Positions 1 through 64,000 of a DNA stretch of 64,000 nt are shown here, one piece after another. Within the stretch, counting starts at the first letter, position 1. Every line of letters starts with the position of its first letter. This DNA is from Gammaproteobacteria bacterium (GTDB lineage Bacteria; Pseudomonadota; Gammaproteobacteria; Eutrophobiales; Eutrophobiaceae), in the NCBI GenBank assembly GCA_965238225.1, contig OZ250183.1, positions 1 to 64,000 of the forward strand. The letters are read 5' to 3'. The notes beneath the pieces are model-generated. The model had not been told where the DNA came from. It did not search any database and was given only the letters and a program-made list of their open reading frames with translations. The position numbers and the translations under genes were made by a program.

Positions 1-146
1 CATGGTATGGAATTGCAGCGGCGGGTAATTTTAAATCTGCACAAAAAATACGTGATGAAATTCAAACACAGTTAACTCAGAAAGAACTTGAACAAGCGAA
101 AAAACTTTCCAGAGAATTATGGGAGAAATACGGAAATAAACGCTGA
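1..146 (+). CDS. 3' end of a probable Sel1-repeat protein (partial)
   Basis: Frame from nt 3 reads WYGIAAAGNFKSAQKIRDEIQTQLTQKELEQAKKLSRELWEKYGNKR*, resembling the C-terminal cap of Sel1-repeat proteins, including those at 49-52 kb. Confidence 0.6.
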   Translation, partial: WYGIAAAGNFKSAQKIRDEIQTQLTQKELEQAKKLSRELWEKYGNKR

Positions 147-316
147 TATATCGGCAATATTGGTGTTAAGTAAGCACAGTATCTGCGAAGCAGGTCGTTA
201 AATAAACACGAGCCACACTGATGAAATTCCATGTTAAATATTAAATCACCCTTATGATTGAATTTTACGATTAGTCGTGAGAATCATTTTTCTTATCTCT
301 TCAATGTGAAATAGTC

Positions 317-853
317 TTAACGTACTACTTTATTTTTTGTTTTTCTTCTGGTGATTTTATTCTTATTCAGGCTCTTGTTTTTAGCAAGAGAATCTTTTAC
401 CATATTATTTTTATACTTAATAATCTTTGCCTGTAGTTTCTCGTCATTGTGAGCAATGATCTCTACAGCAAGCAATCCTGCATTCGTACCCCCGCCTATG
501 GCAACACTGGCTACTGGCACACCTGCTGGCATTTGTACAATTGATAGTAACGAATCCAGTCCTTTTAATGTTTTGCTTTCCACTGGCACACCAATAACAG
601 GTAAGGGTGTTAGACTTGCGACCATTCCTGGTAGATGCGCTGCACCACCTGCCCCAGCAATGATAACACGCAGACCCTTAGTGTGTGCTTTTACAGCATA
701 TTCTGTCATATAGATAGGAGTCCGATGTGCAGATACAACACGTATTTCATAAGGGATTTTAAATTTTTCACAGACATCGGCTGCGTGCTGCATCGTTGGC
801 AAATCTGAATCACTACCCATAATGATTCCAACAAGGGCTTGTTTTTTACTCAT
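317..853 (-). CDS. purE: N5-carboxyaminoimidazole ribonucleotide mutase
   Basis: [40 protein letters not shown] motifs; adjacent to purK. Confidence 0.97.
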
Positions 854-872
854 TCCCTACCTCCACAACATT

Positions 873-2036
873 CTAGCCTCCAAAATAAAACATGTCTGCT
901 GCTTTTTGTGCAGTTTTTTCCGCTGCAGACAAAGTCTCACCCAGTGCGGTTACGTGTCCCATTTTACGACCCGACATACTTAATTCTTTACCATAAATAT
1001 GGATATGTACACCTGCTATCGCCAATGCTTCATCAAACCCGAAAGGTTGACTGTTGCCATGATTTTGGCCAAGCAAATTAGTCATCACGGCAGCAGGCTT
1101 GACCATTTTAGTAGATCCCAGTGGCCAACCAAAAATAGCGCGTACATGGTTTTCAAATTGAGAACATTCACATGCTTCAATTGTATAGTGTCCTGAGTTG
1201 TGCACTCTGGGCGCAAGTTCGTTGACGATAACTTCTCCATTTTTTGTCAAGAACATTTCAACAGCAAAGCTGCCAATAGCGCCGACTGCAGCTACAGAAC
1301 GCTGAGCAATATAGATTGCCTTTTCGGTAATTGCGTCAGGAACAGGGGCAGGGGCACGAACAATGTGGCAGATATGATCTTTTTGAACAGATTCAGTAAG
1401 CGGATAGGTCGCAATTTCACCGTTGCGACTCGTAGTAATAATAATCGCCAGCTCAGAAATAAAAGGACAAAATGCCTCTATATACAGCGCTCGATTATCG
1501 CCATCCAGTTTACCCCAAGCGGCATCCACTTCGTTTTCGTTATCAACTGTTGCATTACCTTTGCCATCATAACCATTTCTGCGTACCTTAATAATAAGCG
1601 GCCAGTTAAATTCTTTTGCAAACTCAATAATCTCTTCGCGTGATTGAATCGCTCTAAAAGGAGATAACAGAAGACCTGCTTTCTGTAAAGTTTGCTTCTG
1701 TATATATTTATCCTGCACCAAACCAATACTTTTTGCTGTAGGAAATAATGCATATCCAGCCTCTTCTAGCTCAGCTAAACTATTTGCATCTACAAATTCA
1801 TTTTCAATAGTGATGACATCTGCACATTTAGCCAGCTTCAATAAAGCATCAAGACTATCCCAGTCCCCAATAATCCTCTTATCCGCCAGATTCATGAGCG
1901 AACCTTCTAAGGTTCGCTCAAGAGTATAAACCTTGCAACCGAACTCCAATGCTGACAGTGCGACCATTTTTGCTAACTGACCACCCCCGATAATACCAAT
2001 ACGGTTATCAGGTATAACTTCCGCTTTATTGTGCAT
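873..2036 (-). CDS. purK: N5-carboxyaminoimidazole ribonucleotide synthase
   Basis: GIIGGGQL, GYDGKG, NELAPRVHNSGH, GRKMGH motifs. Confidence 0.96.
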   Translation of the reverse strand: MHNKAEVIPDNRIGIIGGGQLAKMVALSALEFGCKVYTLERTLEGSLMNLADKRIIGDWDSLDALLKLAKCADVITIENEFVDANSLAELEEAGYALFPTAKSIGLVQDKYIQKQTLQKAGLLLSPFRAIQSREEIIEFAKEFNWPLIIKVRRNGYDGKGNATVDNENEVDAAWGKLDGDNRALYIEAFCPFISELAIIITTSRNGEIATYPLTESVQKDHICHIVRAPAPVPDAITEKAIYIAQRSVAAVGAIGSFAVEMFLTKNGEVIVNELAPRVHNSGHYTIEACECSQFENHVRAIFGWPLGSTKMVKPAAVMTNLLGQNHGNSQPFGFDEALAIAGVHIHIYGKELSMSGRKMGHVTALGETLSAAEKTAQKAADMFYFGG

Positions 2037-2166
2037 TGTTTTTAATATTTTTTGAGGTCAATATGCTGATTCTAGTATATTGGTTTCCAGCCTAACCGAA
2101 AAAAGCGCTATGATAACTAGCTATATGTGTATTTCTTTGGCATTTATGGCTTGTAGAGGCAGGCAA

Positions 2167-3642
2167 TTAGCGTTGGACAGCGTCGTCTGTAGGGCTGCAA
2201 ACTGGAGAAGGCAGATCTGAACTCCCCATTAAATAAGTATCTACGCCCGCTGCTGCACTTCGCCCTTCAGCAATCGCCCAAACAATCAAACTCTGTCCTC
2301 TATGCATATCCCCTGCACTGAACACCCCTTTGACGCTGGTCATCCATGTCTTTGGATCGACAATCACATTACCACAATCATCCAACTTAACGCTCATCTG
2401 TTCCAACATGCCGGGGTTTTCAGAGCCAAGAAAGCCCATCGCTAACAGAGCCAAATCACAGGGAATTTCCTGTTCGCTGCCTGCGACTTCTTCAAAACTC
2501 ATGCGACCATCAATAGCCTTTAATTCAACGCTCACCAATTGCAATGCCTTTATATTGCCATTGCCATCATCCACAAAACGTTTGGTATTCACTGAATAAA
2601 CACGTTCGACACCTTCTGCATGGGCGGGCGTTGTTCTGAAGATACGTGGCCATTCTGGCCATGGATTATCTTCGGGTCTGGTTGTTGAAGGCTTGGGCAT
2701 GATCTCTAATTGATGGACTGATGCACAGCCTTGACGGTTCGCTGTACCTAAACAATCAACACCAGTATCACCGCCACCGATTATAACTACATGTTTGTCC
2801 GTAGCACTGATAAAATTTTCTGGCTTGTTATCACCTTCACATAATCTATTTTGCATCGGCAAATATTCCATGGCCTGATGAATACCATTTAACTCACGTC
2901 CTTCTGCTGGCAGATCGCGTGCTTCACAGGCGCCACCAGTTAAAATCAGCGCATCGAAATCTGCACGGATATCATCCACTGAAATATTAACTCCAACATT
3001 TGTATTGGTTTTAAAGGTCACACCTTCAGATTCCATTTGTCTTATTCGCCGATCAAGATGTTTCTTTTCCATCTTGAATTCGGGAATACCGTAACGCATT
3101 AAACCACCGATGCGATCGGCTCTCTCAAACAAAGTAACATCATGTCCGGCACGTACTAATTGCTGTGCTGCGGCCATACCTGCCGGACCTGATCCAATCA
3201 CCGCGACTTTCTTGCCTGTCTTATGCTTGGCAATTTCTGGTTTTATCCAACCGCTCTCCCATGCCTTATCAATGATTGATAATTCAACAGCCTTAATGGT
3301 CACAGGATCATCGTTAATATCTAATACACAGGAGCCTTCACAAGGTGCCGGACACAGAGTGCCGGTAAATTCTGGAAAGTTATTCGTCGCATGCAATCTC
3401 TCAATCGCATCATGCCACTCACCACGATAAACCAAGTCGTTCCAATCTGGAATCATGTTGCCTAAGGGACAGCCTTGGTGACAGAATGGAATACCACAAT
3501 CCATGCAACGTGAAGCCTGTACCTTTATTGGCTCCACTGACCATGGTTTCATGATCTGATCATAATCACCTAGACGTTCTTTAACTGGACGATAATCCTG
3601 TTTTTTCCTGCGCTCTTCGAGAAACCCCGTAACCTTACCCAT
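2167..3642 (-). CDS. gltD: glutamate synthase small subunit
   Basis: [10 protein letters not shown] Fe-S motif, GSGPAG and GGGDTG dinucleotide-binding motifs, [10 protein letters not shown]; overlaps gltB stop. Confidence 0.96.
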
Positions 3643-6600
3643 GAGCCGCCTCCATCACTGCGTCGTCTTCCGAGGTACCTTGTTGCCTGGCTTTTTTGAT
3701 GGCGGCTAATACGCGTTTATAATCCTTTGGCATCACTTTAACAAAACTTGAGTGATAATTTTTCCAATCATCCAGAATTTTCTTCGCCACAGTACTATGT
3801 GTGAACTCCGCATGCTTGGCTAATAGTATTTTAATTGTTTTTACGTCTTCTTCTTCGAGATCATCCAAATCGATCATGTCAAGATTGCATTGGATGCTAA
3901 AATCTTCTTTATCTGCCAACACGTACGCGATACCGCCTGACATGCCCGCACCAAAGTTTCGACCAGTTGAACCTATGACCAGCACACAGCCGCCGGTCAT
4001 GTATTCACAACCATGATCACCGATACCTTCAACTACAACGCTGACACCACTGTTTCTAACGGCAAAACGTTCGCCTGCAAGCCCACGTATATAAATTTCA
4101 CCACCAGTTGCGCCATATAGACAGACATTACCGACAATAATATTTTCTTCAGGCACAAAGATTGAATGTCTTGGTGGATAAACAATAATCTTACCTCCAG
4201 ACAATCCCTTACCAAGGTAGTCATTTGCATCACCTTCCAGCGTCATGGTCACACCTTTAGGTACGAAGGCACCAAAACTCATGCCAGCAGAACCATTGAA
4301 ATGTACACTGACGGTATCCTCAGGCAAGCCTTCTCCACCATATTTCTTAGTGATGTGATAGCCCAAAATGGTACCAACGCTACGATTGATATTCAATATT
4401 GGCAAAATAATATCTACTGATTTTTTACTTTCCAGCGCCTCCTTGCAAAGCGGCACCAGCGTTTTCACATCTAATGAATGCTCCAGCCTATGATTTTGTT
4501 TTTTGCTACAGTACACATCAGTGCCTGCATGAGGTTTTGGCTTGTAAAGGATGTTAGTAAAATCCAAACCATGCGCCTTCCAGTGAGAGGTGGCCTTTCT
4601 GACCTCAATCCTGTCGACCTGCCCAATCATTTCTTCAATAGTTCTAAAGCCTAATTGAGCCATGTACTCACGCACTTCTTCAGCAATATATTTGAAGAAA
4701 TTTTCAACGAACTCTGCTTGACCATCAAATTTCTTACGCAGTTCAGGGTTTTGCGTTGCTACACCCACAGGACAGGTATTCAAATGACAAACACGCATCA
4801 TCACACAACCCATCACTACTAAAGGGGCAGTAGAAAAACCATATTCTTCAGCACCGAGCAATGCAGCAATCACTACATCACGTCCAGTCTTTAACTGGCC
4901 ATCAGTTTGCACGACGATGCGATCACGTAATCCATTCTGCACTAGGACTTGTTGTGTTTCAGCTAGGCCTAATTCCCAAGGCAGACCTGCATGCTTCAGT
5001 GAGCTCATGGGGGATGCGCCGGTACCGCCATCATAACCTGAGACCAGCACGACATCAGAATGCGCCTTGGCCACACCTGCCGCAACAGTGCCGACACCCA
5101 CTTCAGCTGTCAACTTCACATGGATACGCGCTTCTGGATTAGCATTCTTCAGATCATGAATTAACTGTGCCAGATCTTCAATTGAATAAATATCATGATG
5201 TGGTGGTGGTGAAATCAAACCCACACCTGCTGTGGAATGACGAACCTTAGCGATCCACGGATAAACCTTAGCGCCCGGCAACTGTCCGCCTTCTCCAGGC
5301 TTGGCTCCTTGTGCCATTTTAATTTGAATATCATCGGCATTCACCAAATACTCACTGGTCACACCAAAACGACCAGAGGCTACTTGTTTTATCGAACTTC
5401 TTCTTAAATCACCATTCTCATCTGTAATAAAACGATCGGCATCTTCACCGCCTTCACCAGTATTTGATTTGCCACCAATGCGATTCATGGCAATGGCAAG
5501 TGTTTCATGGGCTTCTTTACTAATCGAACCGTATGACATAGCGCCAGTAGAAAAACGCTTCATGATATTTTTAATCGGTTCGACTTCTTCTAATGAAATT
5601 GATTTTTTCGCAAAATTGAATTCAAACAAGCCTCGCAAGGTTGCCAAATGTTCACTCTGATCATTCACCAACGATGTATATTCTTTGAAAATTTTGTACT
5701 GCCCGGAACGCGTAGCATGTTGTAACTTGAATACTGTATCTGGGTTAAATAAATGATATTCACCATCACGACGCCATTGATATTCACCTCCCCATTCTAG
5801 ATCAGGTTTTTTGACTTTTCTTTCTGGAAAGGCATTATGATGACGTAGGCTGGTTTCTTCGGTAATCTCTTGCAGGCCAATACCAGAAATTCGTGATGCA
5901 GTCCAAGTAAAATATTTATCAACGAATCCCTTATTTAAACCAATCGCTTCAAATATCTGCGCACCACGATAGGATTGCACGGTTGAGATACCCATCTTAG
6001 CCATGGTCTTGATCAGACCTTTATTCACTGCCTTGATAAAATTCTTCACCGCTTCTTCATGAGACATTTCCGGCACATAACCTTTGCCGATCAAACTAGC
6101 CAATGATTCAAAAGCCAGATAAGGGTTTACAGCGCCAATACCAAAACCAAGTAGCACAGCGAAATGATGCACCTCTCTAGGTTCGCCTGACTCAAGAATG
6201 AGTCCTATTTTTGTTCTTGAACCGCTTCCTATCAGGTGATGATGTACGCCAGCAGTGGCTAATAATGCTGGAATAGCCGCCTTGCGCTCATCAATACCAC
6301 GATCGGAAAGAATAATATTACTAAACCCTGACTCAATCGCTGTATCAATTTCTCTGAAAATATTGTTCAATGCCTTGTCCATGCCTACATGGCCATCTGC
6401 AATAGGAAAAAGAATATCTACGACTTTGGTCTTTAGACCCGGCAGATCCATATCACGGATACGTGCCAGTTCATCATTGCTTAAGATAGGCGAAGTTAAT
6501 TTTACCTGCCGACAACTTTCAGGAGTTGGTTTTAACAAGTTACCCTCAGGACCCACAGTGGTCGCAACCTGTGTCACTAGTTCTTCACGGATACCATCCA

Positions 6601-8209
6601 ATGGTGGATTTGTGACCTGCGCAAATAATTGTTTGAAGTAGTCATACAGTAGGCGTGGGCGATCTGACAATACAGCAAGCGCGGTATCTGTGCCCATGGA
6701 ACCAATTGGTTCCATACCATCAGTTGCCATAGGTGCCATAAGTACTTTTAGATCTTCGTGAGTATAACCAAAGGCTTGCTGCCTTTGTAATAAAGTATCG
6801 TAATTAGAACCGTGGATTTGTTTCGGGTTGGGTAAATTTTCAATTGGGATAAGATTTTCTTTTAACCAATCTGCATAAGGATTAGCTTTAGAAAATTCTT
6901 TTTTCAGTTCTTCATCGTCAATAATGCGTCCCTGTTTAGTATCTACCATAAAAATACGGCCTGGATACAAACGACCTTTAACTAACACATTTTCTGGTGG
7001 GATATACAACACACCAACTTCAGAAGCCATGACTACCATGCCATCTTTAGTCACATAATAACGTGAGGGTCTTAAGCCATTACGATCTAGTACTGCACCA
7101 ATCACTTCACCATCAGTAAACGCAACTGAAGCAGGGCCATCCCAAGGCTCCATCAAAGTGGCATGGTATTCATAAAATGCCTTACGCGCATCATCCATGG
7201 TTTTATGCCCACTCCAAGCTTCCGGTATCATCATTAAAATAGCATGTGGCAACGAGCGTCCAGTCATATGTAAGAATTCCATGGTATTGTCAAACATTGC
7301 TGAGTCACTACCGCCTTCAATGACAATGGGGAATAATTTTTTCAGATCACTGCCAAACAATGCAGACTCACAAAGTGATTCACGCGCTCGCATCCAGTTA
7401 ATATTTCCACGAGCAGTATTAATCTCACCGTTATGCGCAACATATCTAAAAGGATGCGCTAATTTCCATGCAGGAAATGTATTAGTGGAGAATCTCTGAT
7501 GAACCAGCGCCATGGCTGATTCAAAATCCGGCTCAGTAATATCTGGAAACATAGGTTCGAACTGAGAACCAGTAAGCATACCTTTATAGATGCATGTTCT
7601 GTAGGATAATGACGGTATATAAAACTTATCCTGTTCGCTTAAATGAGAATCCCACACTGCATGCTCTGCTAACTTTCGTATAACATAGAGCTTTCTTTCG
7701 AAACTAACCTCATTTTTAATGTTATTGCTGCGACCAATAAAAATCTGCTTGAAAATTGGTTCACCCATTATTGCTGTTCGACCCAACTTAGAATCGTCGG
7801 TAGGCACATCGCGCCAACCAAGAACTTTCTGTCCTTCTTCTATAACTATCTTCTCAAAAATTTCTTGGCACTGTTTTGCCTGTTTGGCGTTGGTAGGTAA
7901 GAACACCGTGCCTGAACCATAATAACCATAGCGAGGCAAAGCTATATTGATTTCCCTGCAAGCCCGAATAAAAAATTTATGTGGTGTCTGAATTATCATA
8001 CCAACACCGTCGCCCGTGTTTTCTTCGCAGCCACAGGCACCACGATGCGCCAAATTTTTAAGCATCATCATTGCATTTTCTACAATTTTATGCGACTTGC
8101 GCCCTTTGATATCGACAATGAAACCAATGCCACAAGAATCATGCTCATAGGCAGGATCGTATAAACCTTTGGTCGATGAAGTATGAGCTTGTGGATATTT
8201 TTTCTGCAT
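3635..8209 (-). CDS. gltB: glutamate synthase large subunit
   Basis: EHDSCGIG N-terminal nucleophile, [43 protein letters not shown]-terminal domain. Confidence 0.98.
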
Positions 8210-8535
8210 GCAATATTTTGTTATGCTGATGTTTAAATAAGTTATTTACCAGACTAAGCGTCTACCGCTTAACCTTACTTGCCTACCTTAGGAATTCTTT
8301 AGGCTTAATTTTAATTATTTAACTATTCTGCGAATGTCATAGCCATTCAGAAAAACTTGAAGGAATGGTTATTTTTTTGAACGGGCGGTGATTATAATGC
8401 TGTATTGACATTATGTCACGGCGCAACATGGAAATTATAATTATTAAAGATAGCTACTTATTGCAACATTTATTAACAATAATCAGCATTTTTAAAGATT
8501 TTAGAAGAAATTATTATTGATTAGTGGCAGTTCTC

Positions 8536-9660
8536 TTATGCTTTCACTCGTTCGAGCTCAGAAAAGGCGAACCTATCCGTCATCCCAGCAATATAATCTG
8601 CAATGATTCTTGCCGTACCTTGAGTTTTTTTCTCTAAGCTCACGTTTTTTTGAACCTCTTCAGGTAATAAGCCATGAGATACCATAAAGCAATCAAACAA
8701 GTATCGGATCACCTGCGCGGCATCTGTGCTCATTTTTTCAACTTTTTCGTGTTTATAAAGATTTTTATTTAAAAATTGTTTCAGTTGCAAATTTTGCGCG
8801 TTAATGGGCGCACTTAATTCAACTAAAGGTTTGTCCGCAGCCCTGACATCTTCTATCGTAACAGGATTCAATGAATTTATATTTTCCTGGCTGTTAATAA
8901 TGAGATCACTCGTTAACGAGTTAATCATGCGACGTATCACTTCATGTGTCATTCTTTTCTTAGACAAAGTTGGCCACTTTTTGGTAACTGCTGTCAACTC
9001 TTTACAAAATAATTCACATTCTGCCAACTGCTCAAAAGTGAGCAATCCGGCTCTCAAGCCATCATCAACATCATGGTTGTTATAGGCGATCTGATCAGCA
9101 ATATCTGCTACCTGTGCTTCCAAACTCGGCTGTAATTTATCCAAAAACCGCCGTCCTATTGCACCTAGATCTTTAGCTTTACTGCGTGAACAATGCTTCA
9201 GTATGCCTTCTCTGGTTTCATACATCAGGTTCAGACCTATGAACTCTGCATACTTTTCTTCAAGCAGATCAACGACCCTTAAGGACTGTAGATTATGTTC
9301 GAAACCACCGAATTCTTTCATGCAAAGATTAAGTTCACGCTGACCGGCATGCCCAAAGGGTGTATGCCCAAGATCATGTGCCAGACAAATGGCTTCTGTT
9401 AAGTCTTCATTGAGTTGCAGCGCACGAGCGATGCTGCGACCAATCTGGGCGACCTCAATGGAGTGAGTCAAACGTGTACGGAACATATCCCCAACATGGT
9501 TGACAAATACTTGGGTTTTATATTCTAACCTGCGAAATGCTGAAGAATGCACAACGCGATCACGATCTCTTTGAAACTGGTTACGATATGATGGCTCGGG
9601 TTCGGCGAACTCGCGCCCTAATGAATTTTCTTCACTGACCGCATAGCATGCCATGTGCAT
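8536..9660 (-). CDS. dgt: deoxyguanosinetriphosphate triphosphohydrolase (HD family)
   Basis: FQRDRDR, RTRLTHS, HDLGHTPFGHAG, DYIAGMTD motifs. Confidence 0.93.
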   Translation of the reverse strand: MHMACYAVSEENSLGREFAEPEPSYRNQFQRDRDRVVHSSAFRRLEYKTQVFVNHVGDMFRTRLTHSIEVAQIGRSIARALQLNEDLTEAICLAHDLGHTPFGHAGQRELNLCMKEFGGFEHNLQSLRVVDLLEEKYAEFIGLNLMYETREGILKHCSRSKAKDLGAIGRRFLDKLQPSLEAQVADIADQIAYNNHDVDDGLRAGLLTFEQLAECELFCKELTAVTKKWPTLSKKRMTHEVIRRMINSLTSDLIINSQENINSLNPVTIEDVRAADKPLVELSAPINAQNLQLKQFLNKNLYKHEKVEKMSTDAAQVIRYLFDCFMVSHGLLPEEVQKNVSLEKKTQGTARIIADYIAGMTDRFAFSELERVKA

Positions 9661-9663
9661 AAA

Positions 9664-10773
9664 TTAGCCAGCCTTTTTGCTCGAAGAAAAATAACGCAAT
9701 GTTTCCATTAATAAGTCTTCATCAAACTCGTCTGTCACTACAACTTCGCCAATTTTTTTTAACAAAACCAAAGATATCACGCCATCTTTCGATTTTTTAT
9801 CTACAGACATTAACTCACGCATTTTTTCTGGATCGAAGTTATCAGGCATTGTCACAGGCAAATTTAACTTAAGCAGTATACTTTTTATACGTTCAGTAGT
9901 TTTTTTTGTGATAAAACCCATGCGTAAAGAAAGATCTGCTGCCATCAACATGCCCAAAGCAATTGCCTCTCCATGTAACCATGTCCCATACCCAAGACCT
10001 GTCTCAATTGCATGTCCAAAGGTATGACCAAAATTAAGTATTGCACGAACTCCAGACTCTCTTTCATCTTCTGCAACAATGCCTGCCTTGTTTCTACAGG
10101 ATTGTTCAATAACATAGGCAAGCACTTCTGTTTTGCGCTTAAATAATAAATCTATATTAGAATCTACCCAATCGAAAAATTTTACATCCCTAATCAATCC
10201 ATATTTAATAACTTCGGCAAGTCCGGCATTTAACTCTCTATCACTAAGCGTATCTAATACGGAGGTATCAACGATCACGGCTTGCGGTTGGTGAAATGCG
10301 CCGATCATATTCTTGCCTGCAGCATGATTAACACCGGTTTTACCACCCACAGATGAATCTACCTGTGCCAATAATGTTGTGGGTATTTGGATAAAATCTA
10401 TACCACGCTGATAACAGGCTGCAGCAAACCCTGTAATATCTCCAACAACTCCACCACCTAATGCCACCAAGCAGCTATTCCTACTAAAACGCTTTTCTAG
10501 TAATGCAGTAATAATCTCATTAACTGAGTCAAGTGTTTTATATTGCTCACCATCTGCAAGAACTACTGAGCTAACATCCATGCCATGCGAGACCATGACT
10601 TGTAAAGATTGCATAACCTTCTCAATATATAAAGGTGCAACCGTTATATTGCTTACAAGCATCACTTGTTTAGATTTTATATTTTCAGAAAATAAATGTT
10701 TTTTGCCAAGTAGGTCTTTGCCTATATAGATTGGATAGCTGCGCTCATTAAGTTCTACGATTATTTTTTTCAT
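9664..10773 (-). CDS. aroB: 3-dehydroquinate synthase
   Basis: GGGVVGD, PTTLLAQVDSSVGGKT, LNFGHTFGHA. Confidence 0.97.
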   Translation of the reverse strand: MKKIIVELNERSYPIYIGKDLLGKKHLFSENIKSKQVMLVSNITVAPLYIEKVMQSLQVMVSHGMDVSSVVLADGEQYKTLDSVNEIITALLEKRFSRNSCLVALGGGVVGDITGFAAACYQRGIDFIQIPTTLLAQVDSSVGGKTGVNHAAGKNMIGAFHQPQAVIVDTSVLDTLSDRELNAGLAEVIKYGLIRDVKFFDWVDSNIDLLFKRKTEVLAYVIEQSCRNKAGIVAEDERESGVRAILNFGHTFGHAIETGLGYGTWLHGEAIALGMLMAADLSLRMGFITKKTTERIKSILLKLNLPVTMPDNFDPEKMRELMSVDKKSKDGVISLVLLKKIGEVVVTDEFDEDLLMETLRYFSSSKKAG

Positions 10774-10778
10774 TATAT

Positions 10779-11291
10779 TTATTGTGCAGCCGACATTATC
10801 TGCGTAATTATATCATCGATAGAAAGCTCCGCTGTATCGATCAACATATCAGAAATTTCTTCATATAATGGTTCGCGTATTTCAAGCATCTCCTTAAGGA
10901 CAAGCTCAGGCTCTTCGCTCTGAAGCAAAGGTCTTTTTCTGTCTCTACAGGTTCTTTTTAATAATTGCTTGATATCTGATTTAAGATACACCACAAATCC
11001 TTTTTCTGAAAGACGCGTCCTATTTTCTATATTTAATACAGCACCGCCGCCCGTTGCCAAGACAATATTAGACAACGATGCAAGTTCATTTAATAGTTGT
11101 GTTTCTCTCTTGCGGAAACCTTCTTCCCCTTCAATCTCGAAAATAAGAGCAACTGATACACCTGTACGCTTCTCAATCTCATCATCACAATCATAAAATT
11201 GTTGCGATAATTTTCTCGCCAATTTCCTTCCAACAGTCGACTTGCCAGTACCCATTGATCCAATCAAAAATATATTAGAGTGAGGTTTCAA
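10779..11291 (-). CDS. aroK: shikimate kinase
   Basis: GSMGTGKST P-loop, GEEGFR, ATGGG, RPLL; TTG start; conserved pilQ-aroK-aroB order. Confidence 0.95.
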   Translation of the reverse strand: MKPHSNIFLIGSMGTGKSTVGRKLARKLSQQFYDCDDEIEKRTGVSVALIFEIEGEEGFRKRETQLLNELASLSNIVLATGGGAVLNIENRTRLSEKGFVVYLKSDIKQLLKRTCRDRKRPLLQSEEPELVLKEMLEIREPLYEEISDMLIDTAELSIDDIITQIMSAAQ

Positions 11292-11356
11292 GAAGATTTT
11301 ACCTATTCTTAACTTTTAAACAAAAATAATCTTAACTAAGGATAAATCAAGGCCAG

Positions 11357-11393
11357 AAAATAAAAAAGGATGTGACATAAATGCCACATCCTT
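11357..11393 (-). terminator. rho-independent terminator downstream of pilQ
   Basis: Minus strand AAGGATGTGGCATTTATGTCACATCCTT hairpin followed by a T-rich tract. Confidence 0.6.
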
Positions 11394-11497
11394 AAATATC
11401 TTTGTATCCTGTTATCTCAAAAGGCTACAGAATATGCGTGTAGAATCTTAATATTCTAAAGGATTATGTATATGACGACGTATGTATATAACGACGA

Positions 11498-13618
11498 TTA
11501 TATCTTTTTAAGAGATTCTCCCAATATCTTTGGGGTAATAAAGATAAGGAGTTCTCTTCTGTCATTTTGATCTCGGGTTCTTTTAAACAAGCGTCCTACA
11601 ATGGGCAGATCGCCAAAAAGAGGTATTTTATCCGTATCATTCTTATCTACTTGTGAATATACGCCTCCAAGAACTACCGTTTCGCCATTATCTACCATCA
11701 CCTGTGTATTAACGCTTTTTGTGTTGATCGCTGGAACACCTCCAGTAACAACTCCTTGAGTATCCTGATTGACCGTTAAATCAAGCAATACATTATCATT
11801 AGGTGTGATTTGCGGTGTTACCTTCAAAGATAATACCGCCTTTTTAAAGGATACCGTCGTCGCGCCACTAGATGACGCTTCCTGATAGGGAATCTCAACA
11901 CCTTGCTCAATAATCGCCTCACGCTGATTGGTCGTAATGACCCTAGGAGAGGCAATATCTTCGGTACGCCCTTCTGCAAGGGCTGCTGAAAGCTCCAAAC
12001 CCAAAAGCCATGAACCTACCGTGCCAATATTAAAACTTAATGCCCCAGCAGCCCCTATCACTGGTAAATGTACAACATAGTCACTGGGATTGCTCGCCCC
12101 CGCACCTGGTATAACGCCTCCTACTGACCCAGATACACTATCATCCCCCGCTGTGCCACGGGTAATATTACCACTCCCGTCAATGCCAAAACTACCTTCT
12201 CTGCCAACCTTGCTGCCTCCGCGGAGCCGCACGCCCACACTCTTGCTAAAAGTCTCATCTGCATTGACAATTCGTGCTTCTATTAGCACTTGGCGCACTG
12301 GGATATCAAGCTTATCAATCATTTCGCGCAGTCTCTGCAGATTTTCTGATACATCCCGAACAATCAGAGTATTGGTTCTATCATCAATCGTGACACTGCC
12401 GCGCCCAGACAATAAACTATTTTCCTGAGCCTTGATTAAAGTCGCTAAGTCCCCAGCCTTTGCATAATTAATCTGAATAAACTCAGTACGCAACGGCGCA
12501 AGTTCAACAATCTGTTGATTGGCTTCAAGCTCAATTTTTTCGAGTGTGGCAATCTCTGTTTGCGGTGCAATCATAATAACATTATCAACTTGTCTCATAC
12601 CCAGACCTTTTGCCTTCAAAATAATATTCAGCGCCTGATCCCAAGGAATATTTTTTAATCGCAATGTTACTTTGCCAGACACAGTATCACTAAGTACCAC
12701 ATTTAATCCGGTAAAATCAGAGAACAATTGCAGTACTGCGCGCACTTCAATGTCTTGGAAATTCAAAGATAAGCGCTCTCCAGTAAAACCCTCTTCCTCT
12801 TTTTTTCTCCTTTGCCTTTTCTCGTCTAAGGCACGCACCTCAACAACAAATGTATCGTTCGACTGATATGCTAGATGATCGTAGTCCTCAATGGTTGTAG
12901 ATATCACCATCCTAGTTCCGTGACTGTTTGCCTTTGTATCAATCCCCTTGACGGGTGTTGCAAAATCAACGACATTGAGATTTCTATCCAATTTATCAGG
13001 AAGTTCGGCGCCAATAAAATCAAGTATAATATCGCCACCTACTTGATCCATGTTCACGCTCACCGAAGGATCAGATAGGGTAATGATAATCCTGCCTTCG
13101 CCATCATCGCCTCTTCTAAAATCGATATCCTCTACCATAGAATCTGTATCGCTGGCATAATTTTCAGACGAAGAAGACGAAGAAGATGTATCGCCGCCTA
13201 GTGTGAGCGTGACCGTGCTACCTTGAACGTCAATATCATACGGTGCGGATTTAATGAGATTTACTACAATTCGAGTCTTGCCTTCTGCTTCAACTGCAGA
13301 AACACTATGCGCCACACCAATATTTATCAACTGATTCTTGATGGCAGCGCCTATGGTCGTATCTGGAAAATCCAGCGCAATCCTTGCCGGATTATCGATG
13401 GTAAAGCTTGACGGATCATCCTGCATAGGCTCCGATAACCCAATTTGTAATTGAACTCTTTCACCTGGCAAAACGGAATAATTAATACTATCCAGTGTGG
13501 CTGCTTGTGATAGTGAAAAAGCACACACTAAACCAAAAATAGTTATGCTATAACCAAACCAGCTTGTCATCATCTGTACACCTCTAGTATTACTGTTGTT
13601 AATATTATTCGTAGTCAT
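11498..13618 (-). CDS. pilQ: type IV pilus secretin
   Basis: AMIN domains, LSLNFQDIEVR, PWDQAL, QVLIEARIV, secretin C-terminus; last gene of the pilMNOPQ cluster. Confidence 0.96.
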   Translation of the reverse strand: MTTNNINNSNTRGVQMMTSWFGYSITIFGLVCAFSLSQAATLDSINYSVLPGERVQLQIGLSEPMQDDPSSFTIDNPARIALDFPDTTIGAAIKNQLINIGVAHSVSAVEAEGKTRIVVNLIKSAPYDIDVQGSTVTLTLGGDTSSSSSSSENYASDTDSMVEDIDFRRGDDGEGRIIITLSDPSVSVNMDQVGGDIILDFIGAELPDKLDRNLNVVDFATPVKGIDTKANSHGTRMVISTTIEDYDHLAYQSNDTFVVEVRALDEKRQRRKKEEEGFTGERLSLNFQDIEVRAVLQLFSDFTGLNVVLSDTVSGKVTLRLKNIPWDQALNIILKAKGLGMRQVDNVIMIAPQTEIATLEKIELEANQQIVELAPLRTEFIQINYAKAGDLATLIKAQENSLLSGRGSVTIDDRTNTLIVRDVSENLQRLREMIDKLDIPVRQVLIEARIVNADETFSKSVGVRLRGGSKVGREGSFGIDGSGNITRGTAGDDSVSGSVGGVIPGAGASNPSDYVVHLPVIGAAGALSFNIGTVGSWLLGLELSAALAEGRTEDIASPRVITTNQREAIIEQGVEIPYQEASSSGATTVSFKKAVLSLKVTPQITPNDNVLLDLTVNQDTQGVVTGGVPAINTKSVNTQVMVDNGETVVLGGVYSQVDKNDTDKIPLFGDLPIVGRLFKRTRDQNDRRELLIFITPKILGESLKKI

Positions 13619-13664
13619 TATTTATGTACCTCAAATATATACCTCAAAATACCTCAAATTCTAA

Positions 13665-14270
13665 TCATTCTGATTCAACCAGCGCGATTTCCGCCTGACG
13701 TTCTTCCCAGTTACCTTGACCACTCCTAACGATCTCCCTAATTTCTACCTTGTCTTCAAAAACATTCAACACTTTTCCTGTATTACGCCCCATATAATTT
13801 CCAACACGGACTTGATAAACAGCACCATTAGGATCCTGTATAATTCCCCATATAGTGTCTCCATTTTCCATTGTGCCAACCATGAGCAGACTATCTAATT
13901 CAAAATTCTCCAGCTCTTCTTTGCTGCGATGTTTTACCTCAGCTTCCATTTCTTTTGTTAAACCACCTGATGCATCATCCGTTGCTGTTTTTTTCAACAA
14001 CACTACTTTATCGTTCCTATAAAAAAGTCGAAACGGGTCGCGCGCATTTTGCTTTGAAGATTTATAGGTATATGCTTCATAAGGTTTAATCTCAAGCAAG
14101 GGTTCAATCTTGCCTTTTGGCCTCGCCAATACTTCTTCTATGTACTGATCTAAACCACTAGAATCATTCGAAACACATCCGCCCAAAACTAGAAACACAA
14201 AAACGAAGCTTGCTACATAAATGGCTTTCAAACGAAGTAACATCATTTTCATTTTATGATTCTTCCTCAT
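13665..14270 (-). CDS. pilP: type IV pilus lipoprotein PilP
   Basis: Lipobox LGGC, RDPF, LENFELDSL, VGNYMGRN; operon position. Confidence 0.92.
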   Translation of the reverse strand: MRKNHKMKMMLLRLKAIYVASFVFVFLVLGGCVSNDSSGLDQYIEEVLARPKGKIEPLLEIKPYEAYTYKSSKQNARDPFRLFYRNDKVVLLKKTATDDASGGLTKEMEAEVKHRSKEELENFELDSLLMVGTMENGDTIWGIIQDPNGAVYQVRVGNYMGRNTGKVLNVFEDKVEIREIVRSGQGNWEERQAEIALVESE

Positions 14271-14874
14271 CTAACCCTTCCTCGTCTTCATTCAAAGCAC
14301 GGTAAGTCTTGGCTGTTGCTGTCATTATCAACGAACCTTTGCTACTGGCGCTTGCTGCTGCCTTGACGATACCGATGTCGTGGGTTGTTACAATTCTGGG
14401 CAGTGCTGCTATGCCGCTGACAAATTCACCAAACTGATGATATTCACCAGCAACCCGAATAGAAATAGGCAATTCTAAATAAAACTCAGCAAGCTTTTCC
14501 TGGCCAGGCTTGAATAACTCAAAGGTCAATCCTGCTGCAAGTCCTGTTTGAGATATATCAACGATAAGACCCGAGATTTCTGTTTCATCCGGTAACTGTT
14601 TTAGCATGCTACCAAACGACTGCTTCATCTCAGCCAGCTGTTCTAGCAGTTCATCTACGTTAGCCGACTGGTTTTGTTTTCTTTCAAGGGTATTTTTTAA
14701 ATCGACCTCTTCTTGCTGCGCCCTTTCAAATCTTTGTAGTTGTGTAGTTATGGCTTGAGTCCAAAAGAGGTAAAAAATAACAGCACAAGTAAAAAGAATA
14801 ACGACAATTCTTACAGGAAGCGGCCAAGAACCAATATTCTGCGGGTCAAGATTGTTAATTTCGTCTAAGGTCAT
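14254..14874 (-). CDS. pilO: type IV pilus inner membrane protein PilO
   Basis: NIGSWP, QLPDETEI, FYLELPI, LPRIVT. Confidence 0.93.
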   Translation of the reverse strand: MTLDEINNLDPQNIGSWPLPVRIVVILFTCAVIFYLFWTQAITTQLQRFERAQQEEVDLKNTLERKQNQSANVDELLEQLAEMKQSFGSMLKQLPDETEISGLIVDISQTGLAAGLTFELFKPGQEKLAEFYLELPISIRVAGEYHQFGEFVSGIAALPRIVTTHDIGIVKAAASASSKGSLIMTATAKTYRALNEDEEGLDEEES

Positions 14875-15443
14875 GCCTCATCCTCCTCTGCACCAGAAAC
14901 GCTAGGTACCACTTGGCTAAAACGCAAAGTAAAATTACTGACTTGCTTCCCTTCGTCGTCTTTTGTTTCAATCACGTCAAGCTGGGGATTTTCTAACCAC
15001 TCAGATCTTTCCAGTTTTTTCATAAACGATGAAACCCTAGCATTTGATTGAGCCACACCATGAATCGTCACTGCTTCATCTTTCTGAGTCACAGATACAA
15101 GACTGACACCATCGGGTAAGCTAATCACCATTTCATCAAAAAGCCTGACAATCAATGGACGGTTACCCTGTAATTGTTCAATTGCTCCAATGCGCTCTTT
15201 TAATCTTTGTTTTTCTGTTTCGAGACGCTTTACCTCCTCAGTCTGCAGAGTCAAATTAGTAACTGTGTCATTAAGAATAGCAAGTCGTTCCTTCTGATTA
15301 AGAATTTTTTGACCATTAAGAAAGTAAATAAAGCCCACACCGCAAAGCGTCAAAATAACGAACCCTGTTATCACCGTATAAAATTCTTTTTGAAGATCCT
15401 TGCGTAGATCCTCTCTCCATGGCAACAGATTGATTTTAGCCAT
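14871..15443 (-). CDS. pilN: type IV pilus protein PilN
   Basis: MAKINLLPWRE N-terminus, AQSNARVSSFM. Confidence 0.94.
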   Translation of the reverse strand: MAKINLLPWREDLRKDLQKEFYTVITGFVILTLCGVGFIYFLNGQKILNQKERLAILNDTVTNLTLQTEEVKRLETEKQRLKERIGAIEQLQGNRPLIVRLFDEMVISLPDGVSLVSVTQKDEAVTIHGVAQSNARVSSFMKKLERSEWLENPQLDVIETKDDEGKQVSNFTLRFSQVVPSVSGAEEDEA

Positions 15444-16504
15444 TAATCAAAACCCCTCAACGCTAATCCACAAGATACCATCAAAGACGGAGCATCATTA
15501 TTCAACGCCTGAGCAGATACCTTTGATGACAAAGACATATCTGCAAATGGGTTTGCAACAATTGTTGGAACGCCCACTGCTGCCTCAACGATTTCTTCTA
15601 CGCCATCAATAGATGCGCAACCGCCGGCAAGTAGCAAGTGATCAATCTGTACAATTGAACCGGATGAAAAAAAGAACTGTTGTGCACGGTTAATTTGCTG
15701 AGCCATAGCCTCCTTAAATGGCGATAGAACATCCATTTCATAGTCGTCTGGTAAGCCACCTTTCTTTTTAGCTAACCCTGCCTCTTCAAAGGAAAGACCA
15801 TATCGGCGTTGAATATCTTCAGTCAATTGAGCGCCACCAAAAACCTGTTCTCTGGAGTAGACAATTTTTAAGTCTTGCAACACACTAAATGTAGTCACTG
15901 CGGAGCCTACATCAGCCACTGCAATTATTTTATCTTTACCGCCGCCAAATAAACTATCTGCCATCATAGAAACGGTATTTTCCAAGGCGAAAGCTTCAAC
16001 ATCGATAATCTTTGTATCCAACCCTCCCACACCCAGTGCAACGATTCGCAAATCAATATTCTCACTTCTTGATACTGCAAGCAGTACATCTACTTGATCT
16101 TTGCCTCCCTTGGTTGAGCCTAGAATTTCAAAATCCATACTGACTTCCTCAAGTGGGAAGGGAATATATTGATCGGCTTCTACTTGTATTTGATTTACCA
16201 TATCATCATCAGATAGGCCTGCGGGCATAGTGATAACTTTCGTAGTTACAGCAGAGCCAGCAATTGCCGTTACGCCATTTTTGATGCGCGAACCGGATTT
16301 TTTCACAGCCCTGCCGATTGCCTGCCCAACAGCATCAGTGCTAGCAATATTTTTCTCTACAACAGAGTCTGCAGGAAGCGGCTCAACAGAGTAACTTTCA
16401 ACACGATACTTTTTGCCGCGTTTACTCAGTCCGAGCAATTTGACCGCAGTTGCAGTAATATCAATACCTAGAAGTGGTATAGACTTTTTCTTAAATGGAA
16501 ACAA
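15443..16504 (-). CDS. pilM: type IV pilus actin-like protein PilM
   Basis: LGIDI, QYIPFPLEEV, LLAGG, GLALRGFD; TTG start. Confidence 0.94.
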   Translation of the reverse strand: MFPFKKKSIPLLGIDITATAVKLLGLSKRGKKYRVESYSVEPLPADSVVEKNIASTDAVGQAIGRAVKKSGSRIKNGVTAIAGSAVTTKVITMPAGLSDDDMVNQIQVEADQYIPFPLEEVSMDFEILGSTKGGKDQVDVLLAVSRSENIDLRIVALGVGGLDTKIIDVEAFALENTVSMMADSLFGGGKDKIIAVADVGSAVTTFSVLQDLKIVYSREQVFGGAQLTEDIQRRYGLSFEEAGLAKKKGGLPDDYEMDVLSPFKEAMAQQINRAQQFFFSSGSIVQIDHLLLAGGCASIDGVEEIVEAAVGVPTIVANPFADMSLSSKVSAQALNNDAPSLMVSCGLALRGFD

Positions 16505-16709
16505 AATATTTTTCCTTGTACTGTCACAGAGTTATGCGTTAAACATATAAATTACATTAAGTCTTTGTGTGAACTATATCAACAAAAACTTAAAAAACAA
16601 ATAGTTTTTACATTAACCAAAGTATTTACTTTAAAATTGTTTTTTAATCAATTGTTTTTTAATCCGAAAAACCATATATACACGGCGATTTTAAGTTGGA
16701 CTACACAAT

Positions 16710-19151
16710 ATGTTGCGATTTGTGCTCAATCTAATCTTTTCTTTTTTTATATTTGGACTAATATTTATTGTCGGATTGTCTTGGTATTTCCTATCTCAAT
16801 TGCCTGATATAGGTAAATTACAAGATATAAAATTTCAGGTTCCATTGCGGATTTATAGTCAAGATGACTCGCTCATTGCAGAGTTTGGTGAAAAAAGACG
16901 GCGGCCTGTCTCAATAGATGAGGTACCTACTACAATCATACATGCCTTTCTCGCCGCAGAAGATGATCGCTTTTACCAACATTATGGGGTTGACTGGCAA
17001 GGCATCGCGCGTGCAGCTGTACATCTAATTAGAACAGGCAGGAAAACGCAAGGTGGAAGTACAATTACCATGCAGGTTGCTAGGAATTTTTTTCTTAGTC
17101 GTGAAAGAACTTACCTGAGGAAACTAAATGAAATTTTTCTAGCACTTAAAATTGAACGGGAATTATCTAAAGACAAAATATTAGAATTGTATCTGAACAA
17201 GATTTATCTAGGCCATCGCTCCTATGGCATTGCCGCTGCCTCACAAGTATATTACGGTGTCGGCATAGATGAACTTAATTTGGCTCAAATAGCTATGCTT
17301 GCATCCTTGCCAAAAGCACCTTCATCAACAAACCCGGTAAGCAACTCTGCTCGAGCAAAAATCAGACGAGATTACGTTTTACAACGTATGCTTGAGGAGA
17401 ATTTTCTTACAGAAACAGATTATCAAACAGCGGTTAACTCTCCCATCACTGCAAGCCTGCATAATCTCTTTATAGAAACAGAGGCACCCTATGTTGCTGA
17501 AATGGTAAGGAAACAATTGCTTGAACAATATGGTAACAGTGCTTACACAAATGGCTTAGTAGTGACCACAACTATCAAGGACAAGAACCAAGCTGCAGCT
17601 AACCATGCACTGCGAAAAACATTATCCAAATATGACGAGTTCCACGGCTATCGTGGTTCTGAACATCATTATGATTTGCAGACAAGCGATAGTGAAATGG
17701 AATGGCAGCGCCTGCTCGAAAGTTTTCCTATAATCGGCAGCCTGTATCCAGCTCTCATCGTACAGGTCAATGAAGAATCTATCACCGGTTATTTATCAGG
17801 AATCGGCTTGATTGATGTTGAATGGTCTGGACTGTCATGGGCTCACGCTTACCAGAATGAAAATCGAAGAGGTGTAAAACCAAAATCTGCATCTGAGTTT
17901 CTTAAAATAGGTGATGTCATAAGGCTCACTGAAGACAGTGAAAATAACTGGAAGCTTACGCAGATCCCTGAAATAGAAGGTAGCTTCGTTGCAATGAATC
18001 CAAACGATGGCTCAACTTTGGCTCTGACTGGAGGGTTTGACTACCGCCGCAGTAAATTTAACCGTGTCACTCAAGCCTTCAGACAACCAGGCTCAGGATT
18101 TAAGCCTTTCATTTATTCAGCGGCTCTTGCTGCAGGCAATACTGCTGCAACACTTATTAATGATGCGCCAGTCGTATTTGAAACCCCTGGCACTGAAGAT
18201 GTTTGGCGACCAGAAAATTACAGTCATAAAAGTTATGGCCCCACCAGACTACGCGAAGCACTTATACATTCTCGTAATTTGGTGTCGATCAGATTGCTAC
18301 ACAATATTGGTATCCCTTTTGCCTTAGAACACATCAAAAAATTTGGTTTCAACATCAATGAATTGCCAAAAAATTTATCGCTTGCACTCGGCAGTGCAAC
18401 TTTATCTCCTTGGCAAATGGCAAGTGCATATTGCATTTTCGCCAATGGCGGTTATAAAGTTGAACCCTACCTCATTGAGACCATAGCAACAAACGATGGT
18501 GAAATTCTCTATCAAGCCGAACCTGTATCTGTGTGCCAAACATGTATTGAACAAGAGAATTATCCTGTCAATGAATTATCAAGCAACAATTCTCTGGAAG
18601 AAGAATTTCAATCTGAACAATATCCAGTTCAAGCTGCAAAAAAATTAATCTATGCAAAACACATTGTTGATGAACGCAATATATGGATCATGAATTCGAT
18701 CACCCGAGATGTAATCAAGCACGGTACTGGCCGTAAAGCTTTAGCACTAAAACGCCAAGACATGTCAGGTAAGACAGGCACAACTAATGATCAAAGAGAT
18801 GCTTGGTTTTTTGGATATAATGCGGACACTGTTGGTGTGGCGTGGGTAGGCTTCGATAATTTTCGACCACTCGGCAACAAGGAAACTGGAGGGCGTACTG
18901 CATTACCTATCTGGCTTAAGTATATGAAGACCGTATTGGAAGGGACACCCGAACATATCTTACCTGAACCATCAGGACTTGTTCGTGCCCGTATTAATAA
19001 GATAACAGGCAAATTGGCACACCCTAATGACCCTGATGTCATGTTTGAAATCTTCCGCACAGAATATGCACCAACAGACTCAGATAATGAAACTCAGCCG
19101 CCAGCATTTGACAGAGATTCAGAAAATTCAGAAATTATCGACCTTTTTTAA
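16710..19151 (+). CDS. mrcA: penicillin-binding protein 1A
   Basis: Transglycosylase EDDRF/GGSTITMQ; transpeptidase SGFK, SRN, KTG motifs; divergent from pilM. Confidence 0.95.
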   Translation: MLRFVLNLIFSFFIFGLIFIVGLSWYFLSQLPDIGKLQDIKFQVPLRIYSQDDSLIAEFGEKRRRPVSIDEVPTTIIHAFLAAEDDRFYQHYGVDWQGIARAAVHLIRTGRKTQGGSTITMQVARNFFLSRERTYLRKLNEIFLALKIERELSKDKILELYLNKIYLGHRSYGIAAASQVYYGVGIDELNLAQIAMLASLPKAPSSTNPVSNSARAKIRRDYVLQRMLEENFLTETDYQTAVNSPITASLHNLFIETEAPYVAEMVRKQLLEQYGNSAYTNGLVVTTTIKDKNQAAANHALRKTLSKYDEFHGYRGSEHHYDLQTSDSEMEWQRLLESFPIIGSLYPALIVQVNEESITGYLSGIGLIDVEWSGLSWAHAYQNENRRGVKPKSASEFLKIGDVIRLTEDSENNWKLTQIPEIEGSFVAMNPNDGSTLALTGGFDYRRSKFNRVTQAFRQPGSGFKPFIYSAALAAGNTAATLINDAPVVFETPGTEDVWRPENYSHKSYGPTRLREALIHSRNLVSIRLLHNIGIPFALEHIKKFGFNINELPKNLSLALGSATLSPWQMASAYCIFANGGYKVEPYLIETIATNDGEILYQAEPVSVCQTCIEQENYPVNELSSNNSLEEEFQSEQYPVQAAKKLIYAKHIVDERNIWIMNSITRDVIKHGTGRKALALKRQDMSGKTGTTNDQRDAWFFGYNADTVGVAWVGFDNFRPLGNKETGGRTALPIWLKYMKTVLEGTPEHILPEPSGLVRARINKITGKLAHPNDPDVMFEIFRTEYAPTDSDNETQPPAFDRDSENSEIIDLF

Positions 19152-19362
19152 AATTGCAAGTTAGTGCAATATAAGGTTGTCTGCCAGTCAGGTTTTAAGA
19201 AAAAAGCTTGGTATGCCAATATCGAAACCGAATGTTTTTCATCTTTATTGACGAAAAGCCTACATAAATGCACATCAATGTCAAAAAGATGTAATCTTGA
19301 GACAGGCAAGCAGATAAGTTATTACTACACTTTTTGTTACGCATGGGTAATGATCAATCATT

Positions 19363-21606
19363 ATGTTTATTCTTCGCGTTGCACTTAACTCCCCCCTGCG
19401 TAGCCTATTTGACTATCTTCTCCCTGATAATCAACCCGCCTGCTATTTTGCCCCAGGACAAAGACTACAGGTTCCGTTTGGCAAAAGCAGTGTTCGTATT
19501 GGTATCATTATTTCCTTGGCAGACACAACTCAGGTACCAAAACATAAACTGAAAAAAGCTCTGATGCTATTAGATGAAACACCGCTATTCCCAGCGCAGC
19601 ATCTCAAACTTATAGAATGGGCCAGCCATTATTATTGTTACCCCATCGGCAGCACAGTATTTACGTCCATCCCCTCTTCATTACGCAAAGGCAAAGCTGC
19701 AAAAATTAAGCAGGAGATCATCTGGTGTCTAACTGCTCGTGGAAAAATTTATGAGGGAGCATCAAATCCAGATAAACTTTCTCGTGCAAAAAAACAATTG
19801 AAGATATTTCAATTCATAAAAAAACATAAAAATGGCGTATCACATGCACACATAAAAAATGAATTTAAACATACACAAAATCCACTTAACGAACTATTAG
19901 AAAAAAAATTAATTAAAAAAATAGAAGCAACAATAAAAAAACCCAACGAGGCAACTCCTTATAAAAATGATAATGCATGGATTCTAAAACTAAACAAAGA
20001 ACAGAAAAATGCAATAGATAAAATTATTATTTCCTCGAACACTTACCATGCCTTCCTTCTCAATGGTATTACCGGTAGTGGTAAAACTGAAATCTATTTG
20101 CGACTTATTCGACATATATTAGAGGCAGACAAACAGGTGCTTATTTTGACTCCTGAAATCGGGCTCACACCTCAATTCATTGAGTGCTTCAAAGAGAGAT
20201 TTGGAGATAATATCGTTGCTCTACACTCTGGCTTATCCGAAGGTGAGCGATTAACTGCCTGGCTAAAAGCACGCGATGGAATAACATCTGTCGTCCTCGG
20301 AACACGCTCTGCCATTTGGACACCGATGCCAAAATTGGGAATGATTATTATTGACGAAGAACATGACCTTTCCTACAAACAGCAGGATGGCTTACGTTAT
20401 TCAGCAAGGGATATTGCTCTGATACGCGGACAAAGAGAAAAAATTCCTGTAGTTCTTGGGTCAGCAACACCTTCTATGGAGTCAATGAAAAATACCAGAG
20501 ATGGGCGCTACCAGGAACTCTTGTTATCTAAACGAGTTAACAATGCAAAGCTACCTTATATCCAGCTCCATAATATCAGAAATGAAAAAATGCACGGGGC
20601 AATTGCGCAGTATTTATTGAAAAATATCAAACAATGCCTGCATAATAAACAACAAACATTATTATTTCTTAATCGTCGTGGCTACGCGCCAGTTATCATG
20701 TGTCATGACTGTGGTTTTATCTCACAGTGCCCTCGTTGTAATATTTACATAACATTTCATAAACACAAAAATCGATTGTATTGCCATCATTGTGAATACA
20801 ATCAACCCTTACCAGATACATGCCCTAATTGTTCAGGGGACAAAATTATAGAAATTGGCCACGGTACAGAACGATTAGCAGAAACATTGGCAGAACTATT
20901 TCCTGAAGCGAAAATATTAAGAATCGATCGAGACAGCACTCGACGTAAAGGATCCATGAAAAAAATGCTGGATGATATCCATGCGGGTAATGCAGATATT
21001 CTTATAGGCACACAAATGCTGGCCAAAGGTCATCACTTCCCCAAGCTTACGCTGGTTGGAATTATTGATATTGATAATGCTCTTTTCAGTGTCGATTATC
21101 GAGCGAGCGAGCGTATGGCGCAACTTTTGATGCAGGTCAGTGGACGTGCAGGTCGCGGAGATTCTCTGGGGACTGTGATTGTCCAAACCCATTATCCTGA
21201 ACACCCATTACTCAATAAATTAGCACTACATGATTATGCACAATTTACGCAGTTACTACTTGAAGAACGACAACAGACACAGCTACCGCCATTTTCATTT
21301 CAGGTATTGGTACGTGCGGAATCAAACCGACAACAAGATGCTATGAAATTTCTGAATATTGCCAAAACAAGATTACAAATTCTAAGCCAAGGAAAGCTGG
21401 AAATTTACGGCCCAATTTCAGCTCCCATGGAAAAACGAGCAGGGCGTTATCGGCTGCACCTAATGATTCAGGCCGAAGACAGACAGACCATAAAAAATTT
21501 TATAAGTCCTTGGATAGAAGGATCTGACACAGAGAGCCTTGATCAACTTCCTGAGGCACGTAAAGTACGATGGTCTGTGGATGTTGATCCGCAGGACATG
21601 ATTTAA
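19363..21606 (+). CDS. priA: primosomal protein N'
   Basis: GITGSGKT, DEEH, Cys-rich zinc region, QVSGRAGR, DVDP C-terminus. Confidence 0.96.
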   Translation: MFILRVALNSPLRSLFDYLLPDNQPACYFAPGQRLQVPFGKSSVRIGIIISLADTTQVPKHKLKKALMLLDETPLFPAQHLKLIEWASHYYCYPIGSTVFTSIPSSLRKGKAAKIKQEIIWCLTARGKIYEGASNPDKLSRAKKQLKIFQFIKKHKNGVSHAHIKNEFKHTQNPLNELLEKKLIKKIEATIKKPNEATPYKNDNAWILKLNKEQKNAIDKIIISSNTYHAFLLNGITGSGKTEIYLRLIRHILEADKQVLILTPEIGLTPQFIECFKERFGDNIVALHSGLSEGERLTAWLKARDGITSVVLGTRSAIWTPMPKLGMIIIDEEHDLSYKQQDGLRYSARDIALIRGQREKIPVVLGSATPSMESMKNTRDGRYQELLLSKRVNNAKLPYIQLHNIRNEKMHGAIAQYLLKNIKQCLHNKQQTLLFLNRRGYAPVIMCHDCGFISQCPRCNIYITFHKHKNRLYCHHCEYNQPLPDTCPNCSGDKIIEIGHGTERLAETLAELFPEAKILRIDRDSTRRKGSMKKMLDDIHAGNADILIGTQMLAKGHHFPKLTLVGIIDIDNALFSVDYRASERMAQLLMQVSGRAGRGDSLGTVIVQTHYPEHPLLNKLALHDYAQFTQLLLEERQQTQLPPFSFQVLVRAESNRQQDAMKFLNIAKTRLQILSQGKLEIYGPISAPMEKRAGRYRLHLMIQAEDRQTIKNFISPWIEGSDTESLDQLPEARKVRWSVDVDPQDMI

Positions 21607-21762
21607 GCGTAGGGAATTTTATGTTGACTTAAGAATATTAAACTTTGAACATTGATTAGTCAGGCTTACTGCTATAACCCGTGAGAGGCTAAACTCAAAT
21701 GAATACATTGCATCAAAGCGTGTTAAGAGTTAGAAAATTTTAGGCATGAAGGAACATTAGAT

Positions 21763-22023
21763 ATGTATAACAAGCTTTACCCTGTATTGCTAGCGTCCAT
21801 AGCGGCAACTTTCTACCCTCTATATGGAGTAGCTTATGAAACGGCGATAATTAAAGACCTTGCCTCTGTAGGAATTATCCATAATGGTCAGAAAATCACT
21901 ATCATGCGCAATCAAAATGTAATGTTAGATTACCTGAAACGTTCAAGCGATGGCGATCAAACCATCCTTGTTATTGATTCACGCACGCCTCACTGGGTTA
22001 AAAATGGCACAATCTTGGTCTGA
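21763..22023 (+). pseudogene. internally deleted, truncated periplasmic rhodanese-like gene
   Basis: Signal-like N-terminus, HNGQKITIMRNQ joined directly to MLDYLKRSSDGDQTILVIDSRTPHWVKNGTI, stopping before the expected IPGAxNIP and the catalytic domain. Confidence 0.55.
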
Positions 22024-22143
22024 CCGTTGTCAAATAGACAAATCAAAAATCCATCTGATAAGCAAACAACCATCTTCTGCTGGCAAAGCCCTCGCGCTAC
22101 AATGCACAACTTTGCATAGCTTTAAACATCAAGGAGCAAACGA

Positions 22144-23880
22144 TTGAAGCAAGAATTACAAAAACTCCTCATGGAGGCTATTTCAATCGTTCAAGAAAAG
22201 ATGGATATTTCATTCTCTATCATTGATGAGATACAAATAGAAAGAACTCGTAATAAATCGCATGGTGATTACGCCTGCAATATCGCCATGGTACTTGCCA
22301 AACAAGCGAAGACAAACCCCAAGCAATTGGCTGCTTTATTACTTGAAAATCTACCTGAATCGGAAATTATCGAACGTATCGAAATTGCCAAACTAGGATT
22401 CATTAATTTTTTCCTCAAACAGCAGTCTCGTCTCAATATCATTACTAACATCCTGCAAACAGCTGAAACCTATGGTCATTCAGAGTTTGGGTCTGGGAAA
22501 TCGATATTGCTTGAATTCGTTTCGGTCAACCCCACAGGGCCTTTACATGTGGGTCACGGACGTGGGGCTGCTTATGGTGCTGCAGTTTCTGATTTACTTA
22601 AAGCTATTGGTTATAAGGTAGATAAAGAGTATTACGTCAACGATGCCGGACGGCAAATGGATATCCTGACTATCAGTATCTGGCTCCGCTATCTTGAGCG
22701 ATGTGGAATAAAAATTGATTTTCCTGAAAATGCTTACCAAGGAAATTACATTCGCGACATCGCAGATAAACTCTTTAGCGTCAAACAACTATCTTTCATG
22801 TCTGACATGAGCATTGAAAAAACACATGATGATTCAGAAATATACATAGACCAATTAATTGCCTTTGCTAAAACGACACTTGCTGATGAAAATTATCAAA
22901 GCATCCTAGATTTTGGCTTAAATGAAATACTTAGTGAGATACGTGAAGATCTGGCTGATTTTGGCGTTGCCTTTGACCGTTGGTTCTCTGAGCGTTCATT
23001 GTCAAATAACAATCAAGTACAAAAATATATTAATAAACTCAAGGACAGTGCTTTTGTTTATAAAGAAAAAGGTGCGCTTTGGTTTCGCTCAACCGAATTT
23101 GGGGACGAAAAAAATCGAGTGATCGTCCGTGAAAATGGACAAGCAACTTATTTTGCATCAGATATTGCTTATCACATGGAAAAATTCTCACGAGGCTATG
23201 ACAAGGTCATTAATATCTGGGGCGCAGATCATCATGGATATATTGCCAGAATAAAGGCAGCACTTTCTGCGCTTAATAAAAATCCTGATGCCCTTAAGAT
23301 ATTATTGGTTCAATTTGCAACGCTATATCGGGACGCTAAAAAATTACCTATGTCTACCCGGGCAGGACAGTTCGTTACTTTAAAAGAATTACGCGATGAA
23401 ATAGGAAATGATGCCACGCGGTTTTTCTATATCATGCGCAGAAGTGATCAACATCTTGAATTTGATTTGGATCTGGCAAAATCAAAGTCCAATAAAAATC
23501 CTGTTTATTATATCCAGTATGCACACGCTAGGATATGCAGCGTACTAAGACAAATAAAGGAAAAAGGACTCACGTATGATGCCGAGGCAGGACAAAAAAG
23601 CCTGCATACCCTAACCGAAGAAGCCGAAGAGAAATTAATCACGACCTTATCCCGTTATCCGGAAATTATACATTCTGCCGCGACAGAATATGAGCCTCAT
23701 CAAGTTGCTTATTACTTAATAGATCTAGCAAACGAGTTCCACAGTTACTATAACTCATGTCAATTTATTGTTGATTCTGATGATTTAAGAAATGCACGTC
23801 TTAATCTTATCAGTGCCAGCAAGCAGGTTATCTACAACGGACTTGGGATACTGGGTGTATCTACGCCAGAAAAAATGTAA
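22144..23880 (+). CDS. argS: arginine--tRNA ligase
   Basis: HGDYACN, NPTGPLHVGH (HIGH), WGADHHGY, MSTR, YYIQYAHAR. Confidence 0.97.
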   Translation: MKQELQKLLMEAISIVQEKMDISFSIIDEIQIERTRNKSHGDYACNIAMVLAKQAKTNPKQLAALLLENLPESEIIERIEIAKLGFINFFLKQQSRLNIITNILQTAETYGHSEFGSGKSILLEFVSVNPTGPLHVGHGRGAAYGAAVSDLLKAIGYKVDKEYYVNDAGRQMDILTISIWLRYLERCGIKIDFPENAYQGNYIRDIADKLFSVKQLSFMSDMSIEKTHDDSEIYIDQLIAFAKTTLADENYQSILDFGLNEILSEIREDLADFGVAFDRWFSERSLSNNNQVQKYINKLKDSAFVYKEKGALWFRSTEFGDEKNRVIVRENGQATYFASDIAYHMEKFSRGYDKVINIWGADHHGYIARIKAALSALNKNPDALKILLVQFATLYRDAKKLPMSTRAGQFVTLKELRDEIGNDATRFFYIMRRSDQHLEFDLDLAKSKSNKNPVYYIQYAHARICSVLRQIKEKGLTYDAEAGQKSLHTLTEEAEEKLITTLSRYPEIIHSAATEYEPHQVAYYLIDLANEFHSYYNSCQFIVDSDDLRNARLNLISASKQVIYNGLGILGVSTPEKM

Positions 23881-23882
23881 CC

Positions 23883-24452
23883 ATGCCTAAAGATTATAAA
23901 AATATCGGTCAAGATAAAAAAATCAGGTCTGATAACGGCAATAAACTAAAATATTTCTTTGCTGGTCTGGCGGTCGGGCTGTGTGTTGCGATTGCTGTCT
24001 ATTTCTATCCGCATAAACTAGAACAGCCAACAGGAACAATGCAACCTGAAATTATCATAAAAAATCCTGAACCAGCTTTAAATATACCCAACAACATTCC
24101 CTCACCCTCGTTTGATTTCTATGAAATCCTCCCCAATGTAGAAGTTAACGTATCTGAGTGGGAGACCGAAGAAAACAAAGATATTGGGAAACAAGCTAAA
24201 TCAGACAATGAGAAAACTGAAGTCTACATCTTGCAAATTGGTTCTTTCAAACAATATGATGCCGCCAATAAAGTAAAGACAAAACTTACATCCATGAGTA
24301 TCTCTGCTGAGATACAACGTGTCGTCATTAACGGTAAAGATATAAGATACCGAGTAAGGGTCGGCCCTTACGTTGAATCAGACAAACTCTCAATGATGCG
24401 CCAACAGCTTGCTAAGAATAATCTTGATTATTTACTTTTGCGGCTTAAGTAG
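23883..24452 (+). CDS. SPOR-domain cell division protein (FtsN-like)
   Basis: N-terminal TM helix, FDFYEILP, LQIGSF, YRVRVGP; typical position after argS. Confidence 0.85.
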   Translation: MPKDYKNIGQDKKIRSDNGNKLKYFFAGLAVGLCVAIAVYFYPHKLEQPTGTMQPEIIIKNPEPALNIPNNIPSPSFDFYEILPNVEVNVSEWETEENKDIGKQAKSDNEKTEVYILQIGSFKQYDAANKVKTKLTSMSISAEIQRVVINGKDIRYRVRVGPYVESDKLSMMRQQLAKNNLDYLLLRLK

Positions 24453-24721
24453 TAAATAAACGGTTAAAATTAAACCGCCTGCCTAAGTGTAAATCGAAAA
24501 TATCAGTATCTGCAATTAAAATGATAGACACCCTCCATACTCGCAGGAGCTCTAGGTATCGGACTGAGTTCTTATGAATATCTAATGGTGAATACCATCA
24601 AATCTCACTAGATTGACGGATGCAGCCTAAGCATCTGACCGGCTGAGTAGATTACTTTCTACCTGATTGCTTATCATATACCATATACGAAAATAACGTC
24701 AATGAGACTAGGAGTAAGGGA

Positions 24722-25996
24722 TTGCCTGCAAACCATAGTGAAATCTCATCCTTCATCTGGAATGTCTGTGACGATGTTCTTCGTGGACTCTTCAAACCCC
24801 ACGAATACGGTGATATCATTCTTCCTTTCACCGTCTTGAGAAGATTGGATTGTGTATTGGAAAAACACAAAGACACCGTGATTGATCTCTACAAGGAGTA
24901 TCAACCCAAGGTGGAAGATCCCACACCCATCATCCTCAATGAGATTCACACCACCTTCTTCAACCACTCCAAATATGATCTCAACCGACTAAGACAAGAT
25001 CCATCCAATGTTCAGATGAACTTCCAGAACTATCTTGGAGGATACAGTGAAAATGTGGTGAAGGTCATAGAAAATTTCCAGTTGGAGAGACCTGTTGAGA
25101 AGTTGAATAAAAGTAATCGACTTTTCCAGTTTGTTGAAAAGTTTAGTGAGATTGATCTACACCCGAATCGTGTTTCCAACCACCAGATGGGACAGATTTT
25201 TGAGGAACTGTTGAGGAAGTTCTCTGAGATGTCCAATGAAACCAGTGGAGAACACTACACCCCTCGTGATGTGGTTCGTCTATTGGTTTCAATGGTCTTC
25301 TCTGAGGATGAAGATGATTTACAAGGACAAGGAAAGGTCAGGAGTATTTTTGATCCTTGTTGTGGAACTGGTGGAATGTTGACCATTGGTAAAGAATGGG
25401 TTCGAGACAACATCAATAACAAAGTAGACTTTCGTTTATTGGGACAGGAACTCAATCCACAAACCTTCTCAATCTGTAAGTCAGATATGATGATTACAGG
25501 AGAGAACCCTGAGAATATTAAACAAGGTTCTTCACTTTCAGAAGATCGATTTCAGGGGGAACGGTTTGACTATATGGTGACCAATCCACCGTTTGGGGTG
25601 AGTTGGAAATCTGAAAAAGATTTTGTTCAGAATGAGAGTGAGAACCCACAAGGACGATTTTCAGTTGGGACTCCAAGAACTCCAGACGGTTCTCTGTTAT
25701 TCCTTCAACATATGATCTCCAAGATGGAGGACAAGGGTAGTCGAATTGGGATTGTCTTCAATGGTTCTCCTCTTTTTACAGGGGATAGTGGAAGTGGTGA
25801 ATCAGAGATTCGGAAATGGATCATAGAGAATGACTGGTTGGAGTGTATTGTCTCCCTACCTGATCGGTTGTTTTTCAACACAGGGATCTCTACATACATC
25901 TGGATCGTCTCCAACAAAAAATCAGGTAAACGACAAGGAAAGGTTCAACTGATTGATGGTTCTTCGTTCTTCAAACTTATTGAAGAAAATCATTAG
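24722..25996 (+). CDS. hsdM: type I R-M methyltransferase subunit, N-terminal part (frameshifted)
   Basis: ILPFTVLRRLD, GEHYTPR, DPCCGTGGML (motif I), NPPF (motif IV), LFFNTGI. Confidence 0.92.
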   Translation: MPANHSEISSFIWNVCDDVLRGLFKPHEYGDIILPFTVLRRLDCVLEKHKDTVIDLYKEYQPKVEDPTPIILNEIHTTFFNHSKYDLNRLRQDPSNVQMNFQNYLGGYSENVVKVIENFQLERPVEKLNKSNRLFQFVEKFSEIDLHPNRVSNHQMGQIFEELLRKFSEMSNETSGEHYTPRDVVRLLVSMVFSEDEDDLQGQGKVRSIFDPCCGTGGMLTIGKEWVRDNINNKVDFRLLGQELNPQTFSICKSDMMITGENPENIKQGSSLSEDRFQGERFDYMVTNPPFGVSWKSEKDFVQNESENPQGRFSVGTPRTPDGSLLFLQHMISKMEDKGSRIGIVFNGSPLFTGDSGSGESEIRKWIIENDWLECIVSLPDRLFFNTGISTYIWIVSNKKSGKRQGKVQLIDGSSFFKLIEENH

Positions 25997-26735
25997 GAAA
26001 CAAGAGGAAAAGAGATCTCTGATGAGGGTCGAGAATAAGATTGTTCAACATTACCTGAACTTTGAGGAGGATGAATTCTGTAAGATTTACCCTAATGAGT
26101 TTTTTGGATACACCAAGGTCACCATTGAACAACCCAAGGTTGAAAATGGAAAGGTCGTAACCGACAGACAAGGGAATCCCAAACCAGACACCAAGAAAAG
26201 AGACTATGAACGAATTCCTCTCAGTGAGGATATTGAGGAGTACTTTCAAAGAGAGGTAAAACCACATCTTCCTGACCTGCCCGCCCCATTGCCTAATTCG
26301 GATGAATATTGTACCTATGTTCTTAAATGCAGTGATGGCTCTTTTTATAAAGGGCAAACGAAGGATATACATAGAAGACTAGAAGAACATCACAAAGGAC
26401 ACGTAAGCTGGACATCTCAAAATTTACCTATAAAACTGATCCATTGGGAAGTTTTTGATACTAGGGAAAAGGCGGTTAAACGAGAACACTACTTAAAGAC
26501 AGGCAAAGGAAGAGAATGGCTTAAAAAACACTATGAAGAAGGCAAGCTGAAATCAATGGAACGGTGGCAGGCGGGTTCTTGGATGGATAGATCCAAGGAT
26601 AAAGTGGGATATGAGATCAACTTCACCAAGTATTTTTATCAGTATAAACCTCTTAGATCACTAGAAGAGATCAGTCAGGATCTCTTGAGATTGGATAAAG
26701 AGACAGAAGGGTTGATGAAGGAGATATTGGTATGA
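25953..26735 (+). CDS. hsdM: type I R-M methyltransferase C-terminal part carrying an in-frame GIY-YIG insertion
   Basis: FGYTKVTIEQP, YFQREVKPHLPD...SWMDRSKDKVGYEINFTKYFY are HsdM C-terminal motifs, interrupted by 100 aa. Confidence 0.85.
   Translation: MMVLRSSNLLKKIIRKQEEKRSLMRVENKIVQHYLNFEEDEFCKIYPNEFFGYTKVTIEQPKVENGKVVTDRQGNPKPDTKKRDYERIPLSEDIEEYFQREVKPHLPDLPAPLPNSDEYCTYVLKCSDGSFYKGQTKDIHRRLEEHHKGHVSWTSQNLPIKLIHWEVFDTREKAVKREHYLKTGKGREWLKKHYEEGKLKSMERWQAGSWMDRSKDKVGYEINFTKYFYQYKPLRSLEEISQDLLRLDKETEGLMKEILV
26276..26575 (+). mobile_element. 300-bp in-frame insertion encoding a GIY-YIG nuclease domain, bounded by imperfect inverted repeats
   Basis: TYVLKCSDGSFYKGQT..RRLEEH..G..P..L..E.F..R..A..RE..LK.GKGR; ends CCTGCCCGCC / GGCAGGCGGG; 14 GpC inside versus none in about 1.5 kb on each side. 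Confidence 0.8.
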
Positions 26736-26752
26736 ATCCCTATCCTTCATAC

Positions 26753-27461
26753 AAAGACAGTGGGGTTGAGTGGGTTGGGGAGATTCCGAGTGGGTGGAAG
26801 ATAAATCGACTTGGAATGATGGGTGTTTATTCATCAAGTGGGATTGACAAAGAAAACAATAGAAGAGAACCATTGTAAATATGGTGAACTATATGGATGT
26901 TTATGGAAATGGTTTACATTTATTAGATAGTTCAAGGAATTATATGACAGTTAGTTGTCCTTCAACAAAGGTTTTAGAACATCAAATAAAAAAAGGTGAC
27001 TTATTGTTTCTTCCAAGTTCTGAAACCGAAGTTGATTTAGGGTTATCTTCATTGATAGATGAAGAACTACCCAACACGGTATTTTTTATCATTTGGTGAG
27101 ATACCAATTTACAGTGAAATATATAAATTCTTTTAGAAAGTTTCTTTTTAATAATTACATCGTTTCAAATGAGTTTTCTAGACAAGGGAAAGGTACTACA
27201 CGACACCATTATTGGTAGGAATGATTCAGAAATATAAATGTAGTAATTCCACCTCTCCAAGAACAACAACAAATCTCCAACTACCTTGACCACAAGACCC
27301 AACAGATTGACTCTCTGATTGAGAAGACCCAACAGAAGATTGAACTACTGAAAGAACAACGAACCTCTCTGATCAATCAGGTGGTCACCAAGGGACTCAA
27401 TCCTGATGTAAAGATGAAAGACAGTGGTGTTGAGTGGATTGGGGAGATTCCGAGTGGGTGG
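26753..27461 (+). repeat. 45-bp direct repeat pair preceding hsdS TRD1 and TRD2 (26753-26797, 27417-27461)
   Basis: AAAGACAGTGG(G/T)GTTGAGTGG(G/A)TTGGGGAGATTCCGAGTGGGTGG, 43/45 identical. Confidence 0.85.
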
Positions 27462-28078
27462 GTAGTACAAAAATAAATATTTAGTATCTTACCAAGTAAT
27501 GTCAAAAGACTCTATCCAGAAGAGGTACATTTGGTTCGTCTATGTAACTATCTGATGTCTACTATGAATTCATAAGGTGTTCGGATCTTAACTCAAAGAA
27601 ATGGAAGATTTCAACCAGACATGATATTTGATAAGTTGAGAAGTTCGAAACAATGAAGTTTGATGTATCACAAAGGATTCTGAATCCCAAGATGATATAG
27701 GAAAGATACTATTGTAACTGAATGATTTGAAATTGATGTACGTATGTGGTTATCATCTAAACAAATGATGAATTGTATCCAAGAAATGTTGTGGGTGGTA
27801 TATCATTCTTCAGGTTTATTCAGTCAGTAGAAAAGGAAAGTAATTCAACAAAATTCAGATGTGATTTACTAAAGTTTGGACTTGGAAAACAGAATTGAAA
27901 ATATGTATTTCCCAGAACCAACCATCCAAGAACAACAACAAATCGTAGACTACCTCGACAAAGAAACCACCAAGATTGACTCCACCATTGAAAAGGAAAC
28001 CCAACGAATCGATCTCCTCAAAGAATACCGTCAGTCTCTGATCTCGGAAGTGGTAACTGGAAAGGTGGATGTCCGTGA

Positions 28079-28099
28079 CCTGCCTGTCGGCAGACAAGG
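28079..28099. repeat. 21-bp palindromic in-frame insertion (encodes LPVGRQG)
   Basis: CCTGCCTGTCGGCAGACAAGG imperfect hairpin; holds the only two GpC of hsdS; similar to the ends of the 300-bp insert. Confidence 0.75.
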
Positions 28100-28111
28100 T
28101 GAGGTGGTGGT

Positions 28112-31087
28112 ATGAGTCCAACCAACTACACAGAACAAGATTTTGAGGAACACATTGAGGAACAACTCACAAACAGTGAATACCACATTGTACCGCCCAC
28201 CAAATACGACAAAACCCTCTGTCTGATTCCCTCCAAACTGATCGAATTCATTAAAGAGACTCAATCCAAAATATTTGAGAAGCTAGAACTCCAATACGGT
28301 TTAGAAACAGAATCAAAACTGACCAAACGAATATCCTCCGAAATCGAATCTCGTGGGGTGATTGATGTACTTAGAAAGGGTGTCAAGGATAGAGGATGTA
28401 CTTTTCATCTGGTCTATTTCCAACCCAAATCAGGTTTGAACCCTGACCATCAAGAACTCTACAAGAAGAACAAACTGATCACGGTTAGACAGCTGAAGTA
28501 TTCCAAACACAATGAGAATTCTATTGATATGGGAATCTTCATCAATGGGATTCCTATTATGTTGTTGGAATTGAAGAACTCTCTCACTGGTCAGAATCAC
28601 AACGATGGAATCAAACAATGGAAGTTTGATCGTGACCCAAAGGAACCCCTTTTCAAATTCAAAAGGAATCTGGTCTATTTCTCAGTAGGAAATGAAAAAG
28701 TCTCAATGACCACCCGATTGAGTGGTTCCAAGACAAGGTTCCTCCCCTTCAACAAAGATATTGAGAATCCAGTCAACCCAAAAGGACACAAAACTCATTA
28801 TCTATGGGATGACATCCTACAACCCAACTTCGTATTAGATCTGATTGAGAACTTTGTCCATATCCGAACCGAAACCGATAAGGTTTACGATCCTCAGAAA
28901 AAAAAGGTTGTAGACAAAAAGAGTGAGGTGTTGATCTTCCCTCGTTTCCATCAACTCAATGTCATCCGAAAACTGAAAAGAGATGTGGTTCAGAAGGGAT
29001 CAGGACAAAACTATCTCATTCAACACACCACAGGTTCTGGTAAATCTCTCTCTATTGGTTGGTTGAGTCATCTTCTCTCTTCACTCTATCAATCACCAAC
29101 AGACACCAATCGAATCTTTAACTCTGTGATAGTGGTGACAGACAGAAGGGTTCTGGATAAACAGATCAGTAATACCATCAAACAACTGGAACAGACTAAG
29201 GGAGTGGTGAATCCAGTTGATGAAACAGCTCAACAGTTGAAGGAGTTACTTGAGTCTGGAAAGCCAATCATCATTACCACCATCCAAATGTTTCCTTTCA
29301 TTTCTGATCAAATTCCCAAAATGAAGAATAAGAAATTCGGAGTAATAATTGATGAGGTTCATTCTTCTCAAAGTGGTGAATCCTCCAAACACTTGAAGAG
29401 ATCTTTGTCAGACACTTCATTAGATGAATTTCAAGAAGGTGAAGGAAGTGGAGATCTGACAGAAGTAGATAAATTGATATTAGATGAGATCAAGTCAAGC
29501 GGGAAACAACCCAATATTTCATACTTTGGATTCAGTGGAACTCCTAAGAACAAGACCCTTGAGATCTTTGGTACTAAGACAGACAAGGGATTACAACCTT
29601 TCGATCTCTACTCAATGAAACAGAGTTTGTCTGAAGGGTTCACTCTGGATGTCCTCCAGAACTACACCACCTATAAACGATATTTCAAACTCAACAAGGT
29701 CATAGAGGAAGATCACGAACTTCCGAAGAGTCGTGTGAAGTCAATGTTGATGAGATGGGTAGACTTACATCCACATTCTATTAGAGAAAAATCCAAGATA
29801 ATCTTGGAACACTTCATCAACCATACTCAAAACAAGATTAGTGGAAAGAGTCGTGGGATGTTGGTGACTCGTTCAAGACTTCATTGTGTGAAGTACAAAT
29901 TGGAGTTTGATAAACAGATGAAGGAGAGGGGACTTCCTTTTCGTTCACTGGTAGGGTTTTCTGGGAAGGTATATGACGAAGATAGTCATCAGGAATATAC
30001 AGAGTCTTCAATGAATGGATTCCCAGAGGGTCAAACAGAAGAAAACTTAAAAGACCCCAAGTTCAGAATCCTGATTGTAAACAACAAATTCCAGACAGGG
30101 TTTGATGAACCGATGTTACACACAATGTATGTAGACAAGAAGATGGGTGGATTACAGTGTGTTCAGACCCTCTCAAGACTGAACAGAACAATGTCAGGAA
30201 AGACCGATACCTTCGTATTGGATTTTGTGAATGACCCTGATGAAGTTGGTGAGTCCTTCCAACCTTACTTCAAAGGTTCTGTTTTAACAGAAGAGACTGA
30301 CCCCAACCGACTCTATCAGATTGAACAGGAGATAAAACAGTACAACTTGTTCCAAGAAGAAACCGTCAACCTCTATGTGGATACCTTCTACCGTGAAGAT
30401 ATTCCGATGGAGGAATTACAAGGGATTCTGGATACCGTTGTTGAGGGGTGGAATGAACTGGAAGAAGAACAGGAGAACTTCCGCAGTCATATACAGAGTT
30501 TCATTAGACTCTATGGATATATTTCACAGATCATCACATTCAAAGACATCGGATTAGAGAAACTCTACATCTTCCTTCGTGGACTCAACAAGAAACTTCC
30601 AAGAAGACCTCCCACAGATCAACCTGAAATCCTTTCAACCGTTGACTTGGAATACTTCAAGATTGAGAAGAAGTACTCCGCTAAGATTGAACTGGAAGAT
30701 GAAGAGGGTGAATTACAAGGAATAAGTGAGGATGGTGTATCTTACAATGATGATGAAGAACCCGTTGACCTACTCTCAGAGATCATCCAGAAACTCAATA
30801 ACGCATTTGATGGAGATTTCTCTGATGAAGATAGAGTGAGAATTGAGAAGATCAAAGAACAGATTGACAAGGATATAGAACTTAGAATGGTGATGGAGGG
30901 GGATAATACAGATTCCAACAAGAAGGATAAGTTCAACCGTACCTTTGAAAAATTTTTGACAGATTTGGTAGATGAAAATATTGACTTCTACAATAAACTA
31001 AAAGAACCAAAGAAAAACAGATTTATGAAGGATCGTATGTATGAATTGTATGCAAAATCAATCAATGAGATGAGACCGAGTATTTAG
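28112..31087 (+). CDS. hsdR: type I R-M restriction subunit
   Basis: Nuclease D..INGIP...ELK, Walker A QHTTGSGKS, DEVH, FSGTP, FQTGFDEP, QTLSRLNR. Confidence 0.93.
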   Translation: MSPTNYTEQDFEEHIEEQLTNSEYHIVPPTKYDKTLCLIPSKLIEFIKETQSKIFEKLELQYGLETESKLTKRISSEIESRGVIDVLRKGVKDRGCTFHLVYFQPKSGLNPDHQELYKKNKLITVRQLKYSKHNENSIDMGIFINGIPIMLLELKNSLTGQNHNDGIKQWKFDRDPKEPLFKFKRNLVYFSVGNEKVSMTTRLSGSKTRFLPFNKDIENPVNPKGHKTHYLWDDILQPNFVLDLIENFVHIRTETDKVYDPQKKKVVDKKSEVLIFPRFHQLNVIRKLKRDVVQKGSGQNYLIQHTTGSGKSLSIGWLSHLLSSLYQSPTDTNRIFNSVIVVTDRRVLDKQISNTIKQLEQTKGVVNPVDETAQQLKELLESGKPIIITTIQMFPFISDQIPKMKNKKFGVIIDEVHSSQSGESSKHLKRSLSDTSLDEFQEGEGSGDLTEVDKLILDEIKSSGKQPNISYFGFSGTPKNKTLEIFGTKTDKGLQPFDLYSMKQSLSEGFTLDVLQNYTTYKRYFKLNKVIEEDHELPKSRVKSMLMRWVDLHPHSIREKSKIILEHFINHTQNKISGKSRGMLVTRSRLHCVKYKLEFDKQMKERGLPFRSLVGFSGKVYDEDSHQEYTESSMNGFPEGQTEENLKDPKFRILIVNNKFQTGFDEPMLHTMYVDKKMGGLQCVQTLSRLNRTMSGKTDTFVLDFVNDPDEVGESFQPYFKGSVLTEETDPNRLYQIEQEIKQYNLFQEETVNLYVDTFYREDIPMEELQGILDTVVEGWNELEEEQENFRSHIQSFIRLYGYISQIITFKDIGLEKLYIFLRGLNKKLPRRPPTDQPEILSTVDLEYFKIEKKYSAKIELEDEEGELQGISEDGVSYNDDEEPVDLLSEIIQKLNNAFDGDFSDEDRVRIEKIKEQIDKDIELRMVMEGDNTDSNKKDKFNRTFEKFLTDLVDENIDFYNKLKEPKKNRFMKDRMYELYAKSINEMRPSI

Positions 31088-31229
31088 TTAGCCGATCAAT
31101 CCTCAATTCGGATGACCAATGGGAATATACAATCCAAACGATTCATCGAATGATATCGACCGACGGAATTTAGTGACAATCGATTTTGGAGTCGGTAGAC
31201 CGCAACCATTCCTCTGCCGGCAGTGGCTA

Positions 31230-31266
31230 TTGGGAAGCTAAGGTTCTACCATTGAAATACGCCTGC
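31230..31266 (-). tRNA. tRNA-Gly(CCC) 5' half (truncated pseudo-tRNA)
   Basis: Minus strand GCAGGCGTATTTCAATGGTAGAACCTTAGCTTCCCAA resembles the glyU-type 5' half; similarity stops at the end of the anticodon loop. Confidence 0.7.
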
Positions 31267-31498
31267 TGGAGAAATTAGAATAAATCTAACTTCAAGCATC
31301 TAAAAAATCATCTGGCACAAATGTACTCTCTTCATAATATTGGTGTAATATTCGTTATAATATTAAATAAAACCTGCATTTTATGGTGATGATTTTTTAG
31401 CATATTGGCAATATAACCTTACGGCTAAATATTCATTAAAACTAAATCACAAGACGGAATAGGTTCGGCAATAGGGTTGAGGGAAGGATTTTAAATTT

Positions 31499-31888
31499 AT
31501 GGGAAAGGTTAGGCCGATTGTCGTTTGCATAGACGATAATCCATCAATGATGAAATTGCTTAAAAAAAGCACAGAAAATCTGGATATTGATTTAACTGTG
31601 TTTGCTTCTGCGGAAGATGCGTGGCCATATCTGGAGTCAAATGCACCGGATCTCATTATTCTCAACATCATACTGCCTAACAAAGATGGTTTGTCCTTGC
31701 TAAAAGACTTAAGAGGACTGCCAAAACATCAAAAAACTCAGGTAATCATCATAAGCTCAAAAGATTATGAACAGGATCGAGCCATCGCTAAACAGCTTGG
31801 CGCGTTAGAGTTTATCCCAAAACCCATACCAATGCAGACAATTGCGGATATTGTAGTAAAATACACCCAAGCGACCTCAAAAACCTAG
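31499..31888 (+). CDS. single-domain response regulator with Asp->Asn at the phosphoacceptor
   Basis: IDDN acidic pocket, PDLIILNIILP, ISS, FIPKP. Confidence 0.85.
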   Translation: MGKVRPIVVCIDDNPSMMKLLKKSTENLDIDLTVFASAEDAWPYLESNAPDLIILNIILPNKDGLSLLKDLRGLPKHQKTQVIIISSKDYEQDRAIAKQLGALEFIPKPIPMQTIADIVVKYTQATSKT

Positions 31889-31913
31889 AAAACCTAAAAA
31901 ACAACATTATTTA

Positions 31914-32822
31914 ATGAGTAAAACACAACTCCAATTCTGGGGTGTTCGCGGGTCTTACGCGGCGCCTTTTGCTACCCATGTTGGTGTCGGCGGAAATACT
32001 TCCTGTGTGGAGATAAGGTCTGGCGATCACCTGCTGGTTTGTGATGCCGGAACTGGCATCATCCCGCTCGGCAACAAATTGATGCAGCAGGATAAAATCC
32101 GAGAAATGCTTATAATACTGACGCATTACCACTGGGATCATATCTGCGGTCTGCCTTTTTTCGTGCCTGCCTTCATGGCTGACTGGGAAATCAATTTTTT
32201 TGGGCCTGGTGACAGTCCTAAGTCGATAGAAAAATATGTCTCTGCACAAATGCACGCACCTCATTCTCCTGTTAGCGTAGAAACTTGGCTGGCAAAAACA
32301 AATTATCTCATGCCAAAAAATAATGGTCTCCAACATGGGCCTATGAAAATTCATTTCTCAAATGTACATCACCCAGGCATTACTTATGGATACAGAATTG
32401 AAGTCAATGACAAAACTATTATCTACGCATCTGATAATGAATGCATGTTTATTGAAAAATCGATCAAACATAGAGCTGATGAATTTAACAAAGAAGAACT
32501 TGAGCTATTGAAAGAAATGACTCATGAGGAACATCAATCGGAATTAAGCCTTATTCAGGATGCAGACATCCTTATCCATGATGCTCAATACACACCTAGT
32601 GATTATGATAAAAAACGCGGATGGGGACATTCCTGCTACATTGATACAGTCAATATGGCAATTGATGCCAATGTTAAAGAACTTTACCTATTTCATTATG
32701 ATCCAAATTATGATGATGCTGCTATGGAAACAATACTCAAACATTCAAATGAAATCATCAAAGAAAAAGGTGCTGCACTTATCTGCCATCTTGCTAAGGA
32801 AGGTATGGTTATAGATATTTGA
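31914..32822 (+). CDS. metallo-beta-lactamase fold hydrolase
   Basis: WGVRGS, GGNTSC, DAGTG, THYHWDH, HPG, SDNE, HDAQY, GWGHS. Confidence 0.9.
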   Translation: MSKTQLQFWGVRGSYAAPFATHVGVGGNTSCVEIRSGDHLLVCDAGTGIIPLGNKLMQQDKIREMLIILTHYHWDHICGLPFFVPAFMADWEINFFGPGDSPKSIEKYVSAQMHAPHSPVSVETWLAKTNYLMPKNNGLQHGPMKIHFSNVHHPGITYGYRIEVNDKTIIYASDNECMFIEKSIKHRADEFNKEELELLKEMTHEEHQSELSLIQDADILIHDAQYTPSDYDKKRGWGHSCYIDTVNMAIDANVKELYLFHYDPNYDDAAMETILKHSNEIIKEKGAALICHLAKEGMVIDI

Positions 32823-32870
32823 ATTTTATTTTTCTCTGTATAGGCACTGTATCAATCGCTATTAGTCATC

Positions 32871-33068
32871 ATGCAAATAACCCTCAACAGTAAATCAATT
32901 GTACTTGATGAGCAGATGAATATTGTCCAGCTACTTTCCCTGCTGACAATTTCAGGCCACCTTGCCGTAGAAGTCAATCAGCAAATCATCCCTCGTAGTT
33001 TATTTTCCACTTACGAAATAGAGTCAGGTGACACTATAGAAATTGTTGAAGCAATCGGTGGTGGCTAA
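32871..33068 (+). CDS. thiS: sulfur carrier protein ThiS
   Basis: 65 aa, AVEVN, C-terminal IGGG; overlaps thiG start. Confidence 0.92.
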
Positions 33069-33868
33069 TGTCGGTTGACAAAAAAAGCCCTGACGATCCA
33101 ATAGTCATCGCTGGGCAGGCATATACATCACGGTTACTACTCGGCACGGGTAAATATAAGGATATGGATGAAACTCGACTTGTCATTGAAGCAAGCGAAT
33201 CACAAATTATTACTGTTGCTATCCGTAGAAGCAATATTGGTCAAACCCTAGGTGAACCAAATTTATTAGACGTCATCTGTCCGGATAAATATACCATCTT
33301 GCCAAATACAGCTGGCTGCTACGACGCTGACTCGGCCATACGAACTTGCTTGCTTGCTCGCGAATTACTTGACGGCCATCAACTCGTTAAACTTGAAGTG
33401 CTTGGAAATGAAAAAACACTTTTCCCTGATATTCCAGCAACGATCATTGCTGCAGAAACACTTATAAAAAAGGATTTTGACGTCATGGTTTACACCAATG
33501 ACGATCCTATTATGGCCAAACGATTTGAGGAAATGGGCTGCGTTGCCGTCATGCCGCTGGCTGCGCCTATCGGATCAGGCCTTGGTATTAGAAATCCGTA
33601 CAATATAAAAATAATAATAGAAAATGCGTCTATACCAATTATCGTAGATGCTGGTGTTGGCACAGCTTCTGATGCTGCGATTGCCATGGAGCTGGGTTGC
33701 GACGGCGTTTTAATGAACACGGCTGTTGCCGAAGCCAAAAACCCTGTCTTGATGGCAAGCGCGATGAAAAAAGGAATTGCGTCCGGTCGTGAAGCATTCC
33801 TCGCAGGTCGTATGCCGCGCCGCGCATATGCTAGCGCATCATCTCCCATTGACGATACATTTTTCTGA
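33068..33868 (+). CDS. thiG: thiazole synthase
   Basis: [36 protein letters not shown]. Confidence 0.97.
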
Positions 33869-33907
33869 CTCATCAACTAGTCCCGCTATTCGTAACACTA
33901 CGCTGTA

Positions 33908-34600
33908 ATGTCACCAGATTCAAACCAACGCCCGCCAATACGTAGTTTTGTTTTGCGTAACGGGCGCATGACATCAGCACAAAAAGATGCGCTTGCAACA
34001 TCATGGCTTAATCACGGTATTGACTTTAGCAATATACCTTTAAATCTTAATAAGATATTTACAAGGCATGCGCCAAAAATATTAGAAATCGGTAGCGGAA
34101 TGGGAGATGCCACCGTGCAAATGGCAAAGTCTCACAAAGAAAACGACTATCTGGCTATAGAGGTGCATCATCCTGGTATCGGCAGCCTCATGCGACAAAT
34201 TGAAAAAAATAAACTTTCAAATATTCGAATCATATCCCATGACATTATCGACATATTAAAATATCAACTGCCTGAAAATAGCATTGATTGCGTTTATATA
34301 TTTTTCCCCGATCCTTGGCCAAAGAAAAAACATCATAAAAGACGTTTAATAAATTCATCGTTCTTGACTTTAATGAAAACTGTTCTAAAAAATCATGGTC
34401 GCCTTTTTATTGCGACTGACTGGGAAAATTACGCAAAACAGATCATTAAATTAATTGATAATGAATTAAAAATCATAAATCTGGCTGGCGAGAATCAGTA
34501 TTCACCTCGCCCACGATGGCGACCCATGACAAAGTTTGAAAAGCGGGGTTTAAATAAAGGGCATCAAGTATTTGATTTTGCACTTGCTTTTAAGCATTAA
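33908..34600 (+). CDS. trmB: tRNA (guanine-N7)-methyltransferase
   Basis: IRSFVLR, LEIGSGMG, FPDPWPKKKH, ATDW, TKFE. Confidence 0.95.
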   Translation: MSPDSNQRPPIRSFVLRNGRMTSAQKDALATSWLNHGIDFSNIPLNLNKIFTRHAPKILEIGSGMGDATVQMAKSHKENDYLAIEVHHPGIGSLMRQIEKNKLSNIRIISHDIIDILKYQLPENSIDCVYIFFPDPWPKKKHHKRRLINSSFLTLMKTVLKNHGRLFIATDWENYAKQIIKLIDNELKIINLAGENQYSPRPRWRPMTKFEKRGLNKGHQVFDFALAFKH

Positions 34601-35258
34601 TATACTCAGCAGAAAACAATTCCCTGAAATTACCAATATGAGGAAAGTCCGTTGATGTTCGTGCCGACACATGACTATCTGGTTTGGCAATGCTCAATAA
34701 ATGGCGAACTCCATATCTTTGCGCAGCAAGTAATACCATTGGATTATCATCGATAAATAAAGACTTCTCTTGGTTGAATTGAACAGTATTTGCGAGCAAT
34801 TCCCAAAATTCATTATGTTCTTTTGGGCTGCCTAATGTATGAGCTGAAATAATATGATCAAAATATTTTCTAAGTCTTGTTTTTTTAAGTTTTACATCAA
34901 GAATTTTTTCATGTGCATTAGTTAACAGTACAACTTCTTTACCCATTTTATTCAACTTGAATAATAATTCTTCTGCATGAGGTCTTGTTTTTATTAAATA
35001 TGCAACATCGTATTTAAGTCTGAAAACATCCAAACCCAGCTCACTAGACCAATAATCCAGGCAGTACCATGCCAGCGTCCCTTCCACGGCTTTAAATTTT
35101 GGAATCAATGTTTCTTTCGCAGTGTCAATATCCATGCCGTTTGCTTCGCCCCAGCATTTTGGCAGGTATTCTTGCCAGAAATAATTATCAAAATGGAGAT
35201 CGAGCAAAGTGCCATCCATATCCAGCATCACAGTCTCAATCTCATTCCAGTTAATCAT
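34590..35258 (-). CDS. yrfG: GMP/IMP nucleotidase, HAD family
   Basis: LDMDGTLLDLHFDN, WYCLDYWS, TNAH, FIDD, PDS. Confidence 0.85.
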   Translation of the reverse strand: MINWNEIETVMLDMDGTLLDLHFDNYFWQEYLPKCWGEANGMDIDTAKETLIPKFKAVEGTLAWYCLDYWSSELGLDVFRLKYDVAYLIKTRPHAEELLFKLNKMGKEVVLLTNAHEKILDVKLKKTRLRKYFDHIISAHTLGSPKEHNEFWELLANTVQFNQEKSLFIDDNPMVLLAAQRYGVRHLLSIAKPDSHVSARTSTDFPHIGNFRELFSAEYINA

Positions 35259-35349
35259 TATAAGGTATATATCAATCGGTATTAAATTGGAGAAAATAAT
35301 TATATATTGACGGAGATAGAATGAATTACTTCTATCAAAAGACTACGTA

Positions 35350-35679
35350 CTAAAGAAACAAGACACATCCCCATACAAGCACTGCATTAAACAATGCCAT
35401 CAACACTGCCGCTGAGGCAATATCTTTTGCCCGACCTGACAGATCATGTTGTTCTCCTCCAAATCTGTCTACAACTGCTTCCATGCTTGAATTAACCAAC
35501 TCAGTAACCAACACCAGAAGAATAACGCTCACAAGTAGAGCGATTTCTATGCCAGTTTCTCCGAGATAAAAGCTAAGTGGGATAAGGGTGGCGGAAAGAT
35601 AAATTTCCTGTCTAAATGACGCTTCATTTTTAAACGCAGAAGATAAACCTTGCATTGAAAAAACAACTGCCTTGAACAA
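35350..35679 (-). CDS. dgkA: diacylglycerol kinase (true start may be slightly upstream)
   Basis: EASFRQE, ELVNSSMEAVVDR, AKDIASAAV. Confidence 0.92.
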   Translation of the reverse strand: MFKAVVFSMQGLSSAFKNEASFRQEIYLSATLIPLSFYLGETGIEIALLVSVILLVLVTELVNSSMEAVVDRFGGEQHDLSGRAKDIASAAVLMALFNAVLVWGCVLFL

Positions 35680-35745
35680 TCGTTGAAGGCCAACTGTGCC
35701 TTGTGAAGATATTGTGTCGTCCCTTTGAAGTGCTGTGTTTAATTC

Positions 35746-36243
35746 TTACAATAAAGCTAAGGCAGCATTGTAGTTTGGTTCATCTTCGATTTCGCTTACT
35801 AGCTCTGTATGTATCACCTTGTCATCTTCATCTATGACAACAATAGCACGTGCAGTAATCCCTGCTAATGGACCATTTTCTATTAGCACACCATAGTCTT
35901 TTGCAAATTTACGTGAGCGCATCATCGAAAGTGGTATAACATTCTTAGTGCCTGCTTCTGAACAGAAACGCGACATAGCAAAGGGAAGATCTCCAGAAAT
36001 CATCAAAAAAACAGTATCTTTTCTACTTGCAGCAGAATCATTAAAATTTTTTGTAGATAATGCGCAGGTTGGTGTGTCAAGGCTCGGCACAATATTCAGC
36101 AATTTCTTTTTACCACTGTAGTTTTCTAGGCCAACGTCAACAAGCTCACTATTAACCAGCGAAAAAGCGGGCGCGGGTTCGCCAACTGCTGGTAAATTAC
36201 CATTGGTGATTATGTCATTTCCATGCAAAGTTATGTTAGCCAT
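35746..36243 (-). CDS. tpx: thiol peroxidase
   Basis: PSLDTPTC, DLPFAMSRFC, EPNY. Confidence 0.95.
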   Translation of the reverse strand: MANITLHGNDIITNGNLPAVGEPAPAFSLVNSELVDVGLENYSGKKKLLNIVPSLDTPTCALSTKNFNDSAASRKDTVFLMISGDLPFAMSRFCSEAGTKNVIPLSMMRSRKFAKDYGVLIENGPLAGITARAIVVIDEDDKVIHTELVSEIEDEPNYNAALALL

Positions 36244-36317
36244 TTCAGTTTCCTCTATCCTCTAAAAAATAATTCTAATGATATTGTACGCATATAACGG
36301 CTTTGAGATCATCTGTT

Positions 36318-37064
36318 TTATCTGTATTTGAGCCACATCCAAGCACCACTCATGGCCAGCAATAAGAATAATACTGCCATAAAATCAACCAGTAATACAC
36401 CAGCCTGTCCCAATATCCTGCCGCTATGAACGTCCAGAATGATTCTTTCTGCAGGCAAACCCTTGCCACGATAAAGTATCAAAAGCGCGTCGTATAAATC
36501 CTTTGGTACTTCTCCAGAACCAGACCAATTGACGAAAATCTCATTATCTTCTTGCCATTTAAGCGCATCAATATCAACTAGATAATTTCCATGCGCTGCA
36601 CCTATCACTACATCTTCCTGTGCAGATAAACCAATCGCTTTTAACTTTACAGGGACACCATCTTTTGCTGATATTCTTTCAATAATCTCGCCAGATGAAG
36701 TCAGAATTAACAAGCTTTCACTAAGCGCAACAACAAAGCCATCGCTAATACTTACAACACCATATAATCTTCCAATAGGTCTGAAAAGCTCCGTCCTATC
36801 AAAATATAAACGACTGTCGATTTGAGTAAGCCAATGCTTGCCTGCCCTAAAACCTTTTATATGACTCTCAGGCCGAATATGATACCAAGCAAGAAGTTTC
36901 TCATTTTTAACAAAAATATTTTGCAAATTTAGTTTATCCGTGTGATTTAAGAGGAGACCGGTAATAACCAATAATATAACAAAAACTGCACTAGTAATTC
37001 CGAGCCTTCTGTGCCATTTATGAATGAATCTCCGCATTATATTTTCACCATAACTGCCGAGCAT
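36318..37064 (-). CDS. PepSY-associated TM helix protein
   Basis: KWHRRLG, ITGLLLNH, LDVHSGR, SGAWMW. Confidence 0.8.
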   Translation of the reverse strand: MLGSYGENIMRRFIHKWHRRLGITSAVFVILLVITGLLLNHTDKLNLQNIFVKNEKLLAWYHIRPESHIKGFRAGKHWLTQIDSRLYFDRTELFRPIGRLYGVVSISDGFVVALSESLLILTSSGEIIERISAKDGVPVKLKAIGLSAQEDVVIGAAHGNYLVDIDALKWQEDNEIFVNWSGSGEVPKDLYDALLILYRGKGLPAERIILDVHSGRILGQAGVLLVDFMAVLFLLLAMSGAWMWLKYR

Positions 37065-37076
37065 GATTCATAATAA

Positions 37077-37612
37077 TTATTTTCCCGAGCCTTCAGTTTC
37101 TTGATGCAATAATAAAGCAAGCCGAGCCATTTTTTTCATGGCATTTACAGAAAGTGTGGCGCCTGATATCCCATCAATATGCCTATCAAGCATATTATTT
37201 TCTTTTAATGATGCTGCGCTAAACTGATCGGTGAAAAATGGATAGCGAACCTCCCATCCTCTGCTTTCTCGAAATGACAGAACTTTTACACTTTCAATTT
37301 TATTCTCACGGACTACTATACCTGCGGTAATTAATTTTTCCTTACCAATCTCTTCAAGTATCCATGCGCTTCGCTGATCTAGCTTCCAGTATTTTATCCT
37401 TAAAATATTGAGATCGTGCCCTATAATTTCACGTATCTTTTTTTTAGATCTTTTTTAATCCAGATCTTACTAATCTTAGGAACATCGCCAGAGAATACTT
37501 CCTGAATAAAATCAGATGGTGCTTGATAATTACCCGTTGCATTAATGCAAAAAGTCACGCTTAACATCATACACATCACAAGAACCTGCATATAATATTT
37601 TTTTATAATCAT
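37077..37612 (-). pseudogene. FMN-binding (flavinylated) protein, split by a frameshift at an A8 run near 37440
   Basis: ORF 37421-37612 continues in the -1 frame as IREIIGHD..WILEEIGKEKLIT..FRESRGWEVRYPFFTDQF..IDGISGATLSV, stop at 37077. Confidence 0.8.
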
Positions 37613-37655
37613 GATATGTATGTTATCTTAAATTTACCAAAGCATTTAACTTGAA

Positions 37656-38993
37656 CTAGAATTCATACCCAAGACCAAGGTTAATACCATCTCTAATAGC
37701 GGCAGCGCTACTTTTACCGCTTTCATTTTGATAATCAAATTTGAATACGACACTTGTATGTGGCCACCAATTCATACCAATGTTCCAGCTATCAAATCCA
37801 ACAAAGGTTCCATTCGGCACATTCCCCTGACCTCGCGCATCCCATTGTGCGTAACGTATAAATACGCCCAATTCGCCAGGGATACCGCCTAGAGCATCAA
37901 AGCGGTATGCTGGCTCAATATACCAGCCATCTAAACTGTCTTGAGCAAAGTTAATACCTGTTGATACATCAATATCCCATCTAGCATATAGCGCACGCAA
38001 AGCAAAGCCAGTCGCATGTTTATAGTCAACATGGCCTTCAAATAAAGTTGCATCAACATCAAAAACATCTGCTGTGCCGGTCATGTCTGACTGATACTGC
38101 CCTGATAAACCAACTTCTAAACCAGGCATACCGGTGTATCGAATGCGACCCGTATACGCAATGTCCTGATTATCAGCTACAGCTACTTTTGTTCTTCCGC
38201 TTCTTGGTCTTAGTGTAGAAGAACCAGTCGTTGGGCTTACCAAGCCACCGTGAACAACAAGGTCGTAATTCCATCCTGGCATTATTTCTCCACTTAGGCC
38301 AACACCTGCCTCCCACCACGTTGCTGGAATAATCTCAGCTTCAACTTTGTTTCTTTCAACACCATAAAATGTACTTGGTTCATGAATAACGCCAGTGATG
38401 CCGATAGGTAAAACATCAATGCCTGCTCGCAAGCGATGATGATCATTTATATCCATTTCAATCCAAGCTTGTTCGAGCTCAACCTTACCGGAGCTGCCTT
38501 CGCCTGCCACTGCATGTTCTAGTTCAAATTCTGAAGAAAACCGGATGTTGTCAGTGAATTCATGACCGAAATATAAAATAAATCGGTGAAAATCAACCCT
38601 ATCAAGGGCATCGTCACCGCCTACTGTGTTGTTGTTATCACGTAGATTGTTGTAATGTAGTTCGCCATAGCCACCCACACTGGTTCTATTAAACCACGAT
38701 GAACCGCTTACCGATGTACGTGCAGTTTCAAATGCTTCTGCTGCTGCCTCAATTTCTTTAGCAGTTTCTACAGTTTTTTCCCTGTTCGCGGTGACACGTT
38801 TATCCGTAGCATCTAACACAGCCTTAAGTTCGTCTATCAATATTTGTTGTTGTTGTATGATTTCCCACATTTCCTCAACTGAGGGTGGCTTGGCAAAACT
38901 ATTTTGAGCTATTGTTGAAATGCATAAGATAAGAACACTCATGCTTGTCTTTAATATATTGCTTGTTTTAAAGATTTTCTTAACTTTGAACAT
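37656..38993 (-). CDS. outer membrane porin-like beta-barrel protein
   Basis: Signal peptide, coiled coil, GGYGELHYN, DFHRF, ELEH, HEP, C-terminal LGLGYEF. Confidence 0.85.
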   Translation of the reverse strand: MFKVKKIFKTSNILKTSMSVLILCISTIAQNSFAKPPSVEEMWEIIQQQQILIDELKAVLDATDKRVTANREKTVETAKEIEAAAEAFETARTSVSGSSWFNRTSVGGYGELHYNNLRDNNNTVGGDDALDRVDFHRFILYFGHEFTDNIRFSSEFELEHAVAGEGSSGKVELEQAWIEMDINDHHRLRAGIDVLPIGITGVIHEPSTFYGVERNKVEAEIIPATWWEAGVGLSGEIMPGWNYDLVVHGGLVSPTTGSSTLRPRSGRTKVAVADNQDIAYTGRIRYTGMPGLEVGLSGQYQSDMTGTADVFDVDATLFEGHVDYKHATGFALRALYARWDIDVSTGINFAQDSLDGWYIEPAYRFDALGGIPGELGVFIRYAQWDARGQGNVPNGTFVGFDSWNIGMNWWPHTSVVFKFDYQNESGKSSAAAIRDGINLGLGYEF

Positions 38994-39131
38994 AAATACT
39001 TAAACATTGCATATTGATAACTTCCCAGTCTATGTTTTAGTTTTATTGCAGGTTTGCTAACGATACATGGCGATACAGAGTCATAATACAGCTCGTGCAC
39101 AAACTCATATTCCAATTTGGAATATGTAAAT

Positions 39132-39150
39132 AATAATCTTTCTCATTATA
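39132..39150. promoter_or_regulatory. possible Fur box upstream of the porin
   Basis: Minus strand TATAATGAGAAAGATTATT, 14/19 match to GATAATGATAATCATTATC, but in AT-rich context. Confidence 0.4.
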
Positions 39151-39470
39151 AATATCAATCATTTTAATTGAAAAGGCATTAAATATTCTATCTTACTGAT
39201 TTTTATGGCTTTTGAAGCTTGATAGTCATGTTGATGGCTAAAGTTGATTTGGGCAAGAACAGTACAGCTGCAAGGTTGACTGTATCATTATTGTTTTATT
39301 GCAAGAGCATTTACAAATATGGATGATCAATACGAGGCTCTCTGTATGGCAATCTTTAAGGCGTAGAAATTTTTTACTTATAGGCGCTATTTTTTTATAA
39401 TCTGACATTCCTTGATGACGATATTCTTTAAAATTACCTAACTATTTTAGTCCCTAATGATATTAATTTA

Positions 39471-41522
39471 ATGAACAATCCATTACTTTACACTGATGGC
39501 TTACCACTTTTTTCTTCTATTCTTCCAGCAGATATAGAGCCAGCGATAGATCAGTTATTAAAAGACGGTCGCGCTGAAATTCAATCTCTATTAAATAATA
39601 ATCAAGCAACGAGCTGGAAAAATACACTACAGCCGATAGAGAATCTTAATGATCGATTAAATCGTGCTTGGTCACAAGCAAGTCATTTACATTCTGTTGC
39701 GGACAATGATGAATTGCGACAAGCCCACAATACTTGCTTACCCAAGCTATCAGACTATGCAACAGAGATGGGACAAAACAAAGATTTGTATCTGGCATAT
39801 AAATCAGTCTCAGAAAGCGAAGACTATGCCTCGCTGGACGATGCGCAAAAGAAAATAATAGAAAATGCATTGCGAGAATTCAAATTTTCTGGTGTCGAGT
39901 TAGACGATAATAAACAACAGGAATTTAAGAAAATAAAACAACAACTCTCTTTGCTGCAAACAAAATTTGAAGAAAACCTGTTGGACGCAACACAAACCTG
40001 GACAAAGCATGTGACAGATAAAAATGACCTAAGTGGAATACCTGAATCCGCCATGGCACTGGCCGCACAAAAAGCCGCCAGTGAGAACAAAAAAGGCTGG
40101 ATATTTGCTCTGGAACTCCCCTCCTATATGCCTGTCATGAAATACGCCGACAATTCTGCTTTACGCAAAGAGATGTATGTCTCTTATATCACACGCGCCT
40201 CGGACAAGATGCCGATTTCTAATACGAAAAAAAGGCAATGGGACAATTCAAAGATCATGAATGAAATCCTAGCCTTACGCCATCGACAGGCACTGCTGCT
40301 CGGCTATGCAAGTTATGCGCATTATTCCCTTGCCAAAAAGATGGCTAACGATACAAACGAAGTGCTGGATTTTCTTAATGATTTAGCTTCGCGGTCTAAA
40401 AGTATGGCAGAACAAGAATTGAAAGCGCTGCAAGAATTCGCAAAATTAGAATTCAATCTAGACACATTAGAAGACTGGGACATAACTTATTATTCTGAAA
40501 AATTCAGACACCATAAATACACCCTTTCGCAGGAAGAATTGCGGCCTTACTTTCCTGTAACCCAAGTGATTGATGGATTATTTGCTATTGTTAATCTTCT
40601 CTATGGTATTGATGTGAAAGAAAAGAAAGCTATTCAAGTATGGCATAAAGATGTTCGTTTTTTTGATATCTACGACAACACAGGGTCTTTACGCGGGGGC
40701 TTCTATCTCGACCTTTACGCACGCACAGATAAGCGTGGAGGTGCTTGGATGGATGAGTGTATTTCTCGGAAAAAATCCAGTTCTGAAATACAAAATCCCA
40801 TAGCCTACATCACCTGTAACTTCACCCCGCTTGTGGAAAATGATCCTGCATTACTTACTCATGATGAAGTTATTACCCTATTTCATGAATTTGGTCATGG
40901 TCTACATCACATGCTAACACTGGTTAATTATCCTAGTGTCTCCGGTATTAATGGCGTTGCTTGGGATGCGGTTGAACTTCCAAGTCAGTTTATGGAAAAC
41001 TGGTGCTGGGAACGTCAGGCTTTAGACCTTGTCGCCAGACATTATCAAACCGGCGACTTAATCAACGATGACATTTTTAATAAAATGATCGCAGCCAGAA
41101 ATTTTCAAACTGGGATGCGAATGGTAAGACAGCTCGAATTTTCCATTTTCGACTTCAGGCTCCATCTGGAATATGACAGTAAATCACCGCGATATATTCA
41201 ATCTATGTTGGATGATGTGCGTGAACAAGTCGCGGTTGTGTTTCCTTCCGACTACAATCGGTTTCAACACAGCTTTTCACATATATTCGCAGGCGGCTAC
41301 GCAGCGGGGTATTATAGCTATAAGTGGGCAGAAGTGCTGTCAGCGGATGCCTTTGCAAAATTTGAAGAAAACGGGATTTTTAACAAAAATACTGGTAATG
41401 AATTTTTGCATTCGATATTGGAACAAGGCGGTGTGAAAGAACCTATGGAACTTTTTATCAACTTCAGGGGTCGTAAGCCAAACATTGATGCTTTATTGAA
41501 GCATTCAGGAATTAATACATAA
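39471..41522 (+). CDS. prlC: oligopeptidase A (M3 family)
   Basis: MNNPLL, KRGGAWM, FHEFGH, WDAVELPSQ, HIFAGGYAAGYYSY. Confidence 0.95.
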   Translation: MNNPLLYTDGLPLFSSILPADIEPAIDQLLKDGRAEIQSLLNNNQATSWKNTLQPIENLNDRLNRAWSQASHLHSVADNDELRQAHNTCLPKLSDYATEMGQNKDLYLAYKSVSESEDYASLDDAQKKIIENALREFKFSGVELDDNKQQEFKKIKQQLSLLQTKFEENLLDATQTWTKHVTDKNDLSGIPESAMALAAQKAASENKKGWIFALELPSYMPVMKYADNSALRKEMYVSYITRASDKMPISNTKKRQWDNSKIMNEILALRHRQALLLGYASYAHYSLAKKMANDTNEVLDFLNDLASRSKSMAEQELKALQEFAKLEFNLDTLEDWDITYYSEKFRHHKYTLSQEELRPYFPVTQVIDGLFAIVNLLYGIDVKEKKAIQVWHKDVRFFDIYDNTGSLRGGFYLDLYARTDKRGGAWMDECISRKKSSSEIQNPIAYITCNFTPLVENDPALLTHDEVITLFHEFGHGLHHMLTLVNYPSVSGINGVAWDAVELPSQFMENWCWERQALDLVARHYQTGDLINDDIFNKMIAARNFQTGMRMVRQLEFSIFDFRLHLEYDSKSPRYIQSMLDDVREQVAVVFPSDYNRFQHSFSHIFAGGYAAGYYSYKWAEVLSADAFAKFEENGIFNKNTGNEFLHSILEQGGVKEPMELFINFRGRKPNIDALLKHSGINT

Positions 41523-41553
41523 TTATCAGATAGATTTAACTGGAAATTAAAAT

Positions 41554-42228
41554 ATGAAGTTTCCCTTTTCAATTGCTCACAATATAGCCTACAGGTGCAT
41601 TGTCTTAATGTTTGTTCTGTTTGGCCTCTTTCTTGTCAATGTACAGGCGAAAACTGTCTATATAACAGACAGTCTGTTTATCGGGCTACATAAAGGGCGA
41701 TCCATAGACAGTGAAATTTTAAAGGTTCTCCCCACAGGAACCGCTTTAGAAGTCATTAAACGTGATGGTAATTTTGTAAATGTACGTGATACAGAAGGAA
41801 CCACTGGTTGGATCAACAATTATCATATCATAAGCCATGATCCAAAAAAAAATATGAGTCTGAATAAAAGCTCTGAGCAATCGAAAATTAAGGAACTAAA
41901 AGCCCAATTAAAAAACATAAAGACACAATGGCAAAAATCTGATACGCAGCCAATCACAGATCCAGAAGAAACAAACAGATTAAAAAATGATAACAAAAGC
42001 CTTGAAAATAGCGTTAAACAGCTTACAGAAACTAACGCCCAAATGAAAAATGAGATAAGCATTTTACAAAAAACCAATAAAACAAACGGAGCTGATACAG
42101 ATATTTACAAACTACCCTATGCAGTGATTTTTTCAGTAATTTCACTACTGCTTTTGCTTGGTTTTCTATTTGGCATCATCTTCATAAACTGGCGCAGAAA
42201 ACGCCGTTATAGCGGACTCAGATTTTAA
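41554..42228 (+). CDS. SH3-domain membrane protein (YgiM-like)
   Basis: Signal peptide, YITD..L..G..LEV...GW SH3b domain, coiled coil, C-terminal TM and basic tail. Confidence 0.75.
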   Translation: MKFPFSIAHNIAYRCIVLMFVLFGLFLVNVQAKTVYITDSLFIGLHKGRSIDSEILKVLPTGTALEVIKRDGNFVNVRDTEGTTGWINNYHIISHDPKKNMSLNKSSEQSKIKELKAQLKNIKTQWQKSDTQPITDPEETNRLKNDNKSLENSVKQLTETNAQMKNEISILQKTNKTNGADTDIYKLPYAVIFSVISLLLLLGFLFGIIFINWRRKRRYSGLRF

Positions 42229-42280
42229 ATCTTCGCATGCTGCAATCATAAATCAATATTGACCAATGGTTTAAATCAGC

Positions 42281-43051
42281 ATGTTCCGCATAGCAACATG
42301 GAATGTAAATTCTCTGCGTGTGCGATTACCGCACGTACTACAATGGCTTGAATCAGAACAACCTGATGTGCTCGCTTTACAAGAGACAAAGTTAACAGAT
42401 GAAAATTTTCCAATAGAAGATATTCTGCATGCTGGGTATCATGCTAGTTTCAGCGGTCAAAAAACTTATAATGGGGTTGCAACACTCAGTAAAATAGAAG
42501 CGGCTAATATCGTCACTGACTTTCCAGACTTCATCAGCCCGCAAAGACGCATTCTTTCTACTAACATAAATAATATCACTATACTTAACCTATATATTCC
42601 TAACGGATCCGAAGTCAACTCAGAGAAGTATCATTACAAGCTTAAGTGGTTAGATCATTTACACAAGTTTACTGAGTCACTTGTCAATAAGTATGAAAAC
42701 GTGATTTTATTGGGTGATTTTAATATTGCGCCAGATGATCGTGATGTGCACAATCCAGTCGCTTGGAATGGAAAAATATTAGTGAGCCAACCTGAAAGAG
42801 ATGCTTTTCAGTCGCTTTTGAAACAGAGCCTTGTTGATTGTTTCAGAATATTTGAGCAAGAAGAAAATGACTTTTCCTGGTGGGATTACCGTGCAGGCAG
42901 CTTTCAGCGTAACCATGGTTTGCGTATTGACCATATACTGGCGACTGATACGCTTTCTGATCTGTGCACAACGTGTCATATCGATAAAACGCCTAGAGGT
43001 CGTGAACGACCTTCCGATCACACGCCCGTGATTGCTGAATTTGATATCTAA
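42281..43051 (+). CDS. xth: exodeoxyribonuclease III
   Basis: ATWNVNS, LQETK, YNGVA, GDFNIAP, GLRIDH, SDH. Confidence 0.95.
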   Translation: MFRIATWNVNSLRVRLPHVLQWLESEQPDVLALQETKLTDENFPIEDILHAGYHASFSGQKTYNGVATLSKIEAANIVTDFPDFISPQRRILSTNINNITILNLYIPNGSEVNSEKYHYKLKWLDHLHKFTESLVNKYENVILLGDFNIAPDDRDVHNPVAWNGKILVSQPERDAFQSLLKQSLVDCFRIFEQEENDFSWWDYRAGSFQRNHGLRIDHILATDTLSDLCTTCHIDKTPRGRERPSDHTPVIAEFDI

Positions 43052-43215
43052 AAGAAGTGTAGCGTTAGACTCAAACAAAAATTTCTTGCCTGAACTCTTC
43101 ATTTTTACTAGACTCCTCCCCCTATACTTTGCGCGATCTTAAGTTTGTGTGGCAAACCTGAAAATAGAATGAATTTGATAAATTGATGAAAAAATCACTA
43201 TGAATATTAAGCGCT

Positions 43216-43416
43216 ATGAAAACTGAAATACATCCCGCATACGAAGAAATTGATGTCAAATGTAACTGTGGCAATACATTTAAAACTAAATCTACATTAA
43301 AAGATGCGCTGCATCTTGATGTCTGCTCAGAATGCCATCCATTCTATACTGGCAAACAAAAAATGCTTGATACATCTGGTCGCGTTGATAAATTCAACAA
43401 AAAATATGGGATGTGA
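43216..43416 (+). CDS. rpmE: 50S ribosomal protein L31 (zinc-binding type)
   Basis: [22 protein letters not shown]. Confidence 0.97.
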
Positions 43417-43713
43417 ACAATAAATAATACTGTTTCTTTTCAATACAATAAAAGACACCCAATACTGGCGTTTTTTTATTGCTTCGCTTTTATCTATATT
43501 TCTTAATCGATCAAACTAAAAACATAGTCTTGCGGTCTTAGCTCATCCCATGAACTTGTATAAATTATTGCAAGTCATATTTGAAAAAATATTATCAAAT
43601 AAATCCTGCAAAAACTACCGATTCCAGCTAGGAAAAACTGAAGTTAGCTGATTTTCTTAAGCTAATTTATAACTTTTCACAGATAAACTATTGCTGCGAT
43701 TAACAATCAAATA

Positions 43714-43927
43714 TTATCCACAATTTCTGTGGGTAACTCTGTGGATGATACGAGTGTAGTGTGCTCAAAATGGCTTAAATATTACCTTTGTAACAAATCT
43801 GTTATTTTTTAACCGATTTAAATATTATTATTAATATCAATTAGTTACAATAAAATTGTAGCGCATAGCTATTTTTTATTGGCTGAATCAATAAGAAGAG
43901 CGCAATTGACGCAGGCGTTGTGCATAA
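43714..43927. promoter_or_regulatory. DnaA-box cluster
   Basis: TTATCCACA 43714-43722, TGTGGGTAA 43728-43736, TGTGGATGA 43740-43748, TGTGCATAA 43919-43927. Confidence 0.7.
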
Positions 43928-44014
43928 ATTGTTTCTAAAACCTTTGAAATTCACCCTGTTGCTAGATAATCTTACTAGTCAAGCTTGATTCTTAAGCTTA
44001 TTAAAAATAATGAT

Positions 44015-44611
44015 TTATGCGTAACCAAACCACCTGTCAAGCACTGTCCTTGCCTCCTCTGCGCCTGTCTTTTTCAAGGCTGAAAATAGCTGAATCGACA
44101 CTAGATCATCAGCAATACGCTCTTTAAGCGTGTGTAATAAAGACATCCCTGCGCCACGAGATAATTTATCTGATTTATTCAGTAAAATGTGTGTAGGCAA
44201 ACGGCAATCAAGCGACCAGTCAAACATCTGCTGATCCTCAGGTTTAAATGGATGCCGAATATCCATGATCAAAATCAGACCTGATAATGCATTTCTTTCC
44301 TGAAAATACCTATTCAGTGTTATCCCCCAATGCTTGCGCATGGCGACAGAAACTCTTGCATAGCCATATCCTGGTAGATCAACTAGGCAGCGCTCATCAT
44401 CTAGAACAAAGACGTTCATCTGCTGGGTTCGTCCAGGTGTCTTGCTGATACGCGCCAGCTGCGAATTTTCTGTAATCACATTCAGTACGCTGGATTTGCC
44501 GGCATTAGACCTCCCGGCAATCGCAACCTCAGTACTTATACCCTCAGGTAATTGCCTGACTTCATGTGCCCCCACAAGGAATGTGCTTTTGTTATAGTTG
44601 TTTTTTGACAA
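44015..44611 (-). CDS. yihA: ribosome biogenesis GTPase YihA/EngB
   Basis: GRSNAGKSS, TPGRT, DLPGYG, NKSDK, FSA. Confidence 0.95.
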   Translation of the reverse strand: MSKNNYNKSTFLVGAHEVRQLPEGISTEVAIAGRSNAGKSSVLNVITENSQLARISKTPGRTQQMNVFVLDDERCLVDLPGYGYARVSVAMRKHWGITLNRYFQERNALSGLILIMDIRHPFKPEDQQMFDWSLDCRLPTHILLNKSDKLSRGAGMSLLHTLKERIADDLVSIQLFSALKKTGAEEARTVLDRWFGYA

Positions 44612-44780
44612 ATTCGTGCCCCCAAAGACAATAATAGTACACGTACATGCTTATATTGAGTAAAATACACCCTTCAACAATTAAATCTATTTTTATAAAG
44701 ATAGGCACACGATAAATTAATGTGTAGTAGCGTCCAAGAAGAAAAATAACATTACATTCTCTTAAGGTTAGACAATCATC

Positions 44781-45389
44781 ATGAAACTCATTATGCAGCA
44801 GGCACTAGCATCAATATTTTTATTCATTGTCTCTTGCAATATTTATGCTGGTAACGTCGCCGCAGGTAAAGAAAAATCAAAAATATGTGCGGCTTGTCAT
44901 GGAGCCGATGGCAATAGCGTCAATCCCATTTGGCCTAAGCTGGCAGGCCAGCATCCAGGATATATCTTTAGACAACTTAAAGATTTTCGCTCTGGTGCAC
45001 GCAAAAATATTCAGATGAGCCCTCTTGCTGCCTCACTCAGTGAAGAAGATATGCAGGATATTGCCGCCTATTATTCTTCACAGAAAATAAAGATTGGATA
45101 CGCCAGTGCCGATACACTAGTCCTCGGTGAAAAAATTTATCGTGCAGGAGATGCCAGTAAAGGACTTCCAGCATGCATGGCTTGTCATGGCCCCAATGGT
45201 GCAGGTAATTTGCTAGCGTCCTTCCCAGCTGTTGGTGGCCAACATGCCGAATACACCAAAGTACAATTACTGAATTTTCGAGACAACAAACGTACTAACG
45301 ATATCAATAAGGCTATGCAAATTATCTCTGAAAGAATGACCACACATGAGATTGATGCCGTTGCCAATTATATTCAGGGTTTGCATTAA
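44781..45389 (+). CDS. diheme cytochrome c4
   Basis: Signal peptide, CAACH and CMACH; conserved yihA/c4/dsbA order. Confidence 0.92.
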   Translation: MKLIMQQALASIFLFIVSCNIYAGNVAAGKEKSKICAACHGADGNSVNPIWPKLAGQHPGYIFRQLKDFRSGARKNIQMSPLAASLSEEDMQDIAAYYSSQKIKIGYASADTLVLGEKIYRAGDASKGLPACMACHGPNGAGNLLASFPAVGGQHAEYTKVQLLNFRDNKRTNDINKAMQIISERMTTHEIDAVANYIQGLH

Positions 45390-45423
45390 GTTTTTTATAT
45401 TTTACTTTTGCTAAACACATTAT

Positions 45424-45449
45424 CTAGACTTACTTTAAAGTAAGTCTAG
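45424..45449. repeat. perfect 26-bp palindrome
   Basis: CTAGACTTACTTTAAAGTAAGTCTAG equals its own reverse complement. Confidence 0.85.
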
Positions 45450-45655
45450 GCATTAATTGTCTGGTTAAATTACGCTGCTTAGTTATATATGTGTATGACC
45501 GAAGGCTGGAAAGATGTGCTTACGGCATGGTGGTCTGCTATCGGTTTGTTCGTTACGTTAAATTTGCTTTTTCGGTGTTAATATGTTTTTGTCTGGGTTA
45601 CATTCTACGGTGAACTGTAACTCATCTCTCATTGATTTAACGAATCTTTAATAAA

Positions 45656-46414
45656 ATGAATAAAAAATCATCTTGGATACGATTTGCCAGTATTTTCCTG
45701 CTTGTTGCTCTAAGCTTGCTCTCAGCTTGTTCTGATGCTGAAGAAAATACATCTAAAAACAAAATTGAGGCAGCTCCTGCTGTAAAAGATCAAACCGTAA
45801 TAACAAATAAAATTAAAGAAACGGAAGCTAAAGAAACAAAGCTAGTGCTGCAAGATGTTATAGGTCTCTATAAAGAACTTGACACTCCACAAGCTACAAA
45901 AATAGATAATAAAATAGAAATCATAGAGGTCTTCTGGTATGGCTGCTCGCACTGCTATAATTTTGAACCATACCTTGATAAATGGCTTGAAGAAAAGGCT
46001 GAATATATAGAATTTATACGTATACCAGGTATTCTGAACAAAAACTGGCTGCCTCACGCCAGAGCTTTTTATGTAGCAAAGAAATTAGACATCTTGGAGA
46101 AGATTCACAGACCTTTGTTTGATGCGATACATAAAGATAAAAGAGCAATCCTTGATGAGAAAAGCCTTAAAACATTTTTTTCCGAACATGGTGTCAGTGG
46201 TAATACGTTTCAACAAGCCTATCAATCAAAAGAAGTTGAAGAAAACATCAAAAAAGCCTTCAAGAAAGGGCGTGATTATGTGCTAACAGGTGTTCCAACC
46301 ATCATCATTAATGGCAAGTATACGACAAGTGCATCAATAGCAGGTAGCTTTGAGAAAATTATTGTTGTGATAAATACTCTGGCAGCAAAAGAATATAAGG
46401 AATTGTCTGATTAA
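45656..46414 (+). CDS. dsbA: thiol:disulfide interchange protein DsbA (lipoprotein-type N-terminus)
   Basis: LSAC lipobox, FWYGCSHC, GVPT, NGKY. Confidence 0.88.
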   Translation: MNKKSSWIRFASIFLLVALSLLSACSDAEENTSKNKIEAAPAVKDQTVITNKIKETEAKETKLVLQDVIGLYKELDTPQATKIDNKIEIIEVFWYGCSHCYNFEPYLDKWLEEKAEYIEFIRIPGILNKNWLPHARAFYVAKKLDILEKIHRPLFDAIHKDKRAILDEKSLKTFFSEHGVSGNTFQQAYQSKEVEENIKKAFKKGRDYVLTGVPTIIINGKYTTSASIAGSFEKIIVVINTLAAKEYKELSD

Positions 46415-46585
46415 ATTTTCAATATATAAATCAATATTGATATAAGCTTAAGGGTTCTTTTCATAAGATGAAAAATATCGCCATATTCAGGCGGAATATT
46501 TAAGCGCGGTTTTCAATAAAGATATCGTCAAAAAGCCGTTTGCCGAGGACTTCCTGTTTTATTTATTTTTCTTTACGATAAATCA

Positions 46586-47245
46586 TTATAAAAGTATCTT
46601 CTGCAACCATTTTGAAATATCCGCCACCTCTTCGGCACATACACTGTGCTGCATGGGATATGTTTTATAGTCAACACTATATCCCTTTTCTTTTAAAGCT
46701 TTGCAGGAATTTTTTCCTAAAAATTCTGGAACAACTGGATCCATAGTGCCATGATAAATCTGAATAGGTAATGTCTTGTTTTCCTGACTGGGTATAATTG
46801 ATTCACTGGTCGCGAAATATGTCGACATTGCCAATAGACCTGCAAGCGGCTTAGGGTAAGTTAAAGACGTTTGATACCCCACAGCACCACCCTGTGAAAA
46901 ACCAGTAATCACAATACGTGAGCTATCTATGCCGCGCTCTATCTCTCTATCTATCAAGACTCCTATATTTTCAGAAGCGATTAGCAATCGTTCTTCATCA
47001 ATTTTTTTCTCAATACTCATATCTAGGATGTCATACCACGCTGGCATTACCATGCCATTATTAATAGTGACAGGTATCGATGGCGCATGAGGAAAGACAA
47101 AACGAATGGTTGCATCATCTGGCAATCCTAGCTCTGAAATAATAGGCTCAAAATCATGCCCGTTTGCGCCCAAACCATGCAGCCAGATAACGCTGGCATC
47201 GGCAGGCGATTTAGACTCTACTTCAACACAAGGTAAATAATCCAT
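46586..47245 (-). CDS. carboxylesterase / phospholipase (alpha/beta hydrolase)
   Basis: WLHGLGA, AWYD, GFSQG, HGTMD, MQHS. Confidence 0.9.
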   Translation of the reverse strand: MDYLPCVEVESKSPADASVIWLHGLGANGHDFEPIISELGLPDDATIRFVFPHAPSIPVTINNGMVMPAWYDILDMSIEKKIDEERLLIASENIGVLIDREIERGIDSSRIVITGFSQGGAVGYQTSLTYPKPLAGLLAMSTYFATSESIIPSQENKTLPIQIYHGTMDPVVPEFLGKNSCKALKEKGYSVDYKTYPMQHSVCAEEVADISKWLQKILL

Positions 47246-47350
47246 AAAAAATAATATTCTCCTTAAGATTAATGAGGTAGCATGAACTCTTTATATTCTG
47301 CCTGTCTTAGAAAAACAACTATTAATGATATATAGTAGAATGATAATCTA

Positions 47351-47965
47351 ATGCAATATATTTTACCTGCTTCTATCTTGAGTTTGCTTGCAATGGCTTT
47401 GATCACATCGGTTTCCAAAGCAGATGTTACTACTACTGAGAATACAGCTGTTGCCACATTTGCCGGTGGTTGCTTTTGGTGTATGGAGCCTCCTTTCGAC
47501 AAGCTAAAAGGCGTTATTTCCACTACCTCTGGTTATACGGGCGGACATACAAAAAACCCGACCTACAAGCAAACGTCAACAGGCAAGACTGGTCACACAG
47601 AGGCCGTCCAAATCGTCTATGACCCAAAGCAAGTAAATTACGAGAAATTACTCGATGTCTTTTGGAGTAATATTGATCCAACCACACCAGATCGACAATT
47701 TTGTGATCGAGGCAATCAATATCGATCTGAGATTTTTTATAATGACGATAATCAAAAACAACTGGCAATGTCATCAAAAGCTGCACTACAAAAAAATAAG
47801 CCTTTCAAGGAACCTATCGTCACTCCGATAAGCGAAGCATCAACATTTTATGCTGCGGAGGATTACCATCAGGATTACTACAAGAAAAATCCGATTCGCT
47901 ACAGATATTACAGATACGGTTGTGGCAGAGACAAACGACTGGAACAGCTATGGGGTGAAAATTGA
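47351..47965 (+). CDS. msrA: peptide-methionine (S)-S-oxide reductase with signal peptide
   Basis: GGCFWC, GHTEAV, AEDYHQDYY. Confidence 0.95.
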   Translation: MQYILPASILSLLAMALITSVSKADVTTTENTAVATFAGGCFWCMEPPFDKLKGVISTTSGYTGGHTKNPTYKQTSTGKTGHTEAVQIVYDPKQVNYEKLLDVFWSNIDPTTPDRQFCDRGNQYRSEIFYNDDNQKQLAMSSKAALQKNKPFKEPIVTPISEASTFYAAEDYHQDYYKKNPIRYRYYRYGCGRDKRLEQLWGEN

Positions 47966-47975
47966 CATCAGGATT

Positions 47976-48983
47976 TTAGAATAATAAATATTCAAAAAAT
48001 GTATCACTCCAGTCTGCGCGTCTATCTAGTACAAAACGCGTCAATTCTTTTAAAAGAATACCTGAATTGATGTGCAGCTCATTATACTCAGGGATGTTAA
48101 TCTCTCTTAATTCGTCCAGTGACACAGGATTAGCTTCGACCAAAGCCTTGCGGACTGCGGGCGAGTTAATTTTTTCCATGAAAACTTCATAAGCATCTAT
48201 TAATAAATTAAATCCATTATCATTATTTAACATATATACCTTTTCAATCCTTTGCATAGGCGTCAGTGTAAGATGTTCGCGCAACCAAGAAATTTTATCT
48301 TGCTTCTCTTTACTGCATTCTCCTAATAGGAAAATCAGTGCGGCAAACATAGGAATTCGGCTGTTGCGTAATTTTGCATTACGCATATGCCAGCTATCAG
48401 TTGGGTCATTTGTTAAATCAAATTGATGCCACGCACAATAGGATCTGAAATAGCGAATCAAGTCGTTGAGCAGATAAACCCATTCCTTTTCCTGATCATG
48501 TATCAAAAAACCTGCTGCGTAGCGTTCCAATAAACCTTGAATCAAATCCTGAAAATTTTCTGCGCCATAAACTGGTTTTGCATCAAGCAATATCTGCATA
48601 CGCTTGCCAAATATATTTTTATCATCGGCAATCATTCCTAAAGTACCATGATCGCAAATTTGACTATGGCTCACAGGAGCCACATAAATACCGCTTGATT
48701 TTGGCAAAGGTATTCCAAGTGGCGAAAGTGCAGTCCACACTGCCTGCATGGCTTTTTGGCAACGTGCAGGATCACACGCCGCTTCATCATCGATCAGTAC
48801 AATTAAATCACAATCAGAATGCGCCATCCCTTCAAGACGACCCAGAGAACCAGAAACAGCGACAACTGACACATCTGGCGCAAAGTTTGCCAGTGGTAGC
48901 AGGCAAGCATTCATTTTCTGCAGAATGTTATTAGACCAGTTATGTGCGTATGCCAGTGTTGGATGTCTTTTGGGGGAAATCAT
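47976..48983 (-). CDS. Pol-beta superfamily nucleotidyltransferase-domain protein
   Basis: VSGSLGRLEGMAHSDCDL fits GS-x-DxD; C-terminal helical region YLLNDLIRYFRS..RNAKLRNSR. Confidence 0.65.
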   Translation of the reverse strand: MISPKRHPTLAYAHNWSNNILQKMNACLLPLANFAPDVSVVAVSGSLGRLEGMAHSDCDLIVLIDDEAACDPARCQKAMQAVWTALSPLGIPLPKSSGIYVAPVSHSQICDHGTLGMIADDKNIFGKRMQILLDAKPVYGAENFQDLIQGLLERYAAGFLIHDQEKEWVYLLNDLIRYFRSYCAWHQFDLTNDPTDSWHMRNAKLRNSRIPMFAALIFLLGECSKEKQDKISWLREHLTLTPMQRIEKVYMLNNDNGFNLLIDAYEVFMEKINSPAVRKALVEANPVSLDELREINIPEYNELHINSGILLKELTRFVLDRRADWSDTFFEYLLF

Positions 48984-49207
48984 GGCTTATAAATCAATAA
49001 TTTTCCATGTCTTTACTTATGTGCCAACTTAATATGTGCCTATTCAAGGGTATATCCAAGTTTAGCGGGATATTTAGCTGGCGCAATGCGCATAGAAAGA
49101 TCAGAATAACATCGTGTTTATGCTGCTGCGGTACAATAATGAAAGTCTAACTGCAGGGGCTTAATAGATACTTTTTTAATCTTCTGTTCCTTTTGTTTTT
49201 ATGATGC

Positions 49208-50620
49208 CTAGGATCGGCGCTTTTGCGTCCATTGCACTGCCATATTTGTTGCTCTGTTTATTTGAGAGATAGTCATGTTCTTAGCAAGATAATCTCTATT
49301 TTCTGCTCCGACCGCAAGACCATTTCCCGCTGCAATATTGAAGAATGTGTGTGCCAATACAACATCCTGAGCAATTCCTGCGCCATTGGCATACATCACC
49401 CCTAAGTTGTATTGTGCTTGAGCAAGCCCTTGTTGTGCTGCTTGTTTGTACCAGTACGCCGCCTTCCCAGCATTCTGGACAACGCCGTCTCCATGTTCAT
49501 GTATCACCCCTAAATTATATTGTGCCTTAGCATAGTCTTGTTGTGCTGCTTTTTTATACCACAGAATTGCCTGCCTGTTATTCTCGGGCACGCCTTTTCC
49601 ATGGTCATATATAAAACCTAGATTATATTGTGCCTTAGCATAGTCTTGTTGTGCTGCTTTTTTAAACCAGTGAATTGCCTGCTTGGCATCTTGAGGCACG
49701 TCTTGTCCTTTGACATACATCAATCCTAGATTGAATTGTGCTTCAGCATCTCCTTGTTGTGCTGCTTTTTTATACCACACAAATGCTTGACTGGTATCTT
49801 GAGACATACCTTTTTCTTTAGCATGCAGCAAGCCTAGATTATATTGCGCCTTGGCATCTCCTTGTTGTGCTGCTTTTTCATACCAATACACTGCTTTTTT
49901 AGTATCTTTAGGAATACCTTGTCCTCCCTGGTACATCACCCCTAGATTGTATTGTGCTTGAGCAAGCCCTTGTTGTGCTGCTTTTTTAAACCAATACGCT
50001 GCCTGCTTTTTATCTTGGGGCACGCCTTGTCCTTTGGCATATATAAATCCTAGATCGAATTGTGCAACGGCAAATCCTTGTTTGGCGGCTTCTTTAAACC
50101 ACTTAACTGCCTGACTAACATCTTGGGGCACGCCTTGTCCTTTGGCATACATCAGCCCTAAACTGTATTGTGCTTTAACATCTCCTTGTTTGGCGGCTTT
50201 TTTAAACCACTTAACTGCCTGACTAACATCTTGGGGCACGCCTTGTCCTTTGGCATACATCAGCCCTAGATTGTGTTGTGCACCAACAAGCTCTTGTTGC
50301 GCTGCTTTTTTCCACCACACAAATGCCTTTTTGTCATCTTGGGGCACGCCTTGTCCTTTGACATACATAAAACCTAAATTGTATTGTGCCTGAGCGAGCC
50401 CTTGTTGTGCTGCTTTTTCGTACCAATACGCTGCCTTTTTGTCATCCTTAGGAATACCTTTTCCATAGTGATACATCACCCCTAGATTGTGTTGTGCATA
50501 AAAATCGCCTTGTTTTGCTTGTGCTGTACATTCACGAAAGTCTATGCATTCCCCGGCATTTGCCAAGGGGGCAAGTGCCAGCAATAAAATGATATTAATA
50601 ATGTAGATAAGTTTTTTCAT
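49208..50620 (-). CDS. secreted Sel1-repeat protein, 11 repeats
   Basis: Signal peptide; 36-aa AQYNLG.MY..G.GV.QD...A..W..KAAQQG repeats. Confidence 0.95.
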   Translation of the reverse strand: MKKLIYIINIILLLALAPLANAGECIDFRECTAQAKQGDFYAQHNLGVMYHYGKGIPKDDKKAAYWYEKAAQQGLAQAQYNLGFMYVKGQGVPQDDKKAFVWWKKAAQQELVGAQHNLGLMYAKGQGVPQDVSQAVKWFKKAAKQGDVKAQYSLGLMYAKGQGVPQDVSQAVKWFKEAAKQGFAVAQFDLGFIYAKGQGVPQDKKQAAYWFKKAAQQGLAQAQYNLGVMYQGGQGIPKDTKKAVYWYEKAAQQGDAKAQYNLGLLHAKEKGMSQDTSQAFVWYKKAAQQGDAEAQFNLGLMYVKGQDVPQDAKQAIHWFKKAAQQDYAKAQYNLGFIYDHGKGVPENNRQAILWYKKAAQQDYAKAQYNLGVIHEHGDGVVQNAGKAAYWYKQAAQQGLAQAQYNLGVMYANGAGIAQDVVLAHTFFNIAAGNGLAVGAENRDYLAKNMTISQINRATNMAVQWTQKRRS

Positions 50621-50783
50621 TATGTTGTGTTTTATTCTATATCCTTTTGTGTCTTCTTAATTTACAGTAATACTTTTGGTACTATTATCTTACAGCAGGT
50701 AATAAATATAAAAAATTATGCTTATTGCTTATTTTTTGATCTCATTGCTTTGTTTGATCTTCCTTGTTTTTTCCTTCTGACCA

Positions 50784-52082
50784 TCAGTGCTTAGAGAGCC
50801 ATTGCCTTTCTAAATCTTCTGCCTGTTCTATCTGAGAGGCAGTCATGTGCTTTATAATAAGGGCTTTATGCTCTCTTCCGGCTGCAAGACCATTTGTCCC
50901 TGCAATATTGAAAAACATATGTGCCATTACAAAGTCTTGAGGCACACCTTTGCCATTTTTGTACATCACTCCTAAATTGTATTGTGCCCTAGAAAATCCT
51001 TGTTGTGCTGCTTTCTTAAACCAGTAAATTGCCTGCTTGGCATCTTGAGGCACGTCTTGTCCTTTCTGATACATCACCCCTAGATTGGATTGTGCTTCAG
51101 AAAACCCTTGTTGTGCTGCTCTTTTAAACCACTTAACTGCCTGCCTAGCATCTTTAGACACGCCTTGTCCTTTCTGATACATCACCCCTAAAATGAATTG
51201 GGCATCGGCATGCCCTTGTTGTGCTGCTTGTTTGTACCAGTGAATTGCCTGCTTGGCATCTTGAGGCACGCCTTGCCCATAGTGATGCATGAACCCTAGA
51301 TTGTATTGTGCTTTAACAAGCCCTTGTTGTGCTGCTTTTTCATACCAATACACCGCTTTTTTGGCATTCTGAACAACACCATCTCCTTTGTCATACATCA
51401 CCCCTAAAATGATTTGGGCATCGACATGCCCTTGCTGTGCTGCTTTTTTATACCAATGCGCTGCCTTTTTGTCGTCTTTAGGAATACCTTTTCCATAGTG
51501 ATACATAAGCCCTAGATTGTATTGTGCTTTAGCATGCCCTTGTTGTGCTGCTTTTTTATACCAATGCGCTGCCTTCTTGGCATTCTGGACAACACCATCT
51601 CCTTTGTCATACATCACCCCTAAGCTGTGTTGTGCATTAGCATAGTCTTGTTGTGCTGCTTTTTTATACCATAGAACTGCCTGCCTGTTATTCTCGGGCA
51701 CACCTTTTCCATGGTGATACATAAACCCTAAATTGTATTGTGCTTTAGCATGCCCTTGTTGTGCTGCTTTTTCATACCAATGCGCTGCCCTTTTATTATT
51801 TCGAGGTATGCTGTGTCCTTTGACATACATAAACCCTAAATTGTATTGTGCTTTAGCATGCCCTTGTTGTGCTGCTTTTTCATACCAATGCGCTGCCTTT
51901 TTGTCGTCTTTAGGAATACCTTTTCCATAGTGATACATAAGCCCTAGATTGTGTTGTGCATAAGCATCACCTTGCTCTGATTTTGTCTTACATTCATAAA
52001 AGTCTGCACACTCGCTGGCATTTGCCAAGGGCATAAATGCTGACAATAAAATGATACTAATGATGTAGGTGAGTTTTTTCAT
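50784..52082 (-). CDS. secreted Sel1-repeat protein, 10 repeats
   Basis: Same architecture; N-terminus and upstream DNA paralogous to 49208-50620. Confidence 0.95.
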   Translation of the reverse strand: MKKLTYIISIILLSAFMPLANASECADFYECKTKSEQGDAYAQHNLGLMYHYGKGIPKDDKKAAHWYEKAAQQGHAKAQYNLGFMYVKGHSIPRNNKRAAHWYEKAAQQGHAKAQYNLGFMYHHGKGVPENNRQAVLWYKKAAQQDYANAQHSLGVMYDKGDGVVQNAKKAAHWYKKAAQQGHAKAQYNLGLMYHYGKGIPKDDKKAAHWYKKAAQQGHVDAQIILGVMYDKGDGVVQNAKKAVYWYEKAAQQGLVKAQYNLGFMHHYGQGVPQDAKQAIHWYKQAAQQGHADAQFILGVMYQKGQGVSKDARQAVKWFKRAAQQGFSEAQSNLGVMYQKGQDVPQDAKQAIYWFKKAAQQGFSRAQYNLGVMYKNGKGVPQDFVMAHMFFNIAGTNGLAAGREHKALIIKHMTASQIEQAEDLERQWLSKH

Positions 52083-52160
52083 TTGTTGTATTTTATTCTA
52101 TATTCCTTGTGTGTCTTCTTAACGTAAAAGTCAGTGATTTAAGATGATGATTAAGCATAA

Positions 52161-52253
52161 TGGCGTGCACAACAGGAGTTGAACCTGCGACCTCCGAAAT
52201 CGTAATCCGATATTCTATCTAACTGAACTACGAGCCAACTGAACTACGGTGCC
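52161..52253 (-). tRNA. degenerate tRNA-Arg(ACG) pseudogene with duplicated D-arm segment
   Basis: Minus strand ...GTAGTTCAGTTAGATAGAATA TCGGA TTACGAT TTCGG AGGTC GCAGG TTCAACT CCTGT TGTGCAC G CCA; acceptor stem does not pair; AACTGAACTACG occurs at 52221 and 52237. Confidence 0.65.
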
Positions 52254-52582
52254 TAAACAAATATAATTATACCATTGTCATCCTTTTAAGATTATTCCGC
52301 AGCTTTAAAATTTCACTTTTTAGTCCGTACTAGATTTCAGATCCCACGCCCCTTGCACTGCTTACGCATCCTACAGATTACCCTGTACTCAAAAGGGCAT
52401 GACAAAACACGAATTTAAATGGCTAAATTCGAAAAAAACTAACTTTTCGTCCTTATTTAATGTTTGGATGACGTTTTTGTTAGACAATAAGTGCAGGTAT
52501 ACTATCATTGTATACTGTAGATATTTTATTTTTGCTCTCTTGTTTGTTTATCGCTAAGAAAAAAATCTGGAGAATTTAGAGC

Positions 52583-53098
52583 ATGAGTCAAGAACAAGAT
52601 AAGAAATTTTTTAGAAATTTTACATTTGTCCTAATTGGATTGGGCATCCTAATAGCTGTATTCATGGTGCTTGGGATCATGTTTGGCAGCTCATTAGAAT
52701 CAGCTGAGGATGCTACCGCAAAAATCATGAATAACACTATTCCAGTCGCCAAAATACAGATTCAAGGAGACGAAACTGAAGTCGAAGAAGAAGCCGCCAT
52801 GGAAGAAACTACTGATCTGGCTGCCACTGAAAACGATGATGCAGGTAAAACGACCTACGACAGTATTTGTGTGGCATGTCACGGCTCTGGTATTCCCGGG
52901 ATTCCTCAACTAGGTGATGCGGATGCATGGGCATCCCGAATTGCACAAAGTAATGACCTGAGCCTACTTTATGAGCATGCAATCACAGGCTACATTGGCG
53001 CTTCTGGCATCCCCATGCCTGCCAAAGGTGGTAACCTGAGTCTCAGTGACGATGCTGTAAAAGCAGCAGTTGACTACATGGTAGCCAACAGTCAATAA
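52583..53098 (+). CDS. cytochrome c5-like membrane-anchored cytochrome
   Basis: N-terminal TM, CVACH, PQLGD..AW..R, MPAKGG, AAVDYM. Confidence 0.9.
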   Translation: MSQEQDKKFFRNFTFVLIGLGILIAVFMVLGIMFGSSLESAEDATAKIMNNTIPVAKIQIQGDETEVEEEAAMEETTDLAATENDDAGKTTYDSICVACHGSGIPGIPQLGDADAWASRIAQSNDLSLLYEHAITGYIGASGIPMPAKGGNLSLSDDAVKAAVDYMVANSQ

Positions 53099-53173
53099 GA
53101 CATTTTACTTTTTATATATTTAACATTCAGGATAAATTTACCTGAGTTATATTTATCTCCGGGCTGCATTAAC

Positions 53174-54286
53174 TCATTCTCTTAATGCATTCAGGTAGGC
53201 TTCGTCTGACATCTTACTCCAGTTTTTGTAGCTTTCATTGAACTTTGAATAAGCATCGTATACTTTTTTGAATTTGGCATCATTTGCTGCCTCTATATCC
53301 AACGTCTCTTTGGTCAGACGTTTCAGCTCTGCCAATACCTCAGAAGGAAATTCCAATACTTCAATATTTTGTTTTGAGTATAGCTCTTCTAAAGCTGCTT
53401 GATTATGAAACTCCATCTGCGTGTATATCCATTCGCTCACGGCAGCCGCAGTTGTCTCAACCATCAATTGTAAATCTTCCGGCAATTGCGCCCATGCATG
53501 GCTATTTATCATCAACTCAAACTCTGTGCCTGGTTCATGCCAGCCCGGAAAATAATAATAGCTTGCTGCCCGATTCAAGCCAAGACGCATATCGTGGAAC
53601 GGTGCAACCCATTCCGTTGCGTCAATCATTCCACGTTCCAGCGCAGTATAGACCTCACTGCCAGGCAACAAGACTGGGTTACCGCCAGCACGTTTAAATA
53701 CCTTGCCTCCCAAACCTGGGATACGCATACGCAGACCTTTAATATCCTCTAATGATTCGATCTTTTTATTAAACCAGCCGCCCATTTGTACACCCGTATT
53801 TCCCATTGGTATCGGCACCAGATTAAAAGGTGTATAAGCTTCCCTCCATAACTCCATACCGCCGCCATGATAAAGCCAGGCGTTCATACCCTTAGCTGTC
53901 ATCCCGAAGGGGACTGATGAAAAAAATTGGGCTTCTGGCACTTTTCCTGCCCAGTAGTAGGGTGAGCCATGACCCATCTCAACAGAGCCTTGTGACACGG
54001 CATCAAATACCTGCAATGGTGGCACCAGTTCCCCGCCTGCATAGACCTGAATATCTAAACGCCCCTGACTCAAGATTTTTATATCCGTAGCAAATTTCTC
54101 GGCACCTTCTTGGAAAATAGGAAAATTGGCTGGCCATACAGTCACCATTTTCCATTTAAATGTCTGCTGACTTATGCCTGTGTCTTCATCTGCAACCTGC
54201 CCACTATCTGGCTCACTGCAAGCAGTAAAAAATAGACAAATACTTATTCCCAGACTTACGACACACCATTTAAATAACTTCAACAT
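53174..54286 (-). CDS. TRAP transporter substrate-binding protein (DctP/TakP-like)
   Basis: WKMVTVWP, FDAVSQG, YYWAGK, QMGGWF, GLRMRIPG, PGWHEP. Confidence 0.9.
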   Translation of the reverse strand: MLKLFKWCVVSLGISICLFFTACSEPDSGQVADEDTGISQQTFKWKMVTVWPANFPIFQEGAEKFATDIKILSQGRLDIQVYAGGELVPPLQVFDAVSQGSVEMGHGSPYYWAGKVPEAQFFSSVPFGMTAKGMNAWLYHGGGMELWREAYTPFNLVPIPMGNTGVQMGGWFNKKIESLEDIKGLRMRIPGLGGKVFKRAGGNPVLLPGSEVYTALERGMIDATEWVAPFHDMRLGLNRAASYYYFPGWHEPGTEFELMINSHAWAQLPEDLQLMVETTAAAVSEWIYTQMEFHNQAALEELYSKQNIEVLEFPSEVLAELKRLTKETLDIEAANDAKFKKVYDAYSKFNESYKNWSKMSDEAYLNALRE

Positions 54287-54329
54287 ATTATTTATCCTGT
54301 ATTATTTTTTAAATTATATTTGTCATTTG

Positions 54330-56510
54330 TCAAATAGCTGTCAGATTTGCATATTCTTCAACCAACCATTTACTGCCTGCTTCTTTAAAATTTACCTGAA
54401 TTCTTGTGGTTTTTCCTGAACCTTCTAGGTTCAAAATGATCCCTTCACCAAATTTTTCATGGCATACGTGCTGCCCTAAAGTATAAGCACCATTTTTGGC
54501 ATTTGCCCCATTTGTGCTATTGCTGCTTGATTCTGAACAAAAAACCATTGGCTGTGCGATCGAACCACTCATGCGTACTTCTTCTATCAGCTCTTTAGGT
54601 AATTCACTGATGAACCGTGAAGGTTTAGGATAATAATCCTGTCCATGTAAATGCCTATGCTGCGTATAAACCATCGTCAGTGCCTTTTCAGCACGGGTAA
54701 TACCCACATAGCATAGCCGTCTTTCTTCTTCTAACTGCGCTAAATCTTCTTTGCTGCGTTGATGTGGAAATAAACCTTCCTCCATACCAACCAAATACAC
54801 ATTAGGAAATTCTAAGCCCTTGGCAGAATGTAGTGTCATTAAATTTACACAATCAGAGTAGGTATCTGCTTGAGTTTCACCTGACTCCAAAGCAGCATGT
54901 GCAAGAAATGCCTGTAAGGGCTGCATGTCTTGTAATACTTCGTCATCATCCACATTAAATTCTCCAGCAGCATCCACCAATTCTTGCATGTTTTCGATAC
55001 GTGCTAAACCACGCTCGCCTTTTTCTTTGCGATAATGATCAATCAGACCGCTGGCCTCAACCACGTTATCCACTACCTCATTTAGAGGCAATCCTTTACT
55101 TTCCCCCATATGGGTAATCAACTGCATAAAACTTTCTAATGCATTCAAGGCTCGGGCACTGAGCAGCTTATTTGTTAAAACATTTTGTGCCGCTTGCCAC
55201 AATGAACACTTTTCTTTGCGGGAAATATTTCTAAGTTCTGCGATAGTTCGCTGACCTATACCTCTGGTCGGGGTGTTTACAATGCGCTCAAATGAAACAT
55301 CATCATCCAAAAATGTAGCAAGCCGAACATAAGCCAAGGCATCTTTAATTTCAGCACGTTCATAAAAACGCATACCACCGTAAACACGATATGGAATACT
55401 GGCACGCATCAAACTTTCTTCAATGACACGCGACTGAGCGCTGACACGATACAAAACAGCACTGTCTTTATAATTGCCTGTTTTGTCTTGCCAGCTTAAG
55501 ATTTGTTCGACTACATAACGGGCTTCATCATGTTCATTATATGCATTGTATAGGGCAATCTTCTCGCCACTATCGCCATTGGTCCATAATTTTTTCTCTA
55601 AACGCGAGCTGTTATTAGCAATCAATGCATTAGCAGCATTTAATATATTTGCTGTTGAACGGTAATTCTGCTCCAGCTTAATCAGCGTGTGATTTAAGAA
55701 ATCCTTTTTAAACTGTTGCATATTCTCAACGCGCGCGCCGCGCCAACTATAGATAGATTGATCATCATCACCAACTGCAAACAGGCTTCCCCTGTCGCCG
55801 ACCAATAATTTCAACCAAGCATATTGTAAAAAATTGGTATCCTGAAATTCATCAACCAATACATAACGAAAACGATCACGATATTGTTGCAGTATATTTT
55901 TATCGTCACGAAATAACTCATAAGCACGTAATAACAATTCTGCGAAGTCCACTACGCCAGAACGGTTACAGAGGTCTTCATAAGCTTGATAGATTTGAAT
56001 CATCTGATGCAAGGTATGATCACCGTTATCGTCAACGTGCTGCGACCTTAGTCCATCATCTTTACGTGCGTTAATAAACCATTGCACTTCTTTTGGCGGG
56101 CAATTTGATTCATCTATTTCCATAGCACGAAGCAAGCGACGAATAGTACGATATTGATCATTGCTATCTAGAATGGTGAAATCCTGTGGCAACCCAGCCT
56201 CTTGCCAATGAGCACGTAAGATGCGATGGGTTAGGCTATGAAACGTCCCCACCCACATACCGGGTGTGGGTATATCTAATAATGTTTCAATACGCGAACG
56301 TATTTCAGCAGCGGCTTTGTTGGTAAAGGTCACTGCCAGGATGGCAAATGGGCTGGATTGCTTGGTTTGTATGTACCAAGCGATTCGATGCACTAGAACG
56401 CGGGTCTTACCACTGCCAGCACCTGCCAGAACCATAACGTTTTCATGAGGTGAGCCAACGGCTTCGCGCTGGGATTCGTTAAGGGTATCTAAAACAAAGG
56501 AAACATCCAT
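54330..56510 (-). CDS. uvrD: DNA helicase II
   Basis: AGAGSGKT, DEFQD, VGDDDQSIY, QNYRS, TLHSAKGLEF, EERRLCYVGITRA. Confidence 0.96.
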   Translation of the reverse strand: MDVSFVLDTLNESQREAVGSPHENVMVLAGAGSGKTRVLVHRIAWYIQTKQSSPFAILAVTFTNKAAAEIRSRIETLLDIPTPGMWVGTFHSLTHRILRAHWQEAGLPQDFTILDSNDQYRTIRRLLRAMEIDESNCPPKEVQWFINARKDDGLRSQHVDDNGDHTLHQMIQIYQAYEDLCNRSGVVDFAELLLRAYELFRDDKNILQQYRDRFRYVLVDEFQDTNFLQYAWLKLLVGDRGSLFAVGDDDQSIYSWRGARVENMQQFKKDFLNHTLIKLEQNYRSTANILNAANALIANNSSRLEKKLWTNGDSGEKIALYNAYNEHDEARYVVEQILSWQDKTGNYKDSAVLYRVSAQSRVIEESLMRASIPYRVYGGMRFYERAEIKDALAYVRLATFLDDDVSFERIVNTPTRGIGQRTIAELRNISRKEKCSLWQAAQNVLTNKLLSARALNALESFMQLITHMGESKGLPLNEVVDNVVEASGLIDHYRKEKGERGLARIENMQELVDAAGEFNVDDDEVLQDMQPLQAFLAHAALESGETQADTYSDCVNLMTLHSAKGLEFPNVYLVGMEEGLFPHQRSKEDLAQLEEERRLCYVGITRAEKALTMVYTQHRHLHGQDYYPKPSRFISELPKELIEEVRMSGSIAQPMVFCSESSSNSTNGANAKNGAYTLGQHVCHEKFGEGIILNLEGSGKTTRIQVNFKEAGSKWLVEEYANLTAI

Positions 56511-56593
56511 AAAGAGGATTTTAACAAACTTCAGCCTCTATGAATGTTAATATGCATTTTTTTATTTTTAACAGGCAACGCAAATACTAAAGA

Positions 56594-57931
56594 ATGGATC
56601 GTCTGATAACACAAGAAAGAGAAGAGCTCACAAACATCATCCAACAAGCTCTTGATGAAGCGCAACGGCAAGGGGCTACTACTGCAGAAGCAGATGTTGG
56701 TACTGGTGTCGGTCTGTCTGTAACGACGCGTTTGGGTGAAGTCGAAAAAATAGAACACGAATGCGACAAGGGGCTTGGCATAACTGTCTTTATTGGGCAC
56801 CAAAAAGGCAATGCCAGCAGCACTAATTTTAGCGCAACTGCGATCAAAGAAACTGTTACGGCTGCCTGTGATATTGCCAGATTTACCAGCGAAGATGAAT
56901 TTGCAGGTCTGGCAGATGCCGAACTCATGGCACAAGGCACCCCTGATCTAGATCTTTATCATCCTTGGCAGATTGCGCCTGAACAAGCCATTAATCTTGC
57001 TGTTCAATGCGAAGCTATTGCCAAAGATGAAGATAAACGGATTAATAATTCTGACGGCACCTCAATAAGCACCTACACCGGCAATCATTTTTATGGCAAT
57101 ACCCATGGCTTTATTGATGGCTGGCATTGGTCAAGCCACACCATTGACTGCACGGTCATTGCAGAAACCAAAAACGGCATGCAACGAGATGGCTGGTACA
57201 GCAAGGCATGTAACAAAGATAATCTGCAAAGTATTCAGGAGATAGGCAAGCAGGCCGCAAAAAGAGCTACGCAACGACTGGATGCTAAAAAAATATCGAC
57301 GCGAAAATGTCCGGTGATCTTTGAAGCAGCCTGTGCCTCAGGTCTATTTTCTGCATTTATCACTGCAATTTCTGGTGGCAGTATCTATCGCAAAGCGAGC
57401 TTCTTGTTGGATAAGGTTGGCGAACAGGTATTCGCCAACCATATTCATATACACGAACAACCGCACCTCAAGGGCGCATTGGGCAGCGCGCCTTTTGACA
57501 ACGAAGGTATGGCCACAAAAAAACGCGACTTAATCATTGATGGAGTTTTGCAAGGCTATGTACTGAGTAGTTATTCTGCAAGAAAACTCGGACTACAACC
57601 AACCGCCAATGCAGGTGGCGTACACAACCTCACCGTCGACACCGGCGAATATGATCTTGAAGCACTTATCAAGCAAATGGGCACTGGCCTTTTTATCACT
57701 GACATAATTGGTTTTGGTGTTAATCAGATTACTGGAGACTACTCACGAGGTGTGTGTGGATTTTGGATTGAAAATGGCGAATTTCAATATCCAGTTGAAG
57801 AGATCACTGTCGCTGGGAATCTTGCTGAAATGTATCAACAGATTATCCATATTGGTAATGATGTTGACCTCAGAGGTAATATTCTGACAGGCTCAGTTTT
57901 GATTGAGAATATGACAATAGCTGGGGAATGA
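56594..57931 (+). CDS. pmbA: metalloprotease PmbA (TldE)
   Basis: LDLYHPW, YRKASFL, FDNEG, TGDYSRG, PVEEITVAGNL. Confidence 0.93.
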   Translation: MDRLITQEREELTNIIQQALDEAQRQGATTAEADVGTGVGLSVTTRLGEVEKIEHECDKGLGITVFIGHQKGNASSTNFSATAIKETVTAACDIARFTSEDEFAGLADAELMAQGTPDLDLYHPWQIAPEQAINLAVQCEAIAKDEDKRINNSDGTSISTYTGNHFYGNTHGFIDGWHWSSHTIDCTVIAETKNGMQRDGWYSKACNKDNLQSIQEIGKQAAKRATQRLDAKKISTRKCPVIFEAACASGLFSAFITAISGGSIYRKASFLLDKVGEQVFANHIHIHEQPHLKGALGSAPFDNEGMATKKRDLIIDGVLQGYVLSSYSARKLGLQPTANAGGVHNLTVDTGEYDLEALIKQMGTGLFITDIIGFGVNQITGDYSRGVCGFWIENGEFQYPVEEITVAGNLAEMYQQIIHIGNDVDLRGNILTGSVLIENMTIAGE

Positions 57932-58064
57932 ATATTATTTAGTCAGCCCTTAAAAATGATTTGAAATATTGAAAGTAAACCCTTACCTAATTAAGGAGGG
58001 ATTCAATTATGGCTGTAAAATAAAATTAAACTTGAAATAAGTTGCGTGTTTTTGACTAAAATAA

Positions 58065-61000
58065 TTGGATTTATCCCATAATCACAACCTAATGAACACT
58101 AAATTTTTCACCAATCAAGATCAAAATACCTTATTTAATAAGTTTAAAGGGGTTTTTGAATACAATAAAACCATTAATAATTTTGATGTTTTGGTAGGTT
58201 TCTTTCGCTCATCGGGTTATTTTAAATTACGCCCCTTATTGGAAAATGTAGAAAATATTCGTATTTTAGTAGGGATTGATGTGGATAAAATCACCGCTCA
58301 AATGCAGGCAGATGGACTGGCTTTATTCAAAGGTGATAGCGAAAAAACCATTAATAATTGGCAAAAGAAATTCAATGATGATATTCAACAAGCCAATTAT
58401 AATGCACAAACCGAGCAAGGAGTTAAGCAGTTTATAGCAGATATACAAACGGGCAAGGTGCAATTAAAAGCCCACCCAAGCCAAAATATTCACGCCAAAA
58501 TCTATATTTTTCGCCCCGATAATTTTAATCAGCATACCGCTGCCAGTGTGATTAGCGGCTCATCCAATTTGACCGATGCTGGTTTGGGCATTAAGCAAAA
58601 TGCCAATTATGAATTTAATGTATTACTCAATGATTATGAAGACATTAAATTTGCCACTGCGGAGTTTGAAAAACTGTGGGCTGAGGGTGTAGAAATACTG
58701 CCAGAAATAGCCGAAGCCAGCCTTAAACAAACCCATTTAGCAGACGACATTACTCCTTATGAATTATATTTAAAATGCTTGATTGAGTATTTTGGCAGGG
58801 CAATTGAGTTTGACCCTAATTCTATTAAAGACTTGCCTGATGATGTTAAACGATTGTCTTATCAAATGGATGCGGTTAATGAGGGTTGGGAAATGCTTGA
58901 AAAGCATAACGGCTTTTTTCTCTCCGATGTGGTGGGTTTAGGCAAAACTATGATTGCCACTTTAATTGCCAGACAATTTTATTACCATAATGGCTACCCT
59001 GATTATCGTTCTAAAATCTTGTTGGTTATTCCACCAGCACTCAAACAAAACTGGGACGTTACTTTAAAAAAATTTAAGATTGATGATGCATTTAAAACCA
59101 TCACCAACGGCAGTTTACATACAATACCCGATGCCAAAAAATACGATATGGTGATTGTAGATGAGGCACATAAATTTCGTAACGATACCGCAGAGGCTTA
59201 TACTCAATTACAAATTATTTGTAAAACCAAAACACTGGATGGCGACGACAAAAAAGTCATGCTCATCTCTGCCACGCCGCTGAATAATCGCCCTGATGAT
59301 TTATACAATCAAATCTTATTGTTTCAAGACGGTAACAACTCAACACTGGATTTTCCTTTGGCACATTTTTTCACCAAGGTCAAAAAAGAATATAAAACTA
59401 TTTCGCAATTAGCCGACAAAAAAGCAGCAGCGCAAAAAACTAGGCTACTGTATGAAGAAATTAGAGAAAGAGTGATAGTTCCGTTAATGGTCAGACGCAC
59501 TCGCACTGATTTATTAGCCAATGAACGTTACAAAAAAGATTTACAAGAACACGGTGTAAGCTTTCCAAAAAGCACGCCACCCAAACCTATTTGTTATCAA
59601 TTAGCCAATGATTTAGAGTCTTTATACGATGACACTATTAAAAAAATTGGCAACAAAAAACAAGATAAAACGGGGCTTTTGCACACTCGCTATCGGGCAT
59701 TGCATTATTTAAAACCAGAATTCAAACAAAAATACGTTAGGGCAGATTCTATTGCTGAACGGTTGGTGGGCATTATGAAATCACTGCTATTAAAAAGAAT
59801 GGACAGCAGTTTTTATGCCTTTAAACAAACTTTGGGGCGTTTTATTACATCCTCTGAAACGATGTTGACAATGATTGAAAATAACAAAATCATCATTGCC
59901 TCTGCAATCAATATTAACGATTATATTTTGAATGATAAAGAAGAAGAGTTAATGACCTTGCTGGCTGATGAAAGCCTCACAGACCCAAGCATTATTATTT
60001 ACAGCAAAGATGATTTTGAACCAGGTTTTATTGAGGGTGTCAAACATGATTATAAACTGCTCACTGCTCTTAAAGCCGATTGGGATAAAGTAACCATTGA
60101 CCCTAAGATAAATGAGTTTTTAGATCAATTGCCCGATTTTTTAGACAAACAGAAAAATCCAGAGCAAAAAATAATCATTTTCACCGAAAGCACTGATACG
60201 ATGCGTTATTTAACCGAACGAATAGATACCACCCAATACGCCAATAAAACGCTCAGTATCAACGCCAGAAATCGTAACAGCCTCAAACAAACCGTTACCG
60301 ATAATTTTGATGCCAATATTGAAGCAACAGCAAAACAAAATGATTATCAACTCATCATCACCACTGATGTTTTGGCTGAGGGTGTTGATCTGCACCGTGC
60401 TAATACGGTGATAAATTACGATACCCCGTGGAATGCCACCAAACTAATGCAACGCATAGGCAGGGTTAATCGCATTGGACAAATGGCAAGCCATATCTTT
60501 GTATATAACTTTCGCCCCACCGAGCAAATCAATGATGATATTGGTTTAGAAAAAAAGGCACTGATAAAACTACAGGCTTTTCACAGCGCCTTAGGCGAGG
60601 ATTCACAAATTTACTCAACCGATGAACAGGTTAATACCTTTGGTATTTTTGATGAAAATATTCAAGAAGAAGAAAACAAAACCATGCTTTTTTTAGAGGA
60701 GATAAGGCAATTTAAAACAGACCACCCAGAAGATTATAAACGCATAAAGGACTTACCCACTAAGGTAAGAAACGCAGTTAAAAACGCCACCCATAAAAAC
60801 GCCACTCTGGTTTTTGCCCGCACCGAGGATAAAGGCAGCAGTCGTTTTTATCTGGTTAAAGACACGGTTGAAAACTATGGTTTTATCAATACTGCCAAGT
60901 TACTTAAATGTAAAGATGGCACTCAATCAGTCACCCTACATAATCAGCATTATCCGCAAGTTCTATCAGCACTTGATGATTTCAAGGATGAAATCGAACA

Positions 61001-61346
61001 AACGATTATCAACCAAACACAACATCAACCTTTATCCGCGCTGGAGACAAAAGCCATTATATTTTTAAAATCAATCGGCAATCTACCTATTACCAACGCC
61101 GATGAGCAAACAAAAATAACACAAGCCATCAATGCCATAGAAAATAAACGCTTCCCAGCACTGCCTAGAAATATCAATCAATTAAGCAAAAACATCAAAG
61201 ACATTAAGCCGACTGTAATATTGACTAACACTTTGCAAATTATTGAAAAATTTGATGTGAATATCCATATAGAAAGTGATACCGCCCAAGAAAAACCACC
61301 TAGAAATACCCGACCAAGTATTGTAATCTCTCAGTCATACACATAA
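58065..61346 (+). CDS. phospholipase D-family nuclease fused to SNF2-type helicase (likely start ATG 58092)
   Basis: HAKIY...GSSNLT PLD motif, DVVGLGKT, DEAH, SATP, EGVDL, QRIGRVNR. Confidence 0.88.
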   Translation: MDLSHNHNLMNTKFFTNQDQNTLFNKFKGVFEYNKTINNFDVLVGFFRSSGYFKLRPLLENVENIRILVGIDVDKITAQMQADGLALFKGDSEKTINNWQKKFNDDIQQANYNAQTEQGVKQFIADIQTGKVQLKAHPSQNIHAKIYIFRPDNFNQHTAASVISGSSNLTDAGLGIKQNANYEFNVLLNDYEDIKFATAEFEKLWAEGVEILPEIAEASLKQTHLADDITPYELYLKCLIEYFGRAIEFDPNSIKDLPDDVKRLSYQMDAVNEGWEMLEKHNGFFLSDVVGLGKTMIATLIARQFYYHNGYPDYRSKILLVIPPALKQNWDVTLKKFKIDDAFKTITNGSLHTIPDAKKYDMVIVDEAHKFRNDTAEAYTQLQIICKTKTLDGDDKKVMLISATPLNNRPDDLYNQILLFQDGNNSTLDFPLAHFFTKVKKEYKTISQLADKKAAAQKTRLLYEEIRERVIVPLMVRRTRTDLLANERYKKDLQEHGVSFPKSTPPKPICYQLANDLESLYDDTIKKIGNKKQDKTGLLHTRYRALHYLKPEFKQKYVRADSIAERLVGIMKSLLLKRMDSSFYAFKQTLGRFITSSETMLTMIENNKIIIASAININDYILNDKEEELMTLLADESLTDPSIIIYSKDDFEPGFIEGVKHDYKLLTALKADWDKVTIDPKINEFLDQLPDFLDKQKNPEQKIIIFTESTDTMRYLTERIDTTQYANKTLSINARNRNSLKQTVTDNFDANIEATAKQNDYQLIITTDVLAEGVDLHRANTVINYDTPWNATKLMQRIGRVNRIGQMASHIFVYNFRPTEQINDDIGLEKKALIKLQAFHSALGEDSQIYSTDEQVNTFGIFDENIQEEENKTMLFLEEIRQFKTDHPEDYKRIKDLPTKVRNAVKNATHKNATLVFARTEDKGSSRFYLVKDTVENYGFINTAKLLKCKDGTQSVTLHNQHYPQVLSALDDFKDEIEQTIINQTQHQPLSALETKAIIFLKSIGNLPITNADEQTKITQAINAIENKRFPALPRNINQLSKNIKDIKPTVILTNTLQIIEKFDVNIHIESDTAQEKPPRNTRPSIVISQSYT

Positions 61347-61349
61347 TCT

Positions 61350-64000
61350 ATGTCACAATACGCATTATTAGACTTAGCCTACGACCGAGAAACCTATCTT
61401 GATTTTTTAGCGAATAGATTCAATTTTCAAAAACTACTTAAACCCATTCCAATAGAAAATAACGAGGTTGAGCATTTCTATCAATTAGGCACAGTAACCA
61501 CTGACGATGACAAAAGCCTGCTAGTTTTTGAAATTGATATTAAACCCAATACCCAACTCGCCAGAAACCGTGTGCAACTGCGTGATATGGTTGCCAAACG
61601 AATCCAAAGAGAAGACGGGGCTTTAGCGGTTTATGTGGATGCAGAAAATGAACAATGGCGATTTAGTTTTATTGCTATTGAATATCGGCTTGACGAGAAC
61701 GGGGTTAAAGAAGATCAAACCGCCAGCAAACGCTTTACTTATCTTTTAGGCGAAGGTGCACAAACTAGAACTGCAAAAGCTAGATTTAAGGAAATTAGCA
61801 AACAATCTAGCCTAGTGGACTTAAAAACCGCTTTTGCCGTTGAGCCTTTAAGCAAAGAGTTTTATAACAAATTGTATCAATGGTATAAAGAAGCCCAAGA
61901 ACAAGTCGTTTTCCCTAATGACGCAAATGCACAAAATCACATCCAAACCAGTTTAATTTGCCTGCTCACTCGGCTTTTATTCGTTTGGTTTTTAAAAGAG
62001 AAAAATCTCATCAACAAAGATTTATTTGATTTAGAACAATTAAAAACTCTGATTGATTATGAAAAAGACAATAGTTTTTACAAAGCCATTCTGCAAAACC
62101 TATTTTTTGCTACCTTAAGCAAAGAAATTGATAAACGCGATTTTAGAAACAAAAGAACCTTTCAAGGAAAAAACAAGCATTATGGCGATCAATATCATTA
62201 CCGTTATCACGATTTGGTAAAAGATCAAGAAAAGTGGCAACAGTGTTTTAGTCAAACCCCGTTTTTAAACGGTGGATTATTTGAGTGTTTAGACAGAGAA
62301 GCGACAGAGAAAGATAAAACCATTCGCATAGAAGAAAAAATGATAAGGATGGATGGTTTTTCAGAACACAAACGCAATCCGCTGAAATTAGCAAATTTAC
62401 TATTTTTTAATAACGATAAAAATAAGTTAGGCTTGATTGATTTATTCAAGCAATACCAATTCACGGTAGAAGAATCCACCCCGATGGATATAGAAGTCGC
62501 CCTTGACCCAGAATTATTGGGCAAGGTATTTGAGAATCTGCTGGCAAGTTACAACCCAGAAACAGGCGGGCAAGCCCAAGCCACCGGCAGTTTTTACACA
62601 CCCCGCCCGATTGTTGAATATATGGTGGATGAAAGCCTGAAGCAATACTTCAAACAACACACGGATTTAGACGAAAGCCAAATAAACGACCTGTTTATCG
62701 AGGGTGAAAATACACTGAATGAAAAACAAATAAAAACCGTTATTAATGCCATTGATCAGTTAAAAATCTTAGACCCTGCGGTGGGGAGTGGGGCATACCC
62801 GATGGGTATCTTACAAAGGCTGGTGTTTATCTTAGACAAAATAGACCCAGATAATGCCCATTTTAAACAACAACAATTAGCTAAAACTAAGCAAATGGAT
62901 GAGATGAGTAAAAAGGCTTCTATTGATGCCATAGAACAAGTTTTCTCACAAGCCAACCAACACAATGCCTATGGCAAAAAACTATTTTTGATTGAAAACT
63001 GCATTTATGGCGTGGATATTCAAGCTATTGCCATTTTAATTGCTCAACTGCGTTTTTTTATCAGCCTGACCATTGAGCAAGACAATAACACCGATGCAGA
63101 AGATAATTTTGGTATTCAACCATTGCCAAACTTGGATTATCATTTTAAAGTTGGCAATTCTTTAATTGGCTTCCCCATCAATACTTCAACTGGCTTACCC
63201 ATCGATTACTCCTCTAATAAGAAACTGAAAAATTTATTAGCTGAAATCAAGCCACTCAAACATCAGTTTTTCTCAGAAAACGACCACCGCAAAAAAGACA
63301 AACTCAGAAAAGAAATAAACAGCAAAATAAAACAATGCTATCAAGAGATGGAGAAAGGTATTAGTTATTCAGTTGATTTTGATTTTAAAATTGATTTTAG
63401 TGAGATTTTTGATAATAAAAACAATACAGACGGCTTTGATATTGTAATAGGCAACCCGCCTTATATCAGGCAAGAATCTATCAAAGAATTTAAGCCACAA
63501 TTCAAAAAAATACGTTATAACATTTTTACTGGCACAGCTGATATTTACACTTACTTTTATGAAAAAGGATTTAATTTATTGAGTGAAAGCGGGCATTTAT
63601 GCTACATCACCTCTAATAAATGGATGCGAGCAAAGTATGGCGAAAAACTGCGCGGTTTTTTCAAACACCAAACCCAATTAAAACAAATTATTGACTTTGA
63701 AGGCGAGACAAATTTTTGAAAATGCCACCGTTGATACCAATATTTTACTTTGTGGTAAGTGGCAAAATAGCAAAATAGATAAAAAAACAGATTTTAATTA
63801 TCAAAAACAACTACCCAACAAACAAAACCCATTATTTACCATGGCAATTAGTGATTTATCAGACAATGCCTATACCTTAGCACCACCAAATATTTTAGCC
63901 CTAAAAAAGAAAATTGAAGCAATCGGCACAGCCCTTAAAGACTGGGATATAAATATAAATTATGGAATAAAAACAGGCTTTAATGAAGCCTTTATTATTG
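61350..64000 (+). CDS. Eco57I-like type IIG R-M / N6-adenine methyltransferase; frameshift near 63710, runs off the window
   Basis: FLNGGLF, GSFYTP, LDPAVGSG, GNPPY, ITSNKW; after the stop at 63719 another frame continues FENATVDTNI...YGIKTGFNEAFII. Confidence 0.88.

What the first reader, a model, noticed from the sequence alone, without database searches (positions are those of the whole stretch)
24730..31200. A ~6 kb island from which the dinucleotide GpC has been almost completely purged
Seen in the sequence (manual count): no GC dinucleotide in 24730-26278, none in 26573-28081, and about 10 in the 2976-bp hsdR. G, C, CpG, GG and CC are all present, so roughly a hundred GpC would be expected by chance in hsdR alone. 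The flanking host genes and the second R-M locus at 58 kb use GpC freely. The avoidance acts on DNA, not just on alanine: GGC, TGC, AGC and CGC codons and G|C codon junctions are also essentially absent. Inference: the operon evolved for a long time in a donor replicon under very strong pressure against GpC, such as a GpC-directed nuclease, toxic modification or methylase. GpC methylases exist (chlorovirus M.CviPI), and all AGCT/GGCC/TGCA/CGCG/GCGC sites vanish with GpC. The few residual GpC may be amelioration since arrival. I know of no described system that explains this.
Basis: partly seen in the sequence, partly recalled or inferred. Interest (0 to 1): 0.95.

Follow-up and report, generated by a model that had tools for sequence, protein, structure and literature searches.

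The report
Mobile restriction genes purged of GpC
A type I restriction-modification operon in this marine bacterium belongs to a large lineage of mobile elements whose DNA contains essentially no GpC dinucleotide, so their proteins lack alanine, probably because sister elements and marine phages carry an enzyme that chemically marks every GpC.

Summary
Window 24729-31090 has 26 GpC where 242 are expected (o/e 0.11). The rest of the 1.72 Mb genome has o/e 1.35, and no other region comes close. The avoidance affects all three codon phases.

The island is an hsdM-hsdS-hsdR operon next to the remnant of a tRNA-Gly(CCC) gene; a same-genus genome has the intact tRNA and no island.

It is not an oddity of one genome:
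- 41 of the 120 closest HsdR homologues (about 985 aa) have zero alanine.
- Whole metagenome contigs of 7-13 kb have 0-12 GpC, including their integrase, resolvase, Rep genes and intergenic DNA.
- All depleted HsdRs form one deep clade, with several ameliorated offshoots.
- Two members differ at 1130 of 2979 nt, yet neither has a GpC.

New lead: sister elements carry, directly upstream of the same operon, a CmoA plus CmoY-CmoX module. It is homologous (E 2.6e-77, SPPC motif and key Arg conserved) to the Synechococcus phage S-B43 enzyme that carboxymethylates cytosine at GC motifs. Some CmoX homologues are themselves alanine-free.

Best reading: the elements eliminated the target of GpC-directed DNA hypermodification. 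Why the mark is harmful remains inferred. I found no description in print.

The parts
24453..24721 (.). Non-coding stretch between the SPOR-domain gene and hsdM. GpC is normal here (11 in 24453-24728, o/e 1.06). It has no counterpart in the empty site of a same-genus genome.
24722..26729 (+). hsdM (HsdM_N + N6_Mtase, NPPF motif). GpC-free except in the insert. In the assembly the frame shifts near 26032. Contigs of run X23 differ there by four 1-nt deletions, so the shift may be a consensus error.
26277..26576 (+). 300-bp in-frame insertion in hsdM that encodes a GIY-YIG nuclease domain. It is the only patch of the island with normal GpC. Seawater relatives lack it (a contig joins 26272 to 26576). 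It has no other copy in the genome.
26732..28115 (+). hsdS. The conserved N-terminal, central and C-terminal regions are recognisable, but the frame is broken many times in the assembly. Read cover of this stretch is low and heterogeneous. It has zero GpC up to 28081.
28112..31087 (+). hsdR, intact, 991 aa (HSDR_N nuclease, SWI2/SNF2-ResIII helicase, T1R_D3-like). It has 4 Ala and 10 GpC.
31088..31230 (.). Downstream spacer of the inserted segment. No GpC in 31092-31201; GpC at 31202, 31216, 31220 and 31226.
31231..31270 (-). Remnant (5' part up to the anticodon loop) of tRNA-Gly(CCC). The gene is intact at the empty site of a same-genus genome (L141 1464-1537, minus strand). It marks the integration site.

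Best explanation
The island is a remnant, without recombinase or backbone genes and possibly partly decayed, of a horizontally acquired type I restriction-modification operon (hsdM-hsdS-hsdR). It was inserted at a tRNA-Gly(CCC) gene.

The operon belongs to a deep, mostly marine clade of R-M operons and their carrier integrative elements. Their DNA is kept free of the dinucleotide GpC by selection on the nucleic acid. As a by-product their proteins have no alanine; conserved Ala positions are filled by Gly, Ser or Cys.

The most likely agent is GpC-directed cytosine hypermodification of the CmoA/CmoX/CmoY type (C5-carboxymethylation at GC motifs, then amide ligation). This is known from marine cyanophage S-B43. 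Here it is encoded on GpC-depleted sister elements, directly upstream of an hsdMSR operon of the same clade. DNA without GpC cannot be marked.

Why the mark would be a liability is inferred, not shown. I propose that marked DNA is attacked by modification-dependent nucleases when an element enters a new cell, while the element uses the module on other DNA such as the host chromosome.

In the present host the pressure is relaxed. The genome has no CmoX, no CmoA and no C5-methyltransferase. A GpC-normal GIY-YIG insertion and 12 residual GpC outside that insertion, at least 2 of them new, have accumulated.

Shown: the depletion, its level (DNA or RNA, not protein), the clade, the carrier elements, the insertion site, and the physical linkage to a CmoX homologue.
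Inferred: that CmoX-type modification is the selective agent, and why.
For: 1. Depletion in all codon phases, against codon-preserving nulls. It is unique in the genome.

2. Family-wide.
- Of the 120 best HsdR homologues (64-100% identity), 41 have 0 Ala and 85 have <=1% Ala.
- GpC totals of whole loci or contigs: L132 0 in 7588 bp; L131 0 in 7287 bp; L061 2 in 9356 bp; L125 12 in 12,839 bp; L006 1 in 12,976 bp.
- Flanking host DNA in L006, L017, L002 and L003 has o/e 0.9-1.6.

3. Carrier elements.
- L006 is a roughly 17-kb insertion that splits comM. It carries two tyrosine integrases and two resolvases.
- L125 and L080 carry a resolvase or integrase, an HTH_17 protein and Rep ORF2/G2P-like genes.
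- 21 of 71 homologues of the L006 integrase have 0 Ala.

4. One clade. All 30 rows with <=30 Ala, plus 3 ameliorated rows, form a 33-row clade with SH-like support 99. The clade is also recovered with A, G, S and C masked.

5. Active maintenance.
- L080 and L125 differ at 1130 of 2979 nt and both have 0 GpC. Placing the same substitution classes at random gives 58-72 GpC (minimum 39 of 500 runs).
- Relaxed lineages L001, L059 and L008 end with 34, 73 and 127 GpC, against 50, 55 and 100 from random placement.

6. Selection rather than a mutational signature. In 21 columns where >=60% of normal relatives have Ala, the GpC-free rows have G 83, S 67, C 34, V 17, E 11, T 9. The 110 residual GpC in 74,003 bp show no context preference.

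7. CmoX link.
- L154 is a whole 15,296-bp contig with o/e 0.0-0.3. It encodes a resolvase, a CmoA homologue (TIGR00740, E 2.9e-29), orf323, a CmoY-like PP-loop domain fused to a C5-MTase domain, then hsdM, hsdS, hsdR, a T5orf172 protein, a Rep-like protein and a large serine recombinase.
- The C5-MTase domain matches PDB 8yf3_A at E 2.6e-77. The next best C5-MTase scores 59.8 bits against 263.6. SPPC and the Arg of 'GRMV' align to S95-C98 and R350.
- 8YF3 is SpCmoX. [quoted passage not shown]
- The L154 HsdR is nearest to L060 (63%), L061 and L006, so it lies inside the GpC-free clade.
- L236-L238 share the GpC-depleted backbone with other cargo. L239 has CmoX next to hsdM/S.
- Of 120 homologues of the fusion protein, 119 have SPPC, 9 have 0 Ala and 15 have <=1% Ala.

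8. Insertion site and relaxed state in the window.
Against: - Most GpC-free loci that I could inspect carry no CmoX. Many contigs are cut short, though.
- L154 and its relatives are depleted (o/e 0.0-0.3 along L154; backbone genes 0.04-0.27) but not GpC-free.
- The GC specificity of the L154 enzyme is assumed from 43% identity to SpCmoX over the domain. It was not measured.
- CmoX phages keep near-normal GpC: 0.78 in 41.9 kb of S-B43 and 0.92 in 25.2 kb of Melnitz-3. The mark is therefore not harmful in itself, and a further factor is needed.
- No nuclease dependent on this mark is known to me, and none was found here.
- orf323 of the module is an HTH plus MT-A70-like fold, not a nuclease.
- The window's genome and the genomes that hold L006 and L002 have no PF00145 gene. 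The agent is thus not resident in those hosts.
- GpC is its own reverse complement, so DNA-level and RNA-level targets cannot be told apart by strand.
Confidence: 0.5

Rival explanations
1. Evasion of a nuclease that cuts unmodified DNA at GpC or at all NGCN contexts (an R-M-like barrier with a 2-bp site, CviJI-like in its relaxed form). It would be met in recipient cells or in a transfer vehicle. One site would be lethal at each transfer, so only GpC-free elements keep spreading.
For: - The purge is absolute and independent of context.
- It is maintained over more than 1000 substitutions.
- It is lost in lineages that look settled in a host.
This is what single-hit killing at transfer predicts.
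Against: - No prokaryotic enzyme with plain GpC cleavage is known to me (recalled), and none turned up in the elements.
- The hosts have GpC-rich chromosomes (o/e 0.9-1.8).
- No PF00145 methylase that could protect them was found in 3 of the 4 host genomes searched; in G032 only 3 matches, all short and 2 with stop codons.
Confidence: 0.15
2. Generic evasion of many barriers at once. Removing GpC deletes a large share of type II sites (AGCT, GGCC, GCGC, TGCA, GCNGC and others). It also prevents the GmC marks that donors' C5-methylases would leave for McrBC-like or BisI-like methyl-dependent enzymes.
For: - All four self-complementary dinucleotides are lower in the window's island than in its host: GC 0.11 vs 1.35, CG 0.44 vs 0.87, TA 0.54 vs 0.81, AT 0.91 vs 1.05.
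- BisI-family and SauUSI enzymes that need m5C in GC-containing sites exist (search listing and abstracts only).
Against: - Selection per GpC would be weak, yet even functionally conserved Ala codons are gone.
- CpG is only mildly and inconsistently depleted across the elements (0.42-0.89).
- Ordinary plasmids and phages are not known to show this.
Confidence: 0.1
3. An RNA-level target. A GC-specific endoribonuclease (in the manner of the GCU-cutting toxin MqsR, recalled) spares transcripts without GC.
For: GC is its own reverse complement, so the strand cannot decide. Genes on both strands are GpC-free.
Against: - Intergenic DNA of L132, L131, L125 and L006 is GpC-free too.
- No RNase with a plain 2-nt GC site is known to me.
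- No such gene is shared by the elements.
Confidence: 0.05
4. Mutational origin. A GpC-context deaminase or methylation-driven decay (GC to GT/AC) acts on the element without selection.
For: AC/GT is somewhat higher in the islands (0.97-1.15) than in the flanks (0.68-0.88).
Against: - That rise is about what simple removal of GC from the G-followers predicts, and GA/TC rises more (1.10-1.44).
- Conserved Ala became Gly, Ser or Cys far more often than Val or Thr: 184 against 26 of 251 cells.
- ORFs of about 1000 codons stay open across 60% protein divergence.
Confidence: 0.03
5. Artefact: a chimeric assembly, contamination or synthetic DNA.
For: - The hsdM frameshift and the hsdS breaks coincide with places where contigs of run X23 differ from the window by 1-nt deletions.
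- Local consensus quality is therefore doubtful.
Against: - Both junctions are bridged by long contigs with 0 differences.
- GpC-free relatives occur in several MAGs from different phyla and in many metagenome contigs.
Confidence: 0.01

Closest known systems
Type I restriction-modification systems (HsdM/HsdS/HsdR)
   Same: Gene order and domains match: HsdM_N + N6_Mtase, an HsdS with two target-recognition halves, and an HsdR with HSDR_N nuclease and SF2 translocase.
   Different: No described type I family is known to me to lack a dinucleotide in its genes or alanine in its proteins. In the window, hsdS (and perhaps hsdM) is not intact in the assembly.
CmoA/CmoX/CmoY cytosine hypermodification of Synechococcus phage S-B43 (PMC12783734; PDB 8YF3)
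   Same: Sister elements carry cmoA, a cmoY-like ligase domain and cmoX in the same order. SPPC and the Arg350 equivalent are conserved, and the match to 8yf3_A has E 2.6e-77.
   Different: - Here CmoY and CmoX are fused.
- The genes sit on small integrative elements next to R-M cargo, not in a T4-like phage.
- The carrier DNA is depleted of the enzyme's presumed target, whereas the phage keeps GpC (o/e 0.78) and is itself modified.
- The window has no such module.
Restriction-site (palindrome) avoidance in phages, plasmids and hosts
   Same: A short self-complementary word is counter-selected in mobile DNA (concept recalled; PMC4687349 seen in a search listing only).
   Different: Known cases concern 4-6-bp sites and cost little. 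Here the word has 2 bp, the purge is near total, and it removes one of the twenty amino acids from whole proteins.
M.CviPI (chlorovirus GpC C5-methyltransferase)
   Same: It is an enzyme with plain GpC specificity (recalled; also named in papers listed).
   Different: It is eukaryotic-virus encoded and makes 5mC. No link to these elements was found or tested.
tRNA-gene-targeting genomic islands
   Same: The insertion abuts a tRNA-Gly(CCC) gene and breaks homology at the 3' side of the anticodon loop.
   Different: No integrase, no restored tRNA and no direct repeat remain in the window. Only the cargo operon is left.

Membership tests
Type I R-M system | HsdM with an N6-adenine methyltransferase domain and the HsdM N-terminal domain | tested here: met
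   PF02384 E 8.4e-60 and PF12161 E 1.3e-24 on 24722-25996. The C-terminus continues in 26034-26276 and 26577-26729.
Type I R-M system | An intact HsdS specificity subunit | tested here: inconclusive
   The conserved regions align to 11 HsdS homologues, but the frame is broken repeatedly. Contigs of run X23 differ by 1-nt deletions and cover is low or absent in 27654-27914. Real decay cannot be told apart from consensus error.
Type I R-M system | HsdR with an N-terminal nuclease domain and an SF2 helicase/translocase | tested here: met
   PF04313, PF18766, PF04851 and PF22679 on the open 991-aa frame.
Type I R-M system | Restriction and methylation activity | not testable with these tools
   Needs a methylome and phage or plasmid restriction assays.
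CmoA/CmoX/CmoY GC-motif hypermodification (on sister element L154) | CmoX hallmarks: the SPPC catalytic motif and the Arg that binds the carboxymethyl group (R350 of SpCmoX) | tested here: met
   'DGSPPCS' and 'CGRMV' align to residues 95-98 and 350 of 8yf3_A. The criteria are taken from PMC12783734.
CmoA/CmoX/CmoY GC-motif hypermodification (on sister element L154) | A Cx-SAM synthase CmoA encoded alongside | tested here: inconclusive
   The best NCBIfam hit is TIGR00740 CmoA, E 2.9e-29 over model positions 20-239 of 239. Its 102 bits are below the equivalog cut-off of 193. Identity to the S-B43 cmoA region is 44%.
CmoA/CmoX/CmoY GC-motif hypermodification (on sister element L154) | Specificity for GC and formation of 5cxmC or its amide | not testable with these tools
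   Needs LC-MS and nanopore analysis of DNA from cells that express the module.
CmoA/CmoX/CmoY GC-motif hypermodification (in the window itself) | Presence of the module in the window or its genome | tested here: not met
   PF00145 has 0 matches in the complete genome. tblastn with the L154 CmoYX and CmoA proteins finds nothing at E 1e-6.
tRNA-targeting integrative element | Insertion at a tRNA gene, with an empty site in relatives | tested here: met
   G002 has the two flanks 90 bp apart, and that gap holds tRNA-Gly(CCC). The window keeps only the 5' part at 31231-31270.
tRNA-targeting integrative element | An integrase and att repeats in the element | tested here: not met
   There is no recombinase ORF between 24453 and 31230. 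The ends resemble no other locus. Integrases are present on relatives L006 and L080.
Recognition-site avoidance | Depletion of a short word beyond codon-preserving expectation | tested here: met
Recognition-site avoidance | A cognate site-specific enzyme in the same cell | tested here: not met
   The window's genome has no C5-methyltransferase. It has three PF01555 genes of unknown specificity.

The most novel reading that the evidence does not exclude
A guild of marine integrative elements uses the absence of one dinucleotide as its self mark. The elements (or their kin) carry a GpC-directed hypermodification module that marks every other DNA in the cell: the host chromosome, rival elements and phages. 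Their own DNA has no GpC, stays chemically naive and passes modification-dependent barriers. The price is a proteome built from 19 amino acids. This would be a 2-bp self/non-self code and a natural, long-running experiment in alanine-free enzymes, including a 1000-aa helicase-nuclease.
Probability: 0.3. Interest if true: 0.95.

Novelty: categorically new. Interest (0 to 1): 0.9.

Why it matters
- **Scale of the effect.** It shows that selection on a 2-bp DNA word can be strong and lasting enough to remove an amino acid from large, working enzyme families. Dozens of HsdR proteins of about 985 aa have no alanine, as do integrases, methyltransferases and CmoX homologues. That is of direct interest for protein evolution and for reduced-alphabet protein design.
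- **Ecology of a new DNA mark.** It points to a role for the newly described GC-motif cytosine hypermodification beyond phage camouflage. It also predicts that nucleases directed at that mark exist.
- **A search key.** A compositional signature (GpC-free stretches, alanine-free ORFs) can pull a whole class of mobile defence elements out of metagenomes without any homology search.
- **A practical use.** GpC-free genes are blind to GpC methyltransferase footprinting and to many restriction enzymes.

Tried and rejected
- **Viral origin of the operon.** Single-protein scans of viral contigs with the window's HsdR and with the L006 integrase found no relative. A scan with the integrase alignment found one distant hit of 29% (L234) with ordinary GpC. 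tblastn against cultured plasmids and phages gave only hits below 60% identity.
- **More integrase-bearing elements in species-representative genomes.** A match was found in 2 of 401 genomes sampled from the class of L006's genome and in 1 of 68 of its family. Both counts include L006's own genome. No further context was gained.
- **A GpC-cutting restriction enzyme in the CmoX module.** orf323 (P0316) sits between cmoA and cmoYX. It has 115 relatives in the representative library. It folds with mean pLDDT 91 into an N-terminal HTH plus a domain that Foldseek matches to MT-A70-type methyltransferases (MTA1, METTL3-METTL14; E about 1e-7). It is not a nuclease. A profile search of PDB sequences gave only HTH hits.
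- **Unknown proteins of the elements.** PADLOC, PHROGs and Pfam gave nothing useful for L125 578 aa and 390 aa, L061 561 aa, L006 212 aa and 193 aa, L236 341 aa and L238 673 aa. The atlas had no usable hit for the L125 protein. For L061 561 aa it gave only a structural resemblance to a putative family A polymerase palm protein.
- **Host GpC methylation as the cause.** No PF00145 gene was found in the window's genome, nor in the genomes that hold L006 and L002. The genome that holds L017 has three matches, all short, two with stop codons inside.
- **Deaminase signature.** Rejected.
- **Context preference among residual GpC.** None found.
- **Conserved element ends.** The window's two non-coding ends match no other locus.
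- **Compositional attraction as the cause of the single clade.** The same 33-row clade returns with A, G, S and C masked. Both trees are FastTree only. No AU test or mixture model was run.
- **Other GpC-poor places in the genome.** The 596-bp GpC-free gap is a simple repeat. The region 796-812 kb has o/e 0.71 and was not studied.
- **Host name.** The listing of cluster members gave no names.
- **Literature.** Six searches of the library found nothing on GpC-free or alanine-free mobile elements or R-M genes. Of PMC12783734 I read the outline and abstract, the found passages, and sections 12 and 13. None of these parts mentions GpC-depleted carriers or type I R-M neighbours.
- **Read cover.** Parts of the stretch without cover in the laid runs (27654-27914 in all four runs) are not interpreted.


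Full report
**1. The observation.**
A 1-kb sliding window shows GpC observed/expected of 0.00-0.39 from 24.5 to 31.0 kb and 1.05-1.78 everywhere else in the window. Exact counts:

| Segment | GpC observed | GpC expected | o/e |
|---|---|---|---|
| 24729-26278 | 0 | 65.2 | 0 |
| 26279-26572 | 14 | 11.6 | 1.2 |
| 26573-28081 | 0 | 48.0 | 0 |
| hsdR 28112-31087 | 10 | 114.9 | 0.087 |
| whole island 24729-31090 | 26 | 242.1 | 0.107 |
| flank 1-24400 | 1316 | 997.0 | 1.32 |
| flank 31400-64000 | 1827 | 1231.5 | 1.48 |
| R-M-like locus 58065-63719 | 267 | 185.8 | 1.44 |

The genome that holds the window is one contig of 1,722,049 bp with 93,001 GpC (o/e 1.35). The four longest GpC-free gaps and the twelve lowest 2-kb windows all lie in the island. 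The next longest gap is a trivial (ACAACTAT)n repeat.

The avoidance is not a side effect of amino-acid content. Recoding the same HsdR protein with host codon usage gives 76.0 +- 7.2 GpC (minimum 55 of 1000 runs), against 10 observed. NGC codons are almost absent. G|C codon junctions number 4, against 39.4 +- 4.4 when the gene's own synonymous codons are shuffled (minimum 23 of 1000). So the target is the nucleic acid, in all three codon phases.

Of the other dinucleotides, CpG (0.44) and TpA (0.54) are lower than in the host. GA/TC is raised to 1.44.

**2. Anatomy in the window.**
The island is hsdM-hsdS-hsdR.
- The hsdM ORF 24722-25996 (424 aa) has one alanine. Its SAM-binding motif reads DPCCGTGG.
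- In the assembly the hsdM frame shifts near 26032.
- An exactly 300-bp in-frame insertion (26277-26576) encodes a GIY-YIG domain. It is the one patch with normal GpC. It has no other copy in the genome. A seawater metagenome contig joins 26272 to 26576 without it.
- hsdS (26732-28115) keeps its conserved regions but is broken many times.
- hsdR is intact (991 aa, 4 Ala).

Contigs of run X23, which holds 0.83 of the stretch's sampled words and may be the source sample, bridge both junctions with 0 differences (24000-25245 and 30467-31800). They differ from the window by several 1-nt deletions at 25974-26037 and 26852-27207, and they cover hsdS thinly. The island is therefore not a chimera. The frameshifts in hsdM and hsdS may be consensus errors, or heterogeneity within the culture, rather than decay.

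**3. Insertion site.**
A 12-kb query found both flanks in 10 same-genus genomes. In G002 the flanks lie 90 bp apart, and the gap holds tRNA-Gly(CCC) on the minus strand. In the window only the 5' part of that tRNA remains (31231-31270). Homology breaks at the 3' side of the anticodon loop, and no tRNA is called there. The inserted segment is about 24453-31230. It has no recombinase gene, and its ends match nothing else that I hold.

**4. It is a family trait.**
- The 120 best HsdR homologues (64-100% identity, mostly metagenomic, some labelled Marinimicrobia) include 41 with no alanine at all in about 985 residues, 67 with <=5, and 85 with <=1%.
- In species-representative genomes, GpC-poor operons sit in GpC-normal chromosomes of Neomarinimicrobiota, a Flavobacteriales MAG, Candidatus Thiodubiliella and a Nitrosomonadaceae MAG.
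- Metagenome contigs are GpC-free from end to end: L132 has 0 in 7588 bp, L131 0 in 7287 bp, L061 2 in 9356 bp, L062 3 in 4367 bp, L080 8 in 6942 bp and L125 12 in 12,839 bp.
- These stretches include intergenic DNA and genes on both strands.
- CpG is only variably depleted across the elements (0.42-0.89), so the effect is specific to GpC.

**5. Carrier elements.**
L006 has one GpC in 12,976 bp. It is a roughly 17-kb insertion that splits a comM-like gene. It carries an HTH gene, hsdM, a DUF5655/PDDEXK gene, hsdS, hsdR, two tyrosine integrases, two resolvases and a type II R-M remnant.

L125 and L080 carry a resolvase or an Arm-type tyrosine integrase, an HTH_17 protein and Rep ORF2/G2P-like genes.

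Of 71 homologues of the 674-aa L006 integrase, 21 have no alanine. The trait therefore belongs to mobile-element backbones, not only to R-M genes.

Genes that were inserted later have ordinary or only mildly reduced GpC: Fic (o/e 0.95-1.37) and an IS200-like transposase (0.44-0.74) in L001/L002/L004, and GIY-YIG in the window.

**6. Evolution.**
In a FastTree of 120 HsdRs, every GpC-free or GpC-low row falls into one 33-row clade (SH-like 99). Its sister is a group of Poribacteria rows with mildly reduced GpC (o/e 0.70-0.88). At least 7 changes of state are needed. The same clade returns when A, G, S and C are masked, so it is not a compositional artefact.

Within the clade, divergence reaches about 41% identity.

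The state is actively maintained. L080 and L125 differ at 1130 of 2979 aligned nt and neither has a GpC. Random placement of the same substitution classes yields 58-72 GpC (minimum 39 of 500 runs). Lineages such as L001, L059 and L008 end with 34, 73 and 127 GpC, against 50, 55 and 100 from random placement, so in them the constraint is relaxed.

The 110 residual GpC in 74,003 bp show no context bias.

At the 21 columns where normal relatives keep Ala, GpC-free rows have Gly 83, Ser 67, Cys 34, Val 17, Glu 11 and Thr 9. That is functional mimicry, not the Val/Thr spectrum of C-to-T decay.

Two of the window's residual GpC (28492 and 29228) read A and T in marine relatives. This fits amelioration since arrival.

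**7. A candidate agent.**
An alignment-based scan of viral contigs returned L154, a whole 15,296-bp contig with GpC o/e 0.0-0.3. Its genes run as one tight array:
- a resolvase;
- a CmoA homologue (TIGR00740, E 2.9e-29, below the equivalog cut-off);
- orf323;
- a 662-aa fusion of a PP-loop, asparagine-synthase-like domain with a C5-cytosine methyltransferase domain;
- hsdM, hsdS and hsdR;
- a T5orf172 protein;
- then a Rep-like gene and a large serine recombinase.

The methyltransferase domain matches PDB 8yf3_A over its full length (E 2.6e-77, 263.6 bits; the next C5-methyltransferase scores 59.8). It has SPPC and the Arg of GRMV at the positions of S95-C98 and R350.

8YF3 is SpCmoX of the marine Synechococcus phage S-B43. 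According to the passages and sections that I read in PMC12783734:
- SpCmoX transfers a carboxymethyl group from Cx-SAM (made by CmoA) to C5 of cytosine.
- It needs a GC motif.
- Its product is ligated to glycine by CmoY.
- 5,615 candidate CmoX sequences exist in phage data.

The phage has the same gene order, cmoA-cmoY-cmoX.

The L154 HsdR is nearest to L060, L061 and L006, so it lies inside the GpC-free clade. Relatives L236-L238 share the depleted backbone with other cargo in the same slot. L239 has CmoX next to hsdM/S, in a host with normal GpC.

Among 120 homologues of the fusion protein, 119 have SPPC. Nine have no alanine at all: seven fusions of 674-692 aa and two single-domain proteins. 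Fifteen have <=1% Ala. So genes for an enzyme that presumably acts on GpC are themselves often GpC-free.

CmoX phages are not depleted: 0.78 and 0.92 in the parts I fetched.

**8. Reading.**
The best-supported account is that this lineage of elements eliminated the target of a GpC-directed activity. The only plain-GpC activity known from this habitat is CmoX-type hypermodification, and it is physically linked to the lineage.

Because modified phages are viable, the mark alone cannot be the harm. I infer that marked DNA is vulnerable to modification-dependent nucleases at transfer, and that elements carrying the module aim it at other DNA. Nothing here shows this, and I give the whole chain about 0.5.

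In the window's host the agent is absent. There is no PF00145 gene and no CmoX or CmoA match. That agrees with the relaxed state of this copy.

Rivals:
- A GpC-cutting nuclease.
- Generic multi-enzyme site avoidance together with evasion of methyl-dependent enzymes.
- A GC-specific RNase.
- A mutational process.
- An artefact.

The last two are disfavoured. The first three are not excluded.

**9. Novelty.**
Six full-text searches found no description of GpC-free or alanine-free mobile elements or R-M genes. The parts of the CmoX paper that I read do not mention depleted carriers. The library lacks most subscription journals, and supplements were closed, so this is absence in what I could search, not proof.

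Recognition-site avoidance is a known principle. A near-total purge of a dinucleotide, with loss of an amino acid from whole enzyme families and a link to GC-motif hypermodification, is to my knowledge new.

Noticed in passing
window 26277-26576: An exactly 300-bp in-frame insertion in hsdM that encodes a small GIY-YIG nuclease domain. Its GpC is normal. It is single-copy in the genome and absent from seawater relatives. How such a domain inserts in frame was not studied.
   Followed up: partly
window 58065-63719: A second defence-like locus with normal GpC (o/e 1.44). It has a 1093-aa protein with a PLD-type nuclease domain plus an SNF2/helicase, followed by a 789-aa Eco57I-type N6-methyltransferase.
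   Followed up: partly
window 49000-52100: CpG o/e drops to 0.30-0.49 while GpC stays at 1.6-1.8. The stretch encodes two Sel1-repeat proteins (470 and 432 aa), so repeat composition is the likely cause.
   Followed up: partly
G000:C1:1432205-1432801 (outside the window): About 600 bp of tandem (ACAACTAT)n repeat. It is the longest GpC-free gap outside the island.
   Followed up: partly
G000:C1:796000-812000 (outside the window): The lowest GpC outside the island. Individual 2-kb windows reach 0.57-0.65 and the whole region is 0.71, at 43% G+C. It may be another foreign segment.
   Followed up: no
L006 3215-3793 and 20881-21756: The 17-kb GpC-free element of a Flavobacteriales MAG splits a comM-like (Mg-chelatase family) gene. 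Insertion into comM is known for other elements (recalled).
   Followed up: partly
L001 6582-7646 and 9305-9742; L002 6224-7309 and 9251-9697; L004 3-314: A Fic-domain gene (o/e 0.95-1.37; L001, L002) sits between hsdM and hsdS and an IS200-type Y1 transposase gene (o/e 0.44-0.74; also L004) lies between hsdS and hsdR in otherwise GpC-poor operons. They show that later insertions are tolerated in some hosts.
   Followed up: partly
L154 1849-2820 (P0316): A conserved 323-aa protein lies between cmoA and cmoY-cmoX. It has an N-terminal HTH plus an MT-A70-like fold (pLDDT 91) and no obvious DPPW-type motif. It has 115 relatives in the representative library, and 3 of the 47 full-length ones have no alanine. 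Its role in the modification module is unknown.
   Followed up: partly
L007, L009, L013, L018, L026 (Poribacteria MAGs): The sister group of the GpC-free HsdR clade has mildly reduced GpC in hsdR (o/e 0.70-0.88) and only 32-44 Ala. It may be an intermediate or a partly ameliorated state.
   Followed up: no
genome G000 as a whole: tblastn with the L154 CmoA homologue at E 1e-6 finds nothing in the window's complete genome. The bacterium may lack the tRNA cmo5U enzyme CmoA. This was not checked with a family model.
   Followed up: no

Follow-up and report, generated by a model that had tools for sequence, protein, structure and literature searches.

A predicted GIY-YIG nuclease cassette in frame in a gammaproteobacterial hsdM gene, probable member of a widespread family with pairing ends

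Homing endonuclease genes, whether in inteins, in group I introns or free-standing (with GIY-YIG examples such as I-TevI), occupy conserved sites of conserved host genes, among them restriction-modification (R-M) and ribonucleotide reductase genes, and are characterized by presence or absence among close alleles, low copy number and site-specific lineages with occasional switches. RAYTs, which stand alongside the REP palindromes, are HUH/Y1 enzymes. The ShiLan domain of actinophage DNA methylases hides an HNH nuclease with its own GTG and TAA in another frame, and is a non-splicing, homing-like insert of a methylase gene, open throughout in the host frame, according to the accessible part of its description (PMC11855218). 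Rickettsia palindromic elements, of about 150 bp and found in Rickettsia only, encode no enzyme and, like other intragenic MITEs, enter reading frames, where they add an in-frame peptide to the protein; the word nuclease is absent from the accessible part of the intragenic palindrome review that describes them (PMC10969869). Finally, a GIY-YIG domain has been reported at about residue 800 of the HsdR protein MCA0838 of Methylococcus capsulatus, in an insertion termed very recent by the authors; it is a single case there, and the accessible part of the paper gives no account of ends, family or host range, nor of mobility (Dunin-Horkawicz et al. 2006, PMC1564403).

In this work we have analysed a window of 64,000 nucleotides from a gammaproteobacterial genome, in which the hsdMSR genes carry two insertions (Table 1). 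The original prediction had described the larger one as exactly 300 bp inserted in frame into hsdM, with ends pairing in 8 of 10 positions, neither start nor stop of its own, no target duplication and a compact GIY-YIG domain, and our results agree with it in all these points. The insert splits an Asp codon (GA at 26274-26275, T at 26576), its translation in the hsdM frame runs stop-free from LPAPLP to ERWQAG, 8 of the 10 terminal pairs are Watson-Crick, and the comparison of filled and empty alleles reveals only GA/insert/T, with no target site duplication. The match to the Pfam family PF01541 (GIY-YIG) scores 52.8 bits (cut-off 22.6), with an E value of 4.9e-14. We propose that these 300 bp are one copy of a widespread and undescribed family of selfish GIY-YIG cassettes with pairing ends, each coding for a predicted nuclease and behaving in a homing-like manner, and from the sequence comparisons presented here we give this reading a probability of about 0.78. 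The domain in MCA0838 is a putative and likely member of the same family. Save for that one single-case remark of 2006, we found no description of the family in print in a search of main texts that included few of the subscription journals, and the full texts searched, of the same coverage, contained neither LPAPRPG nor LPAGRQ nor the 20-mer discussed below.

Table 1. Features of the hsdMSR island and of its two insertions, in window positions
Feature	Position	Strand	Remarks
GpC-poor island hsdMSR	24730..31090	.	background against which both insertions stand out
hsdM, type I methyltransferase subunit, cassette host	24722..26735	+	PF02384 8.4e-60, PF12161 1.3e-24 on N part
GIY-YIG cassette	26276..26575	+	300 bp, 100 codons, own start/stop absent, hsdM frame
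Left terminal inverted repeat, CCTGCCCGCC	26276..26285	+	family consensus CCTGCCTGCGCCGCG
Right terminal inverted repeat, GGCAGGCGGG	26566..26575	+	family consensus CGCGGCAGGCAGG
hsdS, specificity subunit	26732..28115	+	several frames as assembled
Solo 21-bp palindrome-derived element, CCTGCCTGTCGGCAGACAAGG	28079..28099	+	LPVGRQG in frame, 3' end of hsdS
hsdR	28112..31087	+	intact, 991 aa, 4 alanines

As assembled, hsdM has a TAG at 25994-25996 and, between 25974 and 26037, four additional single bases that likewise interrupt it; this broken frame upstream of the insert contradicts the claim that the cassette is expressed as a domain of HsdM. However, the contigs of run X1 lack the four extra bases, and deleting these by script gave a single open frame of 669 codons (HsdM relatives have 569 aa and identities of up to 93%). 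The breaks in hsdM may reflect assembly or strain differences, and those in hsdS may be unreal because an X1 contig over 26775-27100 differs from the assembly by four single-base gaps. Another X1 contig, of 431 nt, covers the insert and both junctions at a depth of 24.9 and with one difference, although X1 may be the source sample of the window and thus is not independent evidence. Excised or empty forms were not seen among the X1 contigs, in which rare forms are invisible. Among the 24 runs listed, no RNA run was found.

The insert also differs in composition from its surroundings: it has 14 GpC, where the genome frequency predicts 16.2, while the remaining 1,714 nt of hsdM have 2, and the only two GpC of hsdS are both located inside the solo element. 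An arrival of the cassette after a GpC purge had been suggested, and the 14 GpC fit a late arrival, but the idea of a local purge has to be given up. The GpC-free state is a trait of the whole HsdM lineage, the hsdM of many relatives having no GpC and 88 of the 120 closest HsdM relatives containing not a single alanine. The island would have been acquired horizontally and would have been GpC-free before the cassette came in.

The only Pfam domain inside the cassette is PF01541, and a terminal-inverted-repeat transposon with a DDE, HUH, serine or tyrosine transposase was rejected on this basis. In a PDB profile search the closest solved relatives were the stand-alone UPF0213 proteins 1ywl (4.1e-16) and 1zg2 (8.7e-15), followed by Slx1 (0.036), so that the insert is placed in the UPF0213/Slx1-like branch of the GIY-YIG superfamily and is a predicted nuclease. 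The features given for the superfamily in the accessible part of PMC1564403 are the GIY and YIG tyrosines, a central Arg and a C-terminal Glu. In our alignment of 12 cassettes, window copy included, Y14, G26, R34, H38 and E70 are invariant, and the YIG tyrosine (Y24) is kept in 10, among them the window copy, and substituted in the other two. The genomes with cassettes also contain stand-alone GIY-YIG forms of 79-147 aa, which differ from the cassettes in having their own start and stop and in lacking the LPAP/RQAG ends. The host genome has one such gene, 34% identical to the cassette, with no tRNA or palindrome near it.

The search for hsdM alleles without the 300 bp, which had been put forward as a check, showed that they are common. 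PF01541 is present in none of the 120 closest HsdM relatives, and forty relatives, all insert-free, read ..KPH(L/V)P(D/N/E)(S/A)W(M/I)D.. across the site; L062 is an example of such an empty allele (catcttcctgac/tcttggatggataga, the slash marking the site). The site is also empty in the protein P0306, whose upstream flank shows identity over 33 residues, and contigs from a seawater metagenome (run X3, depth 91.9) join 26272 to 26576 with AGA in between and have zero depth inside the insert. On the other side, 36 of 37 proteins examined carry a cassette at the same HsdM site (PD/LPA..RQAG/AW). The cassette closest to the window copy is that of P0271, with 69% identity. The same conserved site is filled in many divergent HsdM alleles and empty in close relatives, the presence/absence pattern of homing elements. 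Nor is the domain a vertical fusion of this clade, an hsdM of this type or the cassette being found in none of 40 relatives of the host genome.

Beyond HsdM, the cassette belongs to a family found inside larger proteins, with lengths of 282-324 bp that are multiples of three by construction, since the right end was sought in the frame of the left one. Among the best 150 of 7,157 matches, 110 lie inside the protein and are flanked by 30 aa or more on each side, the C-terminal and N-terminal positions account for 15 each, and 10 are of stand-alone size. All of the first 100 of these 150 have PF01541, and the other Pfam domains found in them are Methylase_S (52), PseudoU_synth_2, DUF1156 and TaqI_C (2 each) and, once each, RNR, QueC, trigger factor, Eco57I, EcoEI_R_C, TfoX, N6_N4_Mtase, PDDEXK_1, DUF899, TypeIII_RM_meth, SNF2 and Fic. 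The hosts include HsdS, HsdM and other methyltransferases, but also ribonucleotide reductase, QueC, trigger factor and pseudouridine synthases, and further fixed cassette sites exist in HsdS and in unrelated proteins. The LPA...RQAG ends and the CCTGCC/GGCAGG flanks recur in these unrelated host genes, as had been anticipated. In the cassette tree the clades track host sites, with some switches. Each of five large genomes has exactly one embedded cassette, two of 400 sampled other genomes of the phylum have one, and the host genome has no second one. As for carriers, viral contigs gave only 8 weak partial matches and PHROG none.

These hosts bear directly on the alternative that the insert is a domesticated domain, that is, a functional accessory nuclease of R-M proteins spread passively by ordinary recombination rather than a selfish element. 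Most hosts are indeed R-M proteins (the Methylase_S proteins above and at least 36 HsdM), and the host frames are intact and long. One copy per genome, such intact frames, the conserved catalytic-type residues (invariant in the 12-row alignment) and an interior GC adapted to the host all fit a domesticated domain as well. However, QueC, trigger factor, ribonucleotide reductase, pseudouridine synthases and DUF899 proteins are unlinked to DNA cleavage, alleles with 93% identity do without the cassette, and it matches none of 5,027 PADLOC defence models. Furthermore, a function of the protein cannot explain the fixation of the ends at synonymous sites or their covariation, nor the related solo palindromes that have no nuclease at all (both described below), and we regard domestication as unlikely.

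The ends are the most constant part of the family. When 43 cassettes of many phyla are compared, each end position is the same in 32-43 of them, and the codon entropy there is 0-0.8 bit, against 1.8-2.5 bit for the same residues in the cassette interior (the end codons are CTG in 38 of 44, CCT in 39, GCG in 37, CAG in 43 of 43 and GCA in 39). The terminal nucleotides are therefore nearly fixed while the interior synonymous sites are saturated, and the interior GC follows that of the host (r 0.79, range 0.31-0.57) with the ends unchanged. When the stem was scored in the 18 cassettes of 282 nt, 96.2% of the cells were paired, against 20-53% in slid controls, and the covariation score of 0.151 exceeded the 0.083 of shuffles (none of 500 reached it), a signal that comes from two variable pairs among these 18 related sequences. 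The pair 16:265 joins two synonymous third positions and is GC in 7, AU in 4, CG in 2, UA in 1 and GU in 2 of the 18; 19:262, which is one of the two variable pairs, lacks pairing in 6 of the 18. As judged from these alignments, the two ends covary as a stem, the outermost pair of which is formed by the first and the last base of the element. In the canonical, HsdS-borne copy of locus L118 the termini pair in the minimum-energy fold both as DNA and as RNA. The window copy is a degenerate variant of the consensus: its right end has an extra TGG codon (26564-26566 region; ERWQAG vs ERQAG) and its terminal stem is not formed in the minimum-energy fold (z -0.54). Because its ends are degenerate and the genome has no other copy, this cassette is probably no longer moving in its host.

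The stem could instead act at the RNA level, allowing some transcripts or ribosomes to remove or skip the cassette and to yield the unmodified host protein, with the nuclease made by read-through. The geometry of the outermost pair is compatible with this, as removal would restore the Asp codon, and so is the tolerance of G-U pairs (UG in 3 of 18 at the stem columns 1 and 2, besides the GU at 16:265); moreover, a benefit at the level of the host would explain why the ends are conserved in long-resident copies. However, the downstream host frame is retained, which would not be needed if the insert were removed, no Rfam family matches, and a DNA hairpin fits the same geometry equally well. T4 gene 60 bypasses 50 nt, and we know of no bacterial mechanism that removes or bypasses about 280 nt. 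Thus we consider an RNA-level element improbable.

An assembly chimera or a misread intein or group I intron is already close to refuted, as the local assembly problems (the four extra bases of hsdM and the four gaps of hsdS against the run contigs) have to be set against a run contig that spans the insert and both junctions with a single difference, the recurrence of this arrangement at one and the same site in at least 36 independent HsdM proteins, and ends that are Leu...Gly instead of Cys/Ser...His-Asn. The absence of intein splice residues and of a group I intron core had been predicted: there is no Hint domain in the Pfam search, the insert starts with LPAP and ends with WQAG, no Rfam family matches at E<=1 in 25800-28300, and all 300 nt are reading frame, so that both an intein and a group I or II intron were rejected. 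Even a mini-intein is longer than 100 aa.

Short palindromes of 18-21 bp occur without the nuclease, and the 18- and 21-bp forms are translated in frame as LPAQAG, LPAGQAG or LPVGRQG. The one in the hsdS of the window is inserted at GA^TGAG, and the relatives L030, L007 and L060 are shorter by exactly 21 nt at this site. It is also the best match of the host genome, with 3 mismatches, to the 20-mer CCTGCCTGCCGGCAGGCAGG, which accounts in exact form for 63 of the 97 short matches among the matches listed; no convincing second palindrome was found elsewhere in this genome, and a repeat family in the host genome was rejected. Other in-frame solos are those of L102 and L121. Solo palindromes range from 3 to 497 copies per genome, with one cassette per genome in 5 of 5, and the genome with 497 copies (G006) has none of a control pattern. 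In the loci, 5 solos were found in 299 kb around cassettes and none in 977 kb of cassette-less hsdM loci, and in L305 a small nuclease gene is bounded by or adjoins such palindromes. Target duplications are absent in the three filled/empty comparisons (the hsdM cassette, the hsdS solo and the L305 solo in a tRNA copy), and the solo flanks show no preference for GA (14 of 96, about chance). By sequence identity and co-location, the solo palindromes appear to be related to the cassettes.

According to the selfish-cassette reading that we favour, each cassette would be a minimal UPF0213/Slx1-like GIY-YIG reading frame open at both ends, in which the terminal repeats (CCTGCCTGCGCCGCG ... CGCGGCAGGCAGG) would be translated into LPAP(R)P and RQAG linkers. 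The insertion point lies exactly behind the second base of a host codon (here GA^T, Asp), and as the host frame is kept, the only possible product is a host protein with the cassette as an internal domain, its transcription and translation presumably being supplied by the host gene. The predicted nuclease would promote copying into cassette-less alleles in the style of homing elements. The paired termini would unite both junctions in single-stranded nucleic acid and could serve as a cis site for a structure-selective nuclease, leading to precise gain or loss, and the 18-21-bp solos may be footprints or non-autonomous derivatives. The case for mobility is wholly comparative, and the 80-aa GIY-YIG domain has no evident means to recognise the long specific sites of homing.

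The family differs from the systems introduced above in several respects. In contrast to homing genes it has no splicing element, so that the insert remains part of the protein; it also lacks a DNA-binding domain next to the catalytic core of ~80 aa, and it has conserved, covarying terminal inverted repeats that classical homing elements do not need. The original prediction had likened it to REP/RAYT or Rickettsia palindromic elements, and the comparison supports a selfish element, although the single-copy cassettes resemble homing more than REP/RAYT bursts. The solos and L305 recall REP/RAYT in their palindromes at hundreds of copies and in the small nuclease gene alongside, but REP sequences differ from the cassette palindromes and are extragenic, whereas the cassettes are single-copy and place their enzyme inside a split palindrome and inside genes; membership was rejected, the enzyme being GIY-YIG and not an HUH/Y1 transposase. 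Unlike Rickettsia palindromic elements, the cassette has its own predicted nuclease and no target duplication. In comparison with ShiLan as described in the accessible part of PMC11855218, it has an in-frame GIY-YIG product, inverted-repeat ends and many host families across bacterial phyla.

A more far-reaching and tentative reading, possible in our opinion though still doubtful, is that this is a new class of mobile element, in which the stem of the ends presents both junctions to the element's own Slx1-like GIY-YIG nuclease for precise insertion and excision. Such a promoter-less cassette, with neither start nor stop codon, would live as a domain of host proteins, would insert and excise without duplication at the DNA level or even at the RNA level, and would have the widespread 18-21-bp CCTGCCTGC..GCAGGCAGG palindromes as its footprints or non-autonomous offspring. 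If true, this would make it the first transposon-like element to be driven by nothing but a GIY-YIG nuclease.

The cassette mixes traits of homing (a single copy at fixed conserved sites, patchy presence) with those of transposons (conserved, pairing terminal repeats, solo derivatives). It would give selfish nucleases a third mode of living in a gene without killing it: introns leave the RNA and inteins leave the protein, while the cassette simply remains as an inserted domain. Hundreds of annotated proteins, now labelled as plain methylases or specificity subunits, are affected, and the cassette offers a minimal predicted nuclease of ~94 residues with defined cis sequences. The two insertions, both with GpC in an otherwise GpC-free island, provide an uncommon internal clock by which the events can be ordered, and the cassette may explain the family of short palindromes that is found across phyla.

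In hsdM, we have confirmed that the insert (start CCTGCCCGCC, finish GGCAGGCGGG) keeps the reading frame, and its junctions in the window read ...cat ctt cct ga^C CTG CCC GCC ... CAG GCG GG^t tct tgg atg gat... As predicted, it contains a GIY-YIG domain (Pfam PF01541, 52.8 bits against a cut-off of 22.6), and PF02384 and PF12161 mark the sequence on its flanks as a type I methyltransferase subunit. The closest solved relatives of its nuclease are UPF0213 proteins, followed by Slx1. An intein and a group I intron had both been discounted, and this agrees with the absence of a Hint domain from the insert region according to Pfam and of any Rfam match, intron or other, around it (25800-28300, E<=1).

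Coordinates of the cassette and of the solo palindrome in the window
Feature	Position	Location	Details
GIY-YIG insert	26276-26575	hsdM frame	300 bases, 100 codons, no stop
Solo palindrome	28079-28099	3' end of hsdS	21 extra bases, CCTGCCTGTCGGCAGACAAGG; reads LPVGRQG, at GA^TGAG

The original prediction called for hsdM alleles lacking the 300 bp, and these exist among close relatives. PF01541 was found in none of the best 120 of 7,999 scored HsdM relatives, which are up to 93% identical to the window protein and mostly 569 aa long. Across 40 genome loci the empty site reads ..KPHLPDSWMD.., in one of them (L062) with catcttcctgac joined directly to tcttggatggataga, and the protein P0306 has an empty site with 33 upstream residues identical to the window flank. 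Moreover, in two seawater metagenome runs contigs bridge the insert site with zero depth within the insert; a contig of run X3 (depth 91.9) joins 26272 to 26576 with AGA between. A 431-nt contig of run X1, which may be the source sample, runs through the insert and its two junctions with a single difference. These empty alleles and metagenome joints place the insertion exactly between GA and T/C of an Asp codon, where it keeps the frame and duplicates no target bases, as had been proposed. The nearest cassette, in P0271, is 69% identical to that of the window and sits in an HsdM of 67% identity, far more distant than the 93%-identical empty alleles. The cassette is thus not a stable vertical fusion in this clade, being found in 0 of the 120 HsdM relatives and 0 of 40 relatives of the host genome. 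As neither this hsdM nor the cassette was found in those 40 genomes (10 of the same genus), the hsdMSR island was acquired horizontally. The only other GIY-YIG gene of the host (genome positions 1487212-1487415; L002 1456-1710 on the minus strand) is an ordinary stand-alone 84-aa UPF0213 homologue (34% identity) common to same-genus relatives, and it did not give rise to the cassette.

In the assembly, hsdM is interrupted by a TAG (25994-25996) together with a net shift of +1, and hsdS is in pieces. However, the X1 contigs over 25898-26203 lack four single bases present in the window (25974-26037), and hsdM without them (removed by script) is one open frame of 669 codons resembling the family consensus, so the breaks may be assembly or strain differences. 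Two X1 haplotypes (depths 9.8 and 18.3) span 25898-26203 and converge on the path through the cassette, which has a depth of 24.9, and in hsdS the X1 contigs show four single-base gaps against the window (26775-27100). Errors in a consensus built from mixed alleles may account for both sets of breaks, and we do not rely on gene death.

The original prediction also held that the insert arrived after a purge of GpC. The contrast stands, with 14 GpC in the insert (16.2 expected from the genome) against 2 in the other 1,714 nt of hsdM, but the GpC-free state belongs to the lineage and is no local event: 88 of the best 120 of 7,999 HsdM relatives are alanine-free. The hsdMSR operon (about 24730-31090) is almost devoid of GpC in a genome where this dinucleotide reaches 1.35 times expectation, and is the sole such tract there; its proteins are consequently nearly alanine-free (1/424 in the N part of HsdM, 4/991 in HsdR). 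Related loci from several phyla share this feature, L006, L016, L022, L023 and L025 among them: 20 of the 80 have GpC-free tracts, of up to >13.7 kb, and a serine recombinase lies within such tracts at L025 2633-3238. One literature search returned no account of GpC-free R-M operons.

A search with the 101-residue insert against 1.84 billion representatives gave 7,157 matches at E<=0.001 and 419 at <=1e-10. Among the best 150 of the 7,157, the match was internal (>=30 residues each side) in 110, at the C end in 15, at the N end in 15 and stand-alone sized in 10, and two carried two copies. The predicted recurrence of LPA...RQAG ends in unrelated host genes was also found: 77 of these 150 have the strict pattern LP..P...RQAG, the cassette being typically of 94 residues. 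In the best 100 of the 7,157, host domains were Methylase_S (HsdS) in 52, PseudoU_synth_2, DUF1156 and TaqI_C in two each, and, once each, ribonucleotide reductase, QueC, trigger factor, Eco57I, EcoEI_R_C, TfoX, N6_N4_Mtase, PDDEXK_1, DUF899, TypeIII_RM_meth, SNF2 and Fic (Pfam). A second search for longer proteins added at least 36 HsdM-length proteins (449-886 aa) with PF01541, all of normal alanine content and with the cassette at one site, PD^LPA..RQAG^AW. Two cassettes share one HsdS reading frame in P0122, P0253 and G244 contig 47 (10263-10928), in tandem in one case.

The cassettes group in a tree mostly by host site, these sites being fixed and conserved: HsdS DPND^EPAS forms one clade and HsdM PD^AW two, with other sites nested within them, so most sites are inherited or reached by homing, with an occasional switch. 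Five large genomes have exactly one embedded cassette each, in frames of 676-1,131 aa, besides several stand-alone GIY-YIG genes (71-147 aa). Among 400 further genomes, a sample of the phylum, two had a cassette-grade match, one with two copies in one frame. Viral contigs gave just eight weak partial matches, and PADLOC and PHROGs none.

From at least 600 matching stretches in genome contigs, 578 of them confirmed, 80 loci were kept, and the ends were analysed in the window and the 51 loci whose match starts at profile position 1 (E<=1e-25), which leaves partial or stand-alone genes out of the end counts. Both ends were recognised by pattern in 43 but not in 8, which comprise decayed copies and a variant subfamily of HsdS. 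The flanks of CCTGCC/GGCAGG type, expected to recur, do so as a left consensus C CTG CCT GCG CCG CG and a right consensus CG CGG CAG GCA GG, each base being shared by 32-43 of the 43. The two preceding bases are G (41/43) and then A (34) or G (9), and the following one is C or T in 38/43; these sites are not independent of each other. The end codons are nearly fixed (CTG 38/44, CCT 39, GCG 37, CCG 37, CGG 39, CAG 43/43, GCA 39), with an entropy of 0-0.8 bit against 1.8-2.5 bit at interior positions where these amino acids are conserved and all codons are used. Furthermore, the GC content of the interior lies between 0.31 and 0.57 and tracks the host (r 0.79), while the GC-rich ends are unchanged.

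When the 18 cassettes with a length of exactly 282 nt are folded jointly, RNAalifold pairs columns 1-19 with 262-282 as a stem in which 96.2% of cells are paired, against 20-53% when the partner is slid by 1-3 columns. Its covariation score, which comes from two variable pairs only in 18 related sequences, is 0.151 compared with 0.083 in shuffles (0/500 reach 0.151). One of these pairs, 16:265 (GC 7, AU 4, CG 2, UA 1, GU 2, other 2), joins two synonymous third positions, one in an Arg codon (left) and one in a Gly codon (right). The ends of the canonical cassette L118 pair in the minimum-energy fold, both as DNA and as RNA; those of the window copy, a variant common to L083 and L084, do not. 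To judge from the sequences, the cassette ends are most probably nucleic-acid signals. In the variant cassettes L112 2496-2800 and P0142, a whole small palindrome (LPAGR / LPDGRQG) ahead of GIY-YIG replaces the half palindrome, which suggests that split-palindrome and flanking-palindrome architectures are interconvertible.

The only two GpC of the window hsdS lie within its solo palindrome, and L030, L007 and L060 lack exactly those 21 bases. No further palindrome copy was found in the host genome. The pattern CCTGCCTGC-N(0-30)-GCAGGCAGG gave at least 134 matches in at least 120 stretches of genome contigs; among the matches listed, 97 are of 18-20 nt, and 63 of these, spread over many phyla, match the 20-mer CCTGCCTGCCGGCAGGCAGG perfectly. 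L102 and L121 have in-frame solos of 18 and 21 nt, and there are 5 solos in 299 kb of cassette loci vs 0 in 977 kb of cassette-less hsdM loci. Five genomes hold 497, 3, 4, 5 and 3 copies, and the reversed control pattern none. The 497 belong to G006 (3.7 Mb; locus L213 and others), whose GIY-YIG content is one truncated cassette (L302) and two stand-alone genes; a GIY-YIG enzyme might mobilise these repeats. L305 (1440-1825) has a stand-alone GIY-YIG gene of 79 aa bracketed by a duplicated 5' part of tRNA-Lys, as though the nuclease gene had entered the tRNA gene and rebuilt it; the 20-mer is within this duplicated part, immediately upstream of the nuclease gene. Stand-alone UPF0213-type GIY-YIG genes also adjoin tRNA genes in L150, L154, L156 and L160.

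Empty close alleles, unrelated hosts and fixed pairing ends support the proposed selfish element, and we consider that the cassette belongs to a mobile selfish family with a probability of about 0.8-0.9. The host gene would provide its expression, the GIY-YIG nuclease would drive copying into empty alleles, and the paired ends would be the cis site of the nuclease. For its relative Slx1, the Slx1-Slx4 complex is described as cleaving branched DNA (PMC4407285). Several processes, not mutually exclusive with each other or with membership of this family, could be at work. Homing through break-induced conversion has about an even chance; cutting and joining of a hairpin at the paired ends is somewhat less likely; and a role of the terminal stem at the RNA level is improbable.

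Neither the cassette family nor the palindrome was found described in a literature search covering mostly open-access main texts. A single Slx1-like GIY-YIG domain has been reported inserted in the HsdR MCA0838, with an 80%-identical homologue without it (PMC1564403); the ShiLan domain is an in-frame, non-splicing insert of a phage methylase with an out-of-frame HNH (PMC11855218); and a review deals with MITEs that lie in frame and with Rickettsia palindromic elements, all without an enzyme (PMC10969869). The cassette is best filed as a variant among the homing-type selfish nuclease genes, one with added transposon-like ends.

Follow-up and report, generated by a model that had tools for sequence, protein, structure and literature searches.

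MITEs, such as the Correia elements, are short, gene-less units bounded by terminal inverted repeats, with ends common to larger gene-bearing units; classical MITEs are accompanied by a target-site duplication. Rickettsia palindromic elements (RPEs), which are ~100–150 bp long, are palindromic repeats inserted in frame in protein genes, and we know of no nuclease partner for them. The hairpins of the REP/RAYT system are extragenic and are mobilized through single-stranded DNA, in dependence on a Y1 HUH transposase.

Two further precedents involve GIY-YIG nucleases. In the passages of Chenal et al. 2025 (PMC11893778) considered here, Ssn is a single-domain GIY-YIG protein of ~94 aa tied to a short GC-rich hairpin repeat (NTS/dRS3, 'SRM'); binding and cleavage of the cognate hairpin repeat by Ssn nucleases are limited to single-stranded DNA, the cut being made alongside the hairpin. 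The same passages report that copies of the repeat often lie on either side of the Ssn gene, an arrangement that the authors liken to an IS, and that the repeats reach up to hundreds of copies (PMC11893778). Dunin-Horkawicz, Feder, and Bujnicki 2006 (PMC1564403) found a GIY-YIG domain inside the HsdR protein MCA0838 of Methylococcus capsulatus, a close homologue of which lacks the domain, and the passages dealing with MCA0838 call the case unique and take it as a recent insertion.

Here we describe a 21-bp insert near the 3′ end of an hsdS gene in the window, by which we mean the whole 64,000-nucleotide stretch of gammaproteobacterial DNA that was analysed. We propose that it probably represents a decayed copy, free of cargo, from a family of GC-rich palindromic elements with the ends CCTGCCYG...CRGRCRGG, which also includes GIY-YIG cassettes such as the one carried by hsdM of the same operon.

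The 21-bp insertion in hsdS and its operon

The type I restriction-modification (R-M) operon lies on the forward strand and comprises hsdM (24722..26735, with Pfam HsdM_N and N6_Mtase domains), hsdS (26732..28115), and hsdR (28112..31087), an intact frame of 991 aa that overlaps the hsdS stop at its start. From 24729 to 31050 it forms an island poor in GpC and in alanine, where the observed/expected (O/E) GpC ratio is 0.19 in hsdM, 0.04 in hsdS, and 0.09 in hsdR; the genome as a whole has a ratio of 1.35. Within the island, GpC is clustered only at two inserts: there is no GpC in 24729–26278 and none in 26572–28081, whereas 14 lie in a 300-bp insert in hsdM and two in the 21-mer in hsdS. Because both inserts carry GpC within an operon that is nearly free of it, both derive from DNA not subject to the regime that shaped the operon, and the operon acts as a natural tracer in which inserted DNA is visible base by base.

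The 21-mer, at 28079..28099 on the forward strand, reads CCTGCCTGTCGGCAGACAAGG. It lies in the final 37 bases of hsdS, 13 nt upstream of the hsdR start, and splits an Asp codon (GA^T), and the C-terminal frame that contains it reads ...GKVDVRD[LPVGRQG]EVVV*, or equivalently ...LISEVVTGKVDVRD-LPVGRQG-EVVV*. Several features of the original prediction are borne out here: seven codons (LPVGRQG) are added near the hsdS C-terminus, excision of the 21 bp restores CGT GAT GAG, the only two GpC of hsdS are inside the 21-mer (at 28082 and 28090), and the lengths of both inserts, 21 and 300 bp, are divisible by 3. Its description as a palindrome is apt for a 5-bp core and not beyond it, the stem being weak; the predicted fold is a CTGCC/GGCAG stem of −4.7 kcal/mol (z −2.17), and 9 of 200 shuffled sequences fold equally well.

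The 21 bp are a true insertion. A DNA alignment of the hsdS ends with the three closest orthologues (L001, L002, and L017) contains one clean 21-column gap, and the empty site in L002 and L017, GTCCGTGAT|GAGGT, places the insert, with unambiguous boundaries, between the second and third bases of the Asp codon. In this alignment, the 21-mer is flanked by GTGA | TGAG and the unoccupied site reads GTGATGAG, with no target-site duplication. A wider comparison of HsdS C-termini, which had been suggested as a check on the prediction, agrees with this: 80 related loci were fetched with HsdM, and the LP..Q.G segment is absent from all 62 whose HsdS C-terminus is readable.

Contigs from public sequencing runs carry both states of the site. 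A near-identical contig of run X1 spans 28068–28600, includes the 21-mer, and differs from the window at two other letters. Related contigs of X3, X4, and X6 (marine or seawater runs from two studies) end at 28078, and loose contig ends cross the empty hsdS site in X3 (TGAGGTGTTA behind 28078) and in X6 (...GATGTCCGTGA before 28100). The X3 and X6 contigs also join 26272 to 26576 with AGA between, which is the empty hsdM site (CCA GAT TCT); empty-site alleles of both inserts are therefore present in marine metagenomes.

Parts of hsdM and hsdS are disrupted in the assembled sequence. A tblastn search with L002 HsdM follows hsdM in frame +2 to residue 417 and in frame +3 thereafter. This frame change, at about 25973–26033, falls in an A-rich stretch where related contigs are intact (...KKSLGNKR...) and differ by single-base gaps; contigs of X1 have single-base gaps against the window at several places in 25974–26037. 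The hsdS frame changes near 26878, and the assembled gene has 16 in-frame stops, all within its two variable target-recognition parts (26880–27880) and none in the conserved central and C-terminal helices, which are readable. X1 contigs show eight gaps against the window in 26775–27284, and no run in the comparison reaches 27492–27867. In view of the X1 gaps, part of the hsdM and hsdS damage may be assembly error or strain difference, and for hsdS real decay may also be responsible. Genetic code 4 was considered as an explanation for the hsdS stops and rejected, as it opened no sensible frame. At the DNA level, the operon was not found in the 60 relatives searched, the sole match being 137 nt at 69% identity in genome G030.

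The avoidance of GpC is an observation in its own right. Integrative islands that shun GpC so strictly that their encoded proteins are nearly free of alanine were seen in the window (24729–31050) and in L004, with further spans at L008:3701–19600, L012:201–17200, L029:7701–21200, and L066:8201–21200. Alanine makes up 1 of 410 residues in the window's HsdM and 4 of 991 in HsdR, compared with 49 of 578 in ArgS. About 20 of the 80 related hsdM genes have a GpC O/E of ≤0.1, in hosts of many phyla and with normal flanking DNA, and GpC-free stretches extend up to 13–17 kb. Across four such islands, all 44 ORFs of at least 110 aa contain 0–0.4% alanine, and the alanine-poor ORFs include tyrosine integrases, resolvases, an HNH protein, and R-M genes. 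The avoidance could be an escape from a GpC-directed nuclease, deaminase, or methyl-dependent restriction; the literature searched yielded no account of GpC-free or alanine-free islands.

In-frame GIY-YIG cassettes and cargo-less units

The 300-bp insert (26276..26575, forward strand) is an in-frame GIY-YIG cassette in hsdM (PHLPD^...^SWMD), preceded by CCTGA, followed by T, and bounded by the imperfect terminal inverted repeats CCTGCCCGCC and GGCAGGCGGG. It matches the Pfam GIY-YIG domain (E 1.5e-12), and its best solved relatives are the UPF0213 proteins PDB 1ywl and 1zg2; an NCBIfam search with the module gave nothing above cut-off. A search for intein features found no Hint domain, GIY-YIG being the sole Pfam match, and the junctions are D|LPAP and QAG|S. 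The cassette is present in a single copy in the source genome. In the protein collection, 35 longer proteins are homologous to its 99-residue module at 55–78% identity, in addition to a 100% match that is the window's own frame. These homologues lie in frame inside HsdM (the majority, at the same PH[LV]PD^[AST]W site), HsdR, Fic proteins, and others, and they always begin with LPAP or LPVP and finish with RQAG or RQTG.

From metagenomes, 80 of 295 confirmed cassette loci were kept, a sample biased by its start from the hsdM-borne module. All 80 have conserved ends, mostly CCTGCCTGCGCCGCG... and ...CGCGGCAGGCAGG, which form an imperfect inverted repeat of 13–15 bp. The regular expression used to place the ends missed 22 loci of the CCTGCCCGCC subfamily; among the 57 cassettes with both ends placed, 56 are 285–303 bp long and divisible by 3, the exception being L133, which has a nested element. 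GA directly precedes the cassette in 49 of 58 cases. There are 14 distinct host sites, ten of which follow the GA of an Asp codon, with C or T mostly as the next host base, which defines GA^Y as the common target. Both inserts in the window had been predicted to target CNTGA^T, and that motif does not extend to the family, in which only GA^Y is common and the bases upstream vary, Pro-Asp (CCNGA^Y) being frequent. The domains of the cassette hosts examined are those of type I R-M (M, S, and two R types), PglZ, an MmeI/Eco57I-like methylase, DUF1156, SNF2 helicases, and Fic.

Outside the window, the source genome has a second, stand-alone GIY-YIG gene (G000:C1:1487212–1487406), which codes for ~85 aa with 35% identity to the cassette. 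Just past its stop is a stretch resembling the 3′ half of a tRNA (T-arm and acceptor end), and aragorn called no tRNA beside the gene.

The existence of cargo-less versions of the GIY-YIG cassettes as a family is supported. Using a strict end pattern (CCTGCC[TC]G, 0–28 nt, C[AG]G[AG]C[AG]GG) we scanned 160 related loci totaling 1.89 Mb, which were gathered with hsdM and the cassette as queries, so that host range and enrichment are biased. The scan returned 41 short elements with strands merged, against 0–1 in each of ten shuffles. Their lengths are 21 nt (6), 27 nt (10), 30 nt (7), 33 nt (6), 36 nt (3), and 39 nt (9), all divisible by 3, and 40 of the 41 lie within frames open for at least 150 codons, with 24, 10, and 6 in the three codon phases. 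Cassette-bearing loci (0.55 Mb) hold 37 of the 41 and loci without a cassette (1.34 Mb) the other four, a ratio that is indicative only, as GC content differs. In L081, a 21-nt unit at 4320–4340 (CCTGCCTCGTCGGCAGACAGG) adds PASSADR to HsdM and folds like the window 21-mer, and the cassette of this locus is the closest to that of the window (76%). L121 and L122 also have a 21-nt unit, and these 21-nt units, together with one in L053, are the nearest kin of the window 21-mer. The conserved HsdS center TKG^LDP holds 30-nt units in L081 and L128 and a 27-nt unit in L118.

Other inserts in related loci also merit mention. A 33-nt family unit at L003:13154–13186 breaks the conserved HsdS N-terminal motif KDSGVEWIGEIP (KDSGV[PARAEQREAGG]EW), and the operon around it is likewise GpC-poor. 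HsdM in L081 (3312–5462) and proteins P0007–P0009 have small in-frame inserts of other sequence (e.g., ...KTEHAPSPQ... and ...GTGANAGTLHATSLQ...); their variable presence in close relatives suggests further families of translated mini-inserts.

The window 21-mer fits the family with some departures. Its left 9 nt match the family end and its right end matches with one extra A; the strict pattern skips it, and a relaxed end pattern picks it up. In the 1.72-Mb source genome, the relaxed pattern has three matches (the 21-mer, a native TolB motif, and a 44-nt match), against 0–1 in each of ten shuffled genomes. The TolB match, at G000:C1:302688–302708 on the native repeat motif APAWSPDG, is a chance match and serves as a false-positive control. 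The 21-mer itself has one copy in the source genome, with no second copy at up to four mismatches.

Both inserts had been described as sharing CCTGCC on the left and GGCAG..GG on the right, and as an autonomous/non-autonomous pair. The ends are of the same kind, and yet they belong to separate subfamilies. Those of the 21-mer, CCTGCCTGT on the left and GGCAGACA[A]GG on the right, are those of the LPVP...RQTG subfamily found in the HsdR cassettes L113, L115, and L139. This combination (CCTGCCTGT.../...CAGACA(A)GG) differs from the ends of the operon's own cassette (CCTGCCCGCC/GGCAGGCGGG), and the two inserts are therefore relatives and not a cognate pair. We also considered whether the T and A of the 21-mer arose by GpC erosion (GC>GT/AC) of a perfect CCTGCCTGCC|GGCAGGCAGG palindrome; this is unneeded, as CCTGCCTGT...CAGACAGG is a natural subfamily.

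In other genomes of the same phylum, hairpins occur in many copies. G326, G349, and G127 have multi-copy hairpins of 27, 29, and 30 nt with the form CCTGCCTGTGCG...CGCAGACAGG, whose ends are of the same subfamily as those of the 21-mer; some of these hairpins are nested. Forward/reverse matches number 33/31 in G326 (control 0/0), 27/24 in G349, and 17/14 in G127; G326 has ~33 hairpins in 1.3 Mb, the commonest copy being 29 nt long. As 29-nt copies exist, divisibility by 3 is probably a filter on survivors within genes and not a built-in property of the element. G127 also has a stand-alone GIY-YIG gene of 103 aa, with one hairpin ~100 nt upstream and another ~730 nt downstream. These genomes came from a phylum-wide scan in which 288 of 401 genomes match the pattern and a reversed-pattern control is often non-zero; the scan is too noisy in GC-rich genomes and was used only to choose genomes with a large excess.

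The suggested co-occurrence of hairpins with small GIY-YIG genes is not seen at the whole-genome level. Small or embedded GIY-YIG matches occur in two of five hairpin-rich genomes, G127 (stand-alone) and G400 (in frame in HsdR), versus four of five hairpin-free genomes of the same family. In the other three hairpin-rich genomes, which are 84–89% complete, GIY-YIG matches are confined to UvrC-length or cut frames (598, 608, and 163 aa).

Origin of the 21-bp insert

We favor the interpretation that the 21-mer is a cargo-less member of the palindromic family. Counted against it are the extra A at the right end, the 5-bp stem, the single copy in the genome, the absence of a target-site duplication, and the missing whole-genome link between hairpins and GIY-YIG genes in the five-versus-five comparison. 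The window copy, being single, degenerate, and probably inactive, is best read as a fossil, given its one copy, its extra A, its weakened stem, and the decayed-looking operon around it.

We propose that the family has two forms, hairpin-only units of ~21–39 bp and units of 285–303 bp with nuclease cargo. The larger units have the same inverted ends around a ~95-residue UPF0213/Ssn-like GIY-YIG nuclease, whose frame is predicted to be translated within that of the host protein (LPAP...RQAG). Insertion at GA^T in the hsdS tail kept the frame and added seven residues past the last conserved helix, and the 21-mer probably inserted either before the R-M island's time outside its present host or during it. 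The hairpin probably serves as the recognition module, by analogy with the Ssn nucleases. GIY-YIG enzymes act by hydrolysis, not by strand transfer; movement would probably proceed via single-stranded DNA with host repair.

How the insert reached its present size is a finer question, and we lean slightly toward its arrival as a hairpin-only unit over its being the remnant of a cassette that lost its cargo. The specific alternative that it is an excision or deletion footprint, in which a full cassette of the CCTGCCTGT/CAGACAGG subfamily at the hsdS site lost its interior and left ~10 nt of each inverted end, is one that we think rather unlikely. In its favor, the 21-mer consists of a left end joined directly to a right end and lacks a loop sequence, and related loci offer suggestive arrangements: in L108, a full cassette immediately follows HsdS ...GKIDVR, one codon upstream of the site equivalent to the window's; in L053, a 21-nt unit occupies precisely the hsdM site that holds cassettes in many other loci (VAD[LPDGQAG]AWMD), with the end subfamily of the cassettes there; and in L111 a mini copy directly follows a full cassette. 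However, no full cassette is seen at exactly the GA^T of the window, and the 21-nt type is also present where no cassette has been seen, in L081 hsdM (PASSADR), L121, and L086. Moreover, identical 27–39-nt units recur at unrelated sites with tens of copies per genome, which indicates that minis spread on their own.

It is very improbable that the 21-mer is instead a functional hairpin selected by the host, for example, for tuning hsdR translation or as a recombination site for hsdS shuffling. Its location, shortly before the overlap of the hsdS stop with the hsdR start, is suited to such a role and a small stem can form, but the stem is weak, the 21-mer is conserved in no related operon examined, ORF listing and Pfam scans reveal no second hsdS and no recombinase in the operon, and hsdS itself reads as broken. 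Least credible of all, with almost no probability in our estimation, is native, lineage-specific tail variation, in which the seven residues arose by slippage or drift and resemble cassette ends by chance: HsdS tails after ...DVR do vary in length among relatives and the end pattern can match by chance, as on the TolB motif at genome position 302688, but the indel is exact at a site otherwise identical to L002 and L017, the segment holds the sole GpC of hsdS, and a pattern expected 0–1 times per 1.72-Mb genome (both strands) falls on the inserted bases, in the operon that holds the genome's only cassette.

Returning to the family interpretation, we tentatively advance a broader version of it, which we regard as somewhat more apt to be wrong than right. 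The 21-mer may be the smallest unit of an undescribed class of translation-compatible hairpins that would enter single-stranded DNA at GA^Y and duplicate no target bases, would be moved by an Ssn-like GIY-YIG nuclease expressed within the invaded protein, and would prefer, and travel with, horizontally moving defense genes; the hosts included in this conjecture are type I R-M M, S, and R, BREX PglZ, a PglX-like methylase, DUF1156, SNF2 helicases, and Fic. If the family behaves as proposed, it would be a mobile element whose entry does not destroy the protein genes that receive it, with its nuclease made within the host protein and its cargo-less forms adding short LP...QAG loops. The family would then account, in R-M, BREX, and related proteins, for many odd inserts of 7–13 residues and for 'GIY-YIG fusions', would extend Ssn hairpin-nuclease biology to a transposon-like lifestyle, and would give a handle on how defense islands collect parasites.

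Comparison with described systems

The cargo-less units resemble MITEs in being short and gene-less, with terminal inverted repeats and ends like those of larger gene-bearing units. They differ in that the window 21-mer has no target-site duplication and one copy in its own genome (hairpins reach tens in other genomes), the partner is a GIY-YIG nuclease and not a transposase, and intragenic copies keep the reading frame. Neither RPEs nor REP sequences have the ends CCTGCCYG...CRGRCRGG, and, unlike the REP/RAYT hairpins, the window 21-mer is intragenic.

The literature searched yielded no account of GIY-YIG cassettes that sit in frame and carry inverted ends. MCA0838 is similar in that a Slx1/UPF0213-like GIY-YIG domain lies within a type I R-M subunit (PMC1564403); it differs in that the passages of that paper dealing with it make no mention of inverted ends, cargo-less forms, or a family.

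The likeness to Ssn, as described in the passages of PMC11893778 considered here, lies in the pairing of inverted repeats with the nuclease gene: inverted ends bound every kept cassette, and the stand-alone gene of G127 has a hairpin both upstream and downstream. The NTS as printed in that paper is not the family end sequence, and the terms 'in-frame' and 'inserted' do not occur in the passages searched, which describe no in-frame forms; by contrast, the nuclease of the present family is read as part of host proteins, with the hairpins lying within coding frames. The family appears to be an undescribed, in-frame version of the hairpin-nuclease theme known from Ssn.

Follow-up and report, generated by a model that had tools for sequence, protein, structure and literature searches.

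The type I restriction-modification (R-M) operon hsdM-hsdS-hsdR at positions 24729-31090 of the window (i.e. the whole stretch of 64,000 nucleotides of contig OZ250183.1 that was analysed) has lost nearly every GpC dinucleotide, and its proteins, in consequence, nearly every alanine. This rewriting was not made in the present gammaproteobacterial genome, but was inherited from an old and widespread clade of mobile islands devoid of GpC, found in aquatic bacteria and across several phyla. On balance we favour reading the operon as a worn, horizontally acquired copy from that lineage of islands, in which selection at the level of the nucleic acid has acted against every GpC, likely as an extreme form of restriction avoidance.

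Results

A single GpC-poor zone coincides with the operon

The genome contains 93,001 GC in 1,722,049 bp (whole-genome count), i.e. 54 per kb or 1.35 times expectation. Within the zone, in contrast, observed/expected ratios in 1-kb windows are 0.00-0.10, a depletion far beyond chance, and a genome-wide scan identified 24729-31090 as the sole GpC desert of the 1.72-Mb genome. The coordinates of the original prediction (28112-31087) take in hsdR only, but the whole feature is the hsdM-hsdS-hsdR coding block: its left edge lies 2 codons past the hsdM start, its right edge is the hsdR stop, and GC is normal on both sides (24477-24728, and from 31091 onwards). The two longest gaps without GC anywhere in the genome are those of 1551 bp (bounded by GC at 24728 and 26279) and 1511 bp (bounded by 26571 and 28082), and the third and fourth longest (984 and 736 bp) are both within hsdR; further long gaps in the genome proved to be a tandem repeat (1432205-1432801) and ordinary genes. 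Pfam matches identify the neighbours as host genes of normal GpC content, namely argS (22144-23880, + strand; GC observed/expected 1.38) and a SPOR-domain gene (23883-24452, + strand) on the left, together spanning 22144-24452, and a response-regulator receiver gene (31499-31888, + strand; Response_reg 2e-22) on the right. Depletion is uneven inside the zone, with 0 GC over the ~3 kb of hsdM and hsdS against 10 in hsdR, which counts against our favoured reading.

State of the three genes

The restriction/translocase gene hsdR (28112-31087, + strand) is an intact ORF of 991 codons containing 10 GC where ~110 are expected (42 + 28 + 40 by codon phase). As had been claimed from the sequence, its product contains only 4 Ala (residues 373, 857, 898 and 981). 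All 10 GC are derived single-base changes, four of which are new Ala codons. The protein matches Pfam HSDR_N (4e-13), SWI2_SNF2 (1e-25), ResIII and T1R_D3-like, as well as the EcoR124I HsdR structure (PDB 2w00; E 2e-22), and scores 217.8 against the NCBIfam hsdR model, under its cut-off of 284.55. D139, E153-L-K155, GSGKS, DEVH, FSGTP and QCVQTLSRLNR do not vary among 34 relatives, and the N-terminal PD-(D/E)XK nuclease motif together with SF2 motifs I, II, III and VI predicts an HsdR subunit. An AlphaFold2 model from the 34-row alignment (mean pLDDT 56, pTM 0.35) was too poor for fold search. Values of dN/dS were 0.12 against the homologue at locus L059 and 0.06-0.09 in three other pairs.

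The gene for the N6-adenine methyltransferase subunit, hsdM (24722-26735, + strand), is read in two frames in the assembly (24722-25996 and 25953-26735). Its product matches N6_Mtase (8e-60) and HsdM_N (1e-24), is 75-83% identical to HsdM from GpC-free loci, and carries NPPF (at 25583), DPCCGTGG (at 25352) and GDSGS; the methyltransferase domain, which includes NPPF and a motif for AdoMet binding, combined with the HsdM N-terminal domain, points to an HsdM subunit. The N-terminal ORF has 1 Ala (residue 3) and the other three all fall in a 100-residue insert, in agreement with the original count. This insert is an in-frame 300-bp GIY-YIG nuclease-domain insertion (26277-26576, + strand; Pfam 1.5e-12) of normal GpC content, with 14 GC, i.e. 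all of those between 26279 and 26571, and 3 Ala. Its DNA is single-copy in the genome, it is missing from HsdM of loci L001, L005, L014 and L015, and a seawater-metagenome contig preserves the empty site, joining 26272 to 26576 via 3 other letters. The frame change and an in-frame stop in hsdM result from four single bases (25974-26037, + strand) that are extra relative to homologues, as aligned with L001, L014 and L015. Run X1 bears the same organism label, and one of its contigs is short of one base at each of 25981, 25986, 26006 and 26037 (depth 18.3 of 28.2), so that this lesion may represent strain heterogeneity or an assembly error.

The specificity gene hsdS (26732-28115, + strand) was located by tblastn with HsdS of L001, L005, L014 and L015; it overlaps hsdM and hsdR at its start and stop (ATGA) and is without any GC up to 28082. 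The conserved parts (N-terminal, central and C-terminal) can be read and match these four proteins. Both variable target-recognition regions are riddled with stops in the assembly (9 and 10 in-frame in translation); positions 27482-27909 are uncovered by X1 and by each of 4 runs compared, and contigs bridge both variable regions with other sequence. In this assembly, both hsdM and hsdS look broken.

Alanine has been replaced by a consistent set of residues

The original prediction compared the catalytic motifs with a family consensus; real relatives of normal GpC content (14 HsdR and 11 HsdM rows) bear out every replacement proposed save one. The Ala form of DEVH and that of VNNKF each occur in 13/14 HsdR, those of QHTTGSGKS, FSGTP and QCVQ in 9/14 each, and among HsdM the Ala forms of DPCCG and GDSGS in 7/11 and 11/11, respectively. 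The exception is a change of PDAW to PDSW, the latter being absent from every frame of 24701-26760. At the 21 HsdR columns with Ala in at least 60% of the 14 relatives, the residue found in the 49 Ala-free proteins is Gly (7 columns), Ser (6-7), Cys (2), Thr (1-2) or Val (1), or else His, Gln or Asn; the 16 HsdM columns have become Ser (7), Cys (3), Gly (3), Val, Thr and Gln (1 each). Ancestral Ala is shown to have given way a single time, chiefly to Gly, Ser or Cys.

A midpoint-rooted FastTree tree of HsdR, in which the Ala-free make-up could itself draw rows together, places all 10 GpC-free and 13 GpC-low proteins in a single clade of 31 rows (support 99). Relaxed members of this clade keep 17-23 of 29 replacement residues, as against 1-7 in far outgroups, and GpC loss is maintained down to ~50% HsdR identity. 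Some Poribacteria HsdM carry DPCCG; with 11-13 of the 29 replacement residues retained, they resemble relaxed descendants of the Ala-free ancestor. The original proposal, that selection eliminated GpC and purifying selection meanwhile held the enzymes functional, is supported by all three of the checks named with it: Val and Thr do not dominate the substitution spectrum at ancestral Ala columns, dN/dS values (0.06-0.12) are not near 1, and normal-GpC relatives mostly have Ala at the motif positions. The present copy is relaxing and, in this assembly, apparently broken, and is not the best specimen of the nearly 19-amino-acid enzyme that had been proposed.

GpC is purged from entire mobile islands

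Amongst 119 HsdR homologues, 41 have 0 Ala and 90 have at most 10. The Ala-free state, with identical replacement residues, recurs across several phyla and habitats in assemblies that are independent of one another and number in the dozens. In 10 same-genus genomes searched HsdR was not found, and 2/24 family genomes yielded only relatives at 41% identity. Integrative islands of 8-17 kb occur at metagenomic and MAG loci, and contain recombinases, a type I R-M system and genes of no known function. Twelve of these, pooled, contain 9 GC in 103,978 bp (observed/expected 0.00), and their 98 ORFs encode 4 Ala in 30,233 residues; in their non-coding DNA (8,558 bp) there are 2 GC where 167 are expected, and island ends and the intergenic regions between divergent or convergent genes are likewise GpC-free. 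Island L075 (12 kb, 14 ORFs) has no GC, and L005 (8973 + 4003 bp, one GC between them) has 2, 0 and 0 in the three codon phases where 130, 57 and 67 are expected, and zero AGC, GGC, TGC or CGC codons. In this lineage GpC has thus been purged from the entire element, i.e. from all genes, all three codon phases and non-coding DNA. Disappearance of Ala (GCN) and of the AGC, GGC, TGC and CGC codons is a by-product of the removal of every GpC.

Among the genes on the islands are Tyr and Ser recombinases and one that is AlpA-like. Two islands, L005 and L081, split comM at the identical place in two hosts, with recombinases adjoining the junction, which identifies both as integrative islands. A Tyr-integrase family (520 residues) has 0 Ala in 46/78 homologues, down to 31% identity; in the large Ser recombinase family Ala is scarce but not eliminated, with 0 Ala in 2 of 113 homologues, at most 10 in 34 and more than 20 in 34. 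A recombinase homologue from a named Flavobacterium, P0267, has 9 Ala in 571 residues, so that carriers may exist in culture. Neither the Tyr integrase nor the Ser recombinase had a match in two samples of 401 Flavobacteriales genomes, though an empty return from such a search carries no weight. Zone 24729-31090 has no recombinase within or adjoining it, its flanks being argS/SPOR and the response regulator; the copy in this genome is cargo without a vehicle. All-against-all clustering of 172 ORFs from 33 GpC-poor loci revealed no driver gene common to them, most loci sharing hsdM, hsdS and hsdR only. An origin from phages or plasmids was not supported: searches of IMG/VR for relatives of HsdR and the Tyr integrase came up empty, the best plasmid match was 43.5% identical, and a PHROGs search with 39 island ORFs returned nothing phage-like.

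Short palindromes are also depleted

Relative to a Markov-2 expectation, the pooled islands are poor in GATC (0.23), CATG, CTAG and ACGT (0.33 each), and AT-only palindromes stand at ~0.9. For seven G/C-containing 4-mers the ratio is 0.23-0.65 in the islands (104 kb) and 0.75-1.34 in host flanks (59 kb) under the same model, so that palindromes are rarer than both the islands' own composition and the host predict. The missing set varies: observed/expected counts are 0/44 for GATC and 0/16 for TCGA in L075, and 0/43 for GATC and 1/25 for CATG in L079, whilst in L088 CATG, CTAG, ACGT, TCGA and CCGG are all 0. Absence of 4-bp palindromes in a set that differs by island is the signature expected of restriction avoidance. 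CpG is merely reduced in the islands (0.39-0.89) although its loss costs no amino acid, and ordinary avoidance of many sites with GC in them therefore does not explain why GpC should be lost totally at the expense of Ala. A longer recognition motif was considered and rejected, regained GpC having no NGCN context bias. Host GpC methylation was likewise rejected, as no C5-methyltransferase (PF00145) match was found in genome G000 or in G001, host of the fully GpC-free L005 island, and the PF00145 matches in G002 and G004 are broken.

Discussion

We propose that this genome acquired the operon horizontally, the source being an old lineage of integrative islands, and that the cause of GpC loss in that lineage would be selection on the nucleic acid, linked to the mobile life of the element. 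The agent would most likely be some barrier that targets DNA at GpC whatever the context and that the element encounters at almost each transfer, although no bacterial nuclease with bare GpC as its recognition site is known to us. In the present genome, with the operon separated from any recombinase, the constraint appears to be relaxing, as suggested by the 10 new GpC in hsdR and the normal-GpC GIY-YIG cassette in hsdM. More tentatively, and with somewhat less confidence than we attach to the favoured reading, we suggest that aquatic bacteria may possess a GpC-only barrier not yet described, the home hosts being Bacteroidota as judged by recombinase families. The island lineage might have escaped this barrier via deletion of GpC, giving rise to 19-amino-acid systems that comprise integrases, recombinases, methyltransferases and an Ala-less motor nuclease of 1000 residues.

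Other causes must be weighed against selection on DNA. A GpC-directed mutational process operating at each move, whether cytosine methylation followed by deamination or a DNA cytosine deaminase of GC context, would leave GpC-free sequence as the only stable state, with function rescued by secondary changes. Loss that is total in all contexts and extends to non-coding DNA is what such a process would produce, the Val of DEVH and the Thr of QHTTG are direct deamination products, and even the stop-riddled regions of hsdS remain without GC. Val or Thr, however, occupy just ~3/21 HsdR and 2/16 HsdM ancestral Ala columns. Pooled islands have GT/AC at 0.99 of expectation, i.e. deamination products have not piled up, whereas GG/CC (1.46) and GA/TC (1.26) make up for the lost GC; changes on this genome's own lineage are mostly A>G and T>C, with no excess of C>T or G>A and none that made GC in hsdM. 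Neither G000 nor G001 has a C5-methyltransferase match to supply the methylation, and deamination leaves the parallel loss of GATC, CATG, CTAG and ACGT unaccounted for; we regard a mutational origin as unlikely. Because GC is its own reverse complement, sequence cannot separate selection on DNA from selection on RNA, and the islands' transcripts might instead have had to escape a GC-cutting endoribonuclease (a toxin-antitoxin toxin or a collateral CRISPR RNase), so that defence and recombinase proteins continue to be made during shut-off or dormancy. Motif-free mRNAs do evade sequence-specific RNases, and Cas13 enzymes have dinucleotide preferences; moreover island DNA is probably nearly all transcribed, coding and short intergenic sequence are depleted alike, and the zone in this genome coincides with the operon. 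Nevertheless, no such RNase gene is common to the islands, GpC is also missing from their ends and from between divergent or convergent genes, and the strong loss of DNA palindromes indicates that DNA-level selection acts on them anyway, and selection on transcripts accordingly seems to us an improbable cause.

Two further explanations can be considered refuted. Avoidance of Ala itself, of its tRNA or of its synthetase, with the dinucleotide pattern secondary, would fit proteins with 0-1 Ala, but GC is equally missing at codon positions 2-3 and 3-1 (0 and 0 against 57 and 67 expected in L005) and from non-coding DNA. The uniqueness of the zone in this genome might suggest a one-off local event (hypermutation or methylation damage) or else an artefact, whether synthetic or of assembly, as might the fact that contigs from the same organism's run differ from hsdM and hsdS in places. 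Pieces of X1 that span most of the zone nevertheless show 0-2 differences each, and the homologous loci, which exhibit the same state and the same replacement residues in independent assemblies, rule out such an origin. Selection at the level of the nucleic acid, probably on DNA, remains the reading that we prefer.

If this reading is correct, large multi-domain enzymes and site-specific recombinases can work and evolve over long periods without Ala, the same Gly, Ser and Cys solutions having been fixed at catalytic motifs, and the islands would constitute a natural data set for reduced-alphabet protein design and amino-acid dispensability. Total removal of a dinucleotide at such cost would imply a very strong selective agent that acts on mobile DNA or its RNA within common bacteria of fresh water and the sea, and the GpC-free islands would provide a handle for finding it. 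GpC-free stretches are also simple to scan for, and might flag mobile elements of this class together with their cargo, a large part of it being of unassigned function. Full-text literature searches, whose coverage lies outside subscription journals, returned no GpC-free or Ala-free mobile elements or R-M systems, and as far as could be found the GpC-free make-up of comM-type islands has not been described before.

The operon resembles known type I R-M systems, as represented by EcoR124I, in its hsdM-hsdS-hsdR order with overlapping stops and starts, in the N-terminal D...ELK nuclease motif, SF2 translocase motifs and helical C-terminus of HsdR, and in the NPPF and FxGxG-like motifs of HsdM. 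It differs in that each catalytic-motif Ala is replaced (DEVH, QHTTGSGKS, FSGTP, QCVQ, DPCCG, GDSGS) and that the DNA is without GpC. comM is a known hotspot for site-specific integration of genomic islands, and L005 and L081 conform to this pattern, whereas the copy in this genome lies outside comM and without a recombinase. Restriction-site avoidance is familiar from phages and from promiscuous plasmids such as RP4; similarly, short G/C-containing palindromes are scarce in the islands but not in host flanks, the set varying by lineage, yet the islands in addition drop a whole dinucleotide in all 16 contexts, at the cost of one amino acid, for which we know of no parallel and the literature searches returned none. 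Genes without ACA escape MazF and mRNAs without GCU escape MqsR, so that there too chosen genes evade a nuclease through loss of a short word; those cases, however, involve individual genes and sense-strand words of three letters, and not whole islands with non-coding DNA and genes of both strands affected. In vertebrate viruses, CpG loss (attributed to ZAP and methylation) and APOBEC footprints (for example PMC7498042 and PMC3829696) are partial, at observed/expected ratios of roughly 0.2-0.7, and erase no amino acid. The likeness lies in a dinucleotide depleted, relative to the host, from a mobile or parasitic genome through selection or editing; unlike those viruses, the islands are bacterial, and the depleted dinucleotide is GpC, at 0.00 of expectation over 104 kb.

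GpC loss in the window against the genome background

Across the window, at a G+C content of 40%, GpC is over-represented almost throughout (observed/expected 1.2-1.7 in 2-kb bins), and counting GC positions along it reveals a collapse at 24729-31090, with zero GC in 24729-26278 and 26572-28081, 14 in 26279-26571 and 10 in hsdR. The zone has the extent of the coding block of an operon, assigned to the type I restriction-modification (R-M) family on domain content and motifs, that comprises hsdM (24722-26735, split over two frames), hsdS (26732-28115, in pieces) and hsdR (28112-31087, intact, 991 residues); GC is normal on both sides (24477-24728 upstream, from 31091 on downstream). A scan of the whole genome (93,001 GC in 1,722,049 bp; observed/expected 1.35) places its longest GC-free gaps within this zone, all other 1-kb windows reach at least 0.47, and the remaining long gaps are tandem repeat or ordinary genes. 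The fifth longest, outside the window at G000:C1:1432205-1432801, is a 600-bp tandem repeat of TIQLYNYT-type units readable in several frames. Separately, window positions 50001-52000 are unlike the adjoining bins (CpG observed/expected 0.36, GpC 1.71, AT skew -0.27).

The original prediction of nearly alanine-free HsdR and HsdM is confirmed: HsdR contains 4 Ala and HsdM 1 outside a 100-residue insert, and 7 of the 8 motif changes named are present at positions where real normal-GpC relatives mostly have Ala instead, whilst 'PDSW' was not found. The avoided item is the GpC dinucleotide, not alanine. By codon phase, hsdR has 4, 2 and 4 GC versus 42, 28 and 40 expected, and the island at locus L005 (a Flavobacteriales MAG; the cleanest relative, 3,932 codons) has 2, 0 and 0 versus 130, 57 and 67, with codons AGC, GGC, TGC and CGC unused; the 8,558 non-coding bp of 12 GpC-free islands hold 2 GC versus 167 expected.

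Distribution among mobile islands

Among 119 HsdR homologues (~985 residues, identity 64-88%), 41 have no Ala, 54 at most 2 and 90 at most 10. Loci were taken from species genomes (58) and metagenomes (80), and their GpC-free zones have sharp boundaries. L005 has 8,973 and 4,003 GC-free bp with a single GC between, L075 has 14 ORFs over 12 kb with zero GC and zero Ala, and L079, L081, L093, L065, L086 and L088 resemble these; the pooled islands contain 9 GC in 103,978 bp and 4 Ala in 30,233 residues (98 ORFs). With 217.8 bits, the nearly Ala-free HsdR of the window stays under the cut-off of NCBIfam TIGR00348 (284.55), so proteins of this make-up may be under-called by automatic annotation.

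Only the three R-M genes are common to most GpC-poor loci. Island cargo includes small tyrosine recombinases adjoining the R-M genes, large tyrosine integrases (523-674 residues), large and small serine recombinases, an AlpA-like gene, DUF5655/PD-(D/E)XK, PIN and bPH_2 genes, and numerous ORFs matching no family. The L005 (~17.3 kb) and L081 (~12.5 kb) islands split comM at an identical position in hosts whose ComM is just 65% identical and whose flank G+C is 0.34 and 0.46. The large tyrosine integrase of L079 has 78 homologues, 46 of them without Ala, and 71 of its 72 strong matches have at most 10, at identities reaching down to 31%, so an entire integrase family is resident in GpC-free DNA. 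The large serine recombinase family is Ala-poor in a graded manner, its few named members coming from Bacteroidota; since one homologue with the source name Flavobacterium hibisci (P0267, 571 residues) has 9 Ala, a GpC-poor island may be carried by a cultured strain. In two Marinimicrobia loci (L014:6501-7646, L015:6110-7309) a normal-GpC gene of 381-399 residues with 18 Ala lies between GpC-poor hsdM and hsdS, and appears to be a passenger that arrived afterwards. In the comM island of L005, the right arm (16900-20900) holds two resolvases, an MvaI/BcnI-type endonuclease fragment and an N4/N6 methyltransferase; since a few GC have entered it, the module is either of more recent origin or in decay.

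State of the window copy

No recombinase was found near the zone among window ORFs and flank families. The C-terminal part of hsdM contains an in-frame 300-bp GIY-YIG cassette of normal GC content (26277-26576), with G/C-rich ends CTGCCCGCC ... GGCAGGCGGG; its DNA is single-copy, and among the other proteins of the genome the closest match (~1487212-1487418) is 33% identical. Its empty site is present in a seawater-metagenome contig, and the insert is possibly mobile, as a small domain cassette. Four extra single bases in hsdM (25974-26037) are missing from a contig of a run with the same organism label (depth 18.3 of 28.2), so some cells may lack the break. Both hsdS variable regions are stop-riddled in this assembly; because that run bridges both with other sequence and leaves 27482-27909 uncovered, the gene may be dead, variable or mis-assembled. 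At the target-recognition regions (26797-27255 and 27461-27925), contigs of this run and of seawater metagenomes join the conserved parts via other sequence, which suggests multiple hsdS alleles or phase variants within the population.

History of loss and regain

In a tree of 79 HsdR sequences (FastTree, midpoint root), one 31-row clade (support 99) contains all 10 GpC-free and 13 GpC-low rows, together with 8 'normal' rows of only 19-23 Ala each; the next clades outward have 32-43 and 41-59. At 29 columns where 8 or more of the 11 outgroup rows carry Ala, GpC-free rows hold no Ala; their replacement residue is kept at 17-23 columns in relaxed in-clade rows and at 11-13 in Poribacteria, and is seen at 1-7 in far outgroups. 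The single clade and the retained replacements point to one loss of GpC and Ala followed by several regains, bearing in mind that shared composition can attract tree rows. The window HsdR pairs in this tree with that of a Thiodubiliella MAG (support 100), and HsdR was found in none of 10 same-genus genomes searched. GpC return within the operon is uneven (0 in hsdM and hsdS, 10 in hsdR); all 10 GC of hsdR are derived single-base changes, and the four Ala derive from Ser or Thr.

Probable selection and its possible agent

That GpC was selected against whilst the proteins were kept functional, as originally proposed, is supported and much enlarged. Mutational bias is an unlikely cause of the loss: in the pooled islands GT/AC, the products of deamination, show no enrichment (observed/expected 0.99), unlike GG/CC (1.46) and GA/TC (1.26); Gly, Ser or Cys replaced ancestral Ala far more commonly than Val or Thr did; and at 989 conserved hsdM sites the window lineage, whose changes are mainly A>G and T>C, made 68 changes to G or C, none creating GC. 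dN/dS is 0.12 between the window and locus L059 (802 codons, dS 0.62), not near 1, and three further pairs give 0.089, 0.079 and 0.063. Given these low ratios, the replacements, the GT/AC value and the lack of new GC in hsdM, continuing selection appears to fit better than mutational bias, and the mechanism is likely to be selection on the nucleic acid of the mobile island.

Next to GC itself, the 4-mers most depleted in the islands are precisely those palindromes that contain G/C (GATC 0.23; CATG, CTAG and ACGT 0.33; GTAC and TCGA 0.56; CCGG 0.65), with AT-only palindromes at ~0.9 and the same palindromes near 1 in host flanks and the source genome. Sequence-specific DNA cutters thus appear to exert an unusually strong pressure on the islands. 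The sets of erased sites differ from island to island: L075 has 0 of 44 expected GATC and 0 of 16 TCGA; L079 has GATC 0 of 43, CATG 1 of 25, ACGT 1 of 26 and TCGA 1 of 26; L088 has no CATG, CTAG, ACGT, TCGA or CCGG and 29 of 40 GATC; and the window operon has CATG 1 of 19, ACGT 1 of 8 and CCGG 0 of 5. GpC alone is lost universally, CpG being kept at 0.39-0.89 though removable without amino-acid cost, and on this compositional evidence some agent would have to read GpC itself. An agent acting on RNA is kept as a reading because GC is self-complementary, but we regard it as improbable. We found no accessory gene common to the GpC-poor loci, no context bias around regained GpC, no C5-methyltransferase match in the source genome or the L005 host, and no phage-like relatives in IMG/VR (HsdR and tyrosine integrase) or PHROGs (39 island ORFs).

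Comparison with known systems

Among the passages returned by a full-text literature search, there was no earlier description of GpC-free or alanine-free mobile elements or R-M systems. The nearest parallels are the avoidance of restriction sites by mobile DNA and the depletion of dinucleotides that hosts impose on viruses; unlike either, the loss of GpC from these islands is total, context-free and ancient, and costs one amino acid.
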